Position numbers and translations under genes: made by a program
The notes under the pieces: model-generated
Seen by the model: only the letters and a program-made list of their open reading frames with translations
Databases searched by the model: none
What the model was told of the DNA's origin: nothing
Shown: piece after piece, positions 1 to 64,000 of the stretch
Layout: each line of letters starts with the position of its first letter
Numbering within the stretch: position 1 is the stretch's first letter
Assembly: GCA_963781585.1 (NCBI GenBank)
Contig: CAWAGQ010000007.1
Coordinates: 128,001 to 192,000, forward strand
Direction of reading: 5' to 3'
Source of the DNA: an uncultured Gemmatimonadaceae bacterium
Lineage (GTDB): Bacteria > Gemmatimonadota > Gemmatimonadetes > Gemmatimonadales > Gemmatimonadaceae
Length of the DNA: 64,000 nucleotides

Positions 1-230
1 AGGCGGCGTGACACGAAGGCGACAGCGGTGTCGAGCCCCGGCGACGGCGTGGCGCGTCCCATCAGCGCGTCGGAGGCCAGCCACGTGACGTCGGCGCGCA
101 ATTGCGCCGAGTCGATGGCGTCGGCGGCCGCGCGCACGGCATCGGGGAGGGTTGTTGGGTTGGGAGGCGCGCATGCAACGACGGCGAGCGCGAACAGCGT
201 GGCACGACCCAGGAACGGTGTGGCGGCCAT
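1..230 (-). CDS. M28-family peptidase-like lipoprotein, N-terminal part (runs off window start)
   Basis: Manual translation from ATG at 230: MAATPFLGRATLFALAVVAC...LRADVTWLASDALMGRATPSPGLD; lipobox-like signal and an M28-type N-terminal motif. Confidence 0.6.
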   Translation of the reverse strand, partial: MAATPFLGRATLFALAVVACAPPNPTTLPDAVRAAADAIDSAQLRADVTWLASDALMGRATPSPGLDTAVAFVSRR

Positions 231-611
231 CAGGGCTCTGCCCGGCCCGAGGGTGTCGGGAAGAGCTGCTCCTGGATGGCGGTCAGAACCCGCTCCCGCC
301 GTCTGCTGCCAATTCGTGTCATGCCGCGCCGCGCAGTGGGGCCGGGAGGTGACCGTCCGGCGGATTCAACGAGCCATACATCGTTAGGCAGTTGTCGCTC
401 GGCGACTGCCCTCGAAGAGCCGGGCTGTGACCGCGCCGAAGATGAAACCGCTCACGTCAAACGTACGGCGCCCGTTTCCTCCCGCTAGAGCACCTGGCCC
501 GGTCGTTACCCTGGGCAGGCGACAGGCAGCCGCGCCACAGCCGAGATCGCCCCATCACTCGGTGGGGCGAGTCGCTCCGGCGTTCCCGCAGCGGAACCTG
601 GGTGACGTCCC

Positions 612-3428
612 TCAACGAACCACGAAGCTGTACTTGCCCGACCCCACGCCGAACACCGCAGCCTCGCCTTCCATACGCAGGAAGTTTACGCCGCGCGCCC
701 TTCTCGCCGGCACGCCGCTCTCCGACACACGCTCGGCGCTCTGCGCCGGCACGTACACGTCAGCCGTCGTGTTCGCCGGAATCGTGACGTCGAGCGTGAG
801 CGTTCCCCCCTCGGTGCGCCAGCTCGACTCGATCTTTCCGCGGATGGAATTGTACGCGCCCCTGGCCCATGTGAGTCCACCGCCGGGAACGGGACGCAGC
901 GCGAAGTGCTCATAGCCAGGATGCGCGTCGTCGTTGTTGATGCCGAGTATGACGCGGTAGATCCACTCCGCCACCGCGCCGATCGCGTAGTGGTTGAATG
1001 AATTCATCCCCTTGTCCTGAAAACCCCGGCCCTTCACGTAACCGTCCCACCGCTCCCAGATCGTCGTCGCGCCGTTCTCGATCGAGTATCCCCAGCTCGG
1101 AAACGTCGTGTTGTTGATCAGTTTGTACGCGACATCCGAGCGTCCTGCGCGCGACAGCTCGAGCATCATCCGGTAGGTCGAGTGGAAGCCGGTTGACATG
1201 TGGCCTTTGTAGGTATCGATGCCGGCGAGCATGTATCGAACGGCAGCGGCGCGCTTGTTGTCGGGCAACAGATCGAAGTGCAGTGCGAGCGCGTACCCGG
1301 CTTGCGTGTTGCCTTCGATCTGGCCGTCGTCGGTCACGTATGCCTTGTTGAACGCCGCCTTGATGTCAGTGAACAGCGCACCGTAGCGCAGCGCGTCGTC
1401 GGGCTTGCCAAGCTCCGCCGCCATGCGCGAGACGAGGTCCGTGGCATACGCGAACATCATCGTCGCGAACACGGGCTTCGGTACCTCGCCGCCTTTGCGC
1501 GGGATGGTCGAGTCGTTCATGGTGTCCGAGTTCAACCAGTCGCCGTAGTCGTTGCCGCGCTCGTTCTTCCAGAGCAGATCAGGATTGTGGCTGCGGATGA
1601 ACTCGATCCAACGCCTGGCGGGTTCGTAGTTCTCCGCGAGCTGTCGCTTGTCGCCGTACTGTTGCCAGAGCCGCCACGGCACCACGACCCCGGCGTCGCC
1701 CCAGCCGGGCACGCCCATGAAGTCACCGCGATTCATCCCGGCGAGTGTCTTCTGAAACGGCTGCGGCGCGAAATCGGGGAAACGCCCGTCGGGCGTTTGG
1801 GCGTCACGCACGTCGCGCATCCATTTGCCGAAGAACGCGCCCATGTCCGAGTTGAAGATGCTGCTGCCCACGAACACCTGGATGTCGCCCATCCAGCCGA
1901 GTCGCTCGTCGCGCTGGGGACAATCGGTGGGGATGCCGATCATGTTGTCGCGCTGCGTCCAGGCGACATTCTGCCAAAGCCTGGTGATGAGCGACGACGA
2001 CGATGCGAAGCTTCCGGCCTGGGCGAGCGCCGAGTTGACCTGACGTCCCGTGAGATCGGTGAGGCTAGGGCGCGATGAGAGACCGGTGACCTGTGCGTAC
2101 CGGAAGCCGTGATATGTGAAGTGCGGCTCGAACGTCTCGCGCGCGCTCCCCGCTCCGCCGCGCAGCGTGTAGGTGTCGGTTTGCCTGGCGCCGCGGAGGT
2201 TGTCGGTGTACAGGGTGCCGTCGTCGTTCAGCATTTCCGCGTGGGTCACCGAGATCACCGTGCCCGGTGCGCCCTGCGCGCGGATGCGCGTCCACCCGAC
2301 CATGTTCTGGCCGAGGTCGAAGACGTAGACGCCGGGTTTGGGTTCGGTGATGTGGACGGGCGTGATGTCCTGGGTGACGCGAATCGGTTCGTTGGGCTGC
2401 GCGACGAGCTTCGTGCGCACGTCCCGCGCGACATCGGCGGGTGACCAGGCTCGGTCGTCGAAAGTGACATTGTCCCATCCCGGCATGTTCTTGCGCGCGT
2501 CGTACCGCTCGCCGTTCAGGATGTCGGACGAGCGAATGGGGCCCTCGCGCGTGACGCGCCACGAGCTGTCGGTCACGATCCGCTCGGCATTGCCGGTGCT
2601 GCGCTCGATCTCGAGCTGGGCGAGCAACCGCGGATGGTCGCCGTAGATGTTCCGCGGTTTGCGAATGAGCGCCTGCGCGAGACCGATGCCGCCGGCGTAC
2701 CAGCCGTCGCCGAGCACGGCGGCGATGACGTTGTCTCCCACGTGGAGCATCGACGTGACGTCGTAGGTCTGGTACTGCGTGCGCGTGTGGTAGTCGGTGA
2801 ACTCCGGCGCCAGCACGGCATCCCCCACGCGCTGTCCGTTGATGCGGAGCTCGTAGACGCCGAGCGCGCTGGCGTGCACGATCGCGCGGACGGGGCGCGA
2901 TGCGAGCGTGAAACGTTTGCGCAGGTAGGTGGCCGCGACGTTGTCAGTCGACGGTGACGCATCGCCGATCCACTGGGCGGACCAGTCGGACGGCGAAAGC
3001 AGGCCCATCGACCACCGCGACGGAGCGCTCCATGCGGATGCGGCGCCGGCCTGATCCCATACGCGCACCTTCCAGAATGCCTGCGCGCGGGATGCAAGCG
3101 GCGCGCCGCGGTACTCGATCTGATTGGTCTCGTTGCCGGGGATCTTGCCGGAGTCCCACAGGTCGCCCTTGCTGGCGGCGAGATTCGCCGGCGATGACGC
3201 GACGAGGATCTGGTATGCCGACTGGGTGATGCCGCGCGCCGTGGGTGCCTCGATGATCCAGGAGAGGCGAGGGGCGGGCGTCTCGAGCGCGAGGGGATCG
3301 ACGAGGTACTCGGCGCGGAGGGAAGTCGCGCGGACGGCGCTCGACTGCTGCGCGGCTCGGGGGGAGGCGATGCCGAGCGCGATCGCGACGAACGCGGGGC
3401 GGAGAGAGAAGTTGGTCGGTCTCACCAT
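612..3428 (-). CDS. Alpha-L-rhamnosidase (GH78)
   Basis: Motifs DLGQNMVG, PTDCPQRDERLGWMGD, GATTIWERWDG, SFNHYA; start placed at MVRPTNFS (signal peptide). Confidence 0.93.
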   Translation of the reverse strand: MVRPTNFSLRPAFVAIALGIASPRAAQQSSAVRATSLRAEYLVDPLALETPAPRLSWIIEAPTARGITQSAYQILVASSPANLAASKGDLWDSGKIPGNETNQIEYRGAPLASRAQAFWKVRVWDQAGAASAWSAPSRWSMGLLSPSDWSAQWIGDASPSTDNVAATYLRKRFTLASRPVRAIVHASALGVYELRINGQRVGDAVLAPEFTDYHTRTQYQTYDVTSMLHVGDNVIAAVLGDGWYAGGIGLAQALIRKPRNIYGDHPRLLAQLEIERSTGNAERIVTDSSWRVTREGPIRSSDILNGERYDARKNMPGWDNVTFDDRAWSPADVARDVRTKLVAQPNEPIRVTQDITPVHITEPKPGVYVFDLGQNMVGWTRIRAQGAPGTVISVTHAEMLNDDGTLYTDNLRGARQTDTYTLRGGAGSARETFEPHFTYHGFRYAQVTGLSSRPSLTDLTGRQVNSALAQAGSFASSSSLITRLWQNVAWTQRDNMIGIPTDCPQRDERLGWMGDIQVFVGSSIFNSDMGAFFGKWMRDVRDAQTPDGRFPDFAPQPFQKTLAGMNRGDFMGVPGWGDAGVVVPWRLWQQYGDKRQLAENYEPARRWIEFIRSHNPDLLWKNERGNDYGDWLNSDTMNDSTIPRKGGEVPKPVFATMMFAYATDLVSRMAAELGKPDDALRYGALFTDIKAAFNKAYVTDDGQIEGNTQAGYALALHFDLLPDNKRAAAVRYMLAGIDTYKGHMSTGFHSTYRMMLELSRAGRSDVAYKLINNTTFPSWGYSIENGATTIWERWDGYVKGRGFQDKGMNSFNHYAIGAVAEWIYRVILGINNDDAHPGYEHFALRPVPGGGLTWARGAYNSIRGKIESSWRTEGGTLTLDVTIPANTTADVYVPAQSAERVSESGVPARRARGVNFLRMEGEAAVFGVGSGKYSFVVR

Positions 3429-3625
3429 CAAAAGATCCTCCTGCCGTCGCGCGCCGCGCTCCCCACCGTCAGACCGGGTGGATACGACAAGCCGGAATTC
3501 GGGAAGCCCACACCCGATGCGGTGAATCTCCACGACACGGAACCGGAGACGAGCTGGTAGTCGGAACTCCATCCGGCGACGCCCGAGAGATCGTCGCACG
3601 TCGCTTCGAGCGGCGCCCCTCGTCG

Positions 3626-5047
3626 TCAGGTCGGCCAGTGCGACAACGCCTTCAGGACGTTGATTCTGCCAGCGCCGTACTGTGGGTCCGCACCGGCCGG
3701 TCCGAGGTCATCGACGCCGTTCAACAGCAGCTGCTTGATCTGCGCCGGACGTCTCTTGCCGTACCTGGCGATCAATTGCGCGACGAGTCCTGTGACGTGC
3801 GGCGCAGCCAGCGACGTGCCATCGCCACCGAGAATGAGCGTCCCGCTGATGCATGGAGCCGTCAGAGTGTTGCCGACGACGGCCAGGTAGTGCCTCGCGC
3901 AGAGCGCGGAGACGTAGCCGAAGTCGCTCCCGCCCGGCGCCGCGACGGTGATCGCCTGTCGCCCGTAATCGCTGTAGGGGGCGAACGCATCCACGTTGCC
4001 CCACGGACCCTGGAATGGCGCGCCGGACGTCGGTCCCGTCGCGGACACACAGATGACATGCGGGGCCTCGCAGACCACCGCGAGCGTGCGACCATCGTTG
4101 TCGAGGTTCATGGCGTCATTGCCGGCGGCGACGACGACCACCATCCCCGCGGCGTGGGCGTAGTTGAACACGTGATTCATGAGACCGACGAACCTGCCCA
4201 AGCCGGCCTTGTCGATTCCGCCGGGCACGCCGAGGCTCATGTTGGCCACGTCGGCGCCATGATCGGCGGCCCAGATCAGGCCAGCGAGAATGCCGCCGAG
4301 CGACCCGCTTCCGGTTGCGCCGAGCACCTTTACGCCGATCAGATGCGTCCGCGAGCTGACGCCGGCGAATACGACGGCGTTCGATGCAACCTGCGAGGCC
4401 ACCAGCGTCCCGTGGCCACCCAGATCGTCTATCTCGTTACGCCCCGGGAACAGCGCGTTGACAAGCGCATCATCGCTCGGAACGAACGAAGTCGACCGCG
4501 ACAGGTCCACCAGGCCGTTGAGATCGAGGTTGTCGTAATCGAGTCCGCTGTCGAGGATGGCAGCCGTTACCGACGCCGATCCGAGGTTGCCCGCCGCCCA
4601 CGCTGCCGGCGCGTAAATGGCGCGCATGTTCCACTGCAGGCCGAAGACGGCTGCGCCAGCCGGATTCGTCGGACTCAGTGCCGAGACAACCTCGGGCATG
4701 CTCCCGAGCAGAGTGGGCTTCTCCATCTGGACGACGACATCATCGTAGACGCGCGCGACACCGGGGGCTCGCGCGAGCGTCGCGGCCGCGTCGGCTGTGA
4801 GTCCACTGACGGCGGCAAAGCCCCCGTGTTCGACCACGAAGTCGACCGCACCACCTAACGAGGCCACCGTCGCCGCGAAGCCCGTGCGGACGGGGCCGTT
4901 GAATTCGACGATCGATCGACCCACAGCCGCCGACTGAACGGCCGCGTTTGCGCGTACCACCCGAGCAAGCGACGGTGCGACCGGATCCCCGGCACACGCG
5001 AAGAGGGCGATGGCAAGCGCGGCCACGGAAAGCACAGAGATCTTCAC
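3626..5047 (-). CDS. S8 subtilisin-like serine peptidase (secreted/lipoprotein)
   Basis: Catalytic motifs ILDSG, GHGT, AAGN, GTSLAAPHVTG; probable GTG start at 5047. Confidence 0.9.
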   Translation of the reverse strand: MKISVLSVAALAIALFACAGDPVAPSLARVVRANAAVQSAAVGRSIVEFNGPVRTGFAATVASLGGAVDFVVEHGGFAAVSGLTADAAATLARAPGVARVYDDVVVQMEKPTLLGSMPEVVSALSPTNPAGAAVFGLQWNMRAIYAPAAWAAGNLGSASVTAAILDSGLDYDNLDLNGLVDLSRSTSFVPSDDALVNALFPGRNEIDDLGGHGTLVASQVASNAVVFAGVSSRTHLIGVKVLGATGSGSLGGILAGLIWAADHGADVANMSLGVPGGIDKAGLGRFVGLMNHVFNYAHAAGMVVVVAAGNDAMNLDNDGRTLAVVCEAPHVICVSATGPTSGAPFQGPWGNVDAFAPYSDYGRQAITVAAPGGSDFGYVSALCARHYLAVVGNTLTAPCISGTLILGGDGTSLAAPHVTGLVAQLIARYGKRRPAQIKQLLLNGVDDLGPAGADPQYGAGRINVLKALSHWPT

Positions 5048-5134
5048 GGGGACGTCTCCGATAGTGGACGCGGCCCACAATGGCCCGATGACACCGGGCT
5101 TGTCAACGACGGTTGGTCCCGCCCGCGCAATGCA

Positions 5135-5310
5135 AACGAGATGGGCACAGAGACCAGCAGGAGCAGCGCCATGAGCGCCGCTTGCGGCTTGTGCACCGGT
5201 TTCAGCGGCTGGTAGAGCAGCAGAGCCAATGGAACCCCAAGCACCGCGGCGAGCACGTCGCTCACCACGCCGATTCGGAAGCGAAGATCAGGCCCCGTGA
5301 TCAGTTCGTC
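5135..5310 (-). pseudogene. Internal fragment of a DUF4386-like membrane protein
   Basis: FRIGVVSDVLAAVLGVPLALLLYQPLKPVHKPQAALMALLLLVSVPISF with no proper start or end. Confidence 0.45.
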
Positions 5311-5471
5311 ATCGCGATCTGATGTCCGGCTCGGCCCGCGCCGGCTGGCTGTCGCCTGAAACCGCGAGGCACGTGGTGAGCGTGCTCGATGACGCCTGTC
5401 CCGAGTTGGCTGCCTGGCGGCACCTTCCCCGCTGGCCGCCACCGTCCTGGAGGCGTACCTTCGGGATTGCC

Positions 5472-8215
5472 ATGAGTGATCGCCCCGGCTGTCTCGAGCC
5501 CTCGCCGGCCGCTACGACATCGAACGGCAGATCGGCGTCGGCGGGATGGCCACCGTGTATGTCGCCACCGACGTTCGCCACGGCCGGCGGGTGGCGCTCA
5601 AGGTGCTCCGGCCGGAGCTCGCGGCGGTCATCGGCGGTGACCGGTTCCTCGCCGAGATCCGGACCACCGCGGCACTGCAGCATCCGCACATTCTCCCGTT
5701 GCACGATTCCGGCGAAGCCGACGGCACGGTGTTCTACGTGATGCCGTACGTCGAGGGTGAATCGCTGCGCGACCGGATCAGCCACGAGAAGCAGTTGCCG
5801 GTCGAGGAGGCGGTGCGGATCGCGGGCCAGGTGGCCAGTGCCCTCGATTACGCGCATCGCCGCGGTGTCGTGCACCGCGACATCAAGCCGGAGAACGTGC
5901 TGCTGCAGGACGGGCAGGCGCTGGTGGCCGACTTCGGGATCGCGCTCGCCGTGAGTCGCTCCGATGGCGGAACGCGAATGACCGAGACCGGGATGTCGCT
6001 GGGGACGCCGCACTACATGGCGCCCGAGCAGGCGATGGGCGAGCGCGAAATCACGCCCAAGGCCGACGTCTACGCGCTCGGATGTGTGCTGTACGAGATG
6101 CTGACCGGTGAGCCGCCGTTCACCGGCGCGACGGCGCAGGCCGTTGTGGCGCGAGCAATGACCGAAGCGCCACGCAGCCTGACGACGCAGCGCCACACGA
6201 TTCCGCGGAATGTCGAGGCGGCGGTACATACGGCGCTGGAAAAGCTGCCGGCCGACCGGTTCGCGACCGCCGGCGAGTTCGCCGCCGCGCTCACGAATCC
6301 GTCCTACGGCGCCGTCGCGCCCGACGGCACGCCGGGCAAGAGCGCAGCACGCGGCGAAGGCGGATGGCGAAGCGCGGAGCTGCGCGCACGCCTGGCGCTG
6401 CCGCTTGCCGCGGTGGCGTTGGTGTCGCTTACCGCGCTGGCCTGGAGGTCGTTGCGGACAACGCCGCCCGAGCCGCCGCTGCGGATCGCCATGGCGTTCA
6501 ATCCGGCGCAGGCTCCGATCGCCGACCTGCCGTTCGTCATTTCGCCCGACGGCAAGGGGCTCCTGTACAGCGGCCCGGCGTCCGGGTCCTCCTGGCAGTA
6601 CTGGTACAAGGGTCCCGATCGATGGGACGCGGTGCCGCTGGCCGGTACCACCTCGGCTACGTTTTTCACGTTCTCGCCGGATGGGCAATCCGTTGCCTTC
6701 GTCTCGGCGACCGGGCAGGTGCGGACTGTTCCTGTTGGTGGCGGCGCGCCGACGACCGTGGCGGATTCGGCGACGGGTGGCATCGCGTGGCTGGACGACA
6801 ACACGATCGTCTTCGCATCCAACGGCGGGCGGGCACTCCGGCGAGTTGGCGCCGCCGGTGGCGCGGTCACCGAGCTGCTCGTCGGCGACTACGGGAACTA
6901 TGCCATCTCGCCGGTGGCGATTCCGGGCAGCCGCGGCATCGTGTTTGGGCATTGCCAGCCGGGATGTTCGGCGCTCGAGATCATGGCGCTCACGTTCGGT
7001 TCAAGGCAGCCGAAGCCGCTCGGCCTCCCCAACCCAGCCGGAGGGGCGATCAACTTCGCGCGATATGTGACGCCGGGATACCTGATGTATGGGCGGCCAG
7101 GTGGTGTTGTCGCCGCCGCGCCGTTCAGCGCCCGGACGCTCACCGTGACCGGGCCTGTGGTTCAGGTGCTCGACGCCATTGCCGGCGGGCAGGTCGGCCT
7201 GGAGTGGGACGTGTCCCTCAACGGGACGCTCGTCACGCGATCCGGGGTGGTGGCGTCGGCGCTCACTCAGTTCGAGGCCGTGTGGGTCGATCGCAGCGGG
7301 CGCCAGACGGCAATCGACTCCGCGTGGAAGTTCAGCACGATCAGCTTTGGTGCGAACGCGGGGTGGGCGCTCTCGCCGGACGGAACGCGGCTGGCGATCG
7401 GCCAGAACACCGATGCGGGCGACGACATCTGGGTGAAGCAGTTGCCGAGGGGCCCGCTCTCCCGGCTCTCGTTCGACAGTGCAGCCGACGTCCGCCCGAG
7501 ATGGTCCCGCGACGGCAAGACGATCTACTTCCTGTCGGGGCGCGGTGACGGTCGTCCCGCACTCTACTCGCGGCGCGCCGACGGTACGGGAAACGATTCG
7601 CTCGTCCTCAAGCTGCCCGCTCCCGGCATGATCTTCGAGGGGGCCGTGGCCCCTGATGGCAAAACGCTCGTCCTGCGTTCCGGCGGCACGGTCAACGTGG
7701 TCGGCGGTCGCGACATTTCCGTCATCCATCTCGGCGCCGATTCCGCGCCCAAGCCACTCATCGCGACGCAGTTCGACGAAGAAGCCATCGCTCTGTCGCC
7801 CGACGGAAAGCTGATCGCGTACGAGACGAACGAAACCGGTCGCACCGAGGTGTACCTGCGGCCGTTTCCCGACGTGGACGCGGGCAAGTGGCAGGTGAGC
7901 ACAAATGGTGGCGTGGCGCCGCTCTGGGCGCGCAGCGGCCGCGAGCTCTTCTTCGTCGACGGTACCCGCTCGATGGTCGTGGTGCCGGTCACGCCCGGGT
8001 CGGTGCCGCAGCTCGGAGATCGGAAGGTCCTGTTCCCGATGGGGCCGGAGCTCTACCTGGCCGACAAGGAGTTCTACACACCGTTCGACATCTCGCCCGA
8101 CGGTCAACGGTTCCTCATGGCCCGACAGGTCAACCGGGAGGAGCGACCCGTCGAGCCGATCGTCATGACGCAGCACTGGACGACGGAGCTGCTGCGCAAG
8201 GTGGGCAAGCGGTAG
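5472..8215 (+). CDS. Ser/Thr protein kinase + TM + TolB/PD40 beta-propeller; frameshift near the 5' end
   Basis: VALKVL, HRDIKPEN, DFG, GTPHYMAPE; ATG 5472 (MSD) is out of frame with RLSRALAGRYDIERQIGVGG-MATVY (ORF from 5546). Confidence 0.85.
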
Positions 8216-8249
8216 GCGTGCCGGAAGCGGCGCCTCTGGTGTGAGCTTG

Positions 8250-8706
8250 CTGGCGGGCGCGGCGCCGCCAGCGATCGCATCGTGGCATCGGAATGTCGAA
8301 CGTCGGGAACCCGGACCAGAGTGCTGGCGGCCAGAGGAACGCGCACCGCCTCGCCCTGGCCTCCGTCGATCCCATGATTACCGAAGGAACCACCCGCGAT
8401 GCACTTCGATGTGACTCCCGCGCGACAATAGGGGCAGGTGCCATCGGAGAAGGTGAACGGAGCCACGACAAGGTCTCCCGGGCCGAGGCCGCGCACCTCG
8501 GCGCCCATGTCCTCGACAACGCCGATGAACTCGTGCCCGATGGGACCCAAGGCGTGGGGGGATTCGCCGCGGTAGTACCAGAGGTCGGAGCCACAGACGC
8601 AGCCGAGCGACACGCGCACGACGGCATCCGTCGGCGCGGTGATGACCGGGTCCGGCCGCTCGACGACCTCGAGTGAGTACGGGCCGTTGTAGACGGTGGC
8701 GCGCAT
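8250..8706 (-). pseudogene. Zn-dependent alcohol dehydrogenase, N-terminal fragment
   Basis: MRATVYNGP...CVCGSDLWYY...GHE...CPYC; truncated at about 150 aa, with no Rossmann domain. Confidence 0.8.
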
Positions 8707-8970
8707 TGAAGCTGTTCCTCTGTGCTGACGATTGTCGTACAGAACCTGCTGCCCTGAAGCTGGGTGCCTCGGGGCCGCCAACGGATGGCGAACGTCGCGG
8801 CCTCAGCCGCGGCGGTCTTGCGGATCACAACCGCGCCGCCCAGTGCCTCCTCGGCCAGGGCTCGATCGGCCTCGAGAACGAGTTCGGCGGCGGAGACGCC
8901 ACGGCCGTCGGCCACAAGCGTATCGCGCCGTGCGGCACATGAGCCGGCGCGTCGATCATTCTGGCGCGCC

Positions 8971-9000
8971 AGGTAACGCCCTGGGTTTCAGCTGCGAGTG
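8971..9000 (-). other. Degenerate attC half-site (L'/R' side)
   Basis: + strand aggtaac gccctggg tttcagctgcg resembles the left arms of the intact attC sites. Confidence 0.35.
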
Positions 9001-9332
9001 CGTGACGTGCGCGCTCCGGACTTTCTCGATTGCCGCCGCGCTTTCGTCTGCCGCACAACCTTGCTCGACCGCGCCTTGCTGACCAGCGGGTACGACTCCG
9101 GATGCTCGATCGACTCGACCGCGAGGTCAACGTCGAGGTCCGGCCAATACAAATGATGCGGACCGGGACGCTCCAGCCGCGTCAGCTGCCGGATCGTGGC
9201 GTCGGCGAACCACGGAAACTGGGCGAACGCCAGAAAGTGTTCGCGATTATCGACCAGGAGCCACAGCCCGTTGGTCGACACGTTCGTGACTTCAACTCCC
9301 GAAGTGGGCGTCCCAGGCCTTACGGATCTCAT
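8988..9332 (-). CDS. DUF2442 protein (putative TA partner)
   Basis: EVTNVSTNGLWLLVD...FPWFADAT...HLYWPDLDVDLAVESIEHPE; overlaps the DUF4160 gene; start uncertain. Confidence 0.75.
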   Translation of the reverse strand: MRSVRPGTPTSGVEVTNVSTNGLWLLVDNREHFLAFAQFPWFADATIRQLTRLERPGPHHLYWPDLDVDLAVESIEHPESYPLVSKARSSKVVRQTKARRQSRKSGARTSRTRS

Positions 9333-9531
9333 CGTGGTGCTCCATCGCAATGTGCATCGCTCTCGCCAGTCGCTGTGCCGTCAAGCCGTAATTGTTCGCG
9401 ATGCTGATTTCCGGGTCCAGCCAGAACTTTGCCTCGCCCGTTGCGTGTTGCACGTGCACATGCGGGCGCGTCTCCTCGCGTGAGAAAAAGTAGAACCGGT
9501 ACCGGCGCGTTCGGAGAACAGTCGGACTCAT
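9292..9531 (-). CDS. DUF4160 protein (putative TA toxin)
   Basis: MSPTVLR...YRFYFFSREE.RPHVHV...EAKFWL. Confidence 0.85.
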   Translation of the reverse strand: MSPTVLRTRRYRFYFFSREETRPHVHVQHATGEAKFWLDPEISIANNYGLTAQRLARAMHIAMEHHDEIRKAWDAHFGS

Positions 9532-9650
9532 CGGTCGAAAGATAGCGGCGCCGCAGCGTAGGGGTGATACTGTGCGCTGAGCCGGAGCACCCGGCCTCCA
9601 AATCGGCGTGCTCCGTGGACACGGCGCGAGTGGCTCACCCCGGAGTCAGC

Positions 9651-9857
9651 ATGAAGTCCACAGCGGTCCATGTCGTGATCTTCGACGGATTCGCCGATTG
9701 GGAGCCGGCACACGCCCTCGCCGAACTACGGCGTTGGGGAAAGCGCGAGGTCGTCTCCGTGGGATTCGATGCGCGTCTGGTCACGTCGATGGGCAGGCTA
9801 GGCGTGGTTCCGGACGTCGCTCTTGAGAAGGCGGGCGCGCAACGTCCCTCAATGTGA
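9651..9857 (+). pseudogene. DJ-1/PfpI family N-terminal fragment
   Basis: VHVVIFDGFADWEPAHALAEL...VTSMGRLGVVPD, truncated at about 68 aa. Confidence 0.7.
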
Positions 9858-10073
9858 CCGGCGGTGGACCCGGAATTCATCGGTCGCGTTTCCTGGCGAG
9901 CCAAACCCACGGCCTGAGGGCTCCGGACCCCGCGGGGCTTGCGTCTCGTCCCAGCGATCTGGATCGCCGTCACTCCCGGCGTAAGTTGGCGCAGAGCCGG
10001 CCAGGCGAGACGGCGTTCGTAGCCCGTCAATCCTCGGTCCGGTATCCGCAATCGAAATGGGGGAGGCGAAGCG

Positions 10074-11475
10074 ATGGGCACGTTGATCCAGGACTTCCGT
10101 TTCGGCGCCCGGATGTTGCAGAAGAACCGGGGCTTCGCCACGGTGGCTGTGCTGACCCTGGCCCTGGGCATCGGCGCGAACACGGCGGTATTCAGTGTCG
10201 TCAACGCGGTGCTCCTGCGGCCCCTGCCGTTCTACTCGCCTGAACGGCTCCTCGCGCTCGGGCAGACGGACTCGAACGATCGCCGAGATCTCTCGCAATT
10301 CTCCTTCCGGAACTTCGCGGACCTGCGCGAGCGGACCCAGGCCTTCGGGCGCCTCGCCGCCTGGTACAACAACAGCATGACCTTGACCGGTCAGGGCGAG
10401 GCCGTGAGGCTGCGCGGCGTCGTCGCCACGGCAGACCTGTTCCCGCTGCTCGGCGCGTCGCCGGCGCTGGGCCGCACCTTCTTCCCCGACGAGGACAATG
10501 CGGGTGGCGGCGCGCAGGGCTACCCGGCCATCCTCGGTTGGGAATGCTGGCAGCAACACTTCGGAGGCGACCCGCGGGTCGTCGGGCGTTCCATCACCCT
10601 GGACGGGAACGCGTACACGGTGGTCGGCGTGATGCCGTCGACGTTCTCCTTCCCGGTGCAGGCGCAGCCCGCCGAAGTCTGGATCTCGCCCGCGCGCGAC
10701 GCGGAGAGGACGGGCGAGGGCGCGATCATGATCGCGCGCGGCTACCGCGCGTGGCGGGTTGTCGGCCGCCTCAAGGACGGCGCGACTGTCGAGCAGGCAC
10801 ATCACGCCCGGCTTCTCGACGACGGGCGCGCCCAACACGCGCGAGATCGTCGGGGTGGTGGGCGACGTGAAGCATCAGGGCCTGAGGGGCGGCGCGGTGC
10901 CTGAGTTCTATTTCGCGCAGGCGCAGATGCCGGTGAACTCGATGACGCTGGTCGTCCGCACCGCGGGCGACCCGCACGCACTCGTCGCCCCGGTGCGGAG
11001 CGTGGTTCAGGAGATGGACGCGAACGCCCCGGTCTTCGGCGTCCTGACGGCGGAGGAGTACATGTCGCGCTCGGTCGCGCCCACGCGCTTCGACATGACG
11101 CTGCTCGCGGCCTTTGCCGCCGTGGCGCTCGTCATGACGGCGGTCGGCCTCTACGGCGTCATCTCCTTCTTCGTGAGCCAGTCCACGCGGGAGATCGGTA
11201 TCCGTGTCGCGCTCGGGGCGCAACGCCGGGACGCGCTCCGCTTCGTCATGGGGCAGGGGATGATCCTGACGCTGGTGGGAGTCGCGTTCGGGCTTGTCGC
11301 CGCATTCGGCTTGACGAGCGTCATGGCCGGCTTGCTGTTCGGCGTGGGCGCGACGGATCCGGCGACGTTTGCCGGTGTCGCGCTGCTGCTCATCATGGTA
11401 GCCGCGCTGGCGTGCTACGTGCCGGCTCGACGGGCGACGAAGGTGGACCCGATGGTGGCGCTCAGGTACGAGTAA
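10074..11475 (+). pseudogene. Duplicated-permease ABC (MacB/FtsX) protein with large internal deletion and frameshift
   Basis: N-terminus QDFRFGARML...LALGIGANTAVFS and C-terminus REIGIRVALGA...VDPMVALRYE are joined out of frame near 10800; total about 460 aa versus 865 aa for the intact paralogue at 20702. Confidence 0.85.
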
Positions 11476-11719
11476 TGTCTCGCCGCATCGGATGACCTGG
11501 ATCCCGCGACGACGCCAGCCGCGAAAACCTGGATCAACGGGACCTCCGCTGGTATCGGGCCGCGAAGTCAATGGCTGCGACCTGGCTGACGTCCGGTCTT
11601 GGCGCGCCCGCGCGCACGGCAAGGCCGAGGGGGGCGTGGGCCAGCGAGATGCCGGACGTCCGGCGGTCGTCATGGCCCATGCCGACCGCCGGAGGAATCC
11701 GCCGGCAAATGTCACGTGC

Positions 11720-12703
11720 CTACATGCAGTTGTCGGGTGCGTTGCCGCCGATGTGCGTTGTCATGTACACGTCATTCTGCCCAAAGCCGCCCGATCGCGA
11801 GCTCGTGAAATACAGCGTCTGGCCGTTCGTGGTTATCGAGGGGGAGTTCTCGTTGCCCGACGAGTTCACGATGGCGCCCAAATTCACCGGAGTGCAGAAA
11901 GGACTATTCGGCGCTTTTCGACTTGCGGTCCAGATATCGATCAGCCCGACGCCGCCGGCGCGATTTGACGTGAAGTAGATCGTGAGGCCATTCCCGGTGA
12001 GCGTGAAGCGTGTGTCACGGCCCGCAGTGTTCAACTCCACTACGGGAGCCGGCGGCTCGAACGTCCCATCCGTCGCGATCTCACTCCGGTAGATGTCGTA
12101 TCCGCCGCTTCCGCCCGGTCGATTCAGACTGGTGAACCAGAACTCCCCTCCCCCGTGCTGATTTCCGACGGGCAGGCAGTCCGCCTCGTCGAACGTGGTA
12201 TTGACGGCCGGGCCCAGGTTCTCGGGTACGCTCCACCCGAAATCGTCATGCGGGTTGTCGCGGTAGCTGCGCCAGCAGTCGAGCCCACCCTGGCCTCCAG
12301 GGCGACGCGACGCGAGATAGAGGTAGTGGCCGTCGAGGGACAACGAGGGCGACACGTCGATCGCCGGCGTGTTCACCGTGGGCCCGAGATTCACCAACGG
12401 TCCCCAGGTGCCGTCCGGCTGCAGCCTCGATACCCAGATGTCCTGGTCGCCGAGTGTGCCCGGGCGATCCGAGGACACGTACAGCGACTTTCCATTGGGT
12501 GCGATGCCGAGCTGCCCTTCCGCGGAACTGGTGTTGATCCCGGATCCCAGGTTGACCGGCGCGTTCCACTCCTGGCCGGCGAGGTTCATTTGCGCTGGCT
12601 GAGCGATCCCGGTCGCGTTATCAGGCGCGTGACACGCCACTGCGGCACCGAGAGCCACCGCAATGCCCGGAAGCCAGCGACCGCCTTTGCTTGCGTCATA
12701 CAT
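11720..12703 (-). CDS. PD40/TolB-like beta-propeller lipoprotein
   Basis: Repeated NLG..VNT...SPS...DG..LYF.S.R.GG.G..DI motif; lipobox AVAC. Confidence 0.85.
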   Translation of the reverse strand: MYDASKGGRWLPGIAVALGAAVACHAPDNATGIAQPAQMNLAGQEWNAPVNLGSGINTSSAEGQLGIAPNGKSLYVSSDRPGTLGDQDIWVSRLQPDGTWGPLVNLGPTVNTPAIDVSPSLSLDGHYLYLASRRPGGQGGLDCWRSYRDNPHDDFGWSVPENLGPAVNTTFDEADCLPVGNQHGGGEFWFTSLNRPGGSGGYDIYRSEIATDGTFEPPAPVVELNTAGRDTRFTLTGNGLTIYFTSNRAGGVGLIDIWTASRKAPNSPFCTPVNLGAIVNSSGNENSPSITTNGQTLYFTSSRSGGFGQNDVYMTTHIGGNAPDNCM

Positions 12704-12979
12704 GAGACGTTTCCTCTCATATGGAGGGTGAGTGTGCCTGGTCGCTGCGCCGCATCCGTGGAGTCGGCTCAAACGATCCGCAACGCGGCGGTACACTAGC
12801 CACCGCGCCTCATTTGGGGCTCATACCTGGCTCAGAGCTGCTCAGTCGCGCCCCAAGTTCGGATCGGACACGTTTCCCGGCGTCACGCCTGCGCCCCGGG
12901 AACCCCTCGTCGTTCGCGCCGCACTCGCCCACCCCCCCGCTATCCCGCGTCGCGCTCCATCGGAGGAGCTGAAGTTGGC

Positions 12980-13010
12980 GCCTAACGCAAAGGTGAACGA
13001 GCCCGTCTCA
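12980..13010 (-). other. attC half-site (L'/R' side)
   Basis: Minus strand GGGCTCGTTCACCTTTGC-GTTAGGC, a core site upstream of a minus-strand gene; R'' arm absent. Confidence 0.4.
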
Positions 13011-13059
13011 CTGCATGCACATGAGCAGGAGGCCAGGACGCGCTCGCGAGTGATTGGAT

Positions 13060-13182
13060 GAGGATGGCGCCGTGCTGAGAAAGCAGCGGGTTGGCATCCC
13101 GTGAAAGGCGGCCCTCTCCGGGTCAGGGCCGCCACTCGGTGCTTGCTTCCCCCCGGCTTCACGGATACAATCTGACGCGCAC
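13060..13182 (-). ncRNA. Structured non-coding segment resembling an IS110-family non-coding end (bridge-RNA-like), with no adjacent recombinase
   Basis: Perfect 9-bp hairpin GGCGGCCCT/AGGGCCGCC (13107-13133) nested in an outer stem (about 13096-13166); AAGCACCGAG...GGATGCCAACCCGC motif recalled from IS110 ends, not verified. Confidence 0.4.
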
Positions 13183-13211
13183 CTCATTCCGGCCTCAGAC
13201 CGGGCTCACAC

Positions 13212-16205
13212 GTGGTTCGAAGTTTGCGGTTGCCGACGCGATCCTTTTCGCTGACGACGTTTGGGACGCTGACATTGAGTTCGGAGGTCGTACCGGGCCT
13301 GGCCCAACAACGGCGTCGTCTGGCGTTGCTGGCATTGCTGGCGGCGTCGGGAGAGCGGGGTCTCACCCGCGACCAGATCCTTGGGCTTCTCTGGCCGGAG
13401 ACTGAGTCCACCAACGCCCGGCACTCACTCGAACAACTGGTCCACGCCACCCGCCGTGCGCTGGGCGATACCGTCTTCAACGGCGTGAATCCGCTTTCCT
13501 TGAACACCGACGTCGTCGTATGCGACGTCGTCGAGTTTGAACGCGCCGTCTCGAGCGCCGACTTGACGCGCGCGGTCGCGTTGTACCAGGGTCCGTTTCT
13601 CAAGGGCTTCTTTCTCGACGATGCTCCCGAATTCGAACGGTGGACGCAGAGCGAGCGGACACGCCTCGCCGATCGCCACGCCGCTGCCCTGCGGCAACTC
13701 GCCGCCGCCGCGGAGACGTCCGGCGATCATGCGGCGGCCATCGGATGGTGGCGCCGCCTTGCCGATGTCGATCCGCTGAGCAGCCGATCCGCGCTCGGGC
13801 TCATGCGGGCATTCGTCGCCGCCGGAGACCGGGCAGCCGCACTGCAACACGGTCGCGTGTATGAAGCGCTCGTCCGCCAGGAGCTCGAGAGCCTGCCGGA
13901 TCCTTCGGTCGTGTCGTATGTGGAGGCGGTGCGTTCCGGCAGGGTCGAGTCCGTTCCGCCGATGTCAGAGAACGCGGGCCTTCTCGCGAGGCCTCTCGAC
14001 GCCAGCCGTCACGCATCGGCACCAACGCCAGCGCCGCGTACGTCAGCGGCCGTCAGGCCCCCGGTCCCAGCCGCTTTTCTTCCACCGATGTGGGCGGCAG
14101 GAATTGTGGGTATCATCGTGCTCCTGTCTGTCGCGTGGTTAGGCTGGCATCGCTTTGCCGCCCCGGCGGTCGATCCGAATCGCATCGTTGTGCTGCCGTT
14201 TGCGGTAACAGGCGGCAACGACTCCGCCAGGGTCATCGGCGCGCAGGTTGTGGATCTGTTGTCACCGATGTTGACAGGTGAGGGGGGACCCATCGCCGTC
14301 GACTCCCGGACTGCCGCCGCCGCGTGGAATCGGGTGAGCAGGGGCCGTGATGCGACGGTCGACCTGGCGCGGAACGCGGCGCGCGACGTTGGCGCCGCCG
14401 AGTCTCTCACCGGAACCGCGGTCCTTGCCTCCGGACGATTGACCCTGACCGGATCGCTCGTCGATTCCAGACTGGGTGATGCGCAGCCCCTGGAGTCGGT
14501 GACTGGTTCCGCTGACAGCGTGGCGTCGCTGCTCGGCCAGATGGTTGCACAGATTGTAGTGCGGCACGCGAACGTGCCTCCACGCGCGAGAGACGCGCTG
14601 GTGCATGAGTCGCTTCCGGCCCTGCGTGCGTATCTGGACGGCCTTCGCGCTTATCGAGAGTCGCGTGCGGCGGCGGCGATGGAGGCCTTTGAGCGCGCAC
14701 TGGATTCCGATTCGACCTTCGCACTCGCGGCGCTGCAGCTGGCCACGGCAACGACGAAGTTCTTCCGGCAGAGGGGCGTGTGCGTCAACAACATCTGCCC
14801 CTGGCGCGGCATCCTTCTGGGCGTCGAAGATGCCCGGAGTCCTCAGGACGACGAGCGATTCGAGCGCGGCGTCAGGCTGGCCTGGGAGTCCCGGGGACGG
14901 CTTCCGCCGAGTCTCCTTCCGCTGCTCAAGGCACTCCGTCCGACTTCCAATCGAGCCGTGCGGGCGAGTGAGCTGAACGCGGCGCTCGAGCGTGCGGCCG
15001 CTGCTGCGCCGGATCGGGCGGACATTCCGTACTTCCTCGGTCTGGTCATGCTCTACCAGGGGCCCGCGATCGGATTCACCGATGCACTGGGACGTGCTGA
15101 AGCATTGTTCCTGAAGGCGGGGTCGCTGGATTCGAGTTACCTGCCGCCGTTGGGACGTTTGGTGGACGTCGCCGCATATCAGACGGACACGGCGAAGCTG
15201 CGGCGTTATGGAGCCGCATATCTCTCGCGCGATCGAACAAGTGCGACGGCCGACTTCGTGCGGTGGCGGGTAGCCATTGGCGTCGGAGACACGGCGGCGG
15301 AACGGGCTGTGGCGTCACGCTTCGACGAGATGGATCCGGCGACGCTCAGGCAGATTGTCAGAGCGAGCCTGATGACCGGCGTGGCGCTCAACGACGCAGA
15401 CCGCGCGATGGGCGCGATTGTCCGTCGGACCACTGACCCTCTGGAGCGGTCCGGGGTGCTTTTCCAGGCCAGCTCTCTGGCGCTGAATCGAGGACGGCCG
15501 CGCGTCTCCGACAGCCTGTTGCGCCTGCGGCACGAGCTCGACTCGGTACAGTCCGGATTCTGGCAGTCGACGACTCTGGCCGCGTTGTTCGGGGACGGCG
15601 AGCGCGCGACCGCCGAGGCCAGCGCTCGCGAGCGGGAGCAATGGCTGGCCCGCGATACGATTCGCTGGGCCGCAAGACCCGCCGATTCCATCCCACCAAA
15701 CGTTGTCACGCAGGTGTGGCAGGAGGCGATGTGGGAATGGTCGCGCGGCGATAATCGCGAGACGGTCGCCCTGTCCAGTTGGGTACGGAGACACGGGTGG
15801 GCAGAGGTCGCGGACATTCTCGACATGCTGTCCGCGACGTCGCTGAGGCGGAGCGACGCGCCGGCCCTTCGCGCACACGCGGACTCTGTGGCGCGACGCG
15901 GCTGTTGCCGCCCTCCACACCAGATCGATATGATGCTGGCGTCGGCGTATGAGCTGGCCGGAGACGATTCCGCGGCTCTGGCCGTGCTGCGGCGCGGACG
16001 CTGGATCGCCGCGCCAGAGTTCCTCGCCGCGCACCTGCTGCGCGAGGGTCGGCTGGCGGAGAAGCTTGGCGACACTACTAGTGCGATCGCTGCCTACACG
16101 CACTTTCTTGCGCTGTACGCGGATCCCGAACCGCGACTGCGGCCCAAACGCGACAGCATCCGCGCCCATCTTCTCCGGTTGAATCATGGACGTCCCCCGT
16201 CCTGA
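13212..16205 (+). CDS. BTAD/SARP-type transcriptional activator domain + TM + TolB_N/TPR-like region
   Basis: LLALLA...RDQILGLLWPE, DVVEFE...YQGPFL.GF....PEFERW, DPLS...LMRA. Confidence 0.85.
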   Translation: MVRSLRLPTRSFSLTTFGTLTLSSEVVPGLAQQRRRLALLALLAASGERGLTRDQILGLLWPETESTNARHSLEQLVHATRRALGDTVFNGVNPLSLNTDVVVCDVVEFERAVSSADLTRAVALYQGPFLKGFFLDDAPEFERWTQSERTRLADRHAAALRQLAAAAETSGDHAAAIGWWRRLADVDPLSSRSALGLMRAFVAAGDRAAALQHGRVYEALVRQELESLPDPSVVSYVEAVRSGRVESVPPMSENAGLLARPLDASRHASAPTPAPRTSAAVRPPVPAAFLPPMWAAGIVGIIVLLSVAWLGWHRFAAPAVDPNRIVVLPFAVTGGNDSARVIGAQVVDLLSPMLTGEGGPIAVDSRTAAAAWNRVSRGRDATVDLARNAARDVGAAESLTGTAVLASGRLTLTGSLVDSRLGDAQPLESVTGSADSVASLLGQMVAQIVVRHANVPPRARDALVHESLPALRAYLDGLRAYRESRAAAAMEAFERALDSDSTFALAALQLATATTKFFRQRGVCVNNICPWRGILLGVEDARSPQDDERFERGVRLAWESRGRLPPSLLPLLKALRPTSNRAVRASELNAALERAAAAAPDRADIPYFLGLVMLYQGPAIGFTDALGRAEALFLKAGSLDSSYLPPLGRLVDVAAYQTDTAKLRRYGAAYLSRDRTSATADFVRWRVAIGVGDTAAERAVASRFDEMDPATLRQIVRASLMTGVALNDADRAMGAIVRRTTDPLERSGVLFQASSLALNRGRPRVSDSLLRLRHELDSVQSGFWQSTTLAALFGDGERATAEASAREREQWLARDTIRWAARPADSIPPNVVTQVWQEAMWEWSRGDNRETVALSSWVRRHGWAEVADILDMLSATSLRRSDAPALRAHADSVARRGCCRPPHQIDMMLASAYELAGDDSAALAVLRRGRWIAAPEFLAAHLLREGRLAEKLGDTTSAIAAYTHFLALYADPEPRLRPKRDSIRAHLLRLNHGRPPS

Positions 16206-16232
16206 CGGAAGGACGGTCTTTGTTGGGCGCCG

Positions 16233-19200
16233 TCAGAATTCATAGCGGAGACCGAACTGCAACTGGTACGCCGACTCCGTGGGGAGTGTGGACCAGCGGG
16301 ACGTTGCGGCGAAGCGAAATACCGGTTGGGCCACACCGGACCCTCCACTCGTCTCGCCAACCTGCGTGAGTAGCTGAGGGATGGCCACGCGGTACCGGCC
16401 CCAGCGGCTCGAAAGCAGGTTCAGCACGTTGAAGAGATCGACGTGAAGCGCGACGCCACCGATTCCCGGGAGCGAAACGCGCTGGCGAACCGACGCGATG
16501 GTGGTGTGGGACCATGGTTCGCGGCAGGAGTTGCGGCGCATGATTGCCCCGCGTTGCCGGCGCAGGCATGGTGTGGCATCGATGAACTGATCGAAGGCCT
16601 TCTGCTGCGCGACGTCCCCGTCGGGTGTGTCCGCGACGAAGAGGATCTGCGACGGGTCGCCGGCGCGGGTCGGAACGTAGATCGGATCGTTTCCGACCGC
16701 GCCGTCGGCATTCAGGTCTCCCCGCTTCCCCACGCCACCGGCCACATAGGTGAACGGGCTGCCGGATTCGCCGACGTAGTAGAACGAGATATCGGTCGTC
16801 AGGCGGTGCCACGGCGCGGCGACGGTGCCGGCAAGCACCACACGATGCGGAAGATCGTACAGCGACACGCCCGTCGACATGTCGTCGTGGCGTCCGGAGA
16901 TCACGCGCTGCGACGTCCAGTTCACCGTCCCGCGCATGCCGGACCGGATGGGAAGCGCCACGTCACGCACGCGCGTGAATGTGTACGAGGCCATCGCACC
17001 GACTCGGCTCGAGAACCGCTTTTCCAGGCGGGCATCGACCTGGAACGCGTGATTCCCGCTCACGTTCCGTACCTCGATGACTTCGGGAAACGTGGAACGC
17101 GTCGCGGCCCGGGACGCGCCCGTCACGTCGATGGTCCCGTACATCACCCGGCCGTGCGGGTCCACGCCCTGCGGTCCGGCCAGGTTCAGATTCACGAAGA
17201 TGAAGTCCGACCTGGCGCGGGTCAGCATGACGTCGGTTGTCGCGACCATGTTCCAGGGCAATCGTCGCTCGTACGCCAGGGAGACGCGTGTAGATTGCGC
17301 CATGCGAAGGTGGCGGTCGAGGAGATCCACGTCGCCTCTGGGCGAGGCGCCGCTGCCGTTGGCGCAGGAAACCGGTGCGGCGCGGACGTGCGGTTCGAAC
17401 GTGGGCGCCGCTCCGGGATCGCCAGGCAGCCCACAAGAGAGGGTTCCCGTACCGATACCGTTGCTGTAGATGGCCGTGTGCGCCCAGGCGGGAGGGTAGC
17501 GACCAGTGAAGATCCCGGCTCCACCGCGAATGACGTCGCGGCCCGTACCGAAGAGATCCCACGTCACTCCGAGCCGCGGCGAGACGTAGACGTGCGCCAC
17601 AGGCGCGCGATCGGTGCGCCTGCCGAAGAGGGTGTCCACTCCGACACTATAGGCGGCGTGGTCCAGCACGTCGAACAGATCGCCGCGAACACCGAGCGTG
17701 ACCGAGACCCGCGAGCCAGCGCGCCACTCATCGCTGGCGAATGCCGCATACTGCGCCCCGCGCATTCCGAGCGCCGCACTGCCGAAATCTTCGGTCACTT
17801 GATACCGATCGGCTGTGCCGTGCCCCAGCGCGTCGAGGCTCGAGAACGACCACGTGCCATAGCTGCCGTTCAGTCCGCCTCGTTGGAGTCGGAACAGCTC
17901 CGCCTCCGCACCAACGACGACCGTCTGCGAGGCGCGGACGGGGACGGTCAGCTGCTCGCTCAAGGTGATCGCCCGCGATCCCTGTGATACGCCGCTTCCC
18001 TCCTGGCTGCCGGCCTTGAGGACTTCCATGCCGCCTCCGATGCGGGGTACCTGGACCGCGACTAACGGCGAACGGACGTCTGGGCGATTCTCGAACCACC
18101 CTGACCGATAGGAGAGGGTCACCACGTTGTAGCCGTTTCCGCGGAGCACCGTGTGCAATTGCGCCGATGCAAGGCGTGACCCACTGGCCTGAGTGATGCC
18201 GTAGCTGGAGAGTGAGAAGGTATCGGGGGAGACGCGAGAGAATTGCATGTTGTCCGCGCGGCCGTAGCTCGCCAGCAGCACGACGCGACTGCCCAACGTT
18301 GGCACCGACGCATCGAGACGTGCGAACAGGTTCGTCAGCGGACTGGAGACAGAAACGGGGCCACCGGAGCCGGCATCGAGTCCGTAGGTGTCGTGCATGA
18401 TGCTGGTGAATCGCGCGACGTCACTCGCAAGCACGCGCAGTGAATCTGGTGCACCTGCCGGCTGGCCCACGAATGGGCCGAGTGCCGGTGAGGAGAGGCG
18501 CCGGAATTCCGGGGCGATGAAGTACTGCACACGGTCGCGGACGAGCGGACCGCCAAGGGTAAAACCGAATTGGGTGCGATCATAATGCGCCGCACGAATC
18601 GTCTGATCGCGTCGGGCCAATCCGTCGTTTCGCCGGTACACGAATGCGGTGGCGTGCGGTTCGTTGGTCCCCGACTTCGTGACGACGTTCACCATGGCGC
18701 CGGAGAAATCGCCGTAGCGGACGTCGAATGGAGCAAGCAGCACCTGGTATTCCCTGACGGCTTCGATGGGTCGCGACGCGTTGGCGCTGTTTCCGGACAC
18801 CGCGCGATCACTCGCACCGTCAACCAGAAAGTTGTTGAAGCGCACGTTCGTGCCGGCGCCGGATATGCCTCCGATCGCCAGCGCGACCTTCGTCGAAATC
18901 TGCGGAGCGAGGCGTACGAAGTCGTACATGTCACGATTCAGCGACGGCAGGCGGTGAAGCAGGCTGTCGGTAACCGTGGTCGCGGTCGCGAGGCGCGAGG
19001 CGCGAGCGACGATCCGCTGACTCGTCAGGGTCGTGGCGACAGGCACCAGGGACACAGCTACCTCGAGGGTTTGGCCTAACGTGAGGTATACGACGGGGCG
19101 CAGGTACGAGTGGAACCCGAATCGGCGCACCTGCAAGGCATACGGCCCCCCGACGGGCAACCCCCACAGCACGAATCGGCCGCCTCGCGCGGCAACTTCC

Positions 19201-19412
19201 TGTCGAAAGCCCGTCGTCGCGTTTGCCACAAGGACTGTCGCATCGGGCGGCGAGACGGTGCCGCGAATCGTTGCTGTCGTCACGTCCTGCGGCAGGGCTC
19301 GATGTGGCACGCCAAAGCCCACGCACATCACGACGGCGCGAAGGGCGAGGCGTCGCCCGGGCGCCAGGGTTGTGCTTGCGCGGCGCGCTACGTTCGGGGG
19401 ACCCGTGTTCAT
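16233..19412 (-). CDS. TonB-dependent receptor (Oar-like) with N-terminal carboxypeptidase-regulatory domain
   Basis: G.FSGAMVNVVTKSGTN plug motif, SPRLG, C-terminal QFGLRYEF. Confidence 0.88.
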   Translation of the reverse strand: MNTGPPNVARRASTTLAPGRRLALRAVVMCVGFGVPHRALPQDVTTATIRGTVSPPDATVLVANATTGFRQEVAARGGRFVLWGLPVGGPYALQVRRFGFHSYLRPVVYLTLGQTLEVAVSLVPVATTLTSQRIVARASRLATATTVTDSLLHRLPSLNRDMYDFVRLAPQISTKVALAIGGISGAGTNVRFNNFLVDGASDRAVSGNSANASRPIEAVREYQVLLAPFDVRYGDFSGAMVNVVTKSGTNEPHATAFVYRRNDGLARRDQTIRAAHYDRTQFGFTLGGPLVRDRVQYFIAPEFRRLSSPALGPFVGQPAGAPDSLRVLASDVARFTSIMHDTYGLDAGSGGPVSVSSPLTNLFARLDASVPTLGSRVVLLASYGRADNMQFSRVSPDTFSLSSYGITQASGSRLASAQLHTVLRGNGYNVVTLSYRSGWFENRPDVRSPLVAVQVPRIGGGMEVLKAGSQEGSGVSQGSRAITLSEQLTVPVRASQTVVVGAEAELFRLQRGGLNGSYGTWSFSSLDALGHGTADRYQVTEDFGSAALGMRGAQYAAFASDEWRAGSRVSVTLGVRGDLFDVLDHAAYSVGVDTLFGRRTDRAPVAHVYVSPRLGVTWDLFGTGRDVIRGGAGIFTGRYPPAWAHTAIYSNGIGTGTLSCGLPGDPGAAPTFEPHVRAAPVSCANGSGASPRGDVDLLDRHLRMAQSTRVSLAYERRLPWNMVATTDVMLTRARSDFIFVNLNLAGPQGVDPHGRVMYGTIDVTGASRAATRSTFPEVIEVRNVSGNHAFQVDARLEKRFSSRVGAMASYTFTRVRDVALPIRSGMRGTVNWTSQRVISGRHDDMSTGVSLYDLPHRVVLAGTVAAPWHRLTTDISFYYVGESGSPFTYVAGGVGKRGDLNADGAVGNDPIYVPTRAGDPSQILFVADTPDGDVAQQKAFDQFIDATPCLRRQRGAIMRRNSCREPWSHTTIASVRQRVSLPGIGGVALHVDLFNVLNLLSSRWGRYRVAIPQLLTQVGETSGGSGVAQPVFRFAATSRWSTLPTESAYQLQFGLRYEF

Positions 19413-19493
19413 GGTCGGCCGCCGCCGGTCATCCAGCCTGCACTGCGGCTGGTCGCGATCTCACGGGCATGGTAGCGGCGAATAACCCGCTGC

Positions 19494-19602
19494 ATCCCAC
19501 GACTGCACTTCTGCTGCCAGGCGCCCCTGGGGCCGCGGCCGTCCAGCTCATCAGATATCCGGCTGCGGCCGAAGCAGTCAGCGCCGGGTCAGCAGCAAGC
19601 GC
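19494..19602 (-). other. Degenerate attC whose R'' box is replaced by an IS110-like end
   Basis: Arms gcacttctgctgccaggcgc / gcgccgggtcagcagcaagcgc match the local attC family. Confidence 0.55.
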
Positions 19603-20030
19603 GCCTCTGAGAGCCTAACGGTCAAGGACACAGCATTCCCCGCGACTGGTGACACCAGTGGAATGAGTCAATCGCGACCACAATAAACAGACCGGCTCTC
19701 CTTCTCAGGTCGAGGCTCGAGCGCGACCGGAGCCGGCTTGATGCACCGCTTCGTCCGCGAGTGGGACAGGAACGGTATGCGAAGGAGGCGGCAAATTCGG
19801 GTCAACGCGCGCGGGTTCAAGGCTTGCGCCTAGGCCGCGGTACCCGGCGGTTGCATCGAGCGCACCTCCGGTCGGTCCTGGTGACGAAGCCACTCCGTTG
19901 AGGTCGACTCCTCCTTCAGCATCCAAAAGCGAGAGGTGCAGAGTTTCCGCGCCGCGGCGACGGTCGCTTTCTGCTTCCCTGAGCGGAGAGCAACTTCTGA
20001 TAGTACTGTTCCAGTAGGCCCGGCGCCAGC
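19602..20030 (-). mobile_element. IS110/IS1111-family remnant: frameshifted transposase C-terminus plus about 225 bp non-coding right end
   Basis: LEQYYQKLL.../KQKATVAAARKLCTSRFWMLKEE (stop at 19830); end CCTTGACCGTTAGGCTCTCAGAG carries an outward-facing TTGACC -35-like box. Confidence 0.7.
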
Positions 20031-20345
20031 TCAGGCGTTCCGTGGACCCGATGGTGGCGCTCAGGTGCGAATAATGTTGGCGATGCGAACCGGCTCACGT
20101 AGAACTCGCGTCCCTGCTTCTCGAGCTCCTCGGGCGTCCCGACTGGCGGCTTGAAGTACTCGATCTTCGCCCACGCCATCCACCCCTGGATCGCGAGCGC
20201 GATCAGACGCAGCAGGTGGTACCGCGGAATCCCGAACCGCCCCGGGCGCTGTTGCCGTTTCAGGTCAGGCGCGCCTGCGGTCATCGCTTGACAGGTGCGC
20301 TGGGTGTAGACAACCTACATGCACCATATAGGGAGTCTACATCCT

Positions 20346-20705
20346 ATGCCGGCACGCCGCGGTCTCTCTCGCGTCGAGCTGCTCCAGGGCACGCTCGACA
20401 TGATCATCCTCCAGACCCTTCGCTGGGGCCCACGCCACGGCTACGGCATCGCGCAGATGATCCGCGCGACCTCGCGCGAGGCGCTCCGGGTGGAGACGGG
20501 GTCGCTCTACCCCGCCCTTCAGCGCCTCGAGAAGCAAGGGTGGATCTCGGCGAACTGGGACGTCTCCGAGAACGCACAGCGCGTCCGCGTGTACCGGCTG
20601 ACCGCCGCCGGCCGCAAGCAGCTCCAGTCCGAGCGCTCGCGCTGGGAGCAGCTCTCGAGCGCCATCGCGCGGATAATGACCGGGCCGCGAGAGAGCGAAT
20701 CATGA
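20346..20705 (+). CDS. PadR-family transcriptional regulator
   Basis: LLQGTLDMIIL...HGYGI...GSLYPALQRLE..GWI...YRLTAAGRKQL. Confidence 0.93.
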   Translation: MPARRGLSRVELLQGTLDMIILQTLRWGPRHGYGIAQMIRATSREALRVETGSLYPALQRLEKQGWISANWDVSENAQRVRVYRLTAAGRKQLQSERSRWEQLSSAIARIMTGPRESES

Positions 20706-23299
20706 GCCGCGACGACGAGCTGGACGCCGAGTTGGAGTCACACCTCCGCATGGCGATCGAGGAGCGAATGGCACGAGGCGAGTCGCGCGACGCCGCGGAG
20801 CGCGCCGCACGCAGAGAGTTCGGGAATGTGACGCACATCAAGGAAGTGACGCGCGAGCTGCGGGGGCTCTGGCTCGAGCGCCTCGTCCAGGACCTGCGGT
20901 ACGGGGCGCGGGCGCTGTGGCGCACCCCGGCGTTCACGATCGTCGCGGTGCTGACGCTGGCGCTCGCGATCGGCGCCAACAGCGCCGTCTTCACGATGGT
21001 GAACAGCGTCCTCTTGAAGCCGCTCCCCTTCCGCGATCCCGACCGCCTCTTTCTCGCGTCGTACGTGCCAATCGATCTGCCGTTCGAGGTCCCTCCGGGC
21101 TTGGCGGACCGCGCGTGGCTCGACTACCGGCAGCGCGCGCGCGCCTTCGAGAAGCTCACCGCGTACACGCGCATGGACAAAGCGCTGAGCGGGAGCGGGG
21201 GTGGCGCCAGCGACGCCGCGACGGTGGCCGGCGCGCGCGTCGACGCCAGCTTCTTCGCAGTGCTGGGAGTCTCACCGATGCTGGGCCGCCCGTTCCTGAG
21301 CGAGGAGGAGCTGGCTGACAGGAACACGGTCGCGATCATCAGCCATCGCCTCTGGCGCGAGCGCTTCGGGGGCGACCCGCGCGCAATCGGCACCCGGATC
21401 GCGCTCGACGGCGTCCCGTACACGGTCGTCGGCGTGATGCCGGCCGGCTTCAACTTTCCGGCGAGGTCGGAGATCTGGACGCCGCTCACGATGACGCTCA
21501 CGAACGGGAACTTCCTGCTCCTGACGGTGCTCGGACGGCTGCGCGACCACGTGCCGGTCGATCAGGCCCGCGCCGAGCTGGGCACGATCATGGCCGCGCG
21601 GCCGCGCGATCCTCAGGACGACCACTGGCGCGCGCTGCCCGCTGTTCTGCCGCTCAAGGACGTGATCACCGGCAAAGTCGCCAGGCCGCTGCTGATCTTC
21701 TCAGGTGCCGTCGCCTTCGTGCTGCTGATCGCGTGCGTCAACGTTGCGAATCTCCTGCTCATCCGCGCGGCCACTCGGCGCCGCGAGATCGCGGTGCGGG
21801 TGGCGCTGGGCGCGAGCCGCGCGCGCATCGGACGGCAACTGCTCACCGAGAGCCTGCTCGTCGGTGTCGCGGGCGGGGCGGTCGGCATCGCGACGGCACA
21901 GGTCGGCGTGCGCGCGCTACTCGCTATCGCGCCGGCGGGTCGCATTCCCCGGTTGGATGAGGTGCACGTCGACATGCGGGTCCTGGTCTTCACGATCGTG
22001 CTCTCGCTGGCGACCGGCGTCGTCTTTGGACTCGTTCCGGCGCTTCAGAGCGCGAGGCGTCCACCCGCGGACGCGCTGGCGCACAGCGGGCGCATGGTGG
22101 GTGCGACGCAGGGTCGGTTGCGCGGCGCACTCGTGGCCGCGGAGGTGGCGCTCGCGCTCGTGCTGCTTACCGGCGCGGGGCTCATGATCAAGAGCTTCAC
22201 GCGGATGCGCGGCGTGGAAAAGGGATATGACGCCAATCGCGTGACGGGCATGGCTGTCGATCTGACGAACGTGCGCTACCGCGACAGCGCGCGACGGCGG
22301 GCGTTCCATTCCGCGATGCTCAAGAAGCTCGCGCGCATTCCGGGCGTGCGCCGCGCGGCGAGCGTGTCGTACGCGCCGATGGGCGAGGCGCTGGACGGGA
22401 CCATCGGAAACTTCGTCGTGGACGGACCGACTCCCCTTCCCAGGGGCTACAACGTGGACAGGGTGCTCGTCAGCCCGGGGTACTTCGCCACGATGGGCAT
22501 ACGCGTGCTCCAGGGACGCGACTTCACGGGTAGCGACGGCGGGAGAGCGCCCGCGGTGGTGATCGTGAGCGAGACGGTCGCGCGCAGGGTCTGGCCCGAT
22601 GCGGACGCGGTCGGAAAGCGCATTTCGATGTCCGACGGGCCGGGGCCGAACGACTGGCTCACAGTGGTCGGTGTCGTGAACGACGTCGTGCAGGACCGAT
22701 CGCTCGGCAAACACTCGGCCGTCTATCTGCCGTATCTCCAGAGCACCTTCCCCTGGCTGGTCGGGCACATGACGTACGTGGTGCGGTCGGACGCCGGAGT
22801 CAGCGTTGCGCCAGCCATGCGCGCGGCGCTGCGCGACGTAGATGCCGCCATACCGGCGCAGCAGCTGCAAACGATCGATGACGCGATGCTCGAGGTGGTG
22901 GCCGAACCGTTCTTTCAGACGCGGCTCCTGACGGCGTTCTCAGTGCTGGCCCTTCTCCTCGCGGTGATCGGCACGTACGGCGTGCTGGCCTACGACGTGG
23001 CCGAGCGTACGCGGGAGATCGCGTTGCGTCTCGCGCTCGGCGCGACACCGCGCGCGGTGACGTTGATGGTGCTGCGCCGGACGGCGCGCTTCGCGTTATC
23101 GGGCGCCGTCATAGGCATTGCCGCGTCGCTCGCGCTGACACGCGTGTTGACGAACTCACTCTTCGAGGTCACGCCGAACGACCCCGCTACATTGGCGACG
23201 GTCGTCGTTGCGATCCTGCTCGTCGCGCTCGCCGCGGGGTACCTGCCCGCTCGTCGCGCCTCACAGGTGGAGGTGCTCACAGCGCTGCCGCAGGAGTGA
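20702..23299 (+). CDS. Duplicated-permease ABC (MacB/FtsX, ADOP-type) protein
   Basis: LDAELESHL N-terminal prefix, LLIACVNVANLLL, REIALRLALGA; ATGA overlap with padR. Confidence 0.92.
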   Translation: MSRDDELDAELESHLRMAIEERMARGESRDAAERAARREFGNVTHIKEVTRELRGLWLERLVQDLRYGARALWRTPAFTIVAVLTLALAIGANSAVFTMVNSVLLKPLPFRDPDRLFLASYVPIDLPFEVPPGLADRAWLDYRQRARAFEKLTAYTRMDKALSGSGGGASDAATVAGARVDASFFAVLGVSPMLGRPFLSEEELADRNTVAIISHRLWRERFGGDPRAIGTRIALDGVPYTVVGVMPAGFNFPARSEIWTPLTMTLTNGNFLLLTVLGRLRDHVPVDQARAELGTIMAARPRDPQDDHWRALPAVLPLKDVITGKVARPLLIFSGAVAFVLLIACVNVANLLLIRAATRRREIAVRVALGASRARIGRQLLTESLLVGVAGGAVGIATAQVGVRALLAIAPAGRIPRLDEVHVDMRVLVFTIVLSLATGVVFGLVPALQSARRPPADALAHSGRMVGATQGRLRGALVAAEVALALVLLTGAGLMIKSFTRMRGVEKGYDANRVTGMAVDLTNVRYRDSARRRAFHSAMLKKLARIPGVRRAASVSYAPMGEALDGTIGNFVVDGPTPLPRGYNVDRVLVSPGYFATMGIRVLQGRDFTGSDGGRAPAVVIVSETVARRVWPDADAVGKRISMSDGPGPNDWLTVVGVVNDVVQDRSLGKHSAVYLPYLQSTFPWLVGHMTYVVRSDAGVSVAPAMRAALRDVDAAIPAQQLQTIDDAMLEVVAEPFFQTRLLTAFSVLALLLAVIGTYGVLAYDVAERTREIALRLALGATPRAVTLMVLRRTARFALSGAVIGIAASLALTRVLTNSLFEVTPNDPATLATVVVAILLVALAAGYLPARRASQVEVLTALPQE

Positions 23300-23316
23300 G
23301 CCGGATCCGGCAAGAA

Positions 23317-24018
23317 TCACGCACCGCCTTGCCCAGGTTCGAGGCCATTGGAGAGCAGCCTGATCGCCTGCTCGGCAATCGCCTCCATCTGTCGGTCGCG
23401 CTCGCGCGCCCAGCGCGGCAGGCGAACCAGGTTGGCTCCGAACGCGGCCAGGGCCATGCCGCCGAACATGCCGAGGACCACCAGCGCCTTCCCCGGCTTG
23501 CCAGCCGCGGCAACTGCTGCACCCATGAGAATCGACATCCCTCCCATCACGAGCCCCAGCGCGTTGAGGGGCATGGCGTCGCCCTTGAGCGTGCTGAGAC
23601 GGAGCTGTTCGCCATGCTCGGTCGGCTCGACACTGATGTGCAGGTTGCCCTGGGACCATTCGCGGAGCCCGCCGGAACTCGTCGCGTAGCCCTGCGCCCC
23701 GAACGTCGTCCTGAATTCAGCAATCAGTTGTTCCCACTCCCGATCCGTTGGGGCTCGCGGAAGATCGACGACCCGCGACAGTCCGATCGGCAGTCCGAAG
23801 GATCGCCGGACGGGCGCCGGCCTCCCGCGGGCGTCGAGACTCGCCGCGGCTTGCGCGACTCGCGCTGGGTCGATGCCCGCCTCCTGACCGATGTGCTGGA
23901 GCTCATCAAGGGTCAGGCCGCCGGATTCGGCGGGCACAGACTGGTCGGGCGTGTCGCCTGTCGTCGCGAGACTGAAGATCTCGCGTACCTCATCGTCCCC
24001 GTATCGACGTATTGTCAT
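23317..24018 (-). CDS. Hypothetical membrane protein
   Basis: 233-aa ORF with two C-terminal TM segments. Confidence 0.75.
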   Translation of the reverse strand: MTIRRYGDDEVREIFSLATTGDTPDQSVPAESGGLTLDELQHIGQEAGIDPARVAQAAASLDARGRPAPVRRSFGLPIGLSRVVDLPRAPTDREWEQLIAEFRTTFGAQGYATSSGGLREWSQGNLHISVEPTEHGEQLRLSTLKGDAMPLNALGLVMGGMSILMGAAVAAAGKPGKALVVLGMFGGMALAAFGANLVRLPRWARERDRQMEAIAEQAIRLLSNGLEPGQGGA

Positions 24019-24142
24019 AGTTGTCGATTGTACGGTGCCCGCTTCTCTCGCGCTACCGTTCGCCGACGCGTTTCACGCTGCAGCCGCCGCGTCCGCGGGT
24101 CTGCCGAAAACCAGAGAGCGGTCGGGGACCGGCCGGGATTCC

Positions 24143-24183
24143 TGGAGCCATGCCGCGCCGTCGGCAGCGGCTCCTCGTTAGGC
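24143..24183 (-). other. Truncated attC (R'' side)
   Basis: ggagccatgccg...cggcagcggctcc tc GTTAGGC. Confidence 0.4.
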
Positions 24184-24366
24184 GGCGCGGGCGCGTGGAT
24201 CGCGACGCCCGATCGGCGCGCCCCCACAGGCTCGTCAGACGGGCGATGAGCGCTCTTGAATCCCGCCGCCCGGACGGATACTTTGCAGCATAAAGGGCTT
24301 GGCGCGCGACCGGAGGCAGAGACCGAGGCGGCACGCGGCACGCGGCGCTCGAGTCGGGAGACGATC

Positions 24367-24831
24367 ATGCGGACGTGGCTGCGACGCATTCGCGGTGCTA
24401 TCGGGATGGGCGTCACCTGGGCAGCCGCCTTGTTCGCGGTGGGCGGCGTGCCGCGTTGGGTGTTTGGCGTCAATACCGACGTCCCGATCCCGCTCGTCTT
24501 CGGTGTATTCGGCTTCATTGCCGGGGTCACCTTCTCCGGGCTCCTTGTGCTGGCCGAGAGCCGTCGTCCGTTTGATCAGATATCGCTTCCGCGCGTTGCG
24601 GGGTGGGGTGCCCTGGGCGGCCTTCTGCTCTCGGCCCTCTGGGCAACTGCCGCGTCCCTCGGCTGGGGAGACGTGCTTGTGATCGCCCCCACGTTCGCCC
24701 TTGCGTCCGCGGCCTGCGCCTCCGGTTCGCTCGCCCTGGCCAGGCGAGCTGCAAGGCGAGAATTGCCCGACATCCGCGGGGATACCGCCGAGGCCGAACT
24801 CACCGACCATGCGAAGCAGAAACTGCTTTGA
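24367..24831 (+). CDS. Hypothetical 4-TM membrane protein
   Basis: MRTWLRRIRGAIGMGVTWA..., hydrophobic helices, GGAG RBS. Confidence 0.75.
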   Translation: MRTWLRRIRGAIGMGVTWAAALFAVGGVPRWVFGVNTDVPIPLVFGVFGFIAGVTFSGLLVLAESRRPFDQISLPRVAGWGALGGLLLSALWATAASLGWGDVLVIAPTFALASAACASGSLALARRAARRELPDIRGDTAEAELTDHAKQKLL

Positions 24832-25124
24832 GGCGGCACCTCACGTCGGCGCGTGGCTCCAGTCCGCGACACTGAGGATGTTGCGCATCCAGACGTGAGC
24901 GGTGCCGCCGTCGCCGAACTCTCGCTCGATGGCGGGGTCATCCTGCAGCTGCGACTGAAGGCTTGCCCGCAGGTCCACGCCACCTTCATGGAGGAGGGGT
25001 CACCCGAACCTGCCGCGGGTCCACATGGTGGATTAGCGCGAGACAGGAGCAGCGCCCACGAGGATGCGAACGCGCCCGCGGCGCCGTATGTTCTCGCCCT
25101 GCCTGACGAATCCACGAGGAGACC

Positions 25125-27815
25125 ATGTCCGACCCCGCCACCCGCCTGAATGCCGCCCTCGCGGGCCGCTACGAAATCGTCCGCGAGCTCGGTCAGGGCG
25201 GCATGGCCACGGTCTACCTGGCCAGGGACCTGAAGCACAATCGCAACGTCGCGGTGAAGGTGCTCAAGCCCGAACTCGCCGCCGTCGTCGGCGCCGAGCG
25301 TTTCCTCGCGGAAATCGAGACCACGGCGAATCTCCAGCACCCGCACATCCTGCCGCTCTTCGACTCGGGAGCAGCGGACGCCTTCCTATTCTATGTGATG
25401 CCGTATGTCGAGGGCGAGACCCTCGCCGACCGCATCGCGCGCGAGAAGCAGTTGCCCGTCGATGAGGCGCTGGCGATAGCGACATCGGTTGCCAGTGCAC
25501 TGCAGCACGCCCACGACCGTGGCGTGATCCACCGCGACATCAAGCCCGGCAACATCCTGCTCGCCGATGGCCAGCCGATTGTCGCCGACTTCGGCATCGC
25601 CCTCGCCGTCGGCGCGGGGAGCGGTGCGCGGCTGACCGAGACGGGGCTCAGCATGGGCACGCCGTACTACATGAGTCCCGAGCAGGCGATGGGTGACCAG
25701 ACCGTGGGTCCGGCGAGCGACACCTACGCGCTCGCCTGCGTGCTGTTCGAGATGCTCGTTGGCGAACCGCCGTATCCGGGCAAGAGCGCGCAGGCGGTGC
25801 TTGGGAAGATCATCCAGGGCATTCCGGTGTCGGCGACGGCGGCCCGGAAGTCCATCCCGCTCAACGTCGATGGAGCGATCCGGAAGGCGCTCGAGAAGCT
25901 TCCCGCGGACCGTTTCACCGGCGCGCAGAGCTTCGCGAAGGCGCTCGCGGACCCGACGTTTCGCCACGGCGACGCTACGGATGAGGTATCGCACGCGGGC
26001 AGTGTCCGGCTTCGACGAATTGCCATTGCCGGCTGGAGTGCGGCGGCGATCGCCGTCGCGGCGCTGGCATTCGCCTGGATCTCACGTCGGGGGCCCGAGC
26101 CCGTCCGCCGCGTCGAGCGCTTTGCCGTCCCGTTTCTGGCTGGACAGGAGCCGACGCGCACGGGCGTGGCGGGTTTCGCACTGTCTCCCGACGGCAGCAT
26201 GCTCGTGTACCGGCACACGGTGAACGGCCAGCAGATTCTGATGGTTCGTCGCTGGGACGACATCACTGCCACTCCAGTGCGAGAGACCGTGGGTGGGGCT
26301 TTTCCCAGAGTCTCCCCGGACGGGCTCCAGCTCGCGTTGTCCGCCAACGGGGAGGCCAAGGTGCTGGCGTTCTCCGGTGGTCCCGTGCGAACGCTGACCA
26401 GCGGGATAGTTTCGGCCTGGGGTCCGGACGGGTACGTGTACGTCTCGAATGATTCGGGCGCGGTGCGCATTCCTTCGGTGGGCGGAGCCGTGGAGTACGT
26501 GTCGCGCCTCGCGGAAAGCGAAACGCGACACATCGTGTACGATGTCCTCCCCGGGGGAAGGCGAGCACTTCTTGAAGTCGCCCTGGGTGGCGGGTACGAG
26601 ATCCGCGGACTGGATCTCCGCACTGGCCGGATGACGCCGGTCGCGAAGGGGCGCTTCCCGAGATACCTGCCCTCCGGGCACCTCGTGTTCGACACCGGCG
26701 AGGGCACGATGATGGCCGCCCGTTTCGATCCGGTGAAGATGAAGCTGCTCGGCACACCAATAGCCGTGATGGACGGCCTCTCGTTCTGGTCCGTGGCCGA
26801 CGACGGCAAGCTCTTTTACGCCACCGGGTCTGTCGGAGGCAACGCGGGTCCGACGCTGGAGCTCGCCTGGGTGACTCGCGCCGGCCAGGTTACCCCTGTA
26901 GACCCGGGTTGGACGTTCCAGCGAGGATCGAATACCGACCAGGGAATGAGCATCTCCCCCGACGGCTCCAGGGTCGCGGTTCGCGAGTACACCTCCGCCG
27001 GCTACGGCATCTACATCAAGAACCTCGACACGGTGGGACCTCCATCGCGCCTAACGTTCGGGGACAGTACGGCCAAGATGCCCGTGTGGAGTCCCAGCGG
27101 GCGGGAGGTCACCTTTCTCTCGAACAGGGGTGGCAACTTCGACGTCTGGTCCAGGCCAGCCGACGGAACGGGACAGGCAAAGCTGGTCCTCGATCTCAAG
27201 GACGACCTGGCGACGGTTGGCTGGAGCCCGGATGGCAAGTGGCTGCTTCTGCGAACATCCCAGAACCCTGGTTCGAATGACCAGGGTGACATCCTGGCGT
27301 TTCGCCCCGGGGTGGACAGCGTGCCGACGAAGCTCTTTGCCGACAGCGAATACCGGGAGGTCGACCCGGCCGTCTCATCCGACGGTCGCTGGATAGCCTA
27401 CGCGTCCGACGCGACAGGTCGGTACGAGGTGTACGTCACGCCCTTTCCCAACGTGAGTGCTGGTCAGTGGCAGGTGTCGGTCGATGGCGGTCGCGTGCCA
27501 CGTTGGTCTCACAGTGGCCGCGAGCTTTTCTTCCAGAGGAATGGGCAGGGGGGAGCGATGATGGCGGTCGAGGTCAAGCCGGGTACGGCCTTTGCCTGGG
27601 GAGCGCCGAGGGTGCTATTCGACGGCCCCGAGGGCTGGGTGGGGAGCCCCCGGACCAACAATCCGTACGACGTCGCCCGCGACGACCAGCGCTTCCTCAT
27701 CGCGCGGAACGCGCAGGCGTCGGCAGGTGGGTCCGCGGACAGCACCGCCGCGCCGCCCCGCGTCATGCTCGTGAACAACTTCCTCGAGGAGCTCAAGGCG
27801 CGCGTGCCGAAGTGA
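25125..27815 (+). CDS. Ser/Thr protein kinase + TM + TolB/PD40 beta-propeller
   Basis: LGQGGMATVY, VAVK, HRDIKPGN, DFG, SPE; SPDG repeats. Confidence 0.95.
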   Translation: MSDPATRLNAALAGRYEIVRELGQGGMATVYLARDLKHNRNVAVKVLKPELAAVVGAERFLAEIETTANLQHPHILPLFDSGAADAFLFYVMPYVEGETLADRIAREKQLPVDEALAIATSVASALQHAHDRGVIHRDIKPGNILLADGQPIVADFGIALAVGAGSGARLTETGLSMGTPYYMSPEQAMGDQTVGPASDTYALACVLFEMLVGEPPYPGKSAQAVLGKIIQGIPVSATAARKSIPLNVDGAIRKALEKLPADRFTGAQSFAKALADPTFRHGDATDEVSHAGSVRLRRIAIAGWSAAAIAVAALAFAWISRRGPEPVRRVERFAVPFLAGQEPTRTGVAGFALSPDGSMLVYRHTVNGQQILMVRRWDDITATPVRETVGGAFPRVSPDGLQLALSANGEAKVLAFSGGPVRTLTSGIVSAWGPDGYVYVSNDSGAVRIPSVGGAVEYVSRLAESETRHIVYDVLPGGRRALLEVALGGGYEIRGLDLRTGRMTPVAKGRFPRYLPSGHLVFDTGEGTMMAARFDPVKMKLLGTPIAVMDGLSFWSVADDGKLFYATGSVGGNAGPTLELAWVTRAGQVTPVDPGWTFQRGSNTDQGMSISPDGSRVAVREYTSAGYGIYIKNLDTVGPPSRLTFGDSTAKMPVWSPSGREVTFLSNRGGNFDVWSRPADGTGQAKLVLDLKDDLATVGWSPDGKWLLLRTSQNPGSNDQGDILAFRPGVDSVPTKLFADSEYREVDPAVSSDGRWIAYASDATGRYEVYVTPFPNVSAGQWQVSVDGGRVPRWSHSGRELFFQRNGQGGAMMAVEVKPGTAFAWGAPRVLFDGPEGWVGSPRTNNPYDVARDDQRFLIARNAQASAGGSADSTAAPPRVMLVNNFLEELKARVPK

Positions 27816-28039
27816 GGCGACGGAGCGCCGTCGATTCCAGAGTCATCTGGCCGGCGGCGCGATCCGACGCGTTGTCAGGCCATTCGCGACACGCAACCGT
27901 CCGTCGCATCGGTTGAGGAGCGAATCCAAGTCGGAGTCGGATTGGCGGAGGCATCCCAGCGTTGCGGGATCGCAGCCGCCGGCAGCCCTGGCCCTCCCAT
28001 CCGCGGCAAGCAACGTCAGGCGCCGGGATTCCGGGAAGG

Positions 28040-28400
28040 CGGCTACGGCTTCCTGGGAGGCACCTCGTTGCCGATGTCACGCGGCAGCCGCCACGCCCCA
28101 TCGGCGTCCTTCCGCCAAAACACCATGTACCGCCCGGTACCGTCCGGGGAGTCTTGTCGGCCTTGCTCGTCCCCTGAAAGCTGTAGTGGCCGATCTCAAT
28201 GGCGTAGTTGCCGGCAGGGGTCACTTCCTCGGTGATGTCTTCCCGGGCCGTGACGGCGATTGTGTCGAATTGTCCCTGGTACCACTTCGCGATCCCATCG
28301 CGGCCGCGCGTCCAGTCGCCACTCGGCTCTATGGTGGCAGCGTCCTCCGTGTACAACGCAGCGATCCCGGACGCGTTGCCCGCGAGGTACGCGCCAGGCG
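28040..28400 (-). pseudogene. SnoaL/DUF4440 (NTF2-like) fragment
   Basis: AYLAGNASGIAALYTEDA...GRDGIAKWY...YAIEIGHY; fused to the mazF fragment and frameshifted. Confidence 0.6.
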
Positions 28401-28735
28401 CTCGAGTTTTCGGCCGAGGCGCTCGCGATCGACGGTGCGTACCTGATCGAGGGCGATGAAAGCGTCGCGTTGTTGAAACCGACAGGGAACGCGCCAAGGA
28501 TATGCATGACCGCCCGTGGTCATCGGTGCGACGATGACGGTGCGCAGATGGCGATTCAATTCGTCGGGCGAGATCACGGCGCACAGTCGGGGCTTACGGA
28601 TCTCACTGCCGCGAGCGGGATCGAGCTGGCGGCGCGCGGGCGGCTTCAATGACGATCCGACCCGGGGTCGCGCGCAGTACGACATCCTCGCCCAAGCCGG
28701 CCTGTTCGAGCAGTGGGCGGGGCAGCCGGACGCTG
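28400..28735 (-). pseudogene. Decayed MazEF/PemIK module (AbrB-like antitoxin fragment plus PemK/MazF toxin fragment)
   Basis: VRLPRPLLEQAGLGEDVVLRATPGRIVIEAA, then LDPARGSEIRKPRLCAVISPDELNRHLRTVIVAPMT...LDQVRTVDRERL; both lack termini. Confidence 0.75.
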
Positions 28736-29035
28736 TCAGGCAACTCGTCGCCCTTTCTTCAGCTGCACGGTGACGCCGACGCCGAGCCGCGCGAGGAACT
28801 CCACCAGCGTGTCGATCGTGAAGAGCGTCACCCGGCCCCGCACCAGGTCACTCACTCGCGGCTGCGTGATGCCGAGCAGTTTGGCCGCCTGTACCTGCGT
28901 GAGTCCCCGTGCCTTGAGCAGACGCTCGACTTCGATCATGAGGTCCGCGCGAATGAGCAGATGGGCGGCTTCCTCCGGCGGGAAACCCACATCCCGGAAG
29001 ACGTTCCCAGACGACTTGCGAATAGACGCGGCCAT
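28736..29035 (-). CDS. XRE/HTH antitoxin
   Basis: SSGNVFRDVGF...LTQVQAAKLLGITQPRVSDL. Confidence 0.88.
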   Translation of the reverse strand: MAASIRKSSGNVFRDVGFPPEEAAHLLIRADLMIEVERLLKARGLTQVQAAKLLGITQPRVSDLVRGRVTLFTIDTLVEFLARLGVGVTVQLKKGRRVA

Positions 29036-29057
29036 GTCAGTTCCTCCGGTGTTCGTT

Positions 29058-29399
29058 CTACCTGTTTCCCGACCGGGCGCGCACGACCGTGGCGTAGCGT
29101 GTCCGGCCGAGGTCGAGATCAAATGCCGCGGTCTTCTGCGACTTCTTTTGGAAGGCGTGCAAGACGTACACGGCCTCCGGAAACTTCGCCACGTAGAGTA
29201 CCCGATACGCTCCACCACGCCGGACGCGAATTTCGTTCACGCCCGCACCCAGTTGGGTCATGGGTTTCCAGTCACGTGGCAGACCGCCAGTCTGAACGCG
29301 CCGGAGATCGAACCCGAGTTCATGGCGCACGTCACGCGGCATCGCCCGCAGATCGCGCCGCGATGAACCGACCCAGGAGAGTGGCTTGGCATCCACCAT
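29058..29399 (-). CDS. RelE/ParE-superfamily (Gp49-like/HigB) toxin
   Basis: KPLSWVGSSRRDL...DWKPM...GVNEIRV...YRVLY...VLHAFQKKSQKT. Confidence 0.9.
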   Translation of the reverse strand: MVDAKPLSWVGSSRRDLRAMPRDVRHELGFDLRRVQTGGLPRDWKPMTQLGAGVNEIRVRRGGAYRVLYVAKFPEAVYVLHAFQKKSQKTAAFDLDLGRTRYATVVRARSGNR

Positions 29400-29488
29400 G
29401 GACTATACAAGATATCGTATACCTGTGCAAGCGGCTCTCTGCCGCACCCTTGGTCCGACAGTGCGTACGCAACGCTTCGTCCGGACCT

Positions 29489-29555
29489 GCCTAACGCCTT
29501 GCGCTCAGTGGGCGCCCCGCCCGCACTGGCGGGGTCAGCCAGCAGCGTGTTCTCG
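29489..29555 (-). other. Degenerate attC
   Basis: GCCTAAC...gcgctcagtgg..gccccgcc / ggcgggg..cagccagcagcgt GTT. Confidence 0.55.
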
Positions 29556-29575
29556 CCTTCCCTGCCCCTGTGGTG

Positions 29576-30733
29576 TTACCGCCGCTCGAGACGCAATACC
29601 GCAACTCCTTCGACATCGTCAGGATCACTCGTGACGCCTACGACAAAATCCCGGCCTGCGTGCGTGGCACGAAAGCGCGGCGGCATGAGGACGCGACCGA
29701 TTGGCCGACCCTGCGTATCGAGAACCAGGTAGCGCGCCGCCGCGGACGGCGTCGCTGCGTATTCCTGCACCCACAGTTCGCCGTCAGGGCCCGCGAGCAG
29801 GCCGGCGAAGTATGGGAGTCGAGACGGCAGGTTTTCGGCGCTGTACTTGAAGTTCACGTAGTCGCCGGTGCGGGGTTGAAGCGCGGGCGGCAGCTCAGCC
29901 TCCCTGGCCGCCGCGACGAGCTGAGGCGAAGGCGCCACGGAGGGAAGTGCAAGCGCGATCTCTCGCCGGTTGGCGCGGGCGTCGAGCCGAACCAGCGAAT
30001 CCGATCCCGATTCGCCGAACCAGAGCACGCCGCCGGAGACCTGTCCACGGTACCACGGCGAGAACGCGGCGGGCCCGGTGGCCCACTTCGACTTGTCCGC
30101 GCCCGGCATGTAGGTGATGCTTGCCATGCTTTCCACCTCGGCGACCCGCTCGATCGATCCGGCGCCGTCGGGTGCGACGAGAGCCACCGTTCCCTTCACA
30201 CGATGCACGCCCCTGGGGGCGTCCCACCCTCCGGGTAAGCCCATGCCCATCGTCGCCACCCACCGGCCGTCGGATAGACGCCCGGTGACCTCGAATCCGG
30301 AACCGGAGCCCGCGGCCATCATCGTCACCATGGTCAGGACGCGAGCCTTCGCTCCGAATTGCACTGTCGTGGCGCGACGTGTCGCAAAATCGTAGATGAT
30401 TGCCGTGTCGGCCGAAACGCCGACCACCGACATGATCTCGAACTCGCCCGGTCCTTTTCCACGCCGACCGAGCGTTTCAACGAGCGTCCCACTGGTATCA
30501 AAGACCCGCAATTCCGAAGTGCCGCCGTTTGCGATGACGACCCTTCCGTTCGGCAATCGCCACGCACCGGCGACGCGGTTGAATTCCGTCGCTGGCGTGC
30601 CATTGTCTTCGAGGGTGAGAATCGGTGTGGTCGCGAGGCGCCAATCCGGGACCTGTGGCTGCGCACTCAGGGCGCTGGCACTGGCGGCCACGAGCAACGG
30701 GAGTGCTATCAGGACTGATCGGCTGCTAATCAT
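29576..30733 (-). CDS. Secreted 6-bladed beta-propeller-like protein
   Basis: Signal peptide; GRRGKGPGEF motif; DGELWV. Confidence 0.8.
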   Translation of the reverse strand: MISSRSVLIALPLLVAASASALSAQPQVPDWRLATTPILTLEDNGTPATEFNRVAGAWRLPNGRVVIANGGTSELRVFDTSGTLVETLGRRGKGPGEFEIMSVVGVSADTAIIYDFATRRATTVQFGAKARVLTMVTMMAAGSGSGFEVTGRLSDGRWVATMGMGLPGGWDAPRGVHRVKGTVALVAPDGAGSIERVAEVESMASITYMPGADKSKWATGPAAFSPWYRGQVSGGVLWFGESGSDSLVRLDARANRREIALALPSVAPSPQLVAAAREAELPPALQPRTGDYVNFKYSAENLPSRLPYFAGLLAGPDGELWVQEYAATPSAAARYLVLDTQGRPIGRVLMPPRFRATHAGRDFVVGVTSDPDDVEGVAVLRLERR

Positions 30734-31242
30734 TGACTTGCTCCATGCCGGGCGGGCAGCTGATTCGAGTCACAACCTTCAATCCCGGTGGGCTGTCGTC
30801 CAGAGTCAGGCGCTCCGACGCGTCGACCGCGTCGGTCGACGCGGTTTGACAAGGCGGGCAAGACTGCGGAGCGCCTCATTGACTGCAGCAGAATTTGGGA
30901 ACTGGGCGCCGACACTCGGATTGAGGAGAACCACATTCGTTCCCCTTCGATACCGAGCCACCGTTCGCCCCATCGGCCGCCGGGCCGCACCGAATCTCGA
31001 AAACTGCGCTGGCCCTTCTTAGCCGCTGCGTACGGCTCCGCTCCTCCGAAAACGCAGGTGAGCATCTCGCTCCTCGAAAGCTCTGCCGAGAGCATCCGAC
31101 GTTGTTGCGGCGCTCTCGCTAGCCGCGTTCACTTTCCGGCGACCGCGCATGCACATGCGGTTCGAGTGGCTGTCCCTGCCATCAAGCGCATACTGATGCC
31201 GGTACGCCCATCGAATTGCCGATGTGTCGTGAAAGGATAGCA

Positions 31243-31971
31243 TCACTTCTCGCGACCTCCGAACCAAATCCACGTGATAAGAATGAGCGGTACGCACAGC
31301 ACCAGCCAAGTGAGCAACGCTTGACTGCGATCAACGTAGGCAACGGAGTCATAGATAGTGAAGAGCAAGATGGCTGCGATGCCCCAAAGCATCCAGAGCT
31401 TTCCCGCATGCCAACGTCGAATGCGCGATCGAATGCCGACGCGATACATCTTTGGTTTGCCGGAAGGCTCCCGCGACGCTTGATGAGATTCTGGCATCTT
31501 CGGATGCGGTCGTCCTTCAAGCTCACTCCAACGCCTACGCGCGTACAGGTAATTGGCGATCCACCAGACCGGATTTAGCGATGCAGCAGTGTGGACGATC
31601 CATGCCCAACGTCGGCGACGAATTACATAGTAGCCTGCCGGAGCCCAGATCGCTCCCGCTAGAATCAACGTCAAGACAGTGCTATTGATGCCGTACTCGG
31701 CTCCCGCCAGCCCGGCGACGAAAGCGAGGCTTCCCGCAATGAGACCGCTCGAGCCTTGAAAGTATCCCCACACATATGGGAGCCCCCAGGCTCTGCGAGG
31801 CTTCAGGCGCGCTTCGAGTAGGAGGGCAACGACGATTGAAACCGTCGCGACACCAAGTAGCACCGAGAGCGGCTCCACTCCGGTTGAGAGCGGTCTTTCG
31901 ACGCCCTCGGGGACGCCCGCTTGTATGATGCCCGCAGAAATAGCCATGCTTCGACCAGTACCGGTGCCCAT
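31243..31971 (-). CDS. Hypothetical membrane protein (possibly a chimera of two cassette genes)
   Basis: Multiple TM segments, lower GC than flanks. Confidence 0.5.
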   Translation of the reverse strand: MGTGTGRSMAISAGIIQAGVPEGVERPLSTGVEPLSVLLGVATVSIVVALLLEARLKPRRAWGLPYVWGYFQGSSGLIAGSLAFVAGLAGAEYGINSTVLTLILAGAIWAPAGYYVIRRRRWAWIVHTAASLNPVWWIANYLYARRRWSELEGRPHPKMPESHQASREPSGKPKMYRVGIRSRIRRWHAGKLWMLWGIAAILLFTIYDSVAYVDRSQALLTWLVLCVPLILITWIWFGGREK

Positions 31972-32005
31972 ATATCAGCGTCCGGGTGCGGCCACTTCTC
32001 GTCGT

Positions 32006-32548
32006 TTATCCAACGGTCAGTGGCGTCACATCGCGCCCGCAGTGTTTGCATACGCGGGCCCGTGCGAGAATGCGCTCCGCACACCACGGACATTCGCGCC
32101 CCGCATCGCTCGTACTAGAAAGCGCAGCTCCGGGCGATGCTCCTGGATTCTGGAAGGCAAAGGCGAGCAGCCGGAAGCTCAAGACATACACTCCCCCACG
32201 CAGGAACGACATGAGAGCCATCAACCCGAGAGCGTCACCAGCGAGATGGTCCCTGAAGCGCATCACGCCGACTATTGCCAAGGAGGAAGTCAACCAGGCA
32301 CCAAGGAAGACGGGTCGCCATCCCTTCATTCCGCGAGCGAGTCGCCATCCCCATGTTACGGCGACTGCTGCAATCGTCAGATCGAGACCTAGTGACGCGT
32401 AGCGGCCAGAAGCATTTGACAGACTTCTGGCCACGTCGTAGCCGACCACGCTTTTCGTGTTCCAATCCGCAAAGACGGCGCCTAGTACGAGTGTCACTGG
32501 TGCGAACGTACCGAACGCAAACGCGCCGACGCGCTTAAAAACGTCCAT
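32006..32548 (-). CDS. Membrane protein with C-terminal zinc ribbon
   Basis: TM helices, then CPWCAERILARARVCKHCG. Confidence 0.7.
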   Translation of the reverse strand: MDVFKRVGAFAFGTFAPVTLVLGAVFADWNTKSVVGYDVARSLSNASGRYASLGLDLTIAAVAVTWGWRLARGMKGWRPVFLGAWLTSSLAIVGVMRFRDHLAGDALGLMALMSFLRGGVYVLSFRLLAFAFQNPGASPGAALSSTSDAGRECPWCAERILARARVCKHCGRDVTPLTVG

Positions 32549-32734
32549 CGTTGCTAGCCCACAGCGCTGTATGGATCATTGTCGGCAGAAAAACAAGCGG
32601 TGTTGTAATCAAGGCACGACTCCTTGCGCAGGATTCAAAAGGAACGCAGCGCCGGGCTAAGAGCGTGGCATGTCTGAATGGTAAGCTCTACAAACACCAG
32701 GTTGGGGGATACAGGTGGGCCTTGAGATGCATAC

Positions 32735-32848
32735 GCCTAACGTATGTCCTTCACGGCGAGGCAGGCGACAAGAACGCGGTGCGCCAGCACCGCTCCGAAT
32801 GTGCCATTAACAGCTTCGCCGTCAGGTGCAGTGCCCCCCCCGTTAGGC
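32735..32848 (-). other. attC (partly degenerate)
   Basis: GCCTAAC...acggcgaggc / gcttcgccgt...GTTAGGC, 4 bp from the stop of the upstream minus-strand gene. Confidence 0.65.
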
Positions 32849-32851
32849 GTT

Positions 32852-33775
32852 TCAGGTATCGGGAACAGGCTTGATCGTCTGCCGCCGCTTGTAGTCGGCA
32901 AAGAAGTCAACTTGATCCTCGTATGAGATCGATTCAACCCAACGCTCAACTGCCGACCACTGGATCGAGGCAGAATCGATTTGGGTCCAAGGTTCGTTCC
33001 TAGTGTCTTCAATAGTGGAGAATCTGCCAAGGAATCCTGATTCCAGCTGTCGCTGAATATCCTCAGACACGGCCTGACGTAAAAAGCGCACAAGGTCGTC
33101 GTGAGCGCGGACGGCGCGGAGAGTATGCTGGAGATTCAAGGGGAGTATCGTCGCAACAAGGTCGGGAAATACTTCCGACTCTGAAAACATGCCGATCTTA
33201 AGCTTGGCACGTTTGAGCTGGAATGGCCAACCATCTGGACCAGCCCAAGTTGGCGCCGGATGCACTACTCCGTTGCGGTAATCAACAACATCTTGGAGCT
33301 GTTTCCGCAGTTCGGCGGGCGGAGAACCGGCCTCAAGAAGTTCCAGTGTCACGCCAAGCCGTTCCGAGAACGGCAAGACGTCGAAGCCATTTACTGCAAA
33401 TTTCAGCGCATTTACCACCGTGACCTGTTCACGAAGCCTCAATTCCGACGTCAAGCGCAGAAGTGCTTCGATGGCGAAGGCAGGGAACAGGACGCTTGAA
33501 AGCAAGGGCCCGGATGCCGTAACGGAGTACATTCCCGCCACGAAAACAGCGGTCTCCATGGGTGGCCGACCGGTATCGAGGAGTGCTTGCCACCCTGCGT
33601 GCAGCTTCCTGAGGGCCAGCACGGAAGCCTCAACACATGACTCCGTCGCGTCACGAAGGAACTGCCAAGACGACGAAGCCTTGAGATAGATATGCTCTTC
33701 GTAGTACGTGCGACGCTCCTCCGGGTCCATGGAGAGAGCACGCAGGTCTATGCGAGAAGAGTCGTCGCTGTTCAC
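32852..33775 (-). CDS. Cassette protein with HEPN-like motif
   Basis: AIEALL...YRNGVVH (RX4H); lower GC; lies between two attC sites; start uncertain (GTG 33775 or ATG 33730). Confidence 0.6.
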   Translation of the reverse strand: MNSDDSSRIDLRALSMDPEERRTYYEEHIYLKASSSWQFLRDATESCVEASVLALRKLHAGWQALLDTGRPPMETAVFVAGMYSVTASGPLLSSVLFPAFAIEALLRLTSELRLREQVTVVNALKFAVNGFDVLPFSERLGVTLELLEAGSPPAELRKQLQDVVDYRNGVVHPAPTWAGPDGWPFQLKRAKLKIGMFSESEVFPDLVATILPLNLQHTLRAVRAHDDLVRFLRQAVSEDIQRQLESGFLGRFSTIEDTRNEPWTQIDSASIQWSAVERWVESISYEDQVDFFADYKRRQTIKPVPDT

Positions 33776-33846
33776 GATCTCGCCTGGCTCACTTAGTCGC
33801 TTGCGGATCGCGAGAATTGGTCTTCGAACAGTGTCAGGCCTCCCAC

Positions 33847-33957
33847 AGCTAACGCCCCGAATCCTGATGCAGCGGCGTCCTGTCAAGGAGACGCGGCGAC
33901 CGCGTAGCGGGCCTCCGCGCACACCGTCGCGCCGCTGCCAGCAGCAATTCCTTAGCC
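33847..33957 (-). other. Degenerate attC
   Basis: agctaac..gaatcctgatgcagcggcg / cgccgctgccagcagcaattc. Confidence 0.55.
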
Positions 33958-33958
33958 G

Positions 33959-34490
33959 TCACCCACGTCGACGCCAGTGGCGAGGATGGCGGCGACGGTG
34001 TATGCAGGCAATCCTGTAGGTGGTATCGCCGCGCACGGTGAAGTAGAAGGCAAAATGGGAAGCGGCGCAAGAGGGCTCGTCGTACAGTGCGCGCAGCCCA
34101 AGGCTGCGCTCCGGGAGCCCGCCGGATCTCCGCCAGCCCGACATCCACGGGTGTGGACGAACTCCCCTGCTGCGGAGTTGGAGCGCACGGCGTACCATTT
34201 CGGCGCGTCTGCAATATTCTCGGCTGCTGCGTGCCGAAGAACGAAGCGCGGCGTCCACCGGCGCGCTGAAGGGCGCCGAGGAGTTGTGCCCGCCGCGCTT
34301 CCCACAGAACCGAATCGTCTGGATGGGCGTCCAGGTCGGCGACACGCCGGTCGAGCTCCGCCTGCTGACCCGGCGTGAGCGTGAGAGCATCGGCGTCGGG
34401 CTCGATGCTGTCCCAGAGATCCTCGGCCAAGTGAATACGCTCGGTGGCCGTGAGGTGGCTGAAACGAAGGAAGACTTACGACTCATTTGG
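33959..34490 (-). pseudogene. Decayed addiction module: TIGR02574-like antitoxin plus frameshifted RelE/ParE toxin
   Basis: AEDLWDSI...LTPGQQAELDRR; toxin pieces ADAPKWY / RRALLRRFPF / IACIHRRRHPRHWRRR in different frames. Confidence 0.75.
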
Positions 34491-34831
34491 AAATCTGCGG
34501 GAATCATACTGTAACGGGCTATGGAGCAGTGGTGTGCGGCTACCAGTATTGGCCCCGACAGCTCGCGCGGCCGCGGCGCGACGGCGATGTAGGTCTTGTA
34601 CGTCGGCGTATCCTTCATCACGTCGCGCGTGACGGTACCTTTCGACGCATGATCGTTCGTCCCCTGATCGCTGATCGGCGGCTGACAGAATTCAGCTTCA
34701 AGCCACGCCTAAATGATTGAGGATCGCACCGCAGCCTACAGGGAGACGGTGCCTCTCGGAAGGCCTGTCGACCCTGTGAAGACCTCGTCAACCCGGCCGC
34801 TGTTGCGAATGGAACGTTCGACACCAACGCC

Positions 34832-35026
34832 TTGGGACTGTGGTCTGCCTGTCAACGGGCCCTCGACGCGCAGGTGATGGTCGTAGGGCAGGACTGGGGT
34901 GATCGCGACTACTTCGTCGCGAATCGGGGACAGGACGATCATCGTAATCCCACGAACTGGCGAGTGGTGGAGCTGATGGCCGAAGCTGGATTTCAGGTAT
35001 CAGACCCGGGCCAGGCAGCCGCCTGA
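34832..35026 (+). pseudogene. Uracil-DNA glycosylase-like fragment
   Basis: VMVVGQDWG...NPTN motif, truncated. Confidence 0.45.
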
Positions 35027-35045
35027 GCCTCGCGCAACTGGGGAG

Positions 35046-35885
35046 CTACTTCTTCTTTCGTTGCATCTGCCTCAGCTCCCGTTGCGCTTCACTCATGGAC
35101 CACAGCACCACCAGCGTGCACGGCATCACGAGCTTCTCCTTCTTGTTTTCGCCCCAGTACCAGTGTCCATATTCCGGCGGGATGTCGGGCGGCTGGTAGA
35201 CTTCGACCGCATAGAGTTCGGCCACCTTGTGTATCGGGTTATACGAGTACGGAAAGCCGCCGTCGTAGATGACCTTGACGCAGCGCCACCCAACGATGGC
35301 CTCGACCGTATTTGGGTTGCCATGCAGGTTCCGGCGAAAGCCGGGCACGTCCCGCAGGACGAGGAGCGGAAAGTCCGGGTGATCCGCACCTCTGGCCAGG
35401 ATCTCCTGTCGGTCCATGAGGAATCCTCGGCCGGTCTCTCGCCGGCAGAGAACGCCCTCCAGCGTATAGCGCGCGCACTGGCGATTGGCCGTGATCTCCA
35501 CGCCAGCGAGCACCTGCGGCAGCCGCCGCATAACGATTGCCAGGGACTGCGTTTCACCAATCTTCAGGGTGAGCGGAAGCCGCGCCGGCGCGAACCCGAG
35601 CCGACGTACATCGATCGTCACGGCTCCCGGCTGAAGACGGCGCGCGTTGAATCGCCCGGCGGAGTCAGTGACCAGAATCGAACCACTTGGCGAGATGAGG
35701 ACACTCGCGCCGGCGACCGGCAGGCCGAGGGAGTCCCGCACGGCGCCGGCAATGGACGAGAGGAGTGAATCCGGCGTGGTCATCGCCGGCGTCTGAGCGA
35801 TGGCGGCCACCGGGTGCGTGGCCGCGAGGATCAGCAGGAGCCAGCCCCAGCCGCGCAGTGGACGAGACGGGCGCTGGTGTTTCAT
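35046..35885 (-). CDS. Secreted carboxypeptidase-regulatory-like domain protein (cassette)
   Basis: GAVRDSLGLPVAGASV...TDSAGRF...RRLGF; follows the attC core GTTCGGC. Confidence 0.8.
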   Translation of the reverse strand: MKHQRPSRPLRGWGWLLLILAATHPVAAIAQTPAMTTPDSLLSSIAGAVRDSLGLPVAGASVLISPSGSILVTDSAGRFNARRLQPGAVTIDVRRLGFAPARLPLTLKIGETQSLAIVMRRLPQVLAGVEITANRQCARYTLEGVLCRRETGRGFLMDRQEILARGADHPDFPLLVLRDVPGFRRNLHGNPNTVEAIVGWRCVKVIYDGGFPYSYNPIHKVAELYAVEVYQPPDIPPEYGHWYWGENKKEKLVMPCTLVVLWSMSEAQRELRQMQRKKK

Positions 35886-35942
35886 TGACGGTAACCTGGC
35901 ACGGTCGAGTCTCGTCCTCATCGCGTACTGACCTTGGTGGCC

Positions 35943-36037
35943 GCCGAACGAATGGGGTTGAGCTGCGAACGCTCAGTGTGAATGCGCCCGCGGAACGGGC
36001 GTTACCGACAGGTGCGGGTTCGTCTGCTCCAACCCGC
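35943..36037 (-). other. attC whose R'' box is replaced by an IS110-like end
   Basis: GCCGAAC..ggggttgagctgcgaac / gttcgtctgctccaaccc, then the 26-bp IS end. Confidence 0.7.
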
Positions 36038-36115
36038 CTCTGAGAGCCTAACGGTCAAGGGGCAATGGCTTCCCGCCGACTGATTGCTCAGTCGGTGGTG
36101 AATGTGGAACGACCG
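36035..36115 (-). mobile_element. IS110/IS1111-like right-end remnant
   Basis: 26 bp identical to 19602-19627 (CGCCTCTGAGAGCCTAACGGTCAAGG), followed by a related hairpin. Confidence 0.65.
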
Positions 36116-36117
36116 TG

Positions 36118-36188
36118 GCGCGCGCTGGCGCAGCCACAGCGCGCGCTTCCGAAAGCGTCTGCGCGGTCAGCTTCATGCTCCGTTAGAC
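36118..36188 (-). other. attC half (R'' side)
   Basis: gcgcgcgctggcgcagc..gcgcgcgcttcc..ggtcagcttcatgct..GTTAGAC, close in sequence to attC 54755-54865. Confidence 0.6.
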
Positions 36189-36499
36189 CTCACCGAGCTA
36201 CCAAGCTGCGCTTCCTTTGTCAAACGTGATCGTTACAAGTGGCCCCGGTGTCTCGATGAAATTGTTCATGGCGATGAGTCCTGTAAACTGCCGCCAGTTC
36301 GGACCAACCATGAACGACATGCTTTGGTTCACGTAGTCGAGCGCTGCCTGTCGCAGTGCCGGGCCGTGCGCGAGGCTCTCGTTCGAGACCGCCCGTAGAA
36401 CGCCGGCGCTGCAATCCGACGCGCCTCACAAGGCCACGGGGCGCAAGGGTGCGGGCACGGCGTCCGACGAGTGAATCATATGGTGCGGCATGCCGGGTC

Positions 36500-36940
36500 T
36501 CAAAGCACATAGCCGGCGATCCACTCGTCAACTTCGGCGAGGCTCCGAGGCATCCACTGGTCATCGGGGTTGACGACGTAATCAGCGCCGACGTAGCTGT
36601 ACAAGCCACGCCAACTCAGAAGGCTCCATCCTTCAAGACTTGTGTCAGCTCGGAGGGCTGGTGTTGACACGTCATCCTGGAATACCAACGTCCGGCGGAA
36701 GGGTGGGGGAGTGGGCTCGGGGAAAGTGTCTGTTCCGGTCCGTCCCATGCCGACCAACGTGATCGTGCCATCGCTCTCCGTCCAGGTGCCTGCCGCGGCG
36801 CTCCGCTCGTATCCGCGCCAGTATCCAGCGAAAAGAAACGATCCCCGAGGCCGCAAGTAGAGAACGATGTAGGCGTCACCATCCTCCGGGTGGAACCGGA
36901 TGACCTTCAAATAGGTGGCAGCCAAGGAAGCTGGCTTCAT
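36500..36940 (-). CDS. Hypothetical cassette protein
   Basis: ORF starts 23 bp after the attC core GTTATGC. Confidence 0.65.
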   Translation of the reverse strand: MKPASLAATYLKVIRFHPEDGDAYIVLYLRPRGSFLFAGYWRGYERSAAAGTWTESDGTITLVGMGRTGTDTFPEPTPPPFRRTLVFQDDVSTPALRADTSLEGWSLLSWRGLYSYVGADYVVNPDDQWMPRSLAEVDEWIAGYVL

Positions 36941-36962
36941 GCACACGACGGTTCATTGGTCC

Positions 36963-37055
36963 GCATAACGCCTGCGCTCACTTGCAAGGGCATCCCATCG
37001 TGCGCGCGAAGCGCGCCCACCGATGACCCTTGCCAAGTGCAGCGCTCTGTTATGC
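36963..37055 (-). other. attC site
   Basis: GCATAAC..gcgctcacttgcaaggg / cccttgccaagtgcagcgc..GTTATGC; higA stop lies inside R''. Confidence 0.9.
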
Positions 37056-37361
37056 CGCACCGCGCCGCGTTCCTCGATGCAGTGCTTCGGCGACTGCGCG
37101 AGGATTTCGCGCGGTGACGCGCAGCAGGGCGAGTGCGGGGCCGTCGGGAGTGCGCCGCCCTTGCTCCCAGTTTCGGAGCGTGGCGACGCTTACGCCAATC
37201 ATTAAGGCGAACTCCTCCTGCGACTGGGCGAGGCGGGCCCGAATGTCCTTCACGTCCGTGGGCTTGAAGGTTGTGACTCGACGGGCCCGTCGCTCCCCTC
37301 GACGGATCTGCCCCGCCTGGCGCACTCCCTTCAACAGCTCTCGAAATGCCGCGTCCTTCAT
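37050..37361 (-). CDS. higA: HigA-like XRE antitoxin
   Basis: MKDAAFRELL...SQEEFALMIGVSVATLRNWEQGRRTPDGPALALL. Confidence 0.85.
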   Translation of the reverse strand: MKDAAFRELLKGVRQAGQIRRGERRARRVTTFKPTDVKDIRARLAQSQEEFALMIGVSVATLRNWEQGRRTPDGPALALLRVTARNPRAVAEALHRGTRRGAA

Positions 37362-37675
37362 CCGAATTCCTCCCGTGCCACTCGAGCCAGTTCGCGGAGC
37401 TGCGTGCGCGTGAGGTCCCCCTGTTCGTTCTTCGCGAAGAGGTAGGCCATCAGACACACGTCGTCGGCGACCGCCCAATAGTAGATGATGCGCAGTCCGC
37501 CGCGCTTGCCCCGACCCTCGGCTTGCCACCGGAGCTTCCGGAGGCCGGCTCCGCCCGGGATCAAGAGTCCCTGCGCGGGCCGGAGGACGAGCGACAGCTG
37601 GAGGGCGCGGTACTGCTCGTCATCGAGATGTCGGCGCAACGCTGCGGTGAACGCCGGCGTCTCGATGAAGCGCAT
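37358..37675 (-). CDS. higB: HigB/RelE toxin
   Basis: MRFIETPAF...GLRKLRW...GKRGGLRIIYY...AKNEQGDL. Confidence 0.88.
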   Translation of the reverse strand: MRFIETPAFTAALRRHLDDEQYRALQLSLVLRPAQGLLIPGGAGLRKLRWQAEGRGKRGGLRIIYYWAVADDVCLMAYLFAKNEQGDLTRTQLRELARVAREEFG

Positions 37676-37736
37676 GCCCGAAGACTACGTCATTGGCGCA
37701 GCCCACGCAATAGCCTCCACAGAGTGTCGGAGTGCG

Positions 37737-37854
37737 GGATAACGGATTGCGCTTCTGCCGCGAGGCCAGGTGAGGCCGCCGCAGTCCTTAGATAAAGAAT
37801 ACTCCGCGGCGGCCGAACCGTTCTGGCCTCGTCGGCAGCAAGCGCGGGTTATGC
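37737..37854 (-). other. attC site
   Basis: GGATAAC..gcgcttctgccgcgaggccag / ctggcctcgtcggcagcaagcgc..GTTATGC. Confidence 0.88.
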
Positions 37855-39362
37855 GGCGCCCGCCTCCGACCCGCACTCCTGCGGACATCATGTTCGTGTA
37901 CCACTGTTTCCTCGTGACGTCGGGACAGACAACGCGCCTCCTACCTGATTCGTGTCTCCCTCGGAGCGACCCCACAGTTCGGCCAGGCGCCCTCGCTCCT
38001 TACGCGAGAAATCAACGTTGTGTCCTCGCTCGCCTGGTAGGCGAGCATGGCAACGAGCGTGGCATTGTACTTCAAATCGTCGAACACCACCTTGTCATAG
38101 CTGTCGCGGTTCGTGTGGGAGGCGTCACCGTAGCTCCAACTGACCTCGGCGCTCCACAGTCCGAAGGAAGGTGCCCCCTTGCATGCGAACACAGCGCCGT
38201 CCATGCTCGGCCCCCGCGGCGGCTTGGAATCAGCCTCGAAACGAATACTGTCAGTGAAGTCACGAGGTAGCTGGCTACGCCACGCCTGCAAGTGGTCGTT
38301 GATGCCGACCAGCCCACCACTGATGGCGCCGCCTCCCGACCCTCCGCCGTTTACCCAGCGGACACGTCCAGTACCATCATCCTGATTGAACATGGCCTGC
38401 ATACCAGCAATCACGTCGGGGTGATCCTCGGACCAAGCACGAGACCCAACCATGTGCTGCTCCTCGCCACTCCAGTGCCCCACAAGAATCGTCCGTTTGG
38501 GGTGTGGGTACACGAGGCTCAGAATGCGCATTGCCTCCATCATCATCAGTGTACCGGTGCCGTTGTCGATGGCGCCAGACGCGCCATCGAAGGAGTCGAA
38601 ATGGGCCGAGAGCATCACATATTCGTTCGGCTTTTCCCGTCCAGGAATGCGGGCGATCGTGTTGAACACCGGCACTTCACCGAGCAGTTCCGCATCCGCG
38701 TTGACACGGAGCCGCGGATGCTGGTTGTATTCGGTCAGGCGGTAAACGAGCCCATAGTCCTCGCAACCAAGTGAGATGGCAGGAGCCGTCTCGTTGTCGG
38801 TCATGGCATCGATCCGTGTTGCACCGGCGTTGCCCTTCGGCTGGGACGACACAACGCCTGACACGTGGGCGGCATCGAGCCGCCTACCGAGTCTCGTAAA
38901 GCCCAGGGTACTCAGTGAGAAACCCGCGCCGAGGATGCGTGTGTCCCAGTCGCGCCGGTTCGCCTCAAGCAAACTATCCATTGACCGCTTTGACGCTGGC
39001 GTCGCAAACTTGTCCCAATCGGAGCTAGGTCGACAGGTGGGCTGCGGAGCCGAGATCAGCACATATTTACCCGCCGCCTGCGGCAGCCATGCATCAAACT
39101 CGGTGCTGTCGCGGAATCGGGGCAGGATGATCGTACCCGCCGTGACGTCTTTGCCGCCCGTGCCCGGGCTCCAGCCGAGGAGGGTGGCATCGAGGACGCG
39201 AACGCGTGGACTGACCAAGGCGGTCGTGGCGATGCCCCGTCCCCCGGTGGCCACCCAAAATCCCCCACCCGTGGCCACCCCAAACTCCTCCACCTCGCGT
39301 GATCGTCTGAGCGCCTAATCTCGGGGCGCCGCACGGCGGGACGTTACGCTTGCCTCCTCACC

Positions 39363-40952
39363 ATGAGGAGGGGAGGAGTGAACGTCTTGAAGCCGTTTCT
39401 GCGCATCACCATCGCCACGCTGCTGGGCAGCGCGACGCCGCACCGCGAGATCGAGCGGCGGACCGGCGTCGATCGGAAAACCATCCGGCGCTACGCCCTG
39501 AAGGCAAATGCCCCCGGGGTGGCCACCGGCTCCGTTGCCGTCAACGACCAAACTCCCCCACCCCGGCCACCGGCTTTGGACGGGACTGCGGCCCCGGTGC
39601 GACCGGCCCTGACCGTCTCGGCGTGCGCGGCACACCGCCCGTGGATCGAGGCGCAGGTCGCGCTCGGGCGGAACGCCATGAGCATTTTCCAAGACCTGGT
39701 CGAAGCCCATGGCTTTGCCCATCGGTACAACTCCGTGAAGCGCTTTGTGGCGACGCTGAAGGCGCGCGCGCCCGAGCGCTACGACGTGTTGGAGTTCTTG
39801 CCGGGCGAAGAAGCGCAGGTCGACTACGGCCGCGGTGCGCCAACGAACCGGCCGTCGGGCACGGCCCAGAAGCGCCAGCGGCCGTACCTGTTCGTGATGA
39901 CGCTCAAGTATTCGGGGAAGAGTTTCCGGAAAGTGGTGTGGAAGACCAGCCAAGTGATCTGGGCCGAGCTGCATGAGGAAGCGTTTCGGGCGCTGGGCGG
40001 GTGTCCCCAATACATCGTGTTAGACAACTTGAAAGAAGGCGTGCTCCGCCCCGACTTGTACGAGCCGGAGCTCAACCCGGTGTACGCCGCGTTGCTGGCG
40101 CACTATGGCGTCGTGGCCGATCCGTGCCGAGTCCGTGATCCGAATCGCAAAGGGACCGTCGAGAGCGCGATTCAGCACACGCAGGGCACGGGGCTCAAGG
40201 GCCGCACCTTCGACTCGATCGAGGCGCAGAACACGTGGCTCGTGCATTGGGAGGAGCGGTGGGCCGCGCTCCGCATTCACGGGCGGAAGAAGCGGCAGGT
40301 GCTCGAGCTCTATCGGGAAGAGCAGCCGCACCTCCGCCCGCTGCCGCTCGAGGGATTTCGCTTCTTCACTCAGGGCGTGCGCACGGTCGACGACGCGGGG
40401 CTCGTGCAGATCGAAGGCTCGTATTACGCCGCGTTGCCCGCGGCGCTGCACAGCGTGGTCACCGTCCGGATCTACCCGCGCGCAATCGAGATCCTCGACC
40501 GTGAGAACCGCGTCGTGCGCCGGCATGAGAAAGCCCTGCGGAAGGGCGCCTTCGTGATGGCGGGCTCGGATCGGCTCTTCAACCCGTCCCGCGAAACCAC
40601 GCGCGTGCTGGCGCGCGTCGAGTTGATCGGCCCGCACACGGCGGCGCTCGGGCGCGCCCTCTTCGCCCAGCTCGGCCGGCCCGGCAACCGGGCCCTCTAC
40701 GGCCTGGCGAGCCTGACGCGCACCTATCCACGCGCGGACATCGAAGCGGTGTGTGAGCGGATGCTCGCGGCGCAATGTGTGTCCTACGCGGCCGTCAAAG
40801 GCGCGCTCGCCCGACGCGCGGACGCTCCGCCCGCTGACCCACCGCTCACGCAATCCGGTCCGGGCATCCGGGCCATCACCGAATATCAGGCCTTCTGGGA
40901 AATGCACTCAGAGGCGCCCGCCCCGATGCTCTCACCGGAGAACACTCCATGA
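39363..40952 (+). CDS. istA: IS21 transposase
   Basis: PGEEAQVDYG, DNLK, PNRKGTVE (DDE). Confidence 0.93.
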   Translation: MRRGGVNVLKPFLRITIATLLGSATPHREIERRTGVDRKTIRRYALKANAPGVATGSVAVNDQTPPPRPPALDGTAAPVRPALTVSACAAHRPWIEAQVALGRNAMSIFQDLVEAHGFAHRYNSVKRFVATLKARAPERYDVLEFLPGEEAQVDYGRGAPTNRPSGTAQKRQRPYLFVMTLKYSGKSFRKVVWKTSQVIWAELHEEAFRALGGCPQYIVLDNLKEGVLRPDLYEPELNPVYAALLAHYGVVADPCRVRDPNRKGTVESAIQHTQGTGLKGRTFDSIEAQNTWLVHWEERWAALRIHGRKKRQVLELYREEQPHLRPLPLEGFRFFTQGVRTVDDAGLVQIEGSYYAALPAALHSVVTVRIYPRAIEILDRENRVVRRHEKALRKGAFVMAGSDRLFNPSRETTRVLARVELIGPHTAALGRALFAQLGRPGNRALYGLASLTRTYPRADIEAVCERMLAAQCVSYAAVKGALARRADAPPADPPLTQSGPGIRAITEYQAFWEMHSEAPAPMLSPENTP

Positions 40953-41716
40953 CGATGTCGATCACCGAACTCGAACAGGCGTTACGCGGCCTGCGGCTGT
41001 CGGGCATGAGCGCGACGCTCCAAGCCCGCGCCCTCCAAGTCACGACGCACGAGATGGAGTTTCTCGAGGCGGTCTCGTGGCTGGTCCAAGACGAACTCGA
41101 TCGCCGCCACTCCCGGCTCCTAGAGCGGCGCTTTGCGCTCTCCGGTCTGCCCGACCGCAAAGACTTGAAGACGATCGACTGGAGCTACAACGCGCGCTTG
41201 CCCAAGCGCGACGTGCTCGAACTGGGCACGCTCCAATTCATCGACGCCAAGGAAGACGTGCTCGTCCTCGGTCCGCCCGGAACGGGAAAGAGTCATTGTG
41301 CCAAAGCGCTGGCGCTGCTCGCCGTCCAGCGTGGCTACAAGGTCTTCTACCGCGAGGCGCATCAGCTCGTCGAGGACATCGCCGAAGCGCGCGAGCTCGC
41401 GCAGCTCCGCCAGTATCGCCGCCAACTGAAGACCGCCGACCTCCTCCTGATCGATGACCTCTTCTTGCGCAAACTCCCGCCGCAGGCCGGCGATGAACTC
41501 GCGGAAGTCCTGATGAGCCGCTACGAGAAGGCCTCGACGATCGTCACCTCCAACCGGCCCCTCGAGGATTGGGCCCGTCTGCTCGGCGATGCGGTGGTCG
41601 TTACTCCACTCCTCGACCGCCTCATGCACCACGGCCATTTACTAAAGTTTGAAGGCAAGAGCTGGCGCCTGAAGGAAGCCGCCGCCCGAGTTGCGAAACG
41701 CACCTCGGCCGCCTAA
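40949..41716 (+). CDS. istB: IS21 helper ATPase
   Basis: Walker A GPPGTGKS, LLLIDD, TSN, LLDRLMHH. Confidence 0.95.
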   Translation: MTMSITELEQALRGLRLSGMSATLQARALQVTTHEMEFLEAVSWLVQDELDRRHSRLLERRFALSGLPDRKDLKTIDWSYNARLPKRDVLELGTLQFIDAKEDVLVLGPPGTGKSHCAKALALLAVQRGYKVFYREAHQLVEDIAEARELAQLRQYRRQLKTADLLLIDDLFLRKLPPQAGDELAEVLMSRYEKASTIVTSNRPLEDWARLLGDAVVVTPLLDRLMHHGHLLKFEGKSWRLKEAAARVAKRTSAA

Positions 41717-42122
41717 TGTCCCGCCGTCCCGCCGCGCGAGGGTGGGGGAGTTTGACCCGGCCACGGGTGGAGGAGTTTGAGGTGGCCACCGGGGCCCCGT
41801 CTCCAGCCACGCCACGTTCCATACGGCTCATTTGTCGCCTCAATACCCCACGACTTGTAGGTCTGAACCAGCCAGTTGTTTCCGTTCTTCTGACCGGGTG
41901 AGCCTGTGAGCCTGGGTCCGATCGAATCGAGCAACTGGTTCGCGAGGACCGGGAGCCTCGAACTGTCCATCCCAATGGACCAGATCCGTTTCATCACAGC
42001 ATCGCCCATGGGAACCGTCTGGGCGTTCAGTGATTGGACCCCGAACAGAAGCGTGCCAGCGGCAAATACGGAGCAGATGCGGAACACGTTCTCTCCTGGT
42101 CGAGGTCATCCGGACCGATGCC

Positions 42123-42232
42123 GCCTAACGTCGCAATTCAGCTGCGGCGCATCACATAGAATGCGGCTGGCGGGCGCAGACCGCCAGACGCTACCGACCG
42201 AAAACGCCGACAGCTGCAATTGCTGGTTATAC
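42123..42232 (-). other. attC site
   Basis: GCCTAAC..gcaattcagctgcggcg / cgccgacagctgcaattgc..GTTATAC; brnA stop lies in R''. Confidence 0.92.
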
Positions 42233-42517
42233 AGCCCGTTCACGAGAACGTCGGCGTGAACCCGCGCTGCCCCGCGTCAACTCTTCTCGCACCACGCGCC
42301 GAAGCACTCTTTCCAGTGGCTCGCGCGCCTGCTCCATCACCGTGCGCAGCGTTTGATTGATGAGCGTTTGGTAATTGCCGCCCCCCGCATCGTTGACCTG
42401 CTCACGAAACCACTCGAGAATGTCGTCGTCTAGCCGGATCGTGATTCTCGTTTTTCCCGGAGCGATCGGTAGCACTGCCCCGCGGCGCGCCTTGCTGAAG
42501 TCATATTCCTTACGCAT
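42227..42517 (-). CDS. brnA: BrnA antitoxin
   Basis: MRKEYDFS...KTRITIRLDDDILEWFR...NYQTLIN. Confidence 0.9.
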   Translation of the reverse strand: MRKEYDFSKARRGAVLPIAPGKTRITIRLDDDILEWFREQVNDAGGGNYQTLINQTLRTVMEQAREPLERVLRRVVREELTRGSAGSRRRSRERAV

Positions 42518-42785
42518 CGGCTCCCTCCATGTATTGGCGCCGCTCCCGAGGGGTCGCGCGACGCGCCGTGATGAGGCGAATTGCTTCATTCGTTGGCGTC
42601 CAAGCCACCACGACGATCTGATCGACTAGGTCGCGGCCTATGGTTACGTAGCGAACTTCGGATGGATGGGGATCAGTGCGCGTGAGGGCAGAGGAGTCAT
42701 CGAACACACCGACCGCATCCGCAAACTCCACGCCGTGCTTACGACGGTTGGCGACGGCCTTTGCAGGGTCCCATTCGAAGCCCAT
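42510..42785 (-). CDS. brnT: BrnT toxin
   Basis: MGFEWDPAKA..N.RKHGV.F...IRLITARRAT..ERRQY. Confidence 0.92.
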   Translation of the reverse strand: MGFEWDPAKAVANRRKHGVEFADAVGVFDDSSALTRTDPHPSEVRYVTIGRDLVDQIVVVAWTPTNEAIRLITARRATPRERRQYMEGADA

Positions 42786-42861
42786 TGACGAGTGTATGCA
42801 CAAATGTGCACCATGTCAAGGCCATCGCGGTATCCGTTGCGCAACTGCGGGCGGCTGGGCT

Positions 42862-42979
42862 GTATAACGTGCCGCTTCAGCCGCGGCGAATCGATAGAAG
42901 ACCGCGCGCTGGACGTGAGCGAAAGCGAACGCCTGCGCGCACACCATAGCTTCGCCGTCTGCTGCAACGTCTGTTAGGC
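42862..42979 (-). other. attC site
   Basis: GTATAAC..cttcagccgcggcgaa / ttcgccgtctgctgcaac..GTTAGGC. Confidence 0.9.
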
Positions 42980-44158
42980 AGAAGCCAACTCACGTGGCCA
43001 GTCCGGAGGAAGTCGCATCACTTCTCGAAGTTGCGGACCCGGCTCGAGCACCATGTGGCCGCCCGCAGGTCGTTGATTATCGAGAAACGACAAACCATGC
43101 TCCAGGGGGTATCGTGCCCAAGGATTATGATAGAGGACCGGTCGATGGACGGCCACAGTCCAAGGGAGAAGTGAGCCCACGGTGAGGACTCCGGAGACCC
43201 TCCGATTGACTGGCCCCTTCGGTCCTGCCCAAGCACCGTTCGGGGTTCGGCTTAACCGCGGCTTGCCTTGCATGCGGCCGTCTACGGTGTCGAAGACAAC
43301 GGTTTCTTGGCCGAAGATTGCCTGTATGACGTCGATATGCTGCGCCGACTGATCTGCGGCGTTTACGGCAACGAGATAAGGCTGTCTGAGACGACCATAC
43401 CGTGATGCTTTGGCTTTAATGCCATCGCGAATTGACGTCCAGTTTGCGACCATTCTGGCGACTCCCGATCCGAGCACGCCAATGGGTCGATGATCGGAGG
43501 CGCCCCTGCGTCCCTCGCTCACGGGAAACAAGGAGATCTGCAGGCGACAACCGTCGTGCTCAAACTCTAGGCTTGGCGTCTTGAAATCGCCGCCCTGTAC
43601 AGAAGCGCGCACCGCTTCGTAATCGATGCCTTGGAGCCAGTTCTCAACCGCCTTTCGGATTCGGGCTCCCTGAATTGGAGTTCGCGGAAGCCCGAAGTGG
43701 CGCAAGTGAAAGAAGAAGTCTGGCGATTTCGCCCGGTTAAGCGCGTCGTAGACAACGTTGAGTCGTTTGCTGGCGATCCGGTCAGCGGCGGCTTCCTCCG
43801 TGACGGTGACCGCTTCCACGAGGAATGGCCGAGCACTCGGAAACGTTACTCGGAAGTCCGGCCGCCTCCTGCCTCTACCTCGGTATGGATGCACCGTAAT
43901 GCGGGCGCCCGCGAAGCGAAAGAGGTGGTGAAGGTATAGCTCAAAGAACGCCGCTTGGAACTGAAGATTATCGGCCGCTCTTAGCCTGGCGACTAGCTCA
44001 TGTTGGTGCGGCTTCGGATACTCCGCGAGCCAGTCTTCGGTCAGGCGACGAATGGAACCAAATGCGGGATGCGCCGACCGATTGAGAAACGTGAAGTGGG
44101 GCTCGGTGTAGTCGGCGTAGGCAGTGTCGGTACGCTCAATGTCATCGAAGAGGATCAT
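42974..44158 (-). CDS. Cassette protein, possible PD-(D/E)xK-like nuclease
   Basis: 394 aa, FFEL...RPDF...LVEA; cassette ends complementary over 13 bp (gcttctgcctaac / gttaggcagaagc). Confidence 0.65.
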   Translation of the reverse strand: MILFDDIERTDTAYADYTEPHFTFLNRSAHPAFGSIRRLTEDWLAEYPKPHQHELVARLRAADNLQFQAAFFELYLHHLFRFAGARITVHPYRGRGRRRPDFRVTFPSARPFLVEAVTVTEEAAADRIASKRLNVVYDALNRAKSPDFFFHLRHFGLPRTPIQGARIRKAVENWLQGIDYEAVRASVQGGDFKTPSLEFEHDGCRLQISLFPVSEGRRGASDHRPIGVLGSGVARMVANWTSIRDGIKAKASRYGRLRQPYLVAVNAADQSAQHIDVIQAIFGQETVVFDTVDGRMQGKPRLSRTPNGAWAGPKGPVNRRVSGVLTVGSLLPWTVAVHRPVLYHNPWARYPLEHGLSFLDNQRPAGGHMVLEPGPQLREVMRLPPDWPRELASA

Positions 44159-44172
44159 GATCTGTTGCTTCT

Positions 44173-44266
44173 GCCTAACGCCTAGCGTTCAGCTGCGCGG
44201 GCAGTCCAATCAAAGCGGCGAAGCCGCCACCATGGCGCCCGCGTCGGCTGCAACGCGTGGTTGAAC
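44173..44266 (-). other. attC site (host arms; R'' now supplied by the element end)
   Basis: GCCTAAC..gcgttcagctgcgcgggc / gcccgcgtcggctgcaacgc..GTT|GAAC. Confidence 0.9.
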
Positions 44267-44385
44267 TCAATCCGCCTTCGGCGTCTAGCACTGCGATTTC
44301 GGTGCGTGCCCTTACTCCACCGTGGCTGATGAAGTTGGCGGAGTGATGTCCAATGTTCACGCTGAACCCCTTCAGCGAGGACACC

Positions 44386-45258
44386 ATGACACCGCTCCGC
44401 CAACGCATGATCCAGGATCTCCAGCTCCGCGGCTACTCCGATCGCACCGTCGAAGCCTACGTCCGCTCCGTCGCTCAGCTGGCCCGCTTCTATCATGCCT
44501 CACCCGACACCCTCACGGAAGAGCAGCTCCGCGACTACCTCCTTCACCTCACCACCGTTCAGAAGGTCGCCCGGGGCACCCACACCATCGCCCTCTGCGG
44601 CCTCAAGTTCTTCTACCAGCACACGCTTGGGCGCGAGTGGATGGTCCTCAAGGTGGCCCGGCCCAAGGGGGAGAAGAAGCTCCCGGTCGTCCTGAGCCGC
44701 GGCGAGGTCTGGCAAATCCTGGATCATCTTCGACTTCCCGTCTACCGCGTCTGCCTGACGACCATCTACGCCTGCGGCCTCCGCCTCTTGGAGGGCGCCC
44801 GCCTCCAGGTCCCCGATGTCGATGGTGCCCGGAAGCTGCTCCACATTCACGGCAAGCGCCGCAAGGATCGCTACGTCCCGCTCCCGGACGCCACCCTCGC
44901 GCTGTTGCGAGAGCACTGGCGGACGCACCGTAATCCCCTCTGGCTCTTCCCCACGATCACCCGATCCCATGCCGGCGTCCTGAGCGACCCGGCCGTGGGC
45001 CCCATCTCCCGCGCCAGCCTTCAGAGCGCCTTCGTCCGTGCTGTCAGGGCCAGCGGTATCCACAAGCGCGCGCACGTCCACACGCTCCGGCACAGCTACG
45101 CCACGCACCTGCTGGAGGCCGGTGTCAATCTGCGATTGATCCAGGAGTATCTGGGCCACACCAGTCCCAGAACAACCGCCATCTACACCCACCTCACCCG
45201 GGAGCTCCACGACGCCGCGCTGAGTCCGATCAACGATCTCATGGCGCGTCGCTCTTGA
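44386..45258 (+). CDS. Tyrosine recombinase (Xer/phage integrase family, N-terminal SAM-like domain)
   Basis: GLRLLE, GKRRKDR, HTLRHSYATHLLE, LGH, TTAIY; no IntI-specific insertion. Confidence 0.93.
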   Translation: MTPLRQRMIQDLQLRGYSDRTVEAYVRSVAQLARFYHASPDTLTEEQLRDYLLHLTTVQKVARGTHTIALCGLKFFYQHTLGREWMVLKVARPKGEKKLPVVLSRGEVWQILDHLRLPVYRVCLTTIYACGLRLLEGARLQVPDVDGARKLLHIHGKRRKDRYVPLPDATLALLREHWRTHRNPLWLFPTITRSHAGVLSDPAVGPISRASLQSAFVRAVRASGIHKRAHVHTLRHSYATHLLEAGVNLRLIQEYLGHTSPRTTAIYTHLTRELHDAALSPINDLMARRS

Positions 45259-45305
45259 GTCGTTAGGCCCGTCGGTTCAGACAGCCACTGCCCCCGAGAC
45301 GGGCC

Positions 45306-46475
45306 GTGGTGGAGCTCGCGGACATCCTCCGCAGGGCGGGGCCCGAGTATCTGCGGACCCACGCCGGACCGCTCCTGCCCTCCCACCGGAGGGCCATGAA
45401 CGACATCGTCCAGTGTCGCACACCGGCCCTCGGTGGCTCGCTCTACCGCTGCGACGAGTGCGCTGCCCTCGCGTACCGCTACCACTCCTGCCGCAACCGC
45501 CACTGTCCCACGTGCCAGGACGATCGGGCCCAGAGATGGTTGGAGCGAGTCCGGCAGCGGCTTCTCCACACCGGCCACTACCTCCTCACGTTCACCCTCC
45601 CACAGGGGCTGCGGTCCGTCGCCCGATCGCACCAGCGCCTGGTATACGCCGCCCTTCTACGCGAAGCAGCTGCCACTGTCCTCACGCTCTGTAAGGACCC
45701 GAACTGGGTGGGCGGCACTCCCGCCATCCTCGCCGTACTCCACACCTGGTCGCGCACCCTGGAGCACCATCCCCACGTCCACCTCCTCGTCAGCGCCGGC
45801 GGCCTCGGCGCGGACGGCACGGCCTGGATCAAGCCCGCTCATTCTCGTTTCCTCGTCCCGGGCTACATGCTCTCCCCGATCTTCCGGGCGAAGATGCGCG
45901 ACGCGTTCGCACGAGCCGGCCTCGCCGGCGAGGTCGATCCCGGCGTGTGGACCCACCGCTGGACGGTCCACGTCAAGGCCATCGGCACCGGGCAGCACGC
46001 CGCACTCTATCTCTCCCGCTACATCTACCGCGTCGCCCTCACCAACCACCGCATCGAACGCTTCAGCAATGATCGCGTCACCTTCCGCTATACCCACGCA
46101 CGCACCGGGGAGACCCGGCGCCTGACGCTGCCGGTGAACACCTTCATCGGCCGTTTCCTCCAGCACGTCCTCCCCCGAGGCTTCACCAAGGTCCGCTCCT
46201 ATGGTCTCCTGAGCCCCGGCCGCCGCACGCAGCTGGAACGGGCCCGCGATCTCCTCGAGCTTCACGCTCGCGACGGCGTCCCGAAGTCCGCGAGCAACAT
46301 CCCGGCGCAGACTCCGGTCGCGCACGACCAGCCACCAACCGCGCCGGACCCCTGCTGCCCGGTCTGTCGGCGCGGTCGCCTCGTGGTCATCGACCACTTC
46401 ACCCGATCGCGCGCGCCGCCGGACTCGTGGTCCTCGCCGTGCTCCACCCCACCGACTGCCACAGTCGCCGCATGA
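45306..46475 (+). CDS. IS91-family (HUH/Y2) transposase with N-terminal Zn-binding domain
   Basis: CDEC...SCRNRHCPTCQ, HPHVH (HUH), YLSRY (Y2), RSYGLL. Confidence 0.93.
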   Translation: MVELADILRRAGPEYLRTHAGPLLPSHRRAMNDIVQCRTPALGGSLYRCDECAALAYRYHSCRNRHCPTCQDDRAQRWLERVRQRLLHTGHYLLTFTLPQGLRSVARSHQRLVYAALLREAAATVLTLCKDPNWVGGTPAILAVLHTWSRTLEHHPHVHLLVSAGGLGADGTAWIKPAHSRFLVPGYMLSPIFRAKMRDAFARAGLAGEVDPGVWTHRWTVHVKAIGTGQHAALYLSRYIYRVALTNHRIERFSNDRVTFRYTHARTGETRRLTLPVNTFIGRFLQHVLPRGFTKVRSYGLLSPGRRTQLERARDLLELHARDGVPKSASNIPAQTPVAHDQPPTAPDPCCPVCRRGRLVVIDHFTRSRAPPDSWSSPCSTPPTATVAA

Positions 46476-46688
46476 TCCGCGCGCGTGGTCCGGCGAAGCC
46501 GCGCCCCATGATCGCCGGAGCGCACGGCCAACGCTGCGCCGGCCTCAATCGCGCGCGGCTGGTCCGGTGCGCGGCCCCCGGTCTGGGCTCGGCAGGCCGC
46601 CTGACGCTCGCTTCGCTGGGCGTCCTGGACGTCGCCTCGGGTCACGCACCCGCCTGAAACTCCAAGGCCCTGCCGCGGGGCGGACTGA

Positions 46689-46746
46689 GTTCAACCCCAG
46701 ATTGTGCCGCGGCTATCGCGCGGCACGAATCTTTACTTCGTTAGGC
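46689..46746 (-). other. Element-borne attC-like hairpin completed by host R''
   Basis: GTTCAAC ccc AGATT-GTGCCGCG gctatcg CGCGGCACgAATCT ttacttc GTTAGGC; single bulged base. Confidence 0.8.
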
Positions 46747-46750
46747 AGCG

Positions 46751-46972
46751 TCACGCCGGACGTCGCGCGTCGCGAACCAGCGCGACGATCTCGTCCCGAG
46801 ACCACTTGAGGTTCAATCCCTTGACGTCCAGTGGCGAGCCGGTGCGCGCTTCCGGCTGCAACACAAACACCTGGCCGTCGCGCCGGCGAATCCGGACCGC
46901 GCCGTCGCGCCGCGCTCGCTCTAAGAGCGCGGCGAGCCGTTGGCGCGCCTCCGAGTACGTGTACTCCTTCAT
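46751..46972 (-). CDS. Phd/YefM-like antitoxin
   Basis: MKEYTYSEARQRLAALLERA...VRIRRRDG. Confidence 0.85.
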   Translation of the reverse strand: MKEYTYSEARQRLAALLERARRDGAVRIRRRDGQVFVLQPEARTGSPLDVKGLNLKWSRDEIVALVRDARRPA

Positions 46973-47367
46973 GTGGGTAGCTCCAGATGTTGGACCCCCG
47001 CCGCGTCTGCTGCGCGACCGAGCGCTTGATCCAGCGTGAGCAACGGCGCGCGCTGAGTGAGGGCGCACGTCACGAGGTAGGCGTCGTAGGCGTAGAGGCC
47101 ATGCTCAGCCGCGATCTCGAGCGCGAGCGCCAGGTCAACCTCCAAGAAGCGGATAGGAATACGTTCATAGGCCTCGAGCACCTGTTGCACCTCGCCCCGC
47201 GCGATCCGACGCCGTTTCAGCAAGGCCGATAGCGCATTGCCGACTTCCCAGTGGACGGAGGCTGGTGCCACCAGGTCGGCGCGCTGGGTTGCGCGGACGA
47301 GGCGGGGGCGTTCCGGTTCGCTCGTGAGGACGGCGATGAGCGCCGAGGTGTCGATGACAATGAGCAC
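46969..47367 (-). CDS. vapC: PIN-domain (VapC) toxin
   Basis: VIDTSALIA, EVGNAL, YDAYL, LLTLD; lies upstream of its antitoxin. Confidence 0.88.
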   Translation of the reverse strand: MLIVIDTSALIAVLTSEPERPRLVRATQRADLVAPASVHWEVGNALSALLKRRRIARGEVQQVLEAYERIPIRFLEVDLALALEIAAEHGLYAYDAYLVTCALTQRAPLLTLDQALGRAADAAGVQHLELPT

Positions 47368-47375
47368 TACATAAC

Positions 47376-47387
47376 GTACAATTGTAC
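47376..47387. promoter_or_regulatory. Probable TA autoregulatory operator
   Basis: Perfect palindrome GTACAATTGTAC 9 bp upstream of the vapC start. Confidence 0.55.
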
Positions 47388-47435
47388 AAGCGCCTGCGCA
47401 ACCCCGACGGCATGCACGCCACTCGCCTCATCGCT

Positions 47436-47546
47436 GCCTAACGCCCGCAATTCTGCTGCGGCGCGATCACAACAATGCGGCTGGCGAATGGAATGAGCCA
47501 GCCGCGCACCGCATTATGCGCCGACAGCAGCAATTGCTCGTTGTGC
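47436..47546 (-). other. attC site
   Basis: GCCTAAC..gcaattctgctgcggcgc / gcgccgacagcagcaattgc..GTTGTGC. Confidence 0.9.
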
Positions 47547-47549
47547 CGC

Positions 47550-47819
47550 GCGGCGTAGAAGAAGCGGAACCACCAGGGCGTCGCGCTCGCGGCGCCGGCA
47601 TGGACACCGGTCTGTCCACCCTCCGCAAAGTGCACATCGGAGAGCGCGTCAGCGAACGCTTTCGCGGACTCGAAGCGATCGGCGGGGAGTTCTCAAGTGG
47701 CGGTCGTGCTTGAGGTCCTGGGCGAGGTAGACGGTGGTCATGCCGCCCTGACCGAGTTATTCCTCGATCCTGCAGCGGCCGGCAAGAGCGGCGTTGAGCC
47801 GTTCGGTATTGTTTCTCAT
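47550..47819 (-). pseudogene. Third tandem Ser/Thr kinase, collapsed (internal stop plus large deletions)
   Basis: MRNNTERLNAALAGRCRIEE*LGQGGMTTVYLAQDLKHDR joined to PADRFESAKAFADAL; ATGA overlap with the upstream kinase stop. Confidence 0.85.
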
Positions 47820-50463
47820 TTTGCTGCTCCGGTCACGTTCTCGAACACCACAACGCGATCTGGCAACACCCGGCCCAGCTCTCGATGAAACACGAAACGT
47901 TGGTCGTCAGCTGCAAGGCTGTATTCGACCACAAGGGATAGCGAGCGAAACCGCTCCGCTGAAAACAGGACGTGTGGTCTATCGAACACGAATGTCGGCC
48001 CGGGCGTCAGCGGCACGCTCACCATGTTGGCGTTGCCGTCGCGGAAGAACAGCTCGCGGCCACTGTGACTCCACACTGGGTCCGACCCGCCGTCCGGCGA
48101 CACCAGCCAATTGCCGTCGCTCGTGTTCGGGAAGGGCCGCACCCGGACCTGCGCCCGGCCGGTTTCGAGCGTGGTGTACGCCAACCAGCGCCCGTCCGGC
48201 GAGACCGCCGGTTGCGATTCCTGGTACGGCGTGACCACCAGCGGGACTCGCGTGGTGTCACCGGTGCGGCGCACGCCGATCAGGTCGGAGGAGCCGCCAC
48301 CACCGTTGCGATACACGATCCAGCGATTGTCCGCGGTGAAAAAGACTTCGTGCACCTGCTCCGGATCGTAGAGCAGGGGTCGCTCGGGCTCCGACGCATC
48401 GGCGCGACGGATGTACGCCTCGCGCTTGCCGGCGCGATCCGCCATGTAGGCGACGGAGGTTCCGTCAGGTGTCCATTGCGGCCGGATGCCGCCATTGAAG
48501 CTCAACTGCGTCATCCGCCCGTTGTCCAGTTGCCGCACCCACACCTGCCCGCCGCGTGTTACCGCGAGCCGGCGACCATCGGGTGAGAGCTTGAAGGCGC
48601 CGTTCGGTGTCAGCTGGTCGTTCCAGCCGGGGTCCACCGGGCGGACCACGCCTTGTCGCGTGACCCAGACGACGTCAGTGGTGTCGTGAGCGTCGCTTTC
48701 CGCCATGTAGATCAGCGTGCCTTGCGACGACGTGGTGAAGTCGGGAACGAAGTCAGGCGCGCCCACTGACCCGAATACGACGCGCTCGACAAGCATCCGT
48801 GGCTCACCGGACAAACGCAGGTTGCGGGCGTCAAACGACTGGATCATCAGCGCACCGTTGCGCTCGGGCGCAAACACCAGGTATCCCGGCACATACTCGG
48901 CGTACGATCCGCGGGTCAGCACACGGTACTTGCCGGTGGCCTGGTCGGCGATGGCGATCTCAGAGCGCGCCGCATTCGCCCGATACTTGATGACGAAGAG
49001 GATGCCACGCCCGTCGGGCAGCGCGCACGGAAAGACGTGGTCGTCCTCGCCCGCCGCCGAGTCCACCGTGGTGAAGCGAACCGGCGTGCCGCCCTGCGCG
49101 GACACCTTCACGATGCCGGTGCGGCCGGAACCGTGAGCGTAGATGAACCCATCGGACGACCACGTCGCGCCGGCGTAGCCAATCCCGGTCGTGGCCACCG
49201 GAACCACAGGTCCGCCGTCCAATGGCACGACCTTGATGGTGCCGCGCGGACTCACGAAGCCGATCTTCGCGTTGTCGGGCGAGAAAAACGGAACTTCGGC
49301 ACCCTCCGTACCGGCGATCTCGACCGGCGACAACTGGTCGCGTGGCAGGACGAACAGCCGCCGCTCACCGCCCGCACCCTCGTGCAGGTACGCCAGGCGT
49401 GAGCCGTCCGGCGACAGTGCGATGCGGCGGAACCAGGCGCTCACCTCCCGCCCCTCAGGAAGTTGGAGCATGTACCGTCGCACGGGCGACTCCGGCGACG
49501 CACGTGTCCCACGCCAGCCCCACGCCGCCAGCGCTAGCGCGACGACGCCAACGGCGGCCACGGCAACGAACACGGGGTCGCGGAACCTGCCCAGGGCGGA
49601 TGCGGGCTGCACGCGCGTGGTTCCCGCTGCGGTGAATGCCGGGTTGACCAGGGCATCGGCAAACGCCTTGGCGGAGTCGAAGCGATCGGCCGGCACCTTC
49701 TCGAGCGCCTTGCGCAGTGCGTCGGCGACGTTGGGTGGCACCGACTTGCGGTGCTGCGTCACATCGCCGGCCGGCTCGGCGATGATCTTCATGATGATCT
49801 GCTGCGCGCTGCCACCCAGGTGCGGCGGCTGGCCAGCGAGCATCTCGTAGAGCACCGATGCCAGCGAGTAAATGTCGCTGCGACCGGTGATCTCCTTCTC
49901 CGCAGTGGCTTGCTCGGGCGACATGTAGTGCGGCGTGCCGAGCGAGAGGCCGGTCTCGGTCATGCGTCCGCCGGCGGCGGCAGAGACAGCGAGCGCAATG
50001 CCGAAGTCGGCCACCATGGGGCGACCGTCGTGGAGCAGGATGTTCTCGGGCTTGATGTCGCGGTGGATGACGCCGTGGCGGTGGGCGTAGTCCAGCGCGT
50101 CAGCGACCTGCGTGGTGATGCGAACGGCTTCGTCGACGCCGAGTTGTGTTTCGCGATCGAGTTTCCCGCGCAGGGTCTCCCCTTCTATATATGGCATCAC
50201 GTAGTACAGGAATCCGTCCGCGGTGCCGGAGTCGAAGAGCGGCAGGATGTGCGGGTGCTGGAGCGCGGCGGTGGTCTTGATCTCCACGACGAACCGTTCC
50301 GCGCCGAGCACGGCGGCGAGCTCGGGCTTCAGGACTTTGACGGCGACCTTGCGGTCGTGCTTGAGGTCGGCGGCGAGGTAGACGGTGGCCATGCCGCCCT
50401 GACCGAGCTGCTTCTCGATCTTGTAGCGACCCGCGAGTGCCGCGTTGAGGCGCTCGGTGCCGC

Positions 50464-50467
<4 letters not shown>
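47816..50467 (-). CDS. Ser/Thr protein kinase + TM + TolB/PD40 beta-propeller
   Basis: LGQGGMATVY, HRDIKPEN, DFG, SPE; SPDG repeats. Confidence 0.95.
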
Positions 50468-53094
<2,627 letters not shown>

Positions 53095-53278
53095 TGGGCG
53101 CTAGTGCAGCCGGCGGTCGGGCTCGGCACGATTGCAATATGGCGCTGGGCGGCCCGCCCAGCGAGCGATCCTGAATTCGACGAAGGGCGCGAAGGATAGT
53201 GGCGCCATCCTTGCTCTTGCCCGTTCAGCTGCGGCTATTCACCAAACGCAGCGAGAGGCTCGATGCCGGATGACGTCG

Positions 53279-53386
53279 GCACAACGGACTGGCAATAAGC
53301 TGCGGTGCAGTTCAACCGTTGGTCGCCGTGTCGCAACACGGCGGCCTTCCAGAGCCTGCGCCGGCTGCTTCATTGCCTTGTTAGGC
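53279..53386 (-). other. attC site
   Basis: GCACAAC..ggcaataagctgcgg / ccggctgcttcattgcc..GTTAGGC; hicB stop lies in R''. Confidence 0.88.
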
Positions 53387-53596
53387 AGCCACCACCACAT
53401 AGGTGGCAATCGTCTGCCCCGCCGGAACCGGCGCCCCATCCTCGCGGAGGCCGTCAAGATGGAGCAGAATCGCTTCGCGCATGTTCGCCTCCACGTCGGT
53501 TCGCGAAGCGCCCGTCGCCACACAGCCGGGAAGGTCGGGCGAATAGGCGGAAAACCCCGTGCTCGTTGGCTCGAGTACGATCAGGTAACGATGCAT
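53381..53596 (-). CDS. hicB: HicB antitoxin (short form)
   Basis: FSAYSPDLPGCVATG...NMREAILLHLDGL. Confidence 0.9.
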   Translation of the reverse strand: MHRYLIVLEPTSTGFSAYSPDLPGCVATGASRTDVEANMREAILLHLDGLREDGAPVPAGQTIATYVVVAA

Positions 53597-53600
53597 GGTC

Positions 53601-53801
53601 CTATGCTCCTGGCGGCGGCTTGAGCCCGGCCTGTTTCAGAATGCTGCCCAGCGTGCCCGGAGCCAGGTCGTCGTTGGACGATCCGGCCACCGTCACGCGG
53701 CCCGGCTTCGTGGGATGCTTGAATTGTTGATGACTCCCCTTCGTGCGGGCAAGGTACCAGCCGTCTTCCAGCAGGAGTCGGAGCACGTCACGAACTTTCA
53801 T
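53601..53801 (-). CDS. hicA: HicA toxin
   Basis: DGWYLARTKGSHQQFKHPTKPGRVTV...GTLGSILKQAGL. Confidence 0.92.
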   Translation of the reverse strand: MKVRDVLRLLLEDGWYLARTKGSHQQFKHPTKPGRVTVAGSSNDDLAPGTLGSILKQAGLKPPPGA

Positions 53802-53918
53802 CAGGGCAACAACTTACGCGTCACCCATCCCGGTGGCCAGTCTTCCGTCGAAGCATACTCGCGGGGCCCGACCGGGTCCCGAGCACAGCCACAAGATGGC
53901 CCGATATTGGGCGGGTCT

Positions 53919-53950
53919 GTCTAAGGCCCAGCGTTCAAGGCGAGTTAGGC
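53919..53950 (-). other. Collapsed attC (internal deletion)
   Basis: gtctaag gcccagcgtt caaggcga GTTAGGC between two cassette genes; R'' is complementary to the cassette core (gtcgccgcctaac / gttaggcggcgac). Confidence 0.6.
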
Positions 53951-53991
53951 GGCGACGATTCCGGTGCCTCGCGGACGCCCCGCCAATGGCA

Positions 53992-54597
53992 TCAGTCGAA
54001 GCGAACCGCTTGGAGCTTGTAGGTGTGCCCGGACGCCAGGATGACAATCGTATCCGCGGCCATTGTTGCGGGCACGGCATGGCCCGACGCGTCCATCAGG
54101 AGGAGCGCGTCGCGCGTCCAGGAGTACGTTCCCGATGACACCGTGACGTCCAGCGTCCGCGCTGAGTCACCTGGGAAGTCGACGCGCTGGGTAAGCACCA
54201 GAGTATACCCTCCCACACGGCAGGGAATCATCAGGTACGCGACTGTGTCCCCCACAGTCACCAACCCGTTCAAATGCAGAACCGCTCCGTTGGGAATCTC
54301 GGTCACACAGGCTCCGGACATGGGCCCCGCGGGCGTGAAGACGGTATCCGAATAGTGCGCGTAGCGCTGGAACGTCAGCGTGCCGGAGAGGATGCTAACC
54401 CGGGCACCTGCCGAGTCGACGGTGCAGCAGGGAACCGTCGCCGCATCGACCGTTCGGAGCGAATCGAGGGCCACGACGGAACCGAGGTCCACGGTAACGG
54501 ACGCGAGGTCCGAGGCGACGGAGGTGGGCGATTCGCACGCGCCCGCCAGCAGAGCGGCAGCGGATAGAGCAACCAGGATAGAAAGTGGTCGGCGCAT
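53992..54597 (-). CDS. Hypothetical lipoprotein (cassette)
   Basis: MRRPLSILVALSAAALLAGAC lipobox. Confidence 0.75.
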   Translation of the reverse strand: MRRPLSILVALSAAALLAGACESPTSVASDLASVTVDLGSVVALDSLRTVDAATVPCCTVDSAGARVSILSGTLTFQRYAHYSDTVFTPAGPMSGACVTEIPNGAVLHLNGLVTVGDTVAYLMIPCRVGGYTLVLTQRVDFPGDSARTLDVTVSSGTYSWTRDALLLMDASGHAVPATMAADTIVILASGHTYKLQAVRFD

Positions 54598-54754
54598 GGC
54601 TCGGGCTCCATCGAGACTGTTCTGTAGTATCGACCCCAAGCCAGCGGCTCGGTATCCGCTTATCCCCGACGGGGGGTCGAGCCTTGACCGACCGAGGGCT
54701 GTGGTGACGAAGTGACAACATCACCAGCGTCCGCACGCGCCAGCGGAAGTCGCC

Positions 54755-54865
54755 GCCTAACGCTCCAGCATAAGCTGCCCCGCATCCAACAATCGCGCGC
54801 GCTGGCGCAGCACAGCGCGCGCTTCCTTCAGAGTATGCGGGGTCAGCTTCATGCTGTTGTTGAAC
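54755..54865 (-). other. attC site (host arms; R'' now supplied by the element end)
   Basis: GCCTAAC..cagcataagctgccccgcat / atgcggggtcagcttcatgctg..GTT|GAAC. Confidence 0.9.
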
Positions 54866-54984
54866 TCAATCCGCCTTCGGCGTCTAGCACTGCGATTTCG
54901 GTGCGTGCCCTTACTCCACCGTGGCTGATGAAGTTGGCGGAGTGATGTCCAATGTTCACGCTGAACCCCTTCAGCGAGGACACC

Positions 54985-55857
54985 ATGACACCGCTCCGCC
55001 AACGCATGATCCAGGATCTCCAGCTCCGCGGCTACTCCGATCGCACCGTCGAAGCCTACGTCCGCTCCGTCGCTCAGCTGGCCCGCTTCTATCATGCCTC
55101 ACCCGACACCCTCACGGAAGAGCAGCTCCGCGACTACCTCCTTCACCTCACCACCGTTCAGAAGGTCGCCCGGGGCACCCACACCATCGCCCTCTGCGGC
55201 CTCAAGTTCTTCTACCAGCACACGCTTGGGCGCGAGTGGATGGTCCTCAAGGTGGCCCGGCCCAAGGGGGAGAAGAAGCTCCCGGTCGTCCTGAGCCGCG
55301 GCGAGGTCTGGCAAATCCTGGATCATCTTCGACTTCCCGTCTACCGCGTCTGCCTGACGACCATCTACGCCTGCGGCCTCCGCCTCTTGGAGGGCGCCCG
55401 CCTCCAGGTCCCCGATGTCGATGGTGCCCGGAAGCTGCTCCACATTCACGGCAAGCGCCGCAAGGATCGCTACGTCCCGCTCCCGGACGCCACCCTCGCG
55501 CTGTTGCGAGAGCACTGGCGGACGCACCGTAATCCCCTCTGGCTCTTCCCCACGATCACCCGATCCCATGCCGGCGTCCTGAGCGACCCGGCCGTGGGCC
55601 CCATCTCCCGCGCCAGCCTTCAGAGCGCCTTCGTCCGTGCTGTCAGGGCCAGCGGTATCCACAAGCGCGCGCACGTCCACACGCTCCGGCACAGCTACGC
55701 CACGCACCTGCTGGAGGCCGGTGTCAATCTGCGATTGATCCAGGAGTATCTGGGCCACACCAGTCCCAGAACAACCGCCATCTACACCCACCTCACCCGG
55801 GAGCTCCACGACGCCGCGCTGAGTCCGATCAACGATCTCATGGCGCGTCGCTCTTGA
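54985..55857 (+). CDS. Tyrosine recombinase (copy 2)
   Basis: Translation identical to 44386-45258. Confidence 0.93.
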   Translation: MTPLRQRMIQDLQLRGYSDRTVEAYVRSVAQLARFYHASPDTLTEEQLRDYLLHLTTVQKVARGTHTIALCGLKFFYQHTLGREWMVLKVARPKGEKKLPVVLSRGEVWQILDHLRLPVYRVCLTTIYACGLRLLEGARLQVPDVDGARKLLHIHGKRRKDRYVPLPDATLALLREHWRTHRNPLWLFPTITRSHAGVLSDPAVGPISRASLQSAFVRAVRASGIHKRAHVHTLRHSYATHLLEAGVNLRLIQEYLGHTSPRTTAIYTHLTRELHDAALSPINDLMARRS

Positions 55858-55904
55858 GTCGTTAGGCCCGTCGGTTCAGACAGCCACTGCCCCCGAGACG
55901 GGCC

Positions 55905-57074
55905 GTGGTGGAGCTCGCGGACATCCTCCGCAGGGCGGGGCCCGAGTATCTGCGGACCCACGCCGGACCGCTCCTGCCCTCCCACCGGAGGGCCATGAAC
56001 GACATCGTCCAGTGTCGCACACCGGCCCTCGGTGGCTCGCTCTACCGCTGCGACGAGTGCGCTGCCCTCGCGTACCGCTACCACTCCTGCCGCAACCGCC
56101 ACTGTCCCACGTGCCAGGACGATCGGGCCCAGAGATGGTTGGAGCGAGTCCGGCAGCGGCTTCTCCACACCGGCCACTACCTCCTCACGTTCACCCTCCC
56201 ACAGGGGCTGCGGTCCGTCGCCCGATCGCACCAGCGCCTGGTATACGCCGCCCTTCTACGCGAAGCAGCTGCCACTGTCCTCACGCTCTGTAAGGACCCG
56301 AACTGGGTGGGCGGCACTCCCGCCATCCTCGCCGTACTCCACACCTGGTCGCGCACCCTGGAGCACCATCCCCACGTCCACCTCCTCGTCAGCGCCGGCG
56401 GCCTCGGCGCGGACGGCACGGCCTGGATCAAGCCCGCTCATTCTCGTTTCCTCGTCCCGGGCTACATGCTCTCCCCGATCTTCCGGGCGAAGATGCGCGA
56501 CGCGTTCGCACGAGCCGGCCTCGCCGGCGAGGTCGATCCCGGCGTGTGGACCCACCGCTGGACGGTCCACGTCAAGGCCATCGGCACCGGGCAGCACGCC
56601 GCACTCTATCTCTCCCGCTACATCTACCGCGTCGCCCTCACCAACCACCGCATCGAACGCTTCAGCAATGATCGCGTCACCTTCCGCTATACCCACGCAC
56701 GCACCGGGGAGACCCGGCGCCTGACGCTGCCGGTGAACACCTTCATCGGCCGTTTCCTCCAGCACGTCCTCCCCCGAGGCTTCACCAAGGTCCGCTCCTA
56801 TGGTCTCCTGAGCCCCGGCCGCCGCACGCAGCTGGAACGGGCCCGCGATCTCCTCGAGCTTCACGCTCGCGACGGCGTCCCGAAGTCCGCGAGCAACATC
56901 CCGGCGCAGACTCCGGTCGCGCACGACCAGCCACCAACCGCGCCGGACCCCTGCTGCCCGGTCTGTCGGCGCGGTCGCCTCGTGGTCATCGACCACTTCA
57001 CCCGATCGCGCGCGCCGCCGGACTCGTGGTCCTCGCCGTGCTCCACCCCACCGACTGCCACAGTCGCCGCATGA
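55905..57074 (+). CDS. IS91-family HUH/Y2 transposase (copy 2)
   Basis: Translation identical to 45306-46475. Confidence 0.93.
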   Translation: MVELADILRRAGPEYLRTHAGPLLPSHRRAMNDIVQCRTPALGGSLYRCDECAALAYRYHSCRNRHCPTCQDDRAQRWLERVRQRLLHTGHYLLTFTLPQGLRSVARSHQRLVYAALLREAAATVLTLCKDPNWVGGTPAILAVLHTWSRTLEHHPHVHLLVSAGGLGADGTAWIKPAHSRFLVPGYMLSPIFRAKMRDAFARAGLAGEVDPGVWTHRWTVHVKAIGTGQHAALYLSRYIYRVALTNHRIERFSNDRVTFRYTHARTGETRRLTLPVNTFIGRFLQHVLPRGFTKVRSYGLLSPGRRTQLERARDLLELHARDGVPKSASNIPAQTPVAHDQPPTAPDPCCPVCRRGRLVVIDHFTRSRAPPDSWSSPCSTPPTATVAA

Positions 57075-57287
57075 TCCGCGCGCGTGGTCCGGCGAAGCCG
57101 CGCCCCATGATCGCCGGAGCGCACGGCCAACGCTGCGCCGGCCTCAATCGCGCGCGGCTGGTCCGGTGCGCGGCCCCCGGTCTGGGCTCGGCAGGCCGCC
57201 TGACGCTCGCTTCGCTGGGCGTCCTGGACGTCGCCTCGGGTCACGCACCCGCCTGAAACTCCAAGGCCCTGCCGCGGGGCGGACTGA

Positions 57288-57345
57288 GTTCAACCCCAGA
57301 TTGTGCCGCGGCTATCGCGCGGCACGAATCTTTACTTCGTTAGAC
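57288..57345 (-). other. Element-borne attC-like hairpin completed by host R'' GTCTAAC
   Basis: Same hairpin as 46689-46742, ending in GTTAGAC. Confidence 0.8.
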
Positions 57346-57753
57346 ACCGTGCGCCGCGCGTCCGCGCATGCGCCACGCCGTCGCGGCCAGCCGTCGAATG
57401 AGATCCACTGCAATCCCGAACGCCACGAGCGCGGCTACCATGAGTGGCCAGCCGCTCACCTGCCGGGTGCCAAGGAGCAGCGCAGTGACGCCCAGCCAGA
57501 GCAGCGCGGCTCGCCAGAGTGCGCGCCGATCGCGTGGAAGCGCCAGCCAGGTCGCACCCAGCAGCAGCACGGCGGTGCCGACGCTGTAGCCGGCAGTGAC
57601 GGCGGCGGCGTGAGGGTCGGCGATCGGTGCCACTGGACCCGGTGCGCGCGCGACGCTCACCCCGACGATCGCCACGAACGCAGCGGTAACGAGCCACACC
57701 GCGGTGAGGACGCTGAGCGTCACGATGCGAAGCCATGGAGGAACCACACTCAT
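57340..57753 (-). CDS. First cassette: 4-TM membrane protein
   Basis: MSVVPPWLRIV...; stop inside R''; cassette ends gtgtctaac / gttagacac are complementary. Confidence 0.75.
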   Translation of the reverse strand: MSVVPPWLRIVTLSVLTAVWLVTAAFVAIVGVSVARAPGPVAPIADPHAAAVTAGYSVGTAVLLLGATWLALPRDRRALWRAALLWLGVTALLLGTRQVSGWPLMVAALVAFGIAVDLIRRLAATAWRMRGRAAHGV

Positions 57754-57782
57754 CGCGCAATGCGTTTCGGTGTTCCGCGTGT

Positions 57783-57850
57783 GTCTAACAAATATTGGAC
57801 CCTCATCCCCATCCCCGTCACCCGTTCCCATACGACCCATACGTTACCCC
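57783..57850 (-). other. Putative attI site
   Basis: Minus strand GGTCCAA-TATTT-GTTAGAC (L box, 5-bp spacer, core) with no attC hairpin; short direct repeats (CGTATGGG x2, GGGGATG x2) upstream. Confidence 0.75.
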
Positions 57851-57857
57851 AAGCCGC

Positions 57858-58859
57858 CTAATCCGACAATCCTGGTCCACTCAGTAACCGATCCACCGGG
57901 CTCTGAACGCCAAGCCTGCCGCGATTCAGAACGTGCGTGTAGATCATCGTCGTCGACACATCACGATGTCCCAGCAATTCCTGCACAGTGCGAATGTCGT
58001 AACCGGCTTCGAGCAGGTGCGTCGCAAATGAGTGCCGCAAGGTGTGACAGCTCGCCCGTTTCCCGATCCCACTGGCGCGCACTGCCCTCGCCATTGCACG
58101 CTGAATTGCGGTCTCATGATAATGATGCCGGCGGGTCGTGCCGGTCTCGCGCTGCTGATAGCGGCGCCGCGCGGGAAAGACCCATTGCCACGCCCATTCC
58201 GTCGCGGCGTTCGGGTACTTCCGGACCAAGGCGTCCGGAAGGTCCACCGCACCGCCGCCCACTGCCAGATCGCTGGCGTGCAGTGCCCGCACGCGCTCAA
58301 GGTGCTCGCGCAATAATGGTACCGCGTGAGTGGGCAGCATCGTGACGCGGTCACGCGCCCCCTTTCCGCGACGCACCCGGATTTCTCCGCGGTCGAGGTC
58401 CAGGTCTTTCACCCGCAGCGTCAGGCACTCCATCAGCCGCAGCCCGCTTCCATAGAGAAGCATTCCTACCAGGCGCGGCACGCCATCGAGCATGCGCAGC
58501 ACGCATCGTACCTCTCTTTCGCTGAGAACCACGGGTAACCGGTGCGGGGCCCGAGCCTTCGGCACATCGCCGAGGCCGTCGAGTGGCCGATCGAGCACGT
58601 GCTTGTAGAGGAACTGCAACGCGGCGAGTGCCTGTGCCTGCGTGGCCGCGGACAGCTTGCGCTCGACCGCCAGCGCGGTGAGGAACTGCACGACCTCACG
58701 TTCGCCCAAATCCTTCGGATGACGGAGGCCGTGGAACTTGACGAAGCGCCGCGCCCAACCGACATACGCCTGTTCCGTTCGCGGGCTGAAATGGCCGAGC
58801 CGCAGATTCGCGCGCAAGGAATGCAGTAGTTTCGATTTGGGCTGCACGAGGTCCCCCAC
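57858..58859 (-). CDS. intI: Integron integrase
   Basis: [20 protein letters not shown], IntI-specific insertion [10 protein letters not shown]...[40 protein letters not shown]. Confidence 0.97.
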
Positions 58860-59022
58860 GGCAATTCGGTGCGCCGAAATGCATACCGTCGGGAACCTCC
58901 TGAGCCATCACCATTCAATTGCACACCGAAGCGTTATTGCCCGGCACACTCCTCGCCATGGAGGCGGCGTCCCGCTCCTCCGGCAACAGCCACGGCCTAC
59001 TCCAGCCGGATTCCGCGACCGA

Positions 59023-62000
59023 TCACTCCGGCGGCGCCACCGCCGGTTGCCCCGCCGCACGCCGCTTCGCATTCAACGCCGCGAGTCCCGTCGTACTCAG
59101 CGCCGTCCACTCGCGCATCACGCTCGCCGCCTCGGCCTGCGCGGAGCTGGCCGCAGAGAGACGCGTGGCGGTCGGCGCGACATCCGCGGTCGACAGCGCG
59201 GCGGCCGCTGATACGAGCGCATTGCTCGCGCCATTCAGCGTCGGCGGCGCGTTACCACCACCTCCACGCCCCCGCCCACCACCGAATCCGCCGCGCCCCC
59301 CACGACCTCCGCGGCCACCGCCCGCCGCTTCGGCCGGCGCCAGGGAATCCACTCGCACCTTGAATGCCTGGACGTCCGCACCGGACATCGCACCGAGCTT
59401 CTCCGACCACGCGCGCGCCTTCTCGTACGCGTTATGCGCCGCCACGGCGCTCGTGTACATCGACCGCGTCATCGTCGCCACCTGCGCCGCGGTCACCGTC
59501 GACATCTTCACACGCGGATCGAGTCTGAGCAGCAGCGGCTGGGTGTACGCCGTGCCGTCGACAATCAGTCGCACGGTGTAGCGCCCGGGCGGCGCCCACG
59601 GTGTGTTGATGTTGGGATACGTGGCGTGCGGCACGGCCCCGCCCCCGATGCTGAACGGCGCGTCCTCGCCGATCACGTCGTACCGCAGATCCCAGCTGAA
59701 GCGGTGCGCGCCGGCCTTCGCCGACAACGTCAGCGGCGGCGCCGGCCAGTAGAGCGGCAGGTTGCAGTCCTGCGCCCCGGGGTCCTTCTTGCAGATCTCG
59801 TTGTACGCCGCCGGATCGGTAGCCGGATGGGGATCGCGCGCGGTGTCGGCGCTCGAGTAGTGCCTGACGAGATTGCCCGCCGCATCCACGATCTCCAGCC
59901 GCACGGCCGACGTCGCGTCCGCGCCCAGGTAGTAATCGAGCAGCGCGCCCGGCATCGGATTCTGGCCGGCGGCCACCTCGGGCGGCCACGGCGTGGGATC
60001 GTTCGTGCTGTGCCGCACCCGCACCGCCGTCACGGGCCGCACGAGATACGCCTTCTTCGCCGCGGCCGCCGAGCGGATCGCCGCCGCCTGACGAAGGGGC
60101 GTCAGGTCGTCGAGAATCCAGAACCCGCGGCCATGCGTGCCGGCAACCAGATCGGCGCACAGGCACGTGCTGTCGTCCTTGACCGCGATGTCGCGCACCG
60201 ACACCGCGGGCATGTTGAACCGGATCGACTCCCAGTGACCGCCGTCATCGAACGACACCCACACCTGCGTCTCCGTCGCCGCGTACAGGAGCCCGCGCAC
60301 CCGCGGGTCCTCGCGAATGGAATTCGACACCGCCCCCGCCGCGATGCCCGTGTTGATCTCGGTCCACGTCTTGCCACCGTCGTGGGTCCGGAAGAAGTGC
60401 GGATTCATGTCGTCGACACGCATCGTATTCACGGCGGCGTAGGCCGTCTGCGTGTCGAAGTGTCCCGCGTCCATGTTGAACACGCGCGCCCACGGCTTCA
60501 CCGACGGCGGCGTCACGTTCCGCCACGTCGTGCCGCCGTTCGTCGTCACCTGGATGACCCCGTCGTCCGTTCCCGCCCACAGCACCATCAGACTTCGCGG
60601 CGACGGGGCCAGCGCGGTGATGCTCCCCGCCGGGCCCGGCGTCACGTCGCTCGCGTACTTGCCCACACTCGGCGGCACCGCCCACGTCTGGCGCGTGAGG
60701 TCGCCGCTGATGCGCGTCCAGCTGCTCCCATGATTGATGGTCTTGTAGACCGCGTTCTGCGCATAGAACAATGTGGTGTTGTCCACCGGCGAGAAGACCA
60801 GCGGCATCGTGCGCACGTTGCGGCTGAATCCGGTCGTCACCGGCCCCACGCTCGTCGACTGCCGCAGGCTGCGATCGTACATCGACACTGTGTTGCGCGA
60901 GGCGCCGTAGACGACATCGGGATTCTTCGGATCGGGCGCGGCCATCCCGTACTCCTGGATGTTCACGGGATGCCAATCGTGAAACGTGATCTCGCCGTCC
61001 GACCCTCGGCTCTCCACGCACGCGGAGCCCGAGTCCTGCTGTCCGCCGCACAGCTGGTAGGGGAACGCGTTGTCGGCGGTGACGTGATACATCGCCGCGG
61101 TGGGCTGGGTGTACCACGTGCTCCAGCTCGCGCCGCGATTGGCCGAGACCACCGCACCCTGGTCGGCGACGGCGAGAATGATGTCGGGATCGTCAGGGTT
61201 GATCCAGACCTTCTGATAGTCGTCGCCCCCGGGCGCGCCCCGCACGGCGGACCACGTCACGCCGCCGTCCTCGGTGCGCCACATCACCGTCGATGCGCTG
61301 TACACCACGTTCTCGTTCTTCGGATCGACGGCCAGGGTGGGGAGATCGCCGCCGCCGATGCGGCCCAGTGGTCGCGTGTCCTGCCCGGTCGCGGCGCCGC
61401 GGCCGCCACCCGTGAAAAACGGGTTGCCGGTCGGCGCACCACGACCGCCGCCGCTCGCAATCGCCGGATTGCGGACGAGGGTCCAGTGTTCCCCCGCGTC
61501 CGACGACTTGTAGAAGCCGACCTGGCCTGTGGTCTGATTGTTCGCGGTGGCGCCTGCAACCGTCGCGTAGAGGACCCGCGGATTGCTCTGCGAGAGAGCC
61601 AGATTCGCCTGGATGACCGGCGGGAGGCCCTCGGTGAGCGGCTTCCACGTGGTACCGCCGTCGGTGGACTTGAAGATCCCATTGCCGGCGCCGCCGAAGC
61701 CGCCGCCTTCCACATAGGATTGCTGCTGCTGCCAGAGGGTGGCGTAGACGGTGTTCGGGTTGGACGGGTCGATGCGGACGTCGTTGCCGCTGGTGTACTC
61801 GTCGCGGTACAACACCTTCTCGAACGTCCGGCCGCCGTCTGTGGATCGGAAGATTCCCCGTTCCTCGTTCGGCCCGTACGGGTGGCCGAGCGCGGCCACG
61901 AAAAGCCGGTTGGGATTGCGCGGGTCGACGTCGATCATTGCGATCATCTGCGAGTCGCGGAGCCCCAGGTGGGTCCAGGTGGCCCCGCCGTCGGTGGACT

Positions 62001-62367
62001 TGTAGACGCCGTCGCCGGTGGAGAGGTCGGGCCGGATGATGCCGGCGCCGCTCCCGACATAGATGATGTTGGGATCGGATGGCGCCACAGCAATCGCCCC
62101 GATCGAACCGATCGGCTGGCTGTCGAACAGCGGCACCCAGTTCGCGCCGTAGTCGGTGGAGCGCCACACGCCGCCATTGTCGTAGCCGACATAGAAGACG
62201 TTAGGCTGGCTCGGGACCCCCGACAACGCGCGGGCGCGGCCGGCCCGCGGGGGGCCGATCGACCGCCAGTGCAGGTCGGCGACGTCGGTGGACTGGGCGC
62301 CCGCCGTCAGGGTGACGGCGGCGGCGAGGGCGGTGGCGAGAAGCACACGGCGCGGCGAAAGACGCAC
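59023..62367 (-). CDS. Secreted BNR/VPS10-repeat glycosyl hydrolase-like protein
   Basis: WRSIGP.RAGR, repeated Asp-boxes (KSTDGGxTW), GGQQDSGS, THGRGFWILDD. Confidence 0.9.
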   Translation of the reverse strand: MRLSPRRVLLATALAAAVTLTAGAQSTDVADLHWRSIGPPRAGRARALSGVPSQPNVFYVGYDNGGVWRSTDYGANWVPLFDSQPIGSIGAIAVAPSDPNIIYVGSGAGIIRPDLSTGDGVYKSTDGGATWTHLGLRDSQMIAMIDVDPRNPNRLFVAALGHPYGPNEERGIFRSTDGGRTFEKVLYRDEYTSGNDVRIDPSNPNTVYATLWQQQQSYVEGGGFGGAGNGIFKSTDGGTTWKPLTEGLPPVIQANLALSQSNPRVLYATVAGATANNQTTGQVGFYKSSDAGEHWTLVRNPAIASGGGRGAPTGNPFFTGGGRGAATGQDTRPLGRIGGGDLPTLAVDPKNENVVYSASTVMWRTEDGGVTWSAVRGAPGGDDYQKVWINPDDPDIILAVADQGAVVSANRGASWSTWYTQPTAAMYHVTADNAFPYQLCGGQQDSGSACVESRGSDGEITFHDWHPVNIQEYGMAAPDPKNPDVVYGASRNTVSMYDRSLRQSTSVGPVTTGFSRNVRTMPLVFSPVDNTTLFYAQNAVYKTINHGSSWTRISGDLTRQTWAVPPSVGKYASDVTPGPAGSITALAPSPRSLMVLWAGTDDGVIQVTTNGGTTWRNVTPPSVKPWARVFNMDAGHFDTQTAYAAVNTMRVDDMNPHFFRTHDGGKTWTEINTGIAAGAVSNSIREDPRVRGLLYAATETQVWVSFDDGGHWESIRFNMPAVSVRDIAVKDDSTCLCADLVAGTHGRGFWILDDLTPLRQAAAIRSAAAAKKAYLVRPVTAVRVRHSTNDPTPWPPEVAAGQNPMPGALLDYYLGADATSAVRLEIVDAAGNLVRHYSSADTARDPHPATDPAAYNEICKKDPGAQDCNLPLYWPAPPLTLSAKAGAHRFSWDLRYDVIGEDAPFSIGGGAVPHATYPNINTPWAPPGRYTVRLIVDGTAYTQPLLLRLDPRVKMSTVTAAQVATMTRSMYTSAVAAHNAYEKARAWSEKLGAMSGADVQAFKVRVDSLAPAEAAGGGRGGRGGRGGFGGGRGRGGGGNAPPTLNGASNALVSAAAALSTADVAPTATRLSAASSAQAEAASVMREWTALSTTGLAALNAKRRAAGQPAVAPPE

Positions 62368-62581
62368 GGATCGGCTCGTGATGAGGTGGGAAAAGTGACG
62401 TTATGGGCCGCCCCGGGAGGCGTCAAGGAAAGGGGCCGCCGGCAGGACGGTCCTCGTTCCGAGGAACGCCGTTCTCTTCCTCGGTCGGCCTCGGCCGGGG
62501 GAGAATGCTGTTGCTTTCCGTCCGGCGATTACGCGCCCTGCCTGACGAGCGGTTGCTTCTTCGCTGAACGGACGGGGCGGA

Positions 62582-62827
62582 CTATGCTCCGTCGAGCCGC
62601 GCCCGAACCGCGTCGAGGATCCGCTGTGCCGAGGGAAGCACTCCCAGGGCAGCCAGGGCGCCGCCCTCGAGTACCGTGGCGCCGTCCACCTCCACCTGGA
62701 AGTGCCCGTAGGGGCCGCCGACCAGATCGACGTCCGCCTGCAGTTCGCGCCGCAGCCGCGCCGCCACCCGGACGGCGTGAAGTCGCGTCACTCAGTATGC
62801 GCAGGAGCGAATCAGTATGCGAGCCAT
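62582..62827 (-). CDS. Rdx-family (SelW/SelT/SelH-like) selenoprotein, Sec at TGA 62792-62794
   Basis: GAGGA RBS, MARILIRSCAY-U-VTRLHAVRVAARL...GGPYGHFQVEVDG; CxxU motif; hairpin 14 nt after TGA. Confidence 0.8.
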
Positions 62828-62999
62828 GAATCCTCTTCGGGAAGGACACAACTCCGTGCGGGAAAACATAACGCCAGCCGCAAGCGGTCGCTGGCGCAGA
62901 TTCTCCTGGACCTCGAGATCGCGGTCTTCGGCGCCCGTGGACGTCTCGATGAAGTTCGGTGCGGCTCGCCCGGGCACTGCGAGCGCAGCGGTCGTCGCC

Positions 63000-64000
63000 C
63001 TATTGGGACCTGAGCGCTTCCGACGGCGCAATCCGCGCCGCTCGAGCCGCCGGAATCCAGCAGGCCGCCACGCCGATCGCCGCCATCACCAGGGTCACCC
63101 CGCCTAACGTCGTTGGATCGTACGGCCCCACCTCGAACAGCAACGCCCGGATGTAGCGGGCCAGCGCCAGCGATCCGATGACGCCGATCGCGAGCCCGAA
63201 CACCACCAGCACGCCGCCCTCGCGCAGAACCATCGCCAGCACCTGGCCCGGCCGCGCACCCAGGCTCATGCGCACGCCGATCTCGCTGGTGCGCGCGCTC
63301 ACGGAGAAGGCCAGCACCGCCGCGATGCCGATGGCGGCGATCACCAGCGCCAGCAGGCCGAACGAACCCACCAGCAGCGCGTTCACCCGGCGCGGCCCCA
63401 CACTCTCGTCCCGGATGGCGTCGAGCGGCAGCACGTTCTTCACCGGCTGCTCGGGGGCGATGGAGTGCACCACTTCGCGCGCGGCGACCGCGAGTCCCAT
63501 CGGATTCACCTCGGTGCGGATCACGAGGCCGCCGGTCGGGAACTCCCCCTGGGCGAACGGCATGAACACCGCGCGCACCGGCTTGGCATCGAGTCCGCCG
63601 TCCTTCGTGTCGCGCGACACGCCGACGATGGTCCGCCACTCCTCCTTCATCCCGATGAATTTCAGCACATCGCCGGTCCAGGTGATGCGCCGCCCGATCG
63701 GATCCTCGCCCGGATACAGCAGTCTGGCCAATGTCTGATTGATGATCACCACCCTGGGCGCCCTGGCATCGTCGATGACGCCGAACTCCCGGCCGGCCAC
63801 GAGCGGTATCCCGGACGCCTTGAAGTAGCCGGGATCGGCGGTGCGATACTCGGCCTGCGGCACGGGCTCACCCACCGCCAGCGTGCGGCCCTCGGCCTTC
63901 ACGTCGAGGTTGAAGGCCGTCGTGCGCAGCGGGACATTCGACCCCAATCCGACCACGTCGACACCCGGAATGGTCTTGAGCTCCGAAGCCATGCGCTGGT
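63000..64000 (-). CDS. Duplicated-permease ABC (MacB/FtsX) protein, C-terminal part (5' end beyond window)
   Basis: EIGVRMSLGA, ACWIPAARAARIAPSEALRSQ. Confidence 0.9.
   Translation of the reverse strand, partial: QRMASELKTIPGVDVVGLGSNVPLRTTAFNLDVKAEGRTLAVGEPVPQAEYRTADPGYFKASGIPLVAGREFGVIDDARAPRVVIINQTLARLLYPGEDPIGRRITWTGDVLKFIGMKEEWRTIVGVSRDTKDGGLDAKPVRAVFMPFAQGEFPTGGLVIRTEVNPMGLAVAAREVVHSIAPEQPVKNVLPLDAIRDESVGPRRVNALLVGSFGLLALVIAAIGIAAVLAFSVSARTSEIGVRMSLGARPGQVLAMVLREGGVLVVFGLAIGVIGSLALARYIRALLFEVGPYDPTTLGGVTLVMAAIGVAACWIPAARAARIAPSEALRSQ

Follow-up and report, generated by a model that had tools for sequence, protein, structure and literature searches.

A two-gene IS91-family insertion sequence that appears to target the R'' box of integron attC sites

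The window analysed here, a stretch of 64,000 nucleotides from an uncultured Gemmatimonadaceae bacterium (GCA_963781585.1, CAWAGQ010000007.1:128001-192000), contains an integron with its intI gene and cassettes on the minus strand, and two copies of an element with its genes on the plus strand. Intact attC sites were located with our own covariance model, built from 16 uninterrupted attCs that include those at 53279 and 47436 of this array. The features are as follows, with coordinates for copy 2 in parentheses.

24070-53386, plus strand: other intact attCs of the array, bottom strand, found with our own model (24070-24183, 35943-36188, 36963-37055, 37737-37854, 42123-42232, 42862-42979, 47436-47546 and 53279-53386)
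44173-44262, plus strand: target attC 1, bottom strand, from the R' complement GCCTAAC through GTT of R'', by folding
44260-46742, plus strand: element copy 1; the identical block extends to 46744 and matches copy 2 and a third copy
44263-44292 (54862-54891), plus strand: left, terIS-like end, starting with GAAC (GTTC on the bottom strand)
44353-45258 (54952-55857), plus strand: tyrosine recombinase, 301 aa (PF00589, 115.4 bits; PF13495, 81.4 bits)
45306-46475 (55905-57074), plus strand: IS91-family HUH-Y2 transposase, 389 aa (NF033538, 353.1 bits against a cut-off of 125)
46682-46742 (57281-57341), plus strand: right, oriIS-like end, with a subterminal inverted repeat, the complement of the left end, at 46682-46695
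46743-47442, minus strand: cassette with copy 1 in its attC, encoding a PIN-domain protein and a Phd/YefM antitoxin
54755-54861, plus strand: target attC 2, bottom strand, by folding; R'' is completed by the 4 nt at 57342-57345
54859-57341, plus strand: element copy 2, in the attC of the first cassette after attI
57342-57789, minus strand: cassette with copy 2 in its attC, a small hydrophobic ORF with its stop codon within the R'' box
about 57783-57857: attI region; the first cassette begins G↓TTAGACAC (57789-57781)
57858-58859, minus strand: intI (TIGR02249, 434.7 bits against a cut-off of 265), co-oriented with the cassettes

Positions 44260-46744 and 54859-57343 are identical over 2485 bases (offset 10599), and the sequences diverge immediately beyond this block. 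A third copy, 100% identical, is located on a separate contig (G000:C13:307514-309998, minus strand), within an attC cluster that lacks an integrase; the genome has a single intI. The block begins with GTT and finishes with GTTAG, so that the unit with one GTT comprises 2480 bases, the length at which the initial annotation had recognized it twice. All three copies have the left border N5 GTT↓GAAC and the right border CTTC GTT↓AG, and in each the GTT/AAC triplet of an R'' box is split by an element antisense to the cassettes. The 87-nt flank on the terIS side is co-duplicated, and attC stems are carried along with copies 1 and 3.

The break at R'', initially described for the two attCs of the window, is supported concordantly by borders, folds and model scores. 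The left-junction hybrids score 53.3 bits (44173-44266) and 48.5 bits (54755-54865), and the 4 nt that complete R'' of target attC 1 are found downstream of copy 1, at 46743-46746. When the flanks of copies 1-3 were joined by a script, they folded into hairpins closed by RYYYAAC/GTTRRRY, in agreement with the claim that removal of the element restores an attC. The proposed complementarity between R'' and the cassette core was likewise found on both strands: GTTAGGCAGC occurs at 46740-46749 (plus) and 47433-47442 (minus), so that the core of the copy 1 cassette, at 47442-47433, is complementary to its own R'', and GTTAGACAC occurs at 57339-57347 (plus) and 57781-57789 (minus), two matches against 0.11 expected. 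The cassette ORFs on the minus strand start just past R' and stop within or beside R''; this places the array on the minus strand, with the genes of the element antisense to the array, as originally noted. Every attC match in the window with E<=0.03 is on the plus strand. In target attC 1, the bulges are tied 2:2, the tie being caused by two bulges of the 5' arm near the apex, and the two single-base bulges nearest the R box are on the 3' arm; target attC 2 has two bulges on the 3' arm and none on the 5' arm. The targets are alike in structure rather than in arm sequence, and the R'' rule holds for all three copies of this genome and, by covariance model, for 39 of 72 relatives.

In these 39 non-redundant relatives, which span several phyla, a full-length attC ends exactly at the left junction of the element (E<=0.01), and at E<=1, an attC is detected at this junction in 46 of the 72. 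By simple arithmetic, random placement of the 113 model matches would give about 0.2 junction-ending ones. Insertion into R'' in a fixed orientation implies that the coding strand of the element continues the bottom strand of the attC, with its genes antisense to the cassettes; this configuration was found in all 46 attC-associated insertions, and none of the attC-model matches was in the sense/R' configuration. The neighbouring attCs that were not seeds of the model (E<=0.01) comprise 16 on the plus strand of the element and none on the minus strand. An annotated class 1 integron served as a control, and all four of its attC matches are opposite to the cassette genes. In 38 folded sites, single-base bulges fell on the 3' arm in 21 and on the 5' arm in 4, were tied in 4 and absent in 9. 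The control integron belongs to an Escherichia coli IncC plasmid, and one relative resides in its attC that follows aadA1.

The initial annotation had called for a survey of homologue flanks and had named copies at non-attC or random GTT sites as a refutation. The R'' rule stood in the proportions given above, and no sense/R' case emerged, but the rule does not extend to every insertion: 26 of the 72 left flanks have no attC-model match, and some of the loci (L013, L101 and L038) are clearly non-attC. Relatives are also found on rhizobial plasmids and at non-attC sites, and the clade of ISAzo26 and Mesorhizobium elements has the same two genes and end layout, yet its copies lie outside attC sites. 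A further relative (L006) is adjacent to intI, about 180 nt from its start, in an attI-like place and in the sense orientation, with the right flank absent. Overall, the junctions show what appears to be site- and orientation-specific insertion into integron attCs, at AAC/GTT within the R'' box, and we consider this target rule, together with the identity of the element, very probably correct. In a draft genome of 17 contigs with an estimated contamination of 7.19%, one might suspect an error of assembly or annotation, or a repeat that coincides with hairpins by chance; against this, the flanks of the three identical copies differ and their contigs are long, the motif and model statistics far exceed chance, and the idea is refuted by the records of independent genomes, metagenomes and finished plasmids that show the same junction rule. 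It is almost certainly wrong.

The profile matches in both copies bear out the description of a two-gene element. The recombinase gene is directly upstream of the IS91 transposase gene and co-oriented with it, and a recombinase is directly followed by an IS91 transposase in 16 of 18 related loci. The closest likeness of the recombinase in NCBIfam is to integron integrases (TIGR02249, 201.5 bits, under the cut-off of 265 and in two stretches). It is 35% identical to the IntI encoded in the window and is about 30 residues short at the position of the IntI insert, and its catalytic residues (R, HxxR, H and Y) are aligned with their IntI counterparts. In a tree with an outgroup of only two Xer sequences, both long-branched, it falls with IntI, apart from the two Xer-like proteins of the genome (branch support 100/99). 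Assignment as a bona fide IntI was rejected given the score below the TIGR02249 cut-off and the absence of the IntI-specific additional domain. The transposase matches PF04986 (153.7 bits) and PF14319 (95.1 bits; the N-terminal zinc-binding domain), and its translation contains both HHPHVH, the HUH motif, and YLSRYIY, with the tyrosine pair. The sequence features identify the unit as an intact, recently active IS91-family insertion sequence of the ISAzo26-like subgroup, with an upstream tyrosine-recombinase gene.

At the left end, GAAC is followed by a short palindrome, degenerate in this copy (on the bottom strand, palindrome-GA-GTTC), and the first 14 bases, GTT included, form a terminal inverted repeat. 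The right end consists of the subterminal repeat, 4 nt, a GC-rich hairpin with one bulged G, 8 nt and GTT. In 54 of 56 elements, the left end is complementary to the subterminal repeat at 10-14 of its 14 positions, and changes are matched on both sides (GTTGAAC/GTTCAAC, GTTGGAC/GTCCAAC, ATTGAAC/..TTCAAT). Such matched changes would also be expected if one protein merely binds both repeats. When paired, the ends would give a hairpin that is weakly attC-like: the right end has full-length attC-model matches at 46689-46746 (19.9 bits, E=0.013) and 57288-57345 (18.5 bits), with E of about 0.01-0.03 in the two window copies. Including seven other loci, all with Gemmatimonadota-type elements, this hairpin scores 14-22 bits, against 35-65 bits for true attCs; the copies from Smithellaceae, Vibrionaceae and E. 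coli gave no element-hairpin match with our model, and the arm that carries the bulged base is inconsistent between lineages. Of 56 sites, 52 have GTT at both junctions, and this double GTT may represent a 3-bp duplication, a common crossover triplet, or one host and one element copy. The flank 3' of the right end starts with A in 44 of 54 cases, mostly followed by GGC, GAC or TGC, and on the bottom strand reads RYYT before AAC. Head-to-tail junctions with a single GTT, compatible with rolling-circle transposition, are present in two loci (L074 and L129).

The ends bear on the possibility that the host IntI moves the element passively as a cassette, with the terminal hairpin serving as attC and the antisense orientation reflecting rare top-strand recombination. 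In its favour, the boundaries are compatible with G↓TT and the left end GTTGAAC with GTTRRRY, the right end yields the weak full-length attC-model matches, and L006 occupies the first-cassette place in the sense orientation. However, IntI recombines the bottom strand at R', the opposite of what is seen in the attC insertions, copy 3 lies away from any integrase in a genome with a single intI, relatives occur at non-attC sites and on rhizobial plasmids, and two conserved mobility genes would be pointless cargo. Passive movement by IntI is thus highly improbable.

The explanation that we favour, with a probability of roughly 0.55, combines an IS91-type circle with a joint made by the recombinase at the folded attC. 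Under this scheme, the HUH-Y2 transposase would copy out the bottom strand of the element as a single-stranded circle, as has been demonstrated experimentally for IS91, starting at the right (oriIS) end and halting at the left (terIS) end that finishes in GTTC. In the circle, the left end would pair with the subterminal repeat near the right end, producing a hairpin built like an attC, in which an unpaired spacer separates an R-box duplex from an inner stem and the AAC of the 5' arm holds the circle junction. The IntI-like recombinase, devoid of the domain that reads extrahelical bases, would then exchange one strand between the circle hairpin and the AAC of the folded attC top strand, a mirror image of the IntI reaction, and the product would be resolved by replication. 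PMC13181058 indicates that, in IS91, only the bottom single-stranded circle is inserted. That the recombinase rather than the transposase makes the final joint is a tentative proposition, to which we assign somewhat less than an even chance. The strict division of labour, in which the HUH enzyme would only make the circle and the IntI-like recombinase would paste the folded hairpin into the top-strand fold of attC, is on the whole unlikely.

The junctions fit the registers RYYY↓AAC, AA↓C and AAC↓ equally well and so do not separate insertion by the HUH enzyme from insertion by the recombinase. The HUH-Y2 transposase might do everything, as in IS91, cleaving at terIS GTTC↓AAC or ..CAAC↓ and, in a single-stranded target, at RYYY↓AAC or YAAC↓, with attCs hit because the hairpin foot exposes the motif; the recombinase would then resolve tandems or cointegrates, control transposition like Orf121 in IS91, or provide a second, cassette-like route. 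PMC13181058 states that the IS91 family needs only TnpA, makes no target duplication and has tetranucleotide target specificity, that its ends have subterminal palindromes, and that the tetranucleotide cleaved at terIS is identical to that of the target in several members; since IS91 transposes with the transposase alone, the recombinase may be dispensable for insertion. The bottom-strand GTTC beside a palindrome at the left end, the palindrome at the right end and the same AAC after both junctions on the bottom strand are consistent with such a mode, the L074 and L129 tandems and the co-duplicated flank resemble rolling-circle read-through, and the ISAzo26/Mesorhizobium clade has the recombinase without attC targeting. 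However, the would-be target tetranucleotide (RYYT on the bottom strand) is not conserved and lacks the T at position 2 of IS91, and the donor and target sites are alike in hairpin layout and crossover triplet, as are the partner sites of site-specific recombinases. In addition, the gene pair is retained with intact catalytic residues at 40% to 100% identity across phyla, which argues for an essential role of the recombinase. We regard action of the transposase alone as a possible but not a probable explanation.

In Gram-negative bacteria, integrons are the principal gene-capture system underlying multi-resistance, and attC is the textbook recombination site that is read as a folded single strand. 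To our knowledge, only two kinds of attC parasites have been described, IS1111-attC elements and group IIC-attC introns; the element would be a third kind, which pairs an integrase-like recombinase with a rolling-circle transposase. The 'IS91 plus integrase' elements, catalogued so far without an explanation, would acquire a target, their second gene would acquire a role that can be tested, and bottom-strand choice by IntI would gain a natural contrast. The copies are relevant to annotation because they split attCs, look like additional integrases within arrays and are present in at least one clinical class 1 integron. As a side effect, one attC becomes two attC-like sites with each insertion, and attC stems can be carried along. 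Should the division of labour hold, the recombinase clade would be the closest living relative of integron integrases and a natural experiment on how IntI gained strand choice, and perhaps integron integrases and cassette-like hairpins arose from, or spawned, such transposons.

Compared to gene cassettes, the element is alike in its GTT borders and in a terminal hairpin whose outer arms pair with its own start, and differs in having two genes, the antisense orientation, the location at R'' rather than R', and a low-scoring hairpin. Classification as a cassette inserted at G↓TT of R' or attI was rejected in view of the 46 R'' antisense insertions, with L006 being the sense case on the attI side. 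The IS1111-attC group of the IS110 family, reportedly the subject of work by Tetu and Holmes in 2008 and Post and Hall in 2009, likewise consists of insertion sequences that home to attC in a fixed orientation; these have a bridge-RNA-guided DEDD transposase and use a different position within attC. Group IIC-attC introns use the folded bottom strand near the R'' end and are retroelements with a ribozyme and a reverse transcriptase, neither of which the element has. PMC9229058 mentions the invasion of attC sites by IS1111-attC elements and the insertion of group IIC-attC introns opposite to the cassette orientation, and describes ISShvi3 as 'adjacent to an attC site' in a Shewanella integron. 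A Pfam search of the element returned only Phage_integrase and Y2_Tnp/Zn_Tnp_IS91, with no IS110-type or reverse-transcriptase family, and no Rfam family reached the gathering score within the window; assignment to either of these two groups was rejected for want of a DEDD transposase, reverse transcriptase or group II ribozyme.

ISAzo26, ISShvi3 and others are listed in ISfinder as IS91-family members with an upstream tyrosine-recombinase gene. The ISAzo26-like subgroup matches the element in its two genes and their order, in its end layout and in its length of about 2.4-2.6 kb; in NC_006824.1, the 'IS91-like element ISAzo26 family transposase' directly follows a tyrosine recombinase, and the left end GTTGGAC is matched by a subterminal GTCCAAC. 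The recombinases of the ISAzo26/Mesorhizobium elements, about 40% identical to that of the element, form the sister group of the attC-associated clade. The two-gene subgroup is thus already catalogued (ISAzo26); in the literature, we found no paper that describes attC targeting or a worked-out recombinase role for it. According to PMC13181058, terIS in the IS91 family finishes in a cleavage tetranucleotide such as GTTC. The element shares with IS91, IS801 and IS1294 the HUH-Y2 transposase class, distinct ends with subterminal palindromes, bottom-strand GTTC at terIS and a fixed short target motif abutting oriIS. No clear target duplication is evident, although the GTT at both junctions may be one of 3 bp. 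The element has, in addition, a recombinase gene and an inverted repeat of its left end about 44 nt inward from the right end, and the oriIS flank, which in IS91 is GTTC/CTTG with T at position 2, is in the element the R'' box of a hairpin site.

The block at 44260-46744 is identical to that at 54859-57343 at all 2485 positions (offset 10599 bases), and the flanks diverge immediately outside. With GTT at its start and GTTAG at its end, the block gives a unit of 2480 bases when one GTT is counted, which bears out the two copies of a 2480-bp unit described in the initial annotation. A third copy, 100% identical, is located on contig C13 (the assembly consists of 17 contigs, 5.7 Mb). Each copy encompasses two genes, both on the plus strand, listed here for copy 1:

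44353-45258, plus strand: tyrosine recombinase, 301 aa (PF00589, 115 bits; PF13495, 81 bits)
45306-46475, plus strand: IS91-family transposase, 389 aa (NF033538, 353 bits, cut-off 125; PF04986, PF14319)

The transposase contains the HUH motif as well as the pair of tyrosines, and the catalytic Arg, His-x-x-Arg, His and Tyr are matched in the alignment of the recombinase to IntI. Across all elements examined, the length is about 2.3-2.65 kb.

In the window, zero Rfam families reached the gathering score, so that no attC match was obtained, and we therefore built our own covariance model, denoted R1 (79 positions, 20 pairs). Its seeds are 16 uninterrupted attCs, all in the bottom-strand orientation, from the flanks of related loci (14 seeds) and from the window. 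A regex-plus-fold attC scan was too strict and recovered few sites. The constrained minimum free energy of AAC...GTT hairpins, compared with 2440 other GTT sites in the same host DNA, discriminated poorly (12/44 sites at p<=0.05) and is a weak discriminator in GC-rich DNA; it was replaced by an anchored inverted-repeat score (19/44 sites at p<=0.05; 29/72 for left flanks alone), and this, in turn, by the covariance model.

When the flanks were joined by script, all three copies yielded hairpins closed by RYYYAAC and GTTRRRY. Together with the covariance model, these hairpins confirm the break of an attC, the integron hairpin recombination site, at the triplet of its R'' box, previously claimed for the two window copies, and extend it to copy 3. 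Every R1 match in the window at E<=0.03 is on the plus strand. Eight further attCs lie in the window between 24070 and 53386, and the left junctions of the two copies are themselves matched as hybrids:

44173-44266, plus strand: left-junction hybrid of copy 1, 53.3 bits
54755-54865, plus strand: left-junction hybrid of copy 2, 48.5 bits

Around copy 3 is a small cluster of attCs that lacks an integrase (matches of 53.3, 32.5 and 26 bits), and these matches are on the plus strand of the element. To the left of the element, copies 1 and 3 have the same 87-nt attC body (44173-44259 and G000:C13:309999-310085, 100% identity), which has no further occurrence in the assembly, whereas the two copies differ in the DNA past R' and past the right junction. 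The shared body possibly stems from read-through at terIS, the terminus that the left end of the element resembles, from two hits into identical attCs, or from a later IntI exchange at R'. Duplication via a composite cassette moved by IntI was rejected because the product would lack the right-end hairpin, which copy 3 has.

The integrase of the host integron is encoded here:

57858-58859, minus strand: integron integrase intI (TIGR02249, 434.7 bits, cut-off 265)

About 70 nt past the intI stop, G|TTAGACAC opens the first cassette. The cassette ORFs, on the minus strand, start soon after GTTRRRY and stop in or beside RYYYAAC; the cassette cores quoted in the initial annotation were found in the window sequence. 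Given that intI and the cassette ORFs are all on the minus strand and the first cassette lies past the intI stop, intI is co-oriented with its cassettes, a known, less common layout. Within 57783-58859, the attI region is downstream of the intI stop codon, the 'inverted intI' layout. This genome encodes 1 IntI among 7 tyrosine recombinases. As for the cargo, the attC of a toxin-antitoxin cassette (46751-47367; PIN domain gene and Phd/YefM antitoxin) holds copy 1, and a further toxin-antitoxin cassette, with a HicA/HicB-like pair, was read from the sequence at about 53400-53800. Between two attCs, the region 47643-53094 contains two tandem genes, whose products of ~880 aa each combine a Ser/Thr protein kinase with PD40 beta-propeller repeats, as well as a remnant of a third N-terminus; for a cassette array, such cargo is unusually large.

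To define the target rule, relatives of the recombinase were collected; 7999 of 8000 candidates scored at E<=1e-20, a set that includes IntI and Xer relatives. The best 120 of the 7999 show 78-100% identity, and the few with source names are from Gemmatimonadota. The loci fetched comprise 29 from species genomes (9 of these plain IntI genes), 80 from metagenomes, five copies from one related genome, and plasmid copies. The IS91 transposase directly follows the recombinase in 16 of 18 loci, with recombinases 46-84% identical. The test sample consisted of 72 non-redundant left flanks, each at least 100 nt long. An R1 match ends at the junction in 39 of these at E<=0.01 and in 46 at E<=1, compared with about 0.2 junction-ending matches expected from random placement of the 113 matches. 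Insertion at R'' is the pattern in these flanks; the remaining 26 of the 72 have zero R1 matches, some of them at non-attC sites. No sense insertion at R' was found among the R1 matches on the 72 left flanks. Passive movement of the element by the host IntI is unlikely, with none of the 46 attC insertions showing the IntI geometry.

Non-seed neighbouring attCs at E<=0.01 include 16 on the plus strand of the element and 0 on the minus strand; among the 14 locus seeds, 12 are plus and 2 minus, both from L072, a locus with neighbouring attCs in the other orientation and no attC match at its own site, and hence an exception to the rule. When 38 reconstructed sites were folded, the single-base bulges past the central spacer fell on the 3' arm in 21 sites and on the 5' arm in 4; another 4 sites were tied and 9 had none. 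A pair of bulges on the 3' arm is the distinguishing mark of an attC bottom strand. Among the hosts given in the records are Gemmatimonadota, Acidobacteriota, Rokubacteriota, Smithellaceae, Vibrionaceae and E. coli. Copies can also be neighbours: in locus L065 (787, 4070), two copies occupy neighbouring attC sites on one contig.

An annotated class 1 integron served as a control. In the E. coli IncC plasmid NZ_LT985243.1 (locus L165), a relative of the element (locus positions 4825-7230) is placed between aadA1 and qacEdelta1/sul1. None of the four attC matches at this locus (45.8, 42.1, 41.5 and 24.4 bits) shares its strand with the annotated cassette genes, all four being on the opposite one, so that the R1 strand is the attC bottom strand. 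The 42.1-bit match terminates at the left junction of the element and the right flank runs on into the 3' end of aadA1; thus, the insertion is antisense and at R'', in the attC that comes after aadA1 of a textbook array.

Some of the 26 matchless flanks are attCs missed by R1, for example, long or Smithellaceae-type sites, and four more of the matchless flanks reach p<=0.1 on the inverted-repeat score. The insertion sites in three loci (L013, L101 and L038) are not attC at all. At positions 2731-3870 of L006, a relative is found some 180 nt away from where a divergent intI begins; the surroundings are AT-rich and attI-like, with recurrent CAGTATA words. The relative has the sense orientation, as for a first cassette, and the contig stops inside the element, so that the right flank is missing. 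Two Chloroflexota copies have ATT triplets. In ISAzo26, a catalogued IS91-type element with an upstream tyrosine recombinase, and in the Mesorhizobium copies, the recombinase is about 40% identical (about 42% for the Mesorhizobium plasmid copies) and the sites are not attC. In the tree, the attC-associated recombinases form one group (13 rows, support 95/99), with ISAzo26 and the Mesorhizobium copies as its sister.

The Mesorhizobium plasmid NZ_CP080530.1 (L133-L137) contains four identical copies of this distant relative, none in an attC. Three of the four have a common left flank and are missing the initial bases of the usual left end; one copy is adjoined by a gene for a group II intron reverse transcriptase.

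The left end of the element consists of the triplet, then GAAC or GGAC, then a short palindrome; similarly to IS801/IS1294, it reads palindrome-GTTC on the bottom strand, the terIS layout given in an excerpt of PMC13181058. At the right end, 45 of 56 elements have an inverted copy of the left end 41-49 nt away from the tip, and the distance is greater where the loop is longer. In 54 of 56 elements, 10-14 of the 14 positions of this copy agree with the left end, with lineage differences mirrored on both sides. After the copy, 3-4 nt lead to a GC-rich hairpin, which 7-9 nt separate from the triplet. The junction triplets at 56 sites are GTT/GTT (52), ATT/ATT (2), GTT/GAT (1) and ATT/GTT (1), followed directly by an A in 44 of 54. 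Because its outer arms pair with the element's own start, followed by a spacer and an inner stem, the right end is laid out like an attC. The R1 scores of the right end are 14-22 bits, in Gemmatimonadota-type elements only; being weak and confined to one lineage, they led us to reject it as a bona fide attC, so that the likeness is confined to layout. As the bulge in the element hairpin varies between lineages, a consistently bulged base was also discarded as an argument for strand choice. Insertion in effect swaps the DNA 3' of GTT between the host attC and the element hairpin, which would be the outcome expected of a reciprocal exchange between two like sites. Head-to-tail tandem copies via a single GTT are present in L074 (2624) and L129 (about 3330), and short re-duplications ending in GTT are found at the right end in L012, L034 and L120. 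Among public sequencing runs, a single one contained 6% of the sampled words, in the form of contigs only.

According to an excerpt of PMC13181058, the IS91 family leaves no target duplication, recognises a tetranucleotide adjoining oriIS and ends at a tetranucleotide at terIS, and the bottom single-stranded circle alone gets inserted. By homology with IS91, the bottom strand of the element would be copied out, beginning at the right end and finishing at the left. Both the host sequence preceding the right end and the left-end sequence read ...AAC on this strand, and the target on the attC top strand would be the AAC of R''. The data are compatible with three registers: RYYY|AAC, which is IS91-like (GTTC is itself an RYYY), AA|C, which is IntI-like, and AAC|. 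The target rule and the anatomy are observed directly, and the mechanism would follow by analogy to IS91. The main rival explanation, in which insertion is, as for IS91, the work of the transposase alone and the recombinase serves in multimer resolution or in regulation, is a serious possibility, albeit a tentative one. We favour, with a probability of about 0.4, the recombinase as the pasting enzyme, because the donor and target sites have a common layout and crossover triplet, and because the gene pair is kept with intact catalytic residues over a wide identity range. Furthermore, an IntI-like protein without the insert, the part by which IntI reads extrahelical bases, could plausibly choose the strand differently.

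The two-gene IS91 subgroup is already catalogued: the PGAP annotation names ISAzo26 for it, and its members are listed in ISfinder. In a full-text search of the openly accessible literature, no paper stating attC targeting by IS91-type elements was found. The nearest published remark, in an excerpt of PMC9229058, is that ISShvi3 is 'adjacent to an attC site'. The same excerpt mentions the known attC-specific parasites, namely, IS1111-attC elements and group IIC-attC introns (PMC9229058).

Follow-up and report, generated by a model that had tools for sequence, protein, structure and literature searches.

A bulged hairpin at an interrupted integron attC site in an uncultured Gemmatimonadaceae bacterium: probable ori end of an IS91-family element

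In an integron cassette array of an uncultured Gemmatimonadaceae bacterium, a bulged hairpin flanked by heptamers that resemble the R boxes of attC sites lies at the right end of an inserted element. The question raised by this locus is whether the hairpin belongs to the integron or to the element. The first-pass annotation proposed that the hairpin acts as a replacement attC for the upstream cassette, that the insertion turns one attC into two and that excision by IntI would leave the hairpin behind; an IS91 ori hairpin was named as the alternative. Here, the window is the whole 64,000-nt stretch of DNA that was analysed, and all coordinates count from its first letter. The source genome (G000) consists of 5.7 Mb in 17 contigs, with a completeness of 93.5% and a contamination of 7.2%. 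The hairpin is probably, at roughly four chances in five, the subterminal oriIS palindrome of an insertion sequence of the IS91 family, from a subgroup with a tyrosine recombinase gene upstream of a Y2 HUH tnpA gene. The features of the locus are given in Table 1.

Table 1. Features of the two element copies in the window, their host attC sites and the integron integrase.
Feature	Position	Strand	Description and evidence
Element copy A	44260–46739	+	2,480 bp, IS91 family, int + tnpA; boundaries by the IS91 rule
terIS end	44260–44276	+	GTTGAACTCAATCCGCC, left arm of the 16/17 inverted repeat
int	44353–45258	+	301-aa tyrosine recombinase, Xer/IntI type; Pfam Phage_integrase 3e-33, SAM_4 6e-23
tnpA	45306–46475	+	389-aa IS91-family Y2 HUH transposase; Pfam Y2_Tnp 7e-45, Zn_Tnp_IS91 3e-27
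Right inverted-repeat arm	46679–46695	+	GGCGGACTGAGTTCAAC, ending in an RYYYAAC-like box; kept in relatives
Putative subterminal oriIS hairpin	46699–46732	+	5 bp, bulged G46727, 8 bp (13-bp stem, 46699–46711/46719–46732), 7-nt loop (46712–46718); fold, covariation
Spacer, stem to element end	46733–46739	+	TTACTTC, 7 nt; 7–8 nt in 11 folded homologues
R'' box of host attC	46740–46746		GTTAGGC on the plus strand, GCCTAAC in array orientation; GTTA is the target tetranucleotide
Rest of interrupted host attC	44173–44259	+	R' box GCCTAAC and arms with two bulges; R1 model
Element copy B	54859–57338	+	Own hairpin at 57298–57331
Host attC of copy B, arms	54755–54858
Host attC of copy B, R'' box	57339–57345		GTTAGAC
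Integron integrase IntI	57858–58859	-	Only one in the genome; TIGR02249, 434.7 bits, above cut-off

The element and its ends

Three copies of the element are present in the genome: copies A and B in the window and copy C on contig C13. They are 100% identical over 2,483 nt, with GTTGAAC as the left and GTTAG as the right limit of identity, and this is counted as evidence that the element has probably been active recently. In copy A the first four nucleotides are GTTG, the terIS tetranucleotide, and the target GTTA follows directly after the oriIS end. The two ends form an inverted repeat in which 16 of 17 positions pair (GTTGAACTCAATCCGCC with GGCGGACTGAGTTCAAC), as had been annotated. A scan of the window for such repeats with three or fewer mismatches gave four matches against 0.18 expected, and these are both ends of the two copies.

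The recombinase (Int) shares 35% identity with the IntI of the window, and the alignment has a gap at the position of the IntI-specific insertion, which is seen in the window IntI. This insertion contacts extrahelical bases. Among NCBIfam models the top match of Int was the integron integrase, at 201.5 bits and below the 265-bit cut-off; among PDB entries it was IntI4 (2a3v; 7.6e-37), the second best being at 2e-23. With no IntI-specific additional domain and a score under the family cut-off, Int does not qualify as an integron integrase. For seven such recombinases from other loci, the best model was the integron integrase in four and XerA in three, and none reached the cut-off. TnpA matched the NCBIfam model transpos_IS91 at 353 bits (cut-off 125 bits), and its motifs are intact (HPHVH for HUH, YLSRY for Yx3Y and the N-terminal CxxC pairs). 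The pairing of the two genes extends across phyla: an Int-like match adjoins the tnpA match in 32 of 60 related loci, many of the others being cut by contig ends.

As described in the accessible part of PMC13181058, IS91-family elements have distinct oriIS and terIS ends and do not duplicate their target. Beside oriIS lies a target tetranucleotide with T in second position (CTTG, GTTC or GTCC), at terIS a cleavage tetranucleotide, and subterminal palindromes are located at oriIS. The same part of that source describes single-stranded circles, with the bottom strand active, and one-ended transposition at 1–14%. As far as can be read from sequence, the element fits every IS91 point. Like IS91, IS801 and IS1294, it encodes a Y2 HUH transposase with an N-terminal zinc-binding domain and has two different ends, with a subterminal palindrome downstream of tnpA and 7 nt from the oriIS end, a T-second tetranucleotide beside ori and a related one at ter (GTTA and GTTG in all three copies) and no target duplication, only the shared GTT being repeated. 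A further likeness to IS91 is the extra ORF upstream of tnpA (orf121 in IS91). In contrast to these three elements, the upstream ORF here encodes a 301-aa tyrosine recombinase, GTTA is used only in attC R'' boxes and a 17-nt terminal inverted repeat is present. ISfinder groups IS91-family members with an integrase gene (ISShvi3 and similar). The element is likened to these by its int + tnpA organisation.

Structure and conservation of the hairpin

On the minus strand, from 46746 to 46689, the sequence reads GCCTAAC-GAAGTAA-AGATTcGTGCCGCG-CGATAGC-CGCGGCACAATCT-GGG-GTTGAAC. This re-reading, with folds of both strands, agrees with the sequence, coordinates, bulged hairpin and R-box-like heptamers that had been annotated. 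When folded as DNA, the 58-mer has an energy of -13.7 kcal/mol on the plus strand and -14.1 kcal/mol on the minus strand, with Z-scores of -3.7 and -3.1, respectively; 0 of 200 and 2 of 200 shuffled sequences folded as well.

The right end was searched for in 401 genomes of the order, of which 18 matched at E ≤ 0.01; the matches were strong in six besides the genome of the window. Ten order loci were read from this search, including L066 and L083, both from the unpublished genome G358. Nine of the ten (seven of eight without G358) retain the inverted-repeat box and the hairpin along with the spacer, which is TTACTTC or differs from it by one base; the tenth, L067, is cut off inside the hairpin. 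The flank starts with GTTAG, again in nine of the ten loci (seven of eight without G358), the exception being L065, in which it is the left end of another element. For covariation, nine right ends were aligned, two Chloroflexi elements included. In the stem, 96.6% of cells are paired and both sides have changed in four of 13 pairs; 0 of 500 shuffles were as good, and slid controls of the alignment gave 32–56% pairing.

In distant homologues from other phyla the stem sequences are unrelated and the layout is kept, namely a YYCAAS box, 1–3 nt, a stem-loop, a 7–8-nt spacer and the element end (11 folded homologues besides the window's own; the end of L001 was read separately). The same layout is found in elements without a GTTA flank (L006, L034, L017 and L022), and the left flanks of L017, L022 and L034 showed no structure. 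A bulge is present without a GTTA flank in L006 and L034, and a GTTA flank without a bulge in L001, L003, L010 and L025; across these loci the bulge does not track attC targeting. Decayed right ends were found in related arrays (L062, two in L084 at G150:C98, 1792–1849 and 6736–7770, and L097), with the hairpin kept and the ter side or the whole body gone. Near-identical palindromes, GTTATGCAAAGCTTTGCATAAC and GTTATGGAAAGCTTTCCATAAC, flank L008 (Methylotuvimicrobium; at about 1452 and 4143–4230) and L001 (Rokubacteria; right flank). L008 sits in a perfect palindrome, and its restored target would be 34 nt long and perfect.

It is most unlikely that the stem-loop serves primarily as an intrinsic terminator for transcription of the int–tnpA operon. 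A simple terminator pattern was matched on the plus strand (a 10-bp stem, then ATCTTTACTT) and the stem-loop lies about 220 nt downstream of tnpA, but the tails of other subfamilies are not T-rich (GCTATTC, GCTAAAC and TACGAATT), and the fixed distance of 7–8 nt to the element end, together with the adjoining inverted-repeat box, points to an end function. A dual role, as terminator and as end, is possible. The position of the hairpin is that of an oriIS palindrome as given in the accessible part of PMC13181058, and its conservation extends beyond GTTA flanks; of the two readings offered by the first-pass annotation, the IS91 ori hairpin is the one that holds.

attC sites, insertion points and hybrid sites

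The cassette array of the window is on the minus strand. IntI and the cassettes share one strand (an 'inverted' integron layout), and the attC interrupted by copy B belongs to the cassette closest to intI. Read on the plus strand (the bottom strand), the genuine attCs consist of RYYYAAC-G, 2–4 nt, a stem of about 20 bp, 2 nt and GTTRRRY, and the 3' arm of the stem bears two bulges of one base each, separated by 6 bp. The cassette ends are complementary as usual (e.g. GTTATAC at 42226–42232 and GTATAAC at 42862–42868). The R'' box beside copy A is complementary to TTAGGC, the start of its cassette at 47436–47442, and a Phd/PIN cassette lies directly upstream of this box. The cassette region also contains an IS21-type pair (rve/Mu-transposase C-terminal domain and IstB ATPase; 39363–41716), and two 880-aa Ser/Thr kinase–PD40 genes (47816–53094) lie between two attCs, like one 5.8-kb cassette.

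Rfam at gathering thresholds gave 0 matches in the window, genuine attCs included, and so provided no usable attC model. Most attCs were also missed by a strict scan for RYYYAAC/GTTRRRY pairs and by an ungapped inverted-repeat scan, because of the bulges; a bulge-aware scan was noisy, but exposed the two-bulge signature. A covariance model, R1, was built from 13 attCs of G000 and describes the sites of this one genome, with a short calibration. At E ≤ 0.001 (150 of 9,111 candidates scored), R1 identified 25 sites genome-wide, three of which are the attCs interrupted by the element. Outside the integron, matches form clusters without an integrase (G000:C13:310–340 kb and C7:418–421 kb), with single sites on C2, C4, C5 and C6; copy C sits in one of the integrase-free clusters.

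Heptamers of the GCCTAAC type are over-represented in G000 (1,636 GYCTAAC sites), and an R-box-like heptamer alone is therefore weak evidence here. The 8-mer GCCTAACG is likewise over-represented, with 718 + 724 copies in 5.7 Mb and no strand skew (in the window, for example, at 12980, 19074, 27049 and 63102). It lies mostly in frame in genes (564 as nCG-TTA-GGC and 334 as nnG-CCT-AAC-G, with 441 outside a clear frame), and about 29% of all genomic GTTA tetranucleotides fall in GTTAGRC words. The 8-mer has the appearance of a signal at the DNA level, possibly a type of uptake sequence, and it matches the consensus R box of attCs.

All three copies of the element are inserted between the attC arms and the R'' box, in the same orientation with respect to the attC bulges, and their genes run antisense to the cassettes. 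As background, 5,675 GTTA and 1,636 GYCTAAC sites occur in the genome, against only 25 attC-model matches; with three of three insertions in attCs, the heptamer alone is no explanation. The same placement and orientation were found for E3, a full element in L084 of the order relative G150, and for L001 from Rokubacteria, the nearest relative from the collection scan; in both attCs the 3' arm, taken in element orientation, carries the two bulges. This clade uses the GTTA of integron attC R'' boxes, in one orientation, and the element enters the attC strand that is not recombined by IntI. The GC skew around the three copies was too weak to assign the lagging-strand template.

A further insertion point is seen in L065 (G350:C931, 1497–1563, minus strand), in which the hairpin end and TTACTTC are followed directly by GTTGAACTAAACCGC, the left end of a different int + tnpA subfamily. 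This looks like a tandem, with a second insertion at the same R'' GTTA and the hairpin of the first element in place of the attC arms; the second right end lies beyond the contig.

The annotation had placed the element inside an attC with cassette-like ends, and GTTGAAC and GTTCAAC are indeed complementary. Both hybrid sites left by the insertion were scored using R1 with filters off, over 98 kb, the ter-side hybrids being outside the training set. The ter-side hybrid (host R' box and arms with the GTTGAAC of the element) scored 64.1 bits in copy B (54755–54865) and 53.9 bits in both copy A (44173–44266) and copy C, compared with 41–92 bits for the training attCs and 20–50 bits for new genuine sites. 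According to the model, a high-scoring predicted attC does remain on the ter side after insertion, since the element brings in a consensus R'' box. The hairpin hybrid (46689–46746) scored 15.9 bits on the minus strand and 13.1 bits on the plus strand in copy A, and 14.3 and 11.7 bits in copies B and C (E values of 0.07–0.9). These scores are in the range of wrong-strand matches of real attCs and are slightly better on the non-recombining strand; the hairpin sites at related loci scored 11.5–17.6 bits. The genome-wide R1 scan (150 of 9,111 candidates scored) gave no match to the hairpin hybrid at E ≤ 0.001. The hybrid of copy A (15.9 bits, E = 0.07) is the top non-attC match of R1 in the 98 kb, and some real attC likeness therefore exists. 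The claim that one attC becomes two is thus borne out on the ter side and not on the hairpin side.

It is quite unlikely that the hairpin, the host R'' box and the GTTGAAC of the element make up a working replacement attC, by which the upstream cassette would stay mobile, the body and the host arms would form a cassette and excision would leave a seeding hairpin. Several features favour this. The boxes of the hairpin hybrid, GCCTAAC and GTTGAAC, conform to RYYYAAC and GTTRRRY around an imperfect palindrome, such heptamers being common in this genome. The single bulge, 5 bp from the stem base, has the arm and distance of the proximal bulge of genuine attCs; that it lies on the same arm as in the array had been annotated and agrees with both bulges of the genuine sites. 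The 54–64 bits of the ter-side hybrid and a host-attC segment shared by copies A and C, described below, also speak for it. Against it stands the score of the hairpin hybrid, 11.7–15.9 bits on R1 compared with 20–92 bits for genuine attCs, with the wrong strand scoring better. The geometry also departs from that of an attC: there is one bulge (at the proximal position only) rather than two, the stem has 13 bp rather than about 20 bp and the spacers measure 7 nt (R'' side) and 3 nt (R' side), compared with 2–3 and 3–5 nt, respectively, in genuine sites. The spacer asymmetry that had been described as swapped was thus confirmed, but not its figures (9/5 nt against about 5/7). Moreover, the same hairpin architecture is kept in relatives without a GTTA flank, and L001 and L003, which target attCs, have no bulge. 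Excision by IntI should leave RYYYAA↓C-CCC-hairpin (the arrow marks the crossover or cleavage point here and below) with foreign DNA upstream. No solo hairpin with such an IntI-type boundary was found in the ten right ends from 401 genomes of the order or in 18 metagenome loci (0 of 28 related right ends); 15 of the metagenome loci keep the box, and the other three (one locus in three contigs) are without it and have no GTTRRRY-type boundary. Neither the replacement of the upstream attC by the hairpin nor the hairpin left behind by excision is upheld by these results.

The segment shared by copies A and C is an 87-nt attC remnant beside terIS (44173–44259 in copy A; G000:C13:309999–310085, L086, in copy C). 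It is identical in the two and occurs nowhere else in the genome; the identity ends exactly at the R' box, as in a moved cassette, while the R'' boxes and both neighbouring cassettes differ. Simple transposition does not explain this pattern, and its explanation by a working replacement attC would require a pre-existing hairpin site at the second locus. The candidates are that IntI moved the element body and the arms together as a cassette, that one-ended transposition was followed by trimming through IntI, that gene conversion ran from the element into a paralogous attC and through it, or that the pattern is an assembly artefact. One-ended transposition as the sole cause was rejected on the grounds that the segment end is not a GTTN site and has no target arms beyond it. 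The arms were also ruled out as part of the element, as copy B and E3 of G150 have other arms.

Proposed transposition and relation to other attC invaders

With the hairpin taken as the oriIS palindrome, the steps of transposition can be proposed by analogy with IS91. TnpA would recognize the stem-loop and nick 7 nt past it, where the element end meets the flanking tetranucleotide; with position and strand adopted from IS91, the nick would be TTACTTC↓GTTA on the plus strand, which is TAAC↓GAAGTAA on the transferred (minus) strand. Rolling-circle displacement would pass tnpA and then int and reach the ter end, which reads GTTCAAC↓ on the minus strand, and the displaced minus strand would close to a single-stranded circle. 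In this circle the 17-nt inverted repeat could pair, placing the ter cleavage site beside the hairpin, and the circle would insert at a new GTTA in an attC top strand.

The boxes similar to RYYYAAC and GTTRRRY are read here as the outcome of the GTTG/GTTA cleavage rule and the terminal inverted repeat, and the stem as the ori palindrome; on this reading, the resemblance to an attC arises chiefly from the way IS91 ends are built and from the target. The hairpin itself is ordinary IS91 anatomy, and its attC look is explained by IS91 ends. The results do not support a role for it as a spare attC of the integron.

An unlikely alternative is that the hairpin and the paired inverted repeat are the site of the element's own IntI-like recombinase, which would join the folded circle junction to the folded attC top strand at R'' boxes (AA↓C). 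This would be cassette integration in mirror image, and the sole part of TnpA would be to make single-stranded DNA. Int is closest to integron integrases and is kept beside tnpA across phyla, the minus-strand circle junction and the attC top strand are alike (an AAC-ending box, a spacer, 5 bp and a bulge on the 5' arm) and the junction ambiguity (AAC) permits an AA↓C crossover; a tyrosine-recombinase crossover would account just as well for the 3 nt (GTT) by which the junctions are ambiguous. However, the GTTG/GTTA rule and the ori/ter anatomy class the element with IS91 members, the TnpA of which transposes without a tyrosine recombinase (accessible part of PMC13181058). In addition, Int is without the IntI insertion and is also found in relatives that have no attC-like flanks. 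A recombinase-mediated step at the hairpin is possible, since the closest solved relative of Int is an integron integrase.

With cassettes the element shares complementary RYYYAAC/GTTRRRY ends, a bulged stem and a place between cassettes. It differs from them in that its junctions are at the R'' box and not at the R' G↓TT crossover, its hairpin hybrid fails the genome's own attC model and it has transposition genes of its own, antisense to the array. The attC invaders described in the accessible parts of PMC9229058 and PMC8876359 are IS1111-attC elements (IS110 family) and group IIC-attC introns, which have a fixed orientation. They use a DEDD transposase or a retro-homing ribozyme, whereas the present element has an HUH transposase and a tyrosine recombinase. 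In the accessible part of PMC9229058, ISShvi3 in Shewanella is remarked to be 'adjacent to an attC site', and no IS interrupting attC sites is reported as detected in that study; the present analysis defines where and in which orientation the element inserts and what hybrid sites result. Apart from this remark, no description of IS91-family insertion into attC was found in the literature searched, as far as its accessible parts extend.

A broader reading that joins these observations is possible, though on balance doubtful. The IS91-type elements with int and tnpA would be a third, unrecognized class of attC-specific invaders, which would enter the non-IntI attC strand at the R'' box as a single-stranded circle with an attC-look-alike junction, the Xer/IntI-like recombinase reading folded attC-type structures for target choice. 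The ter-side hybrid would be treated as a normal attC, so that IntI could shuffle the IS and its arms as a cassette, which would explain the identical arms of copies A and C. The hairpin hybrid, in turn, would remain open to insertion by more elements, of which the L065 tandem would be an example.

With the hairpin read as an oriIS palindrome, the attC-specific IS91-type invader, the L065 tandem at a hairpin hybrid and the identical attC remnant at two copies are still of interest. If the element is an HUH rolling-circle invader of attC sites, folded attC DNA would be a general landing pad for single-strand-specific mobile elements, and target choice by IS91-type transposases could be approached beyond the tetranucleotide. 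With three of the 25 attC-model matches of this genome occupied, such elements may shape the cassette arrays of environmental bacteria.
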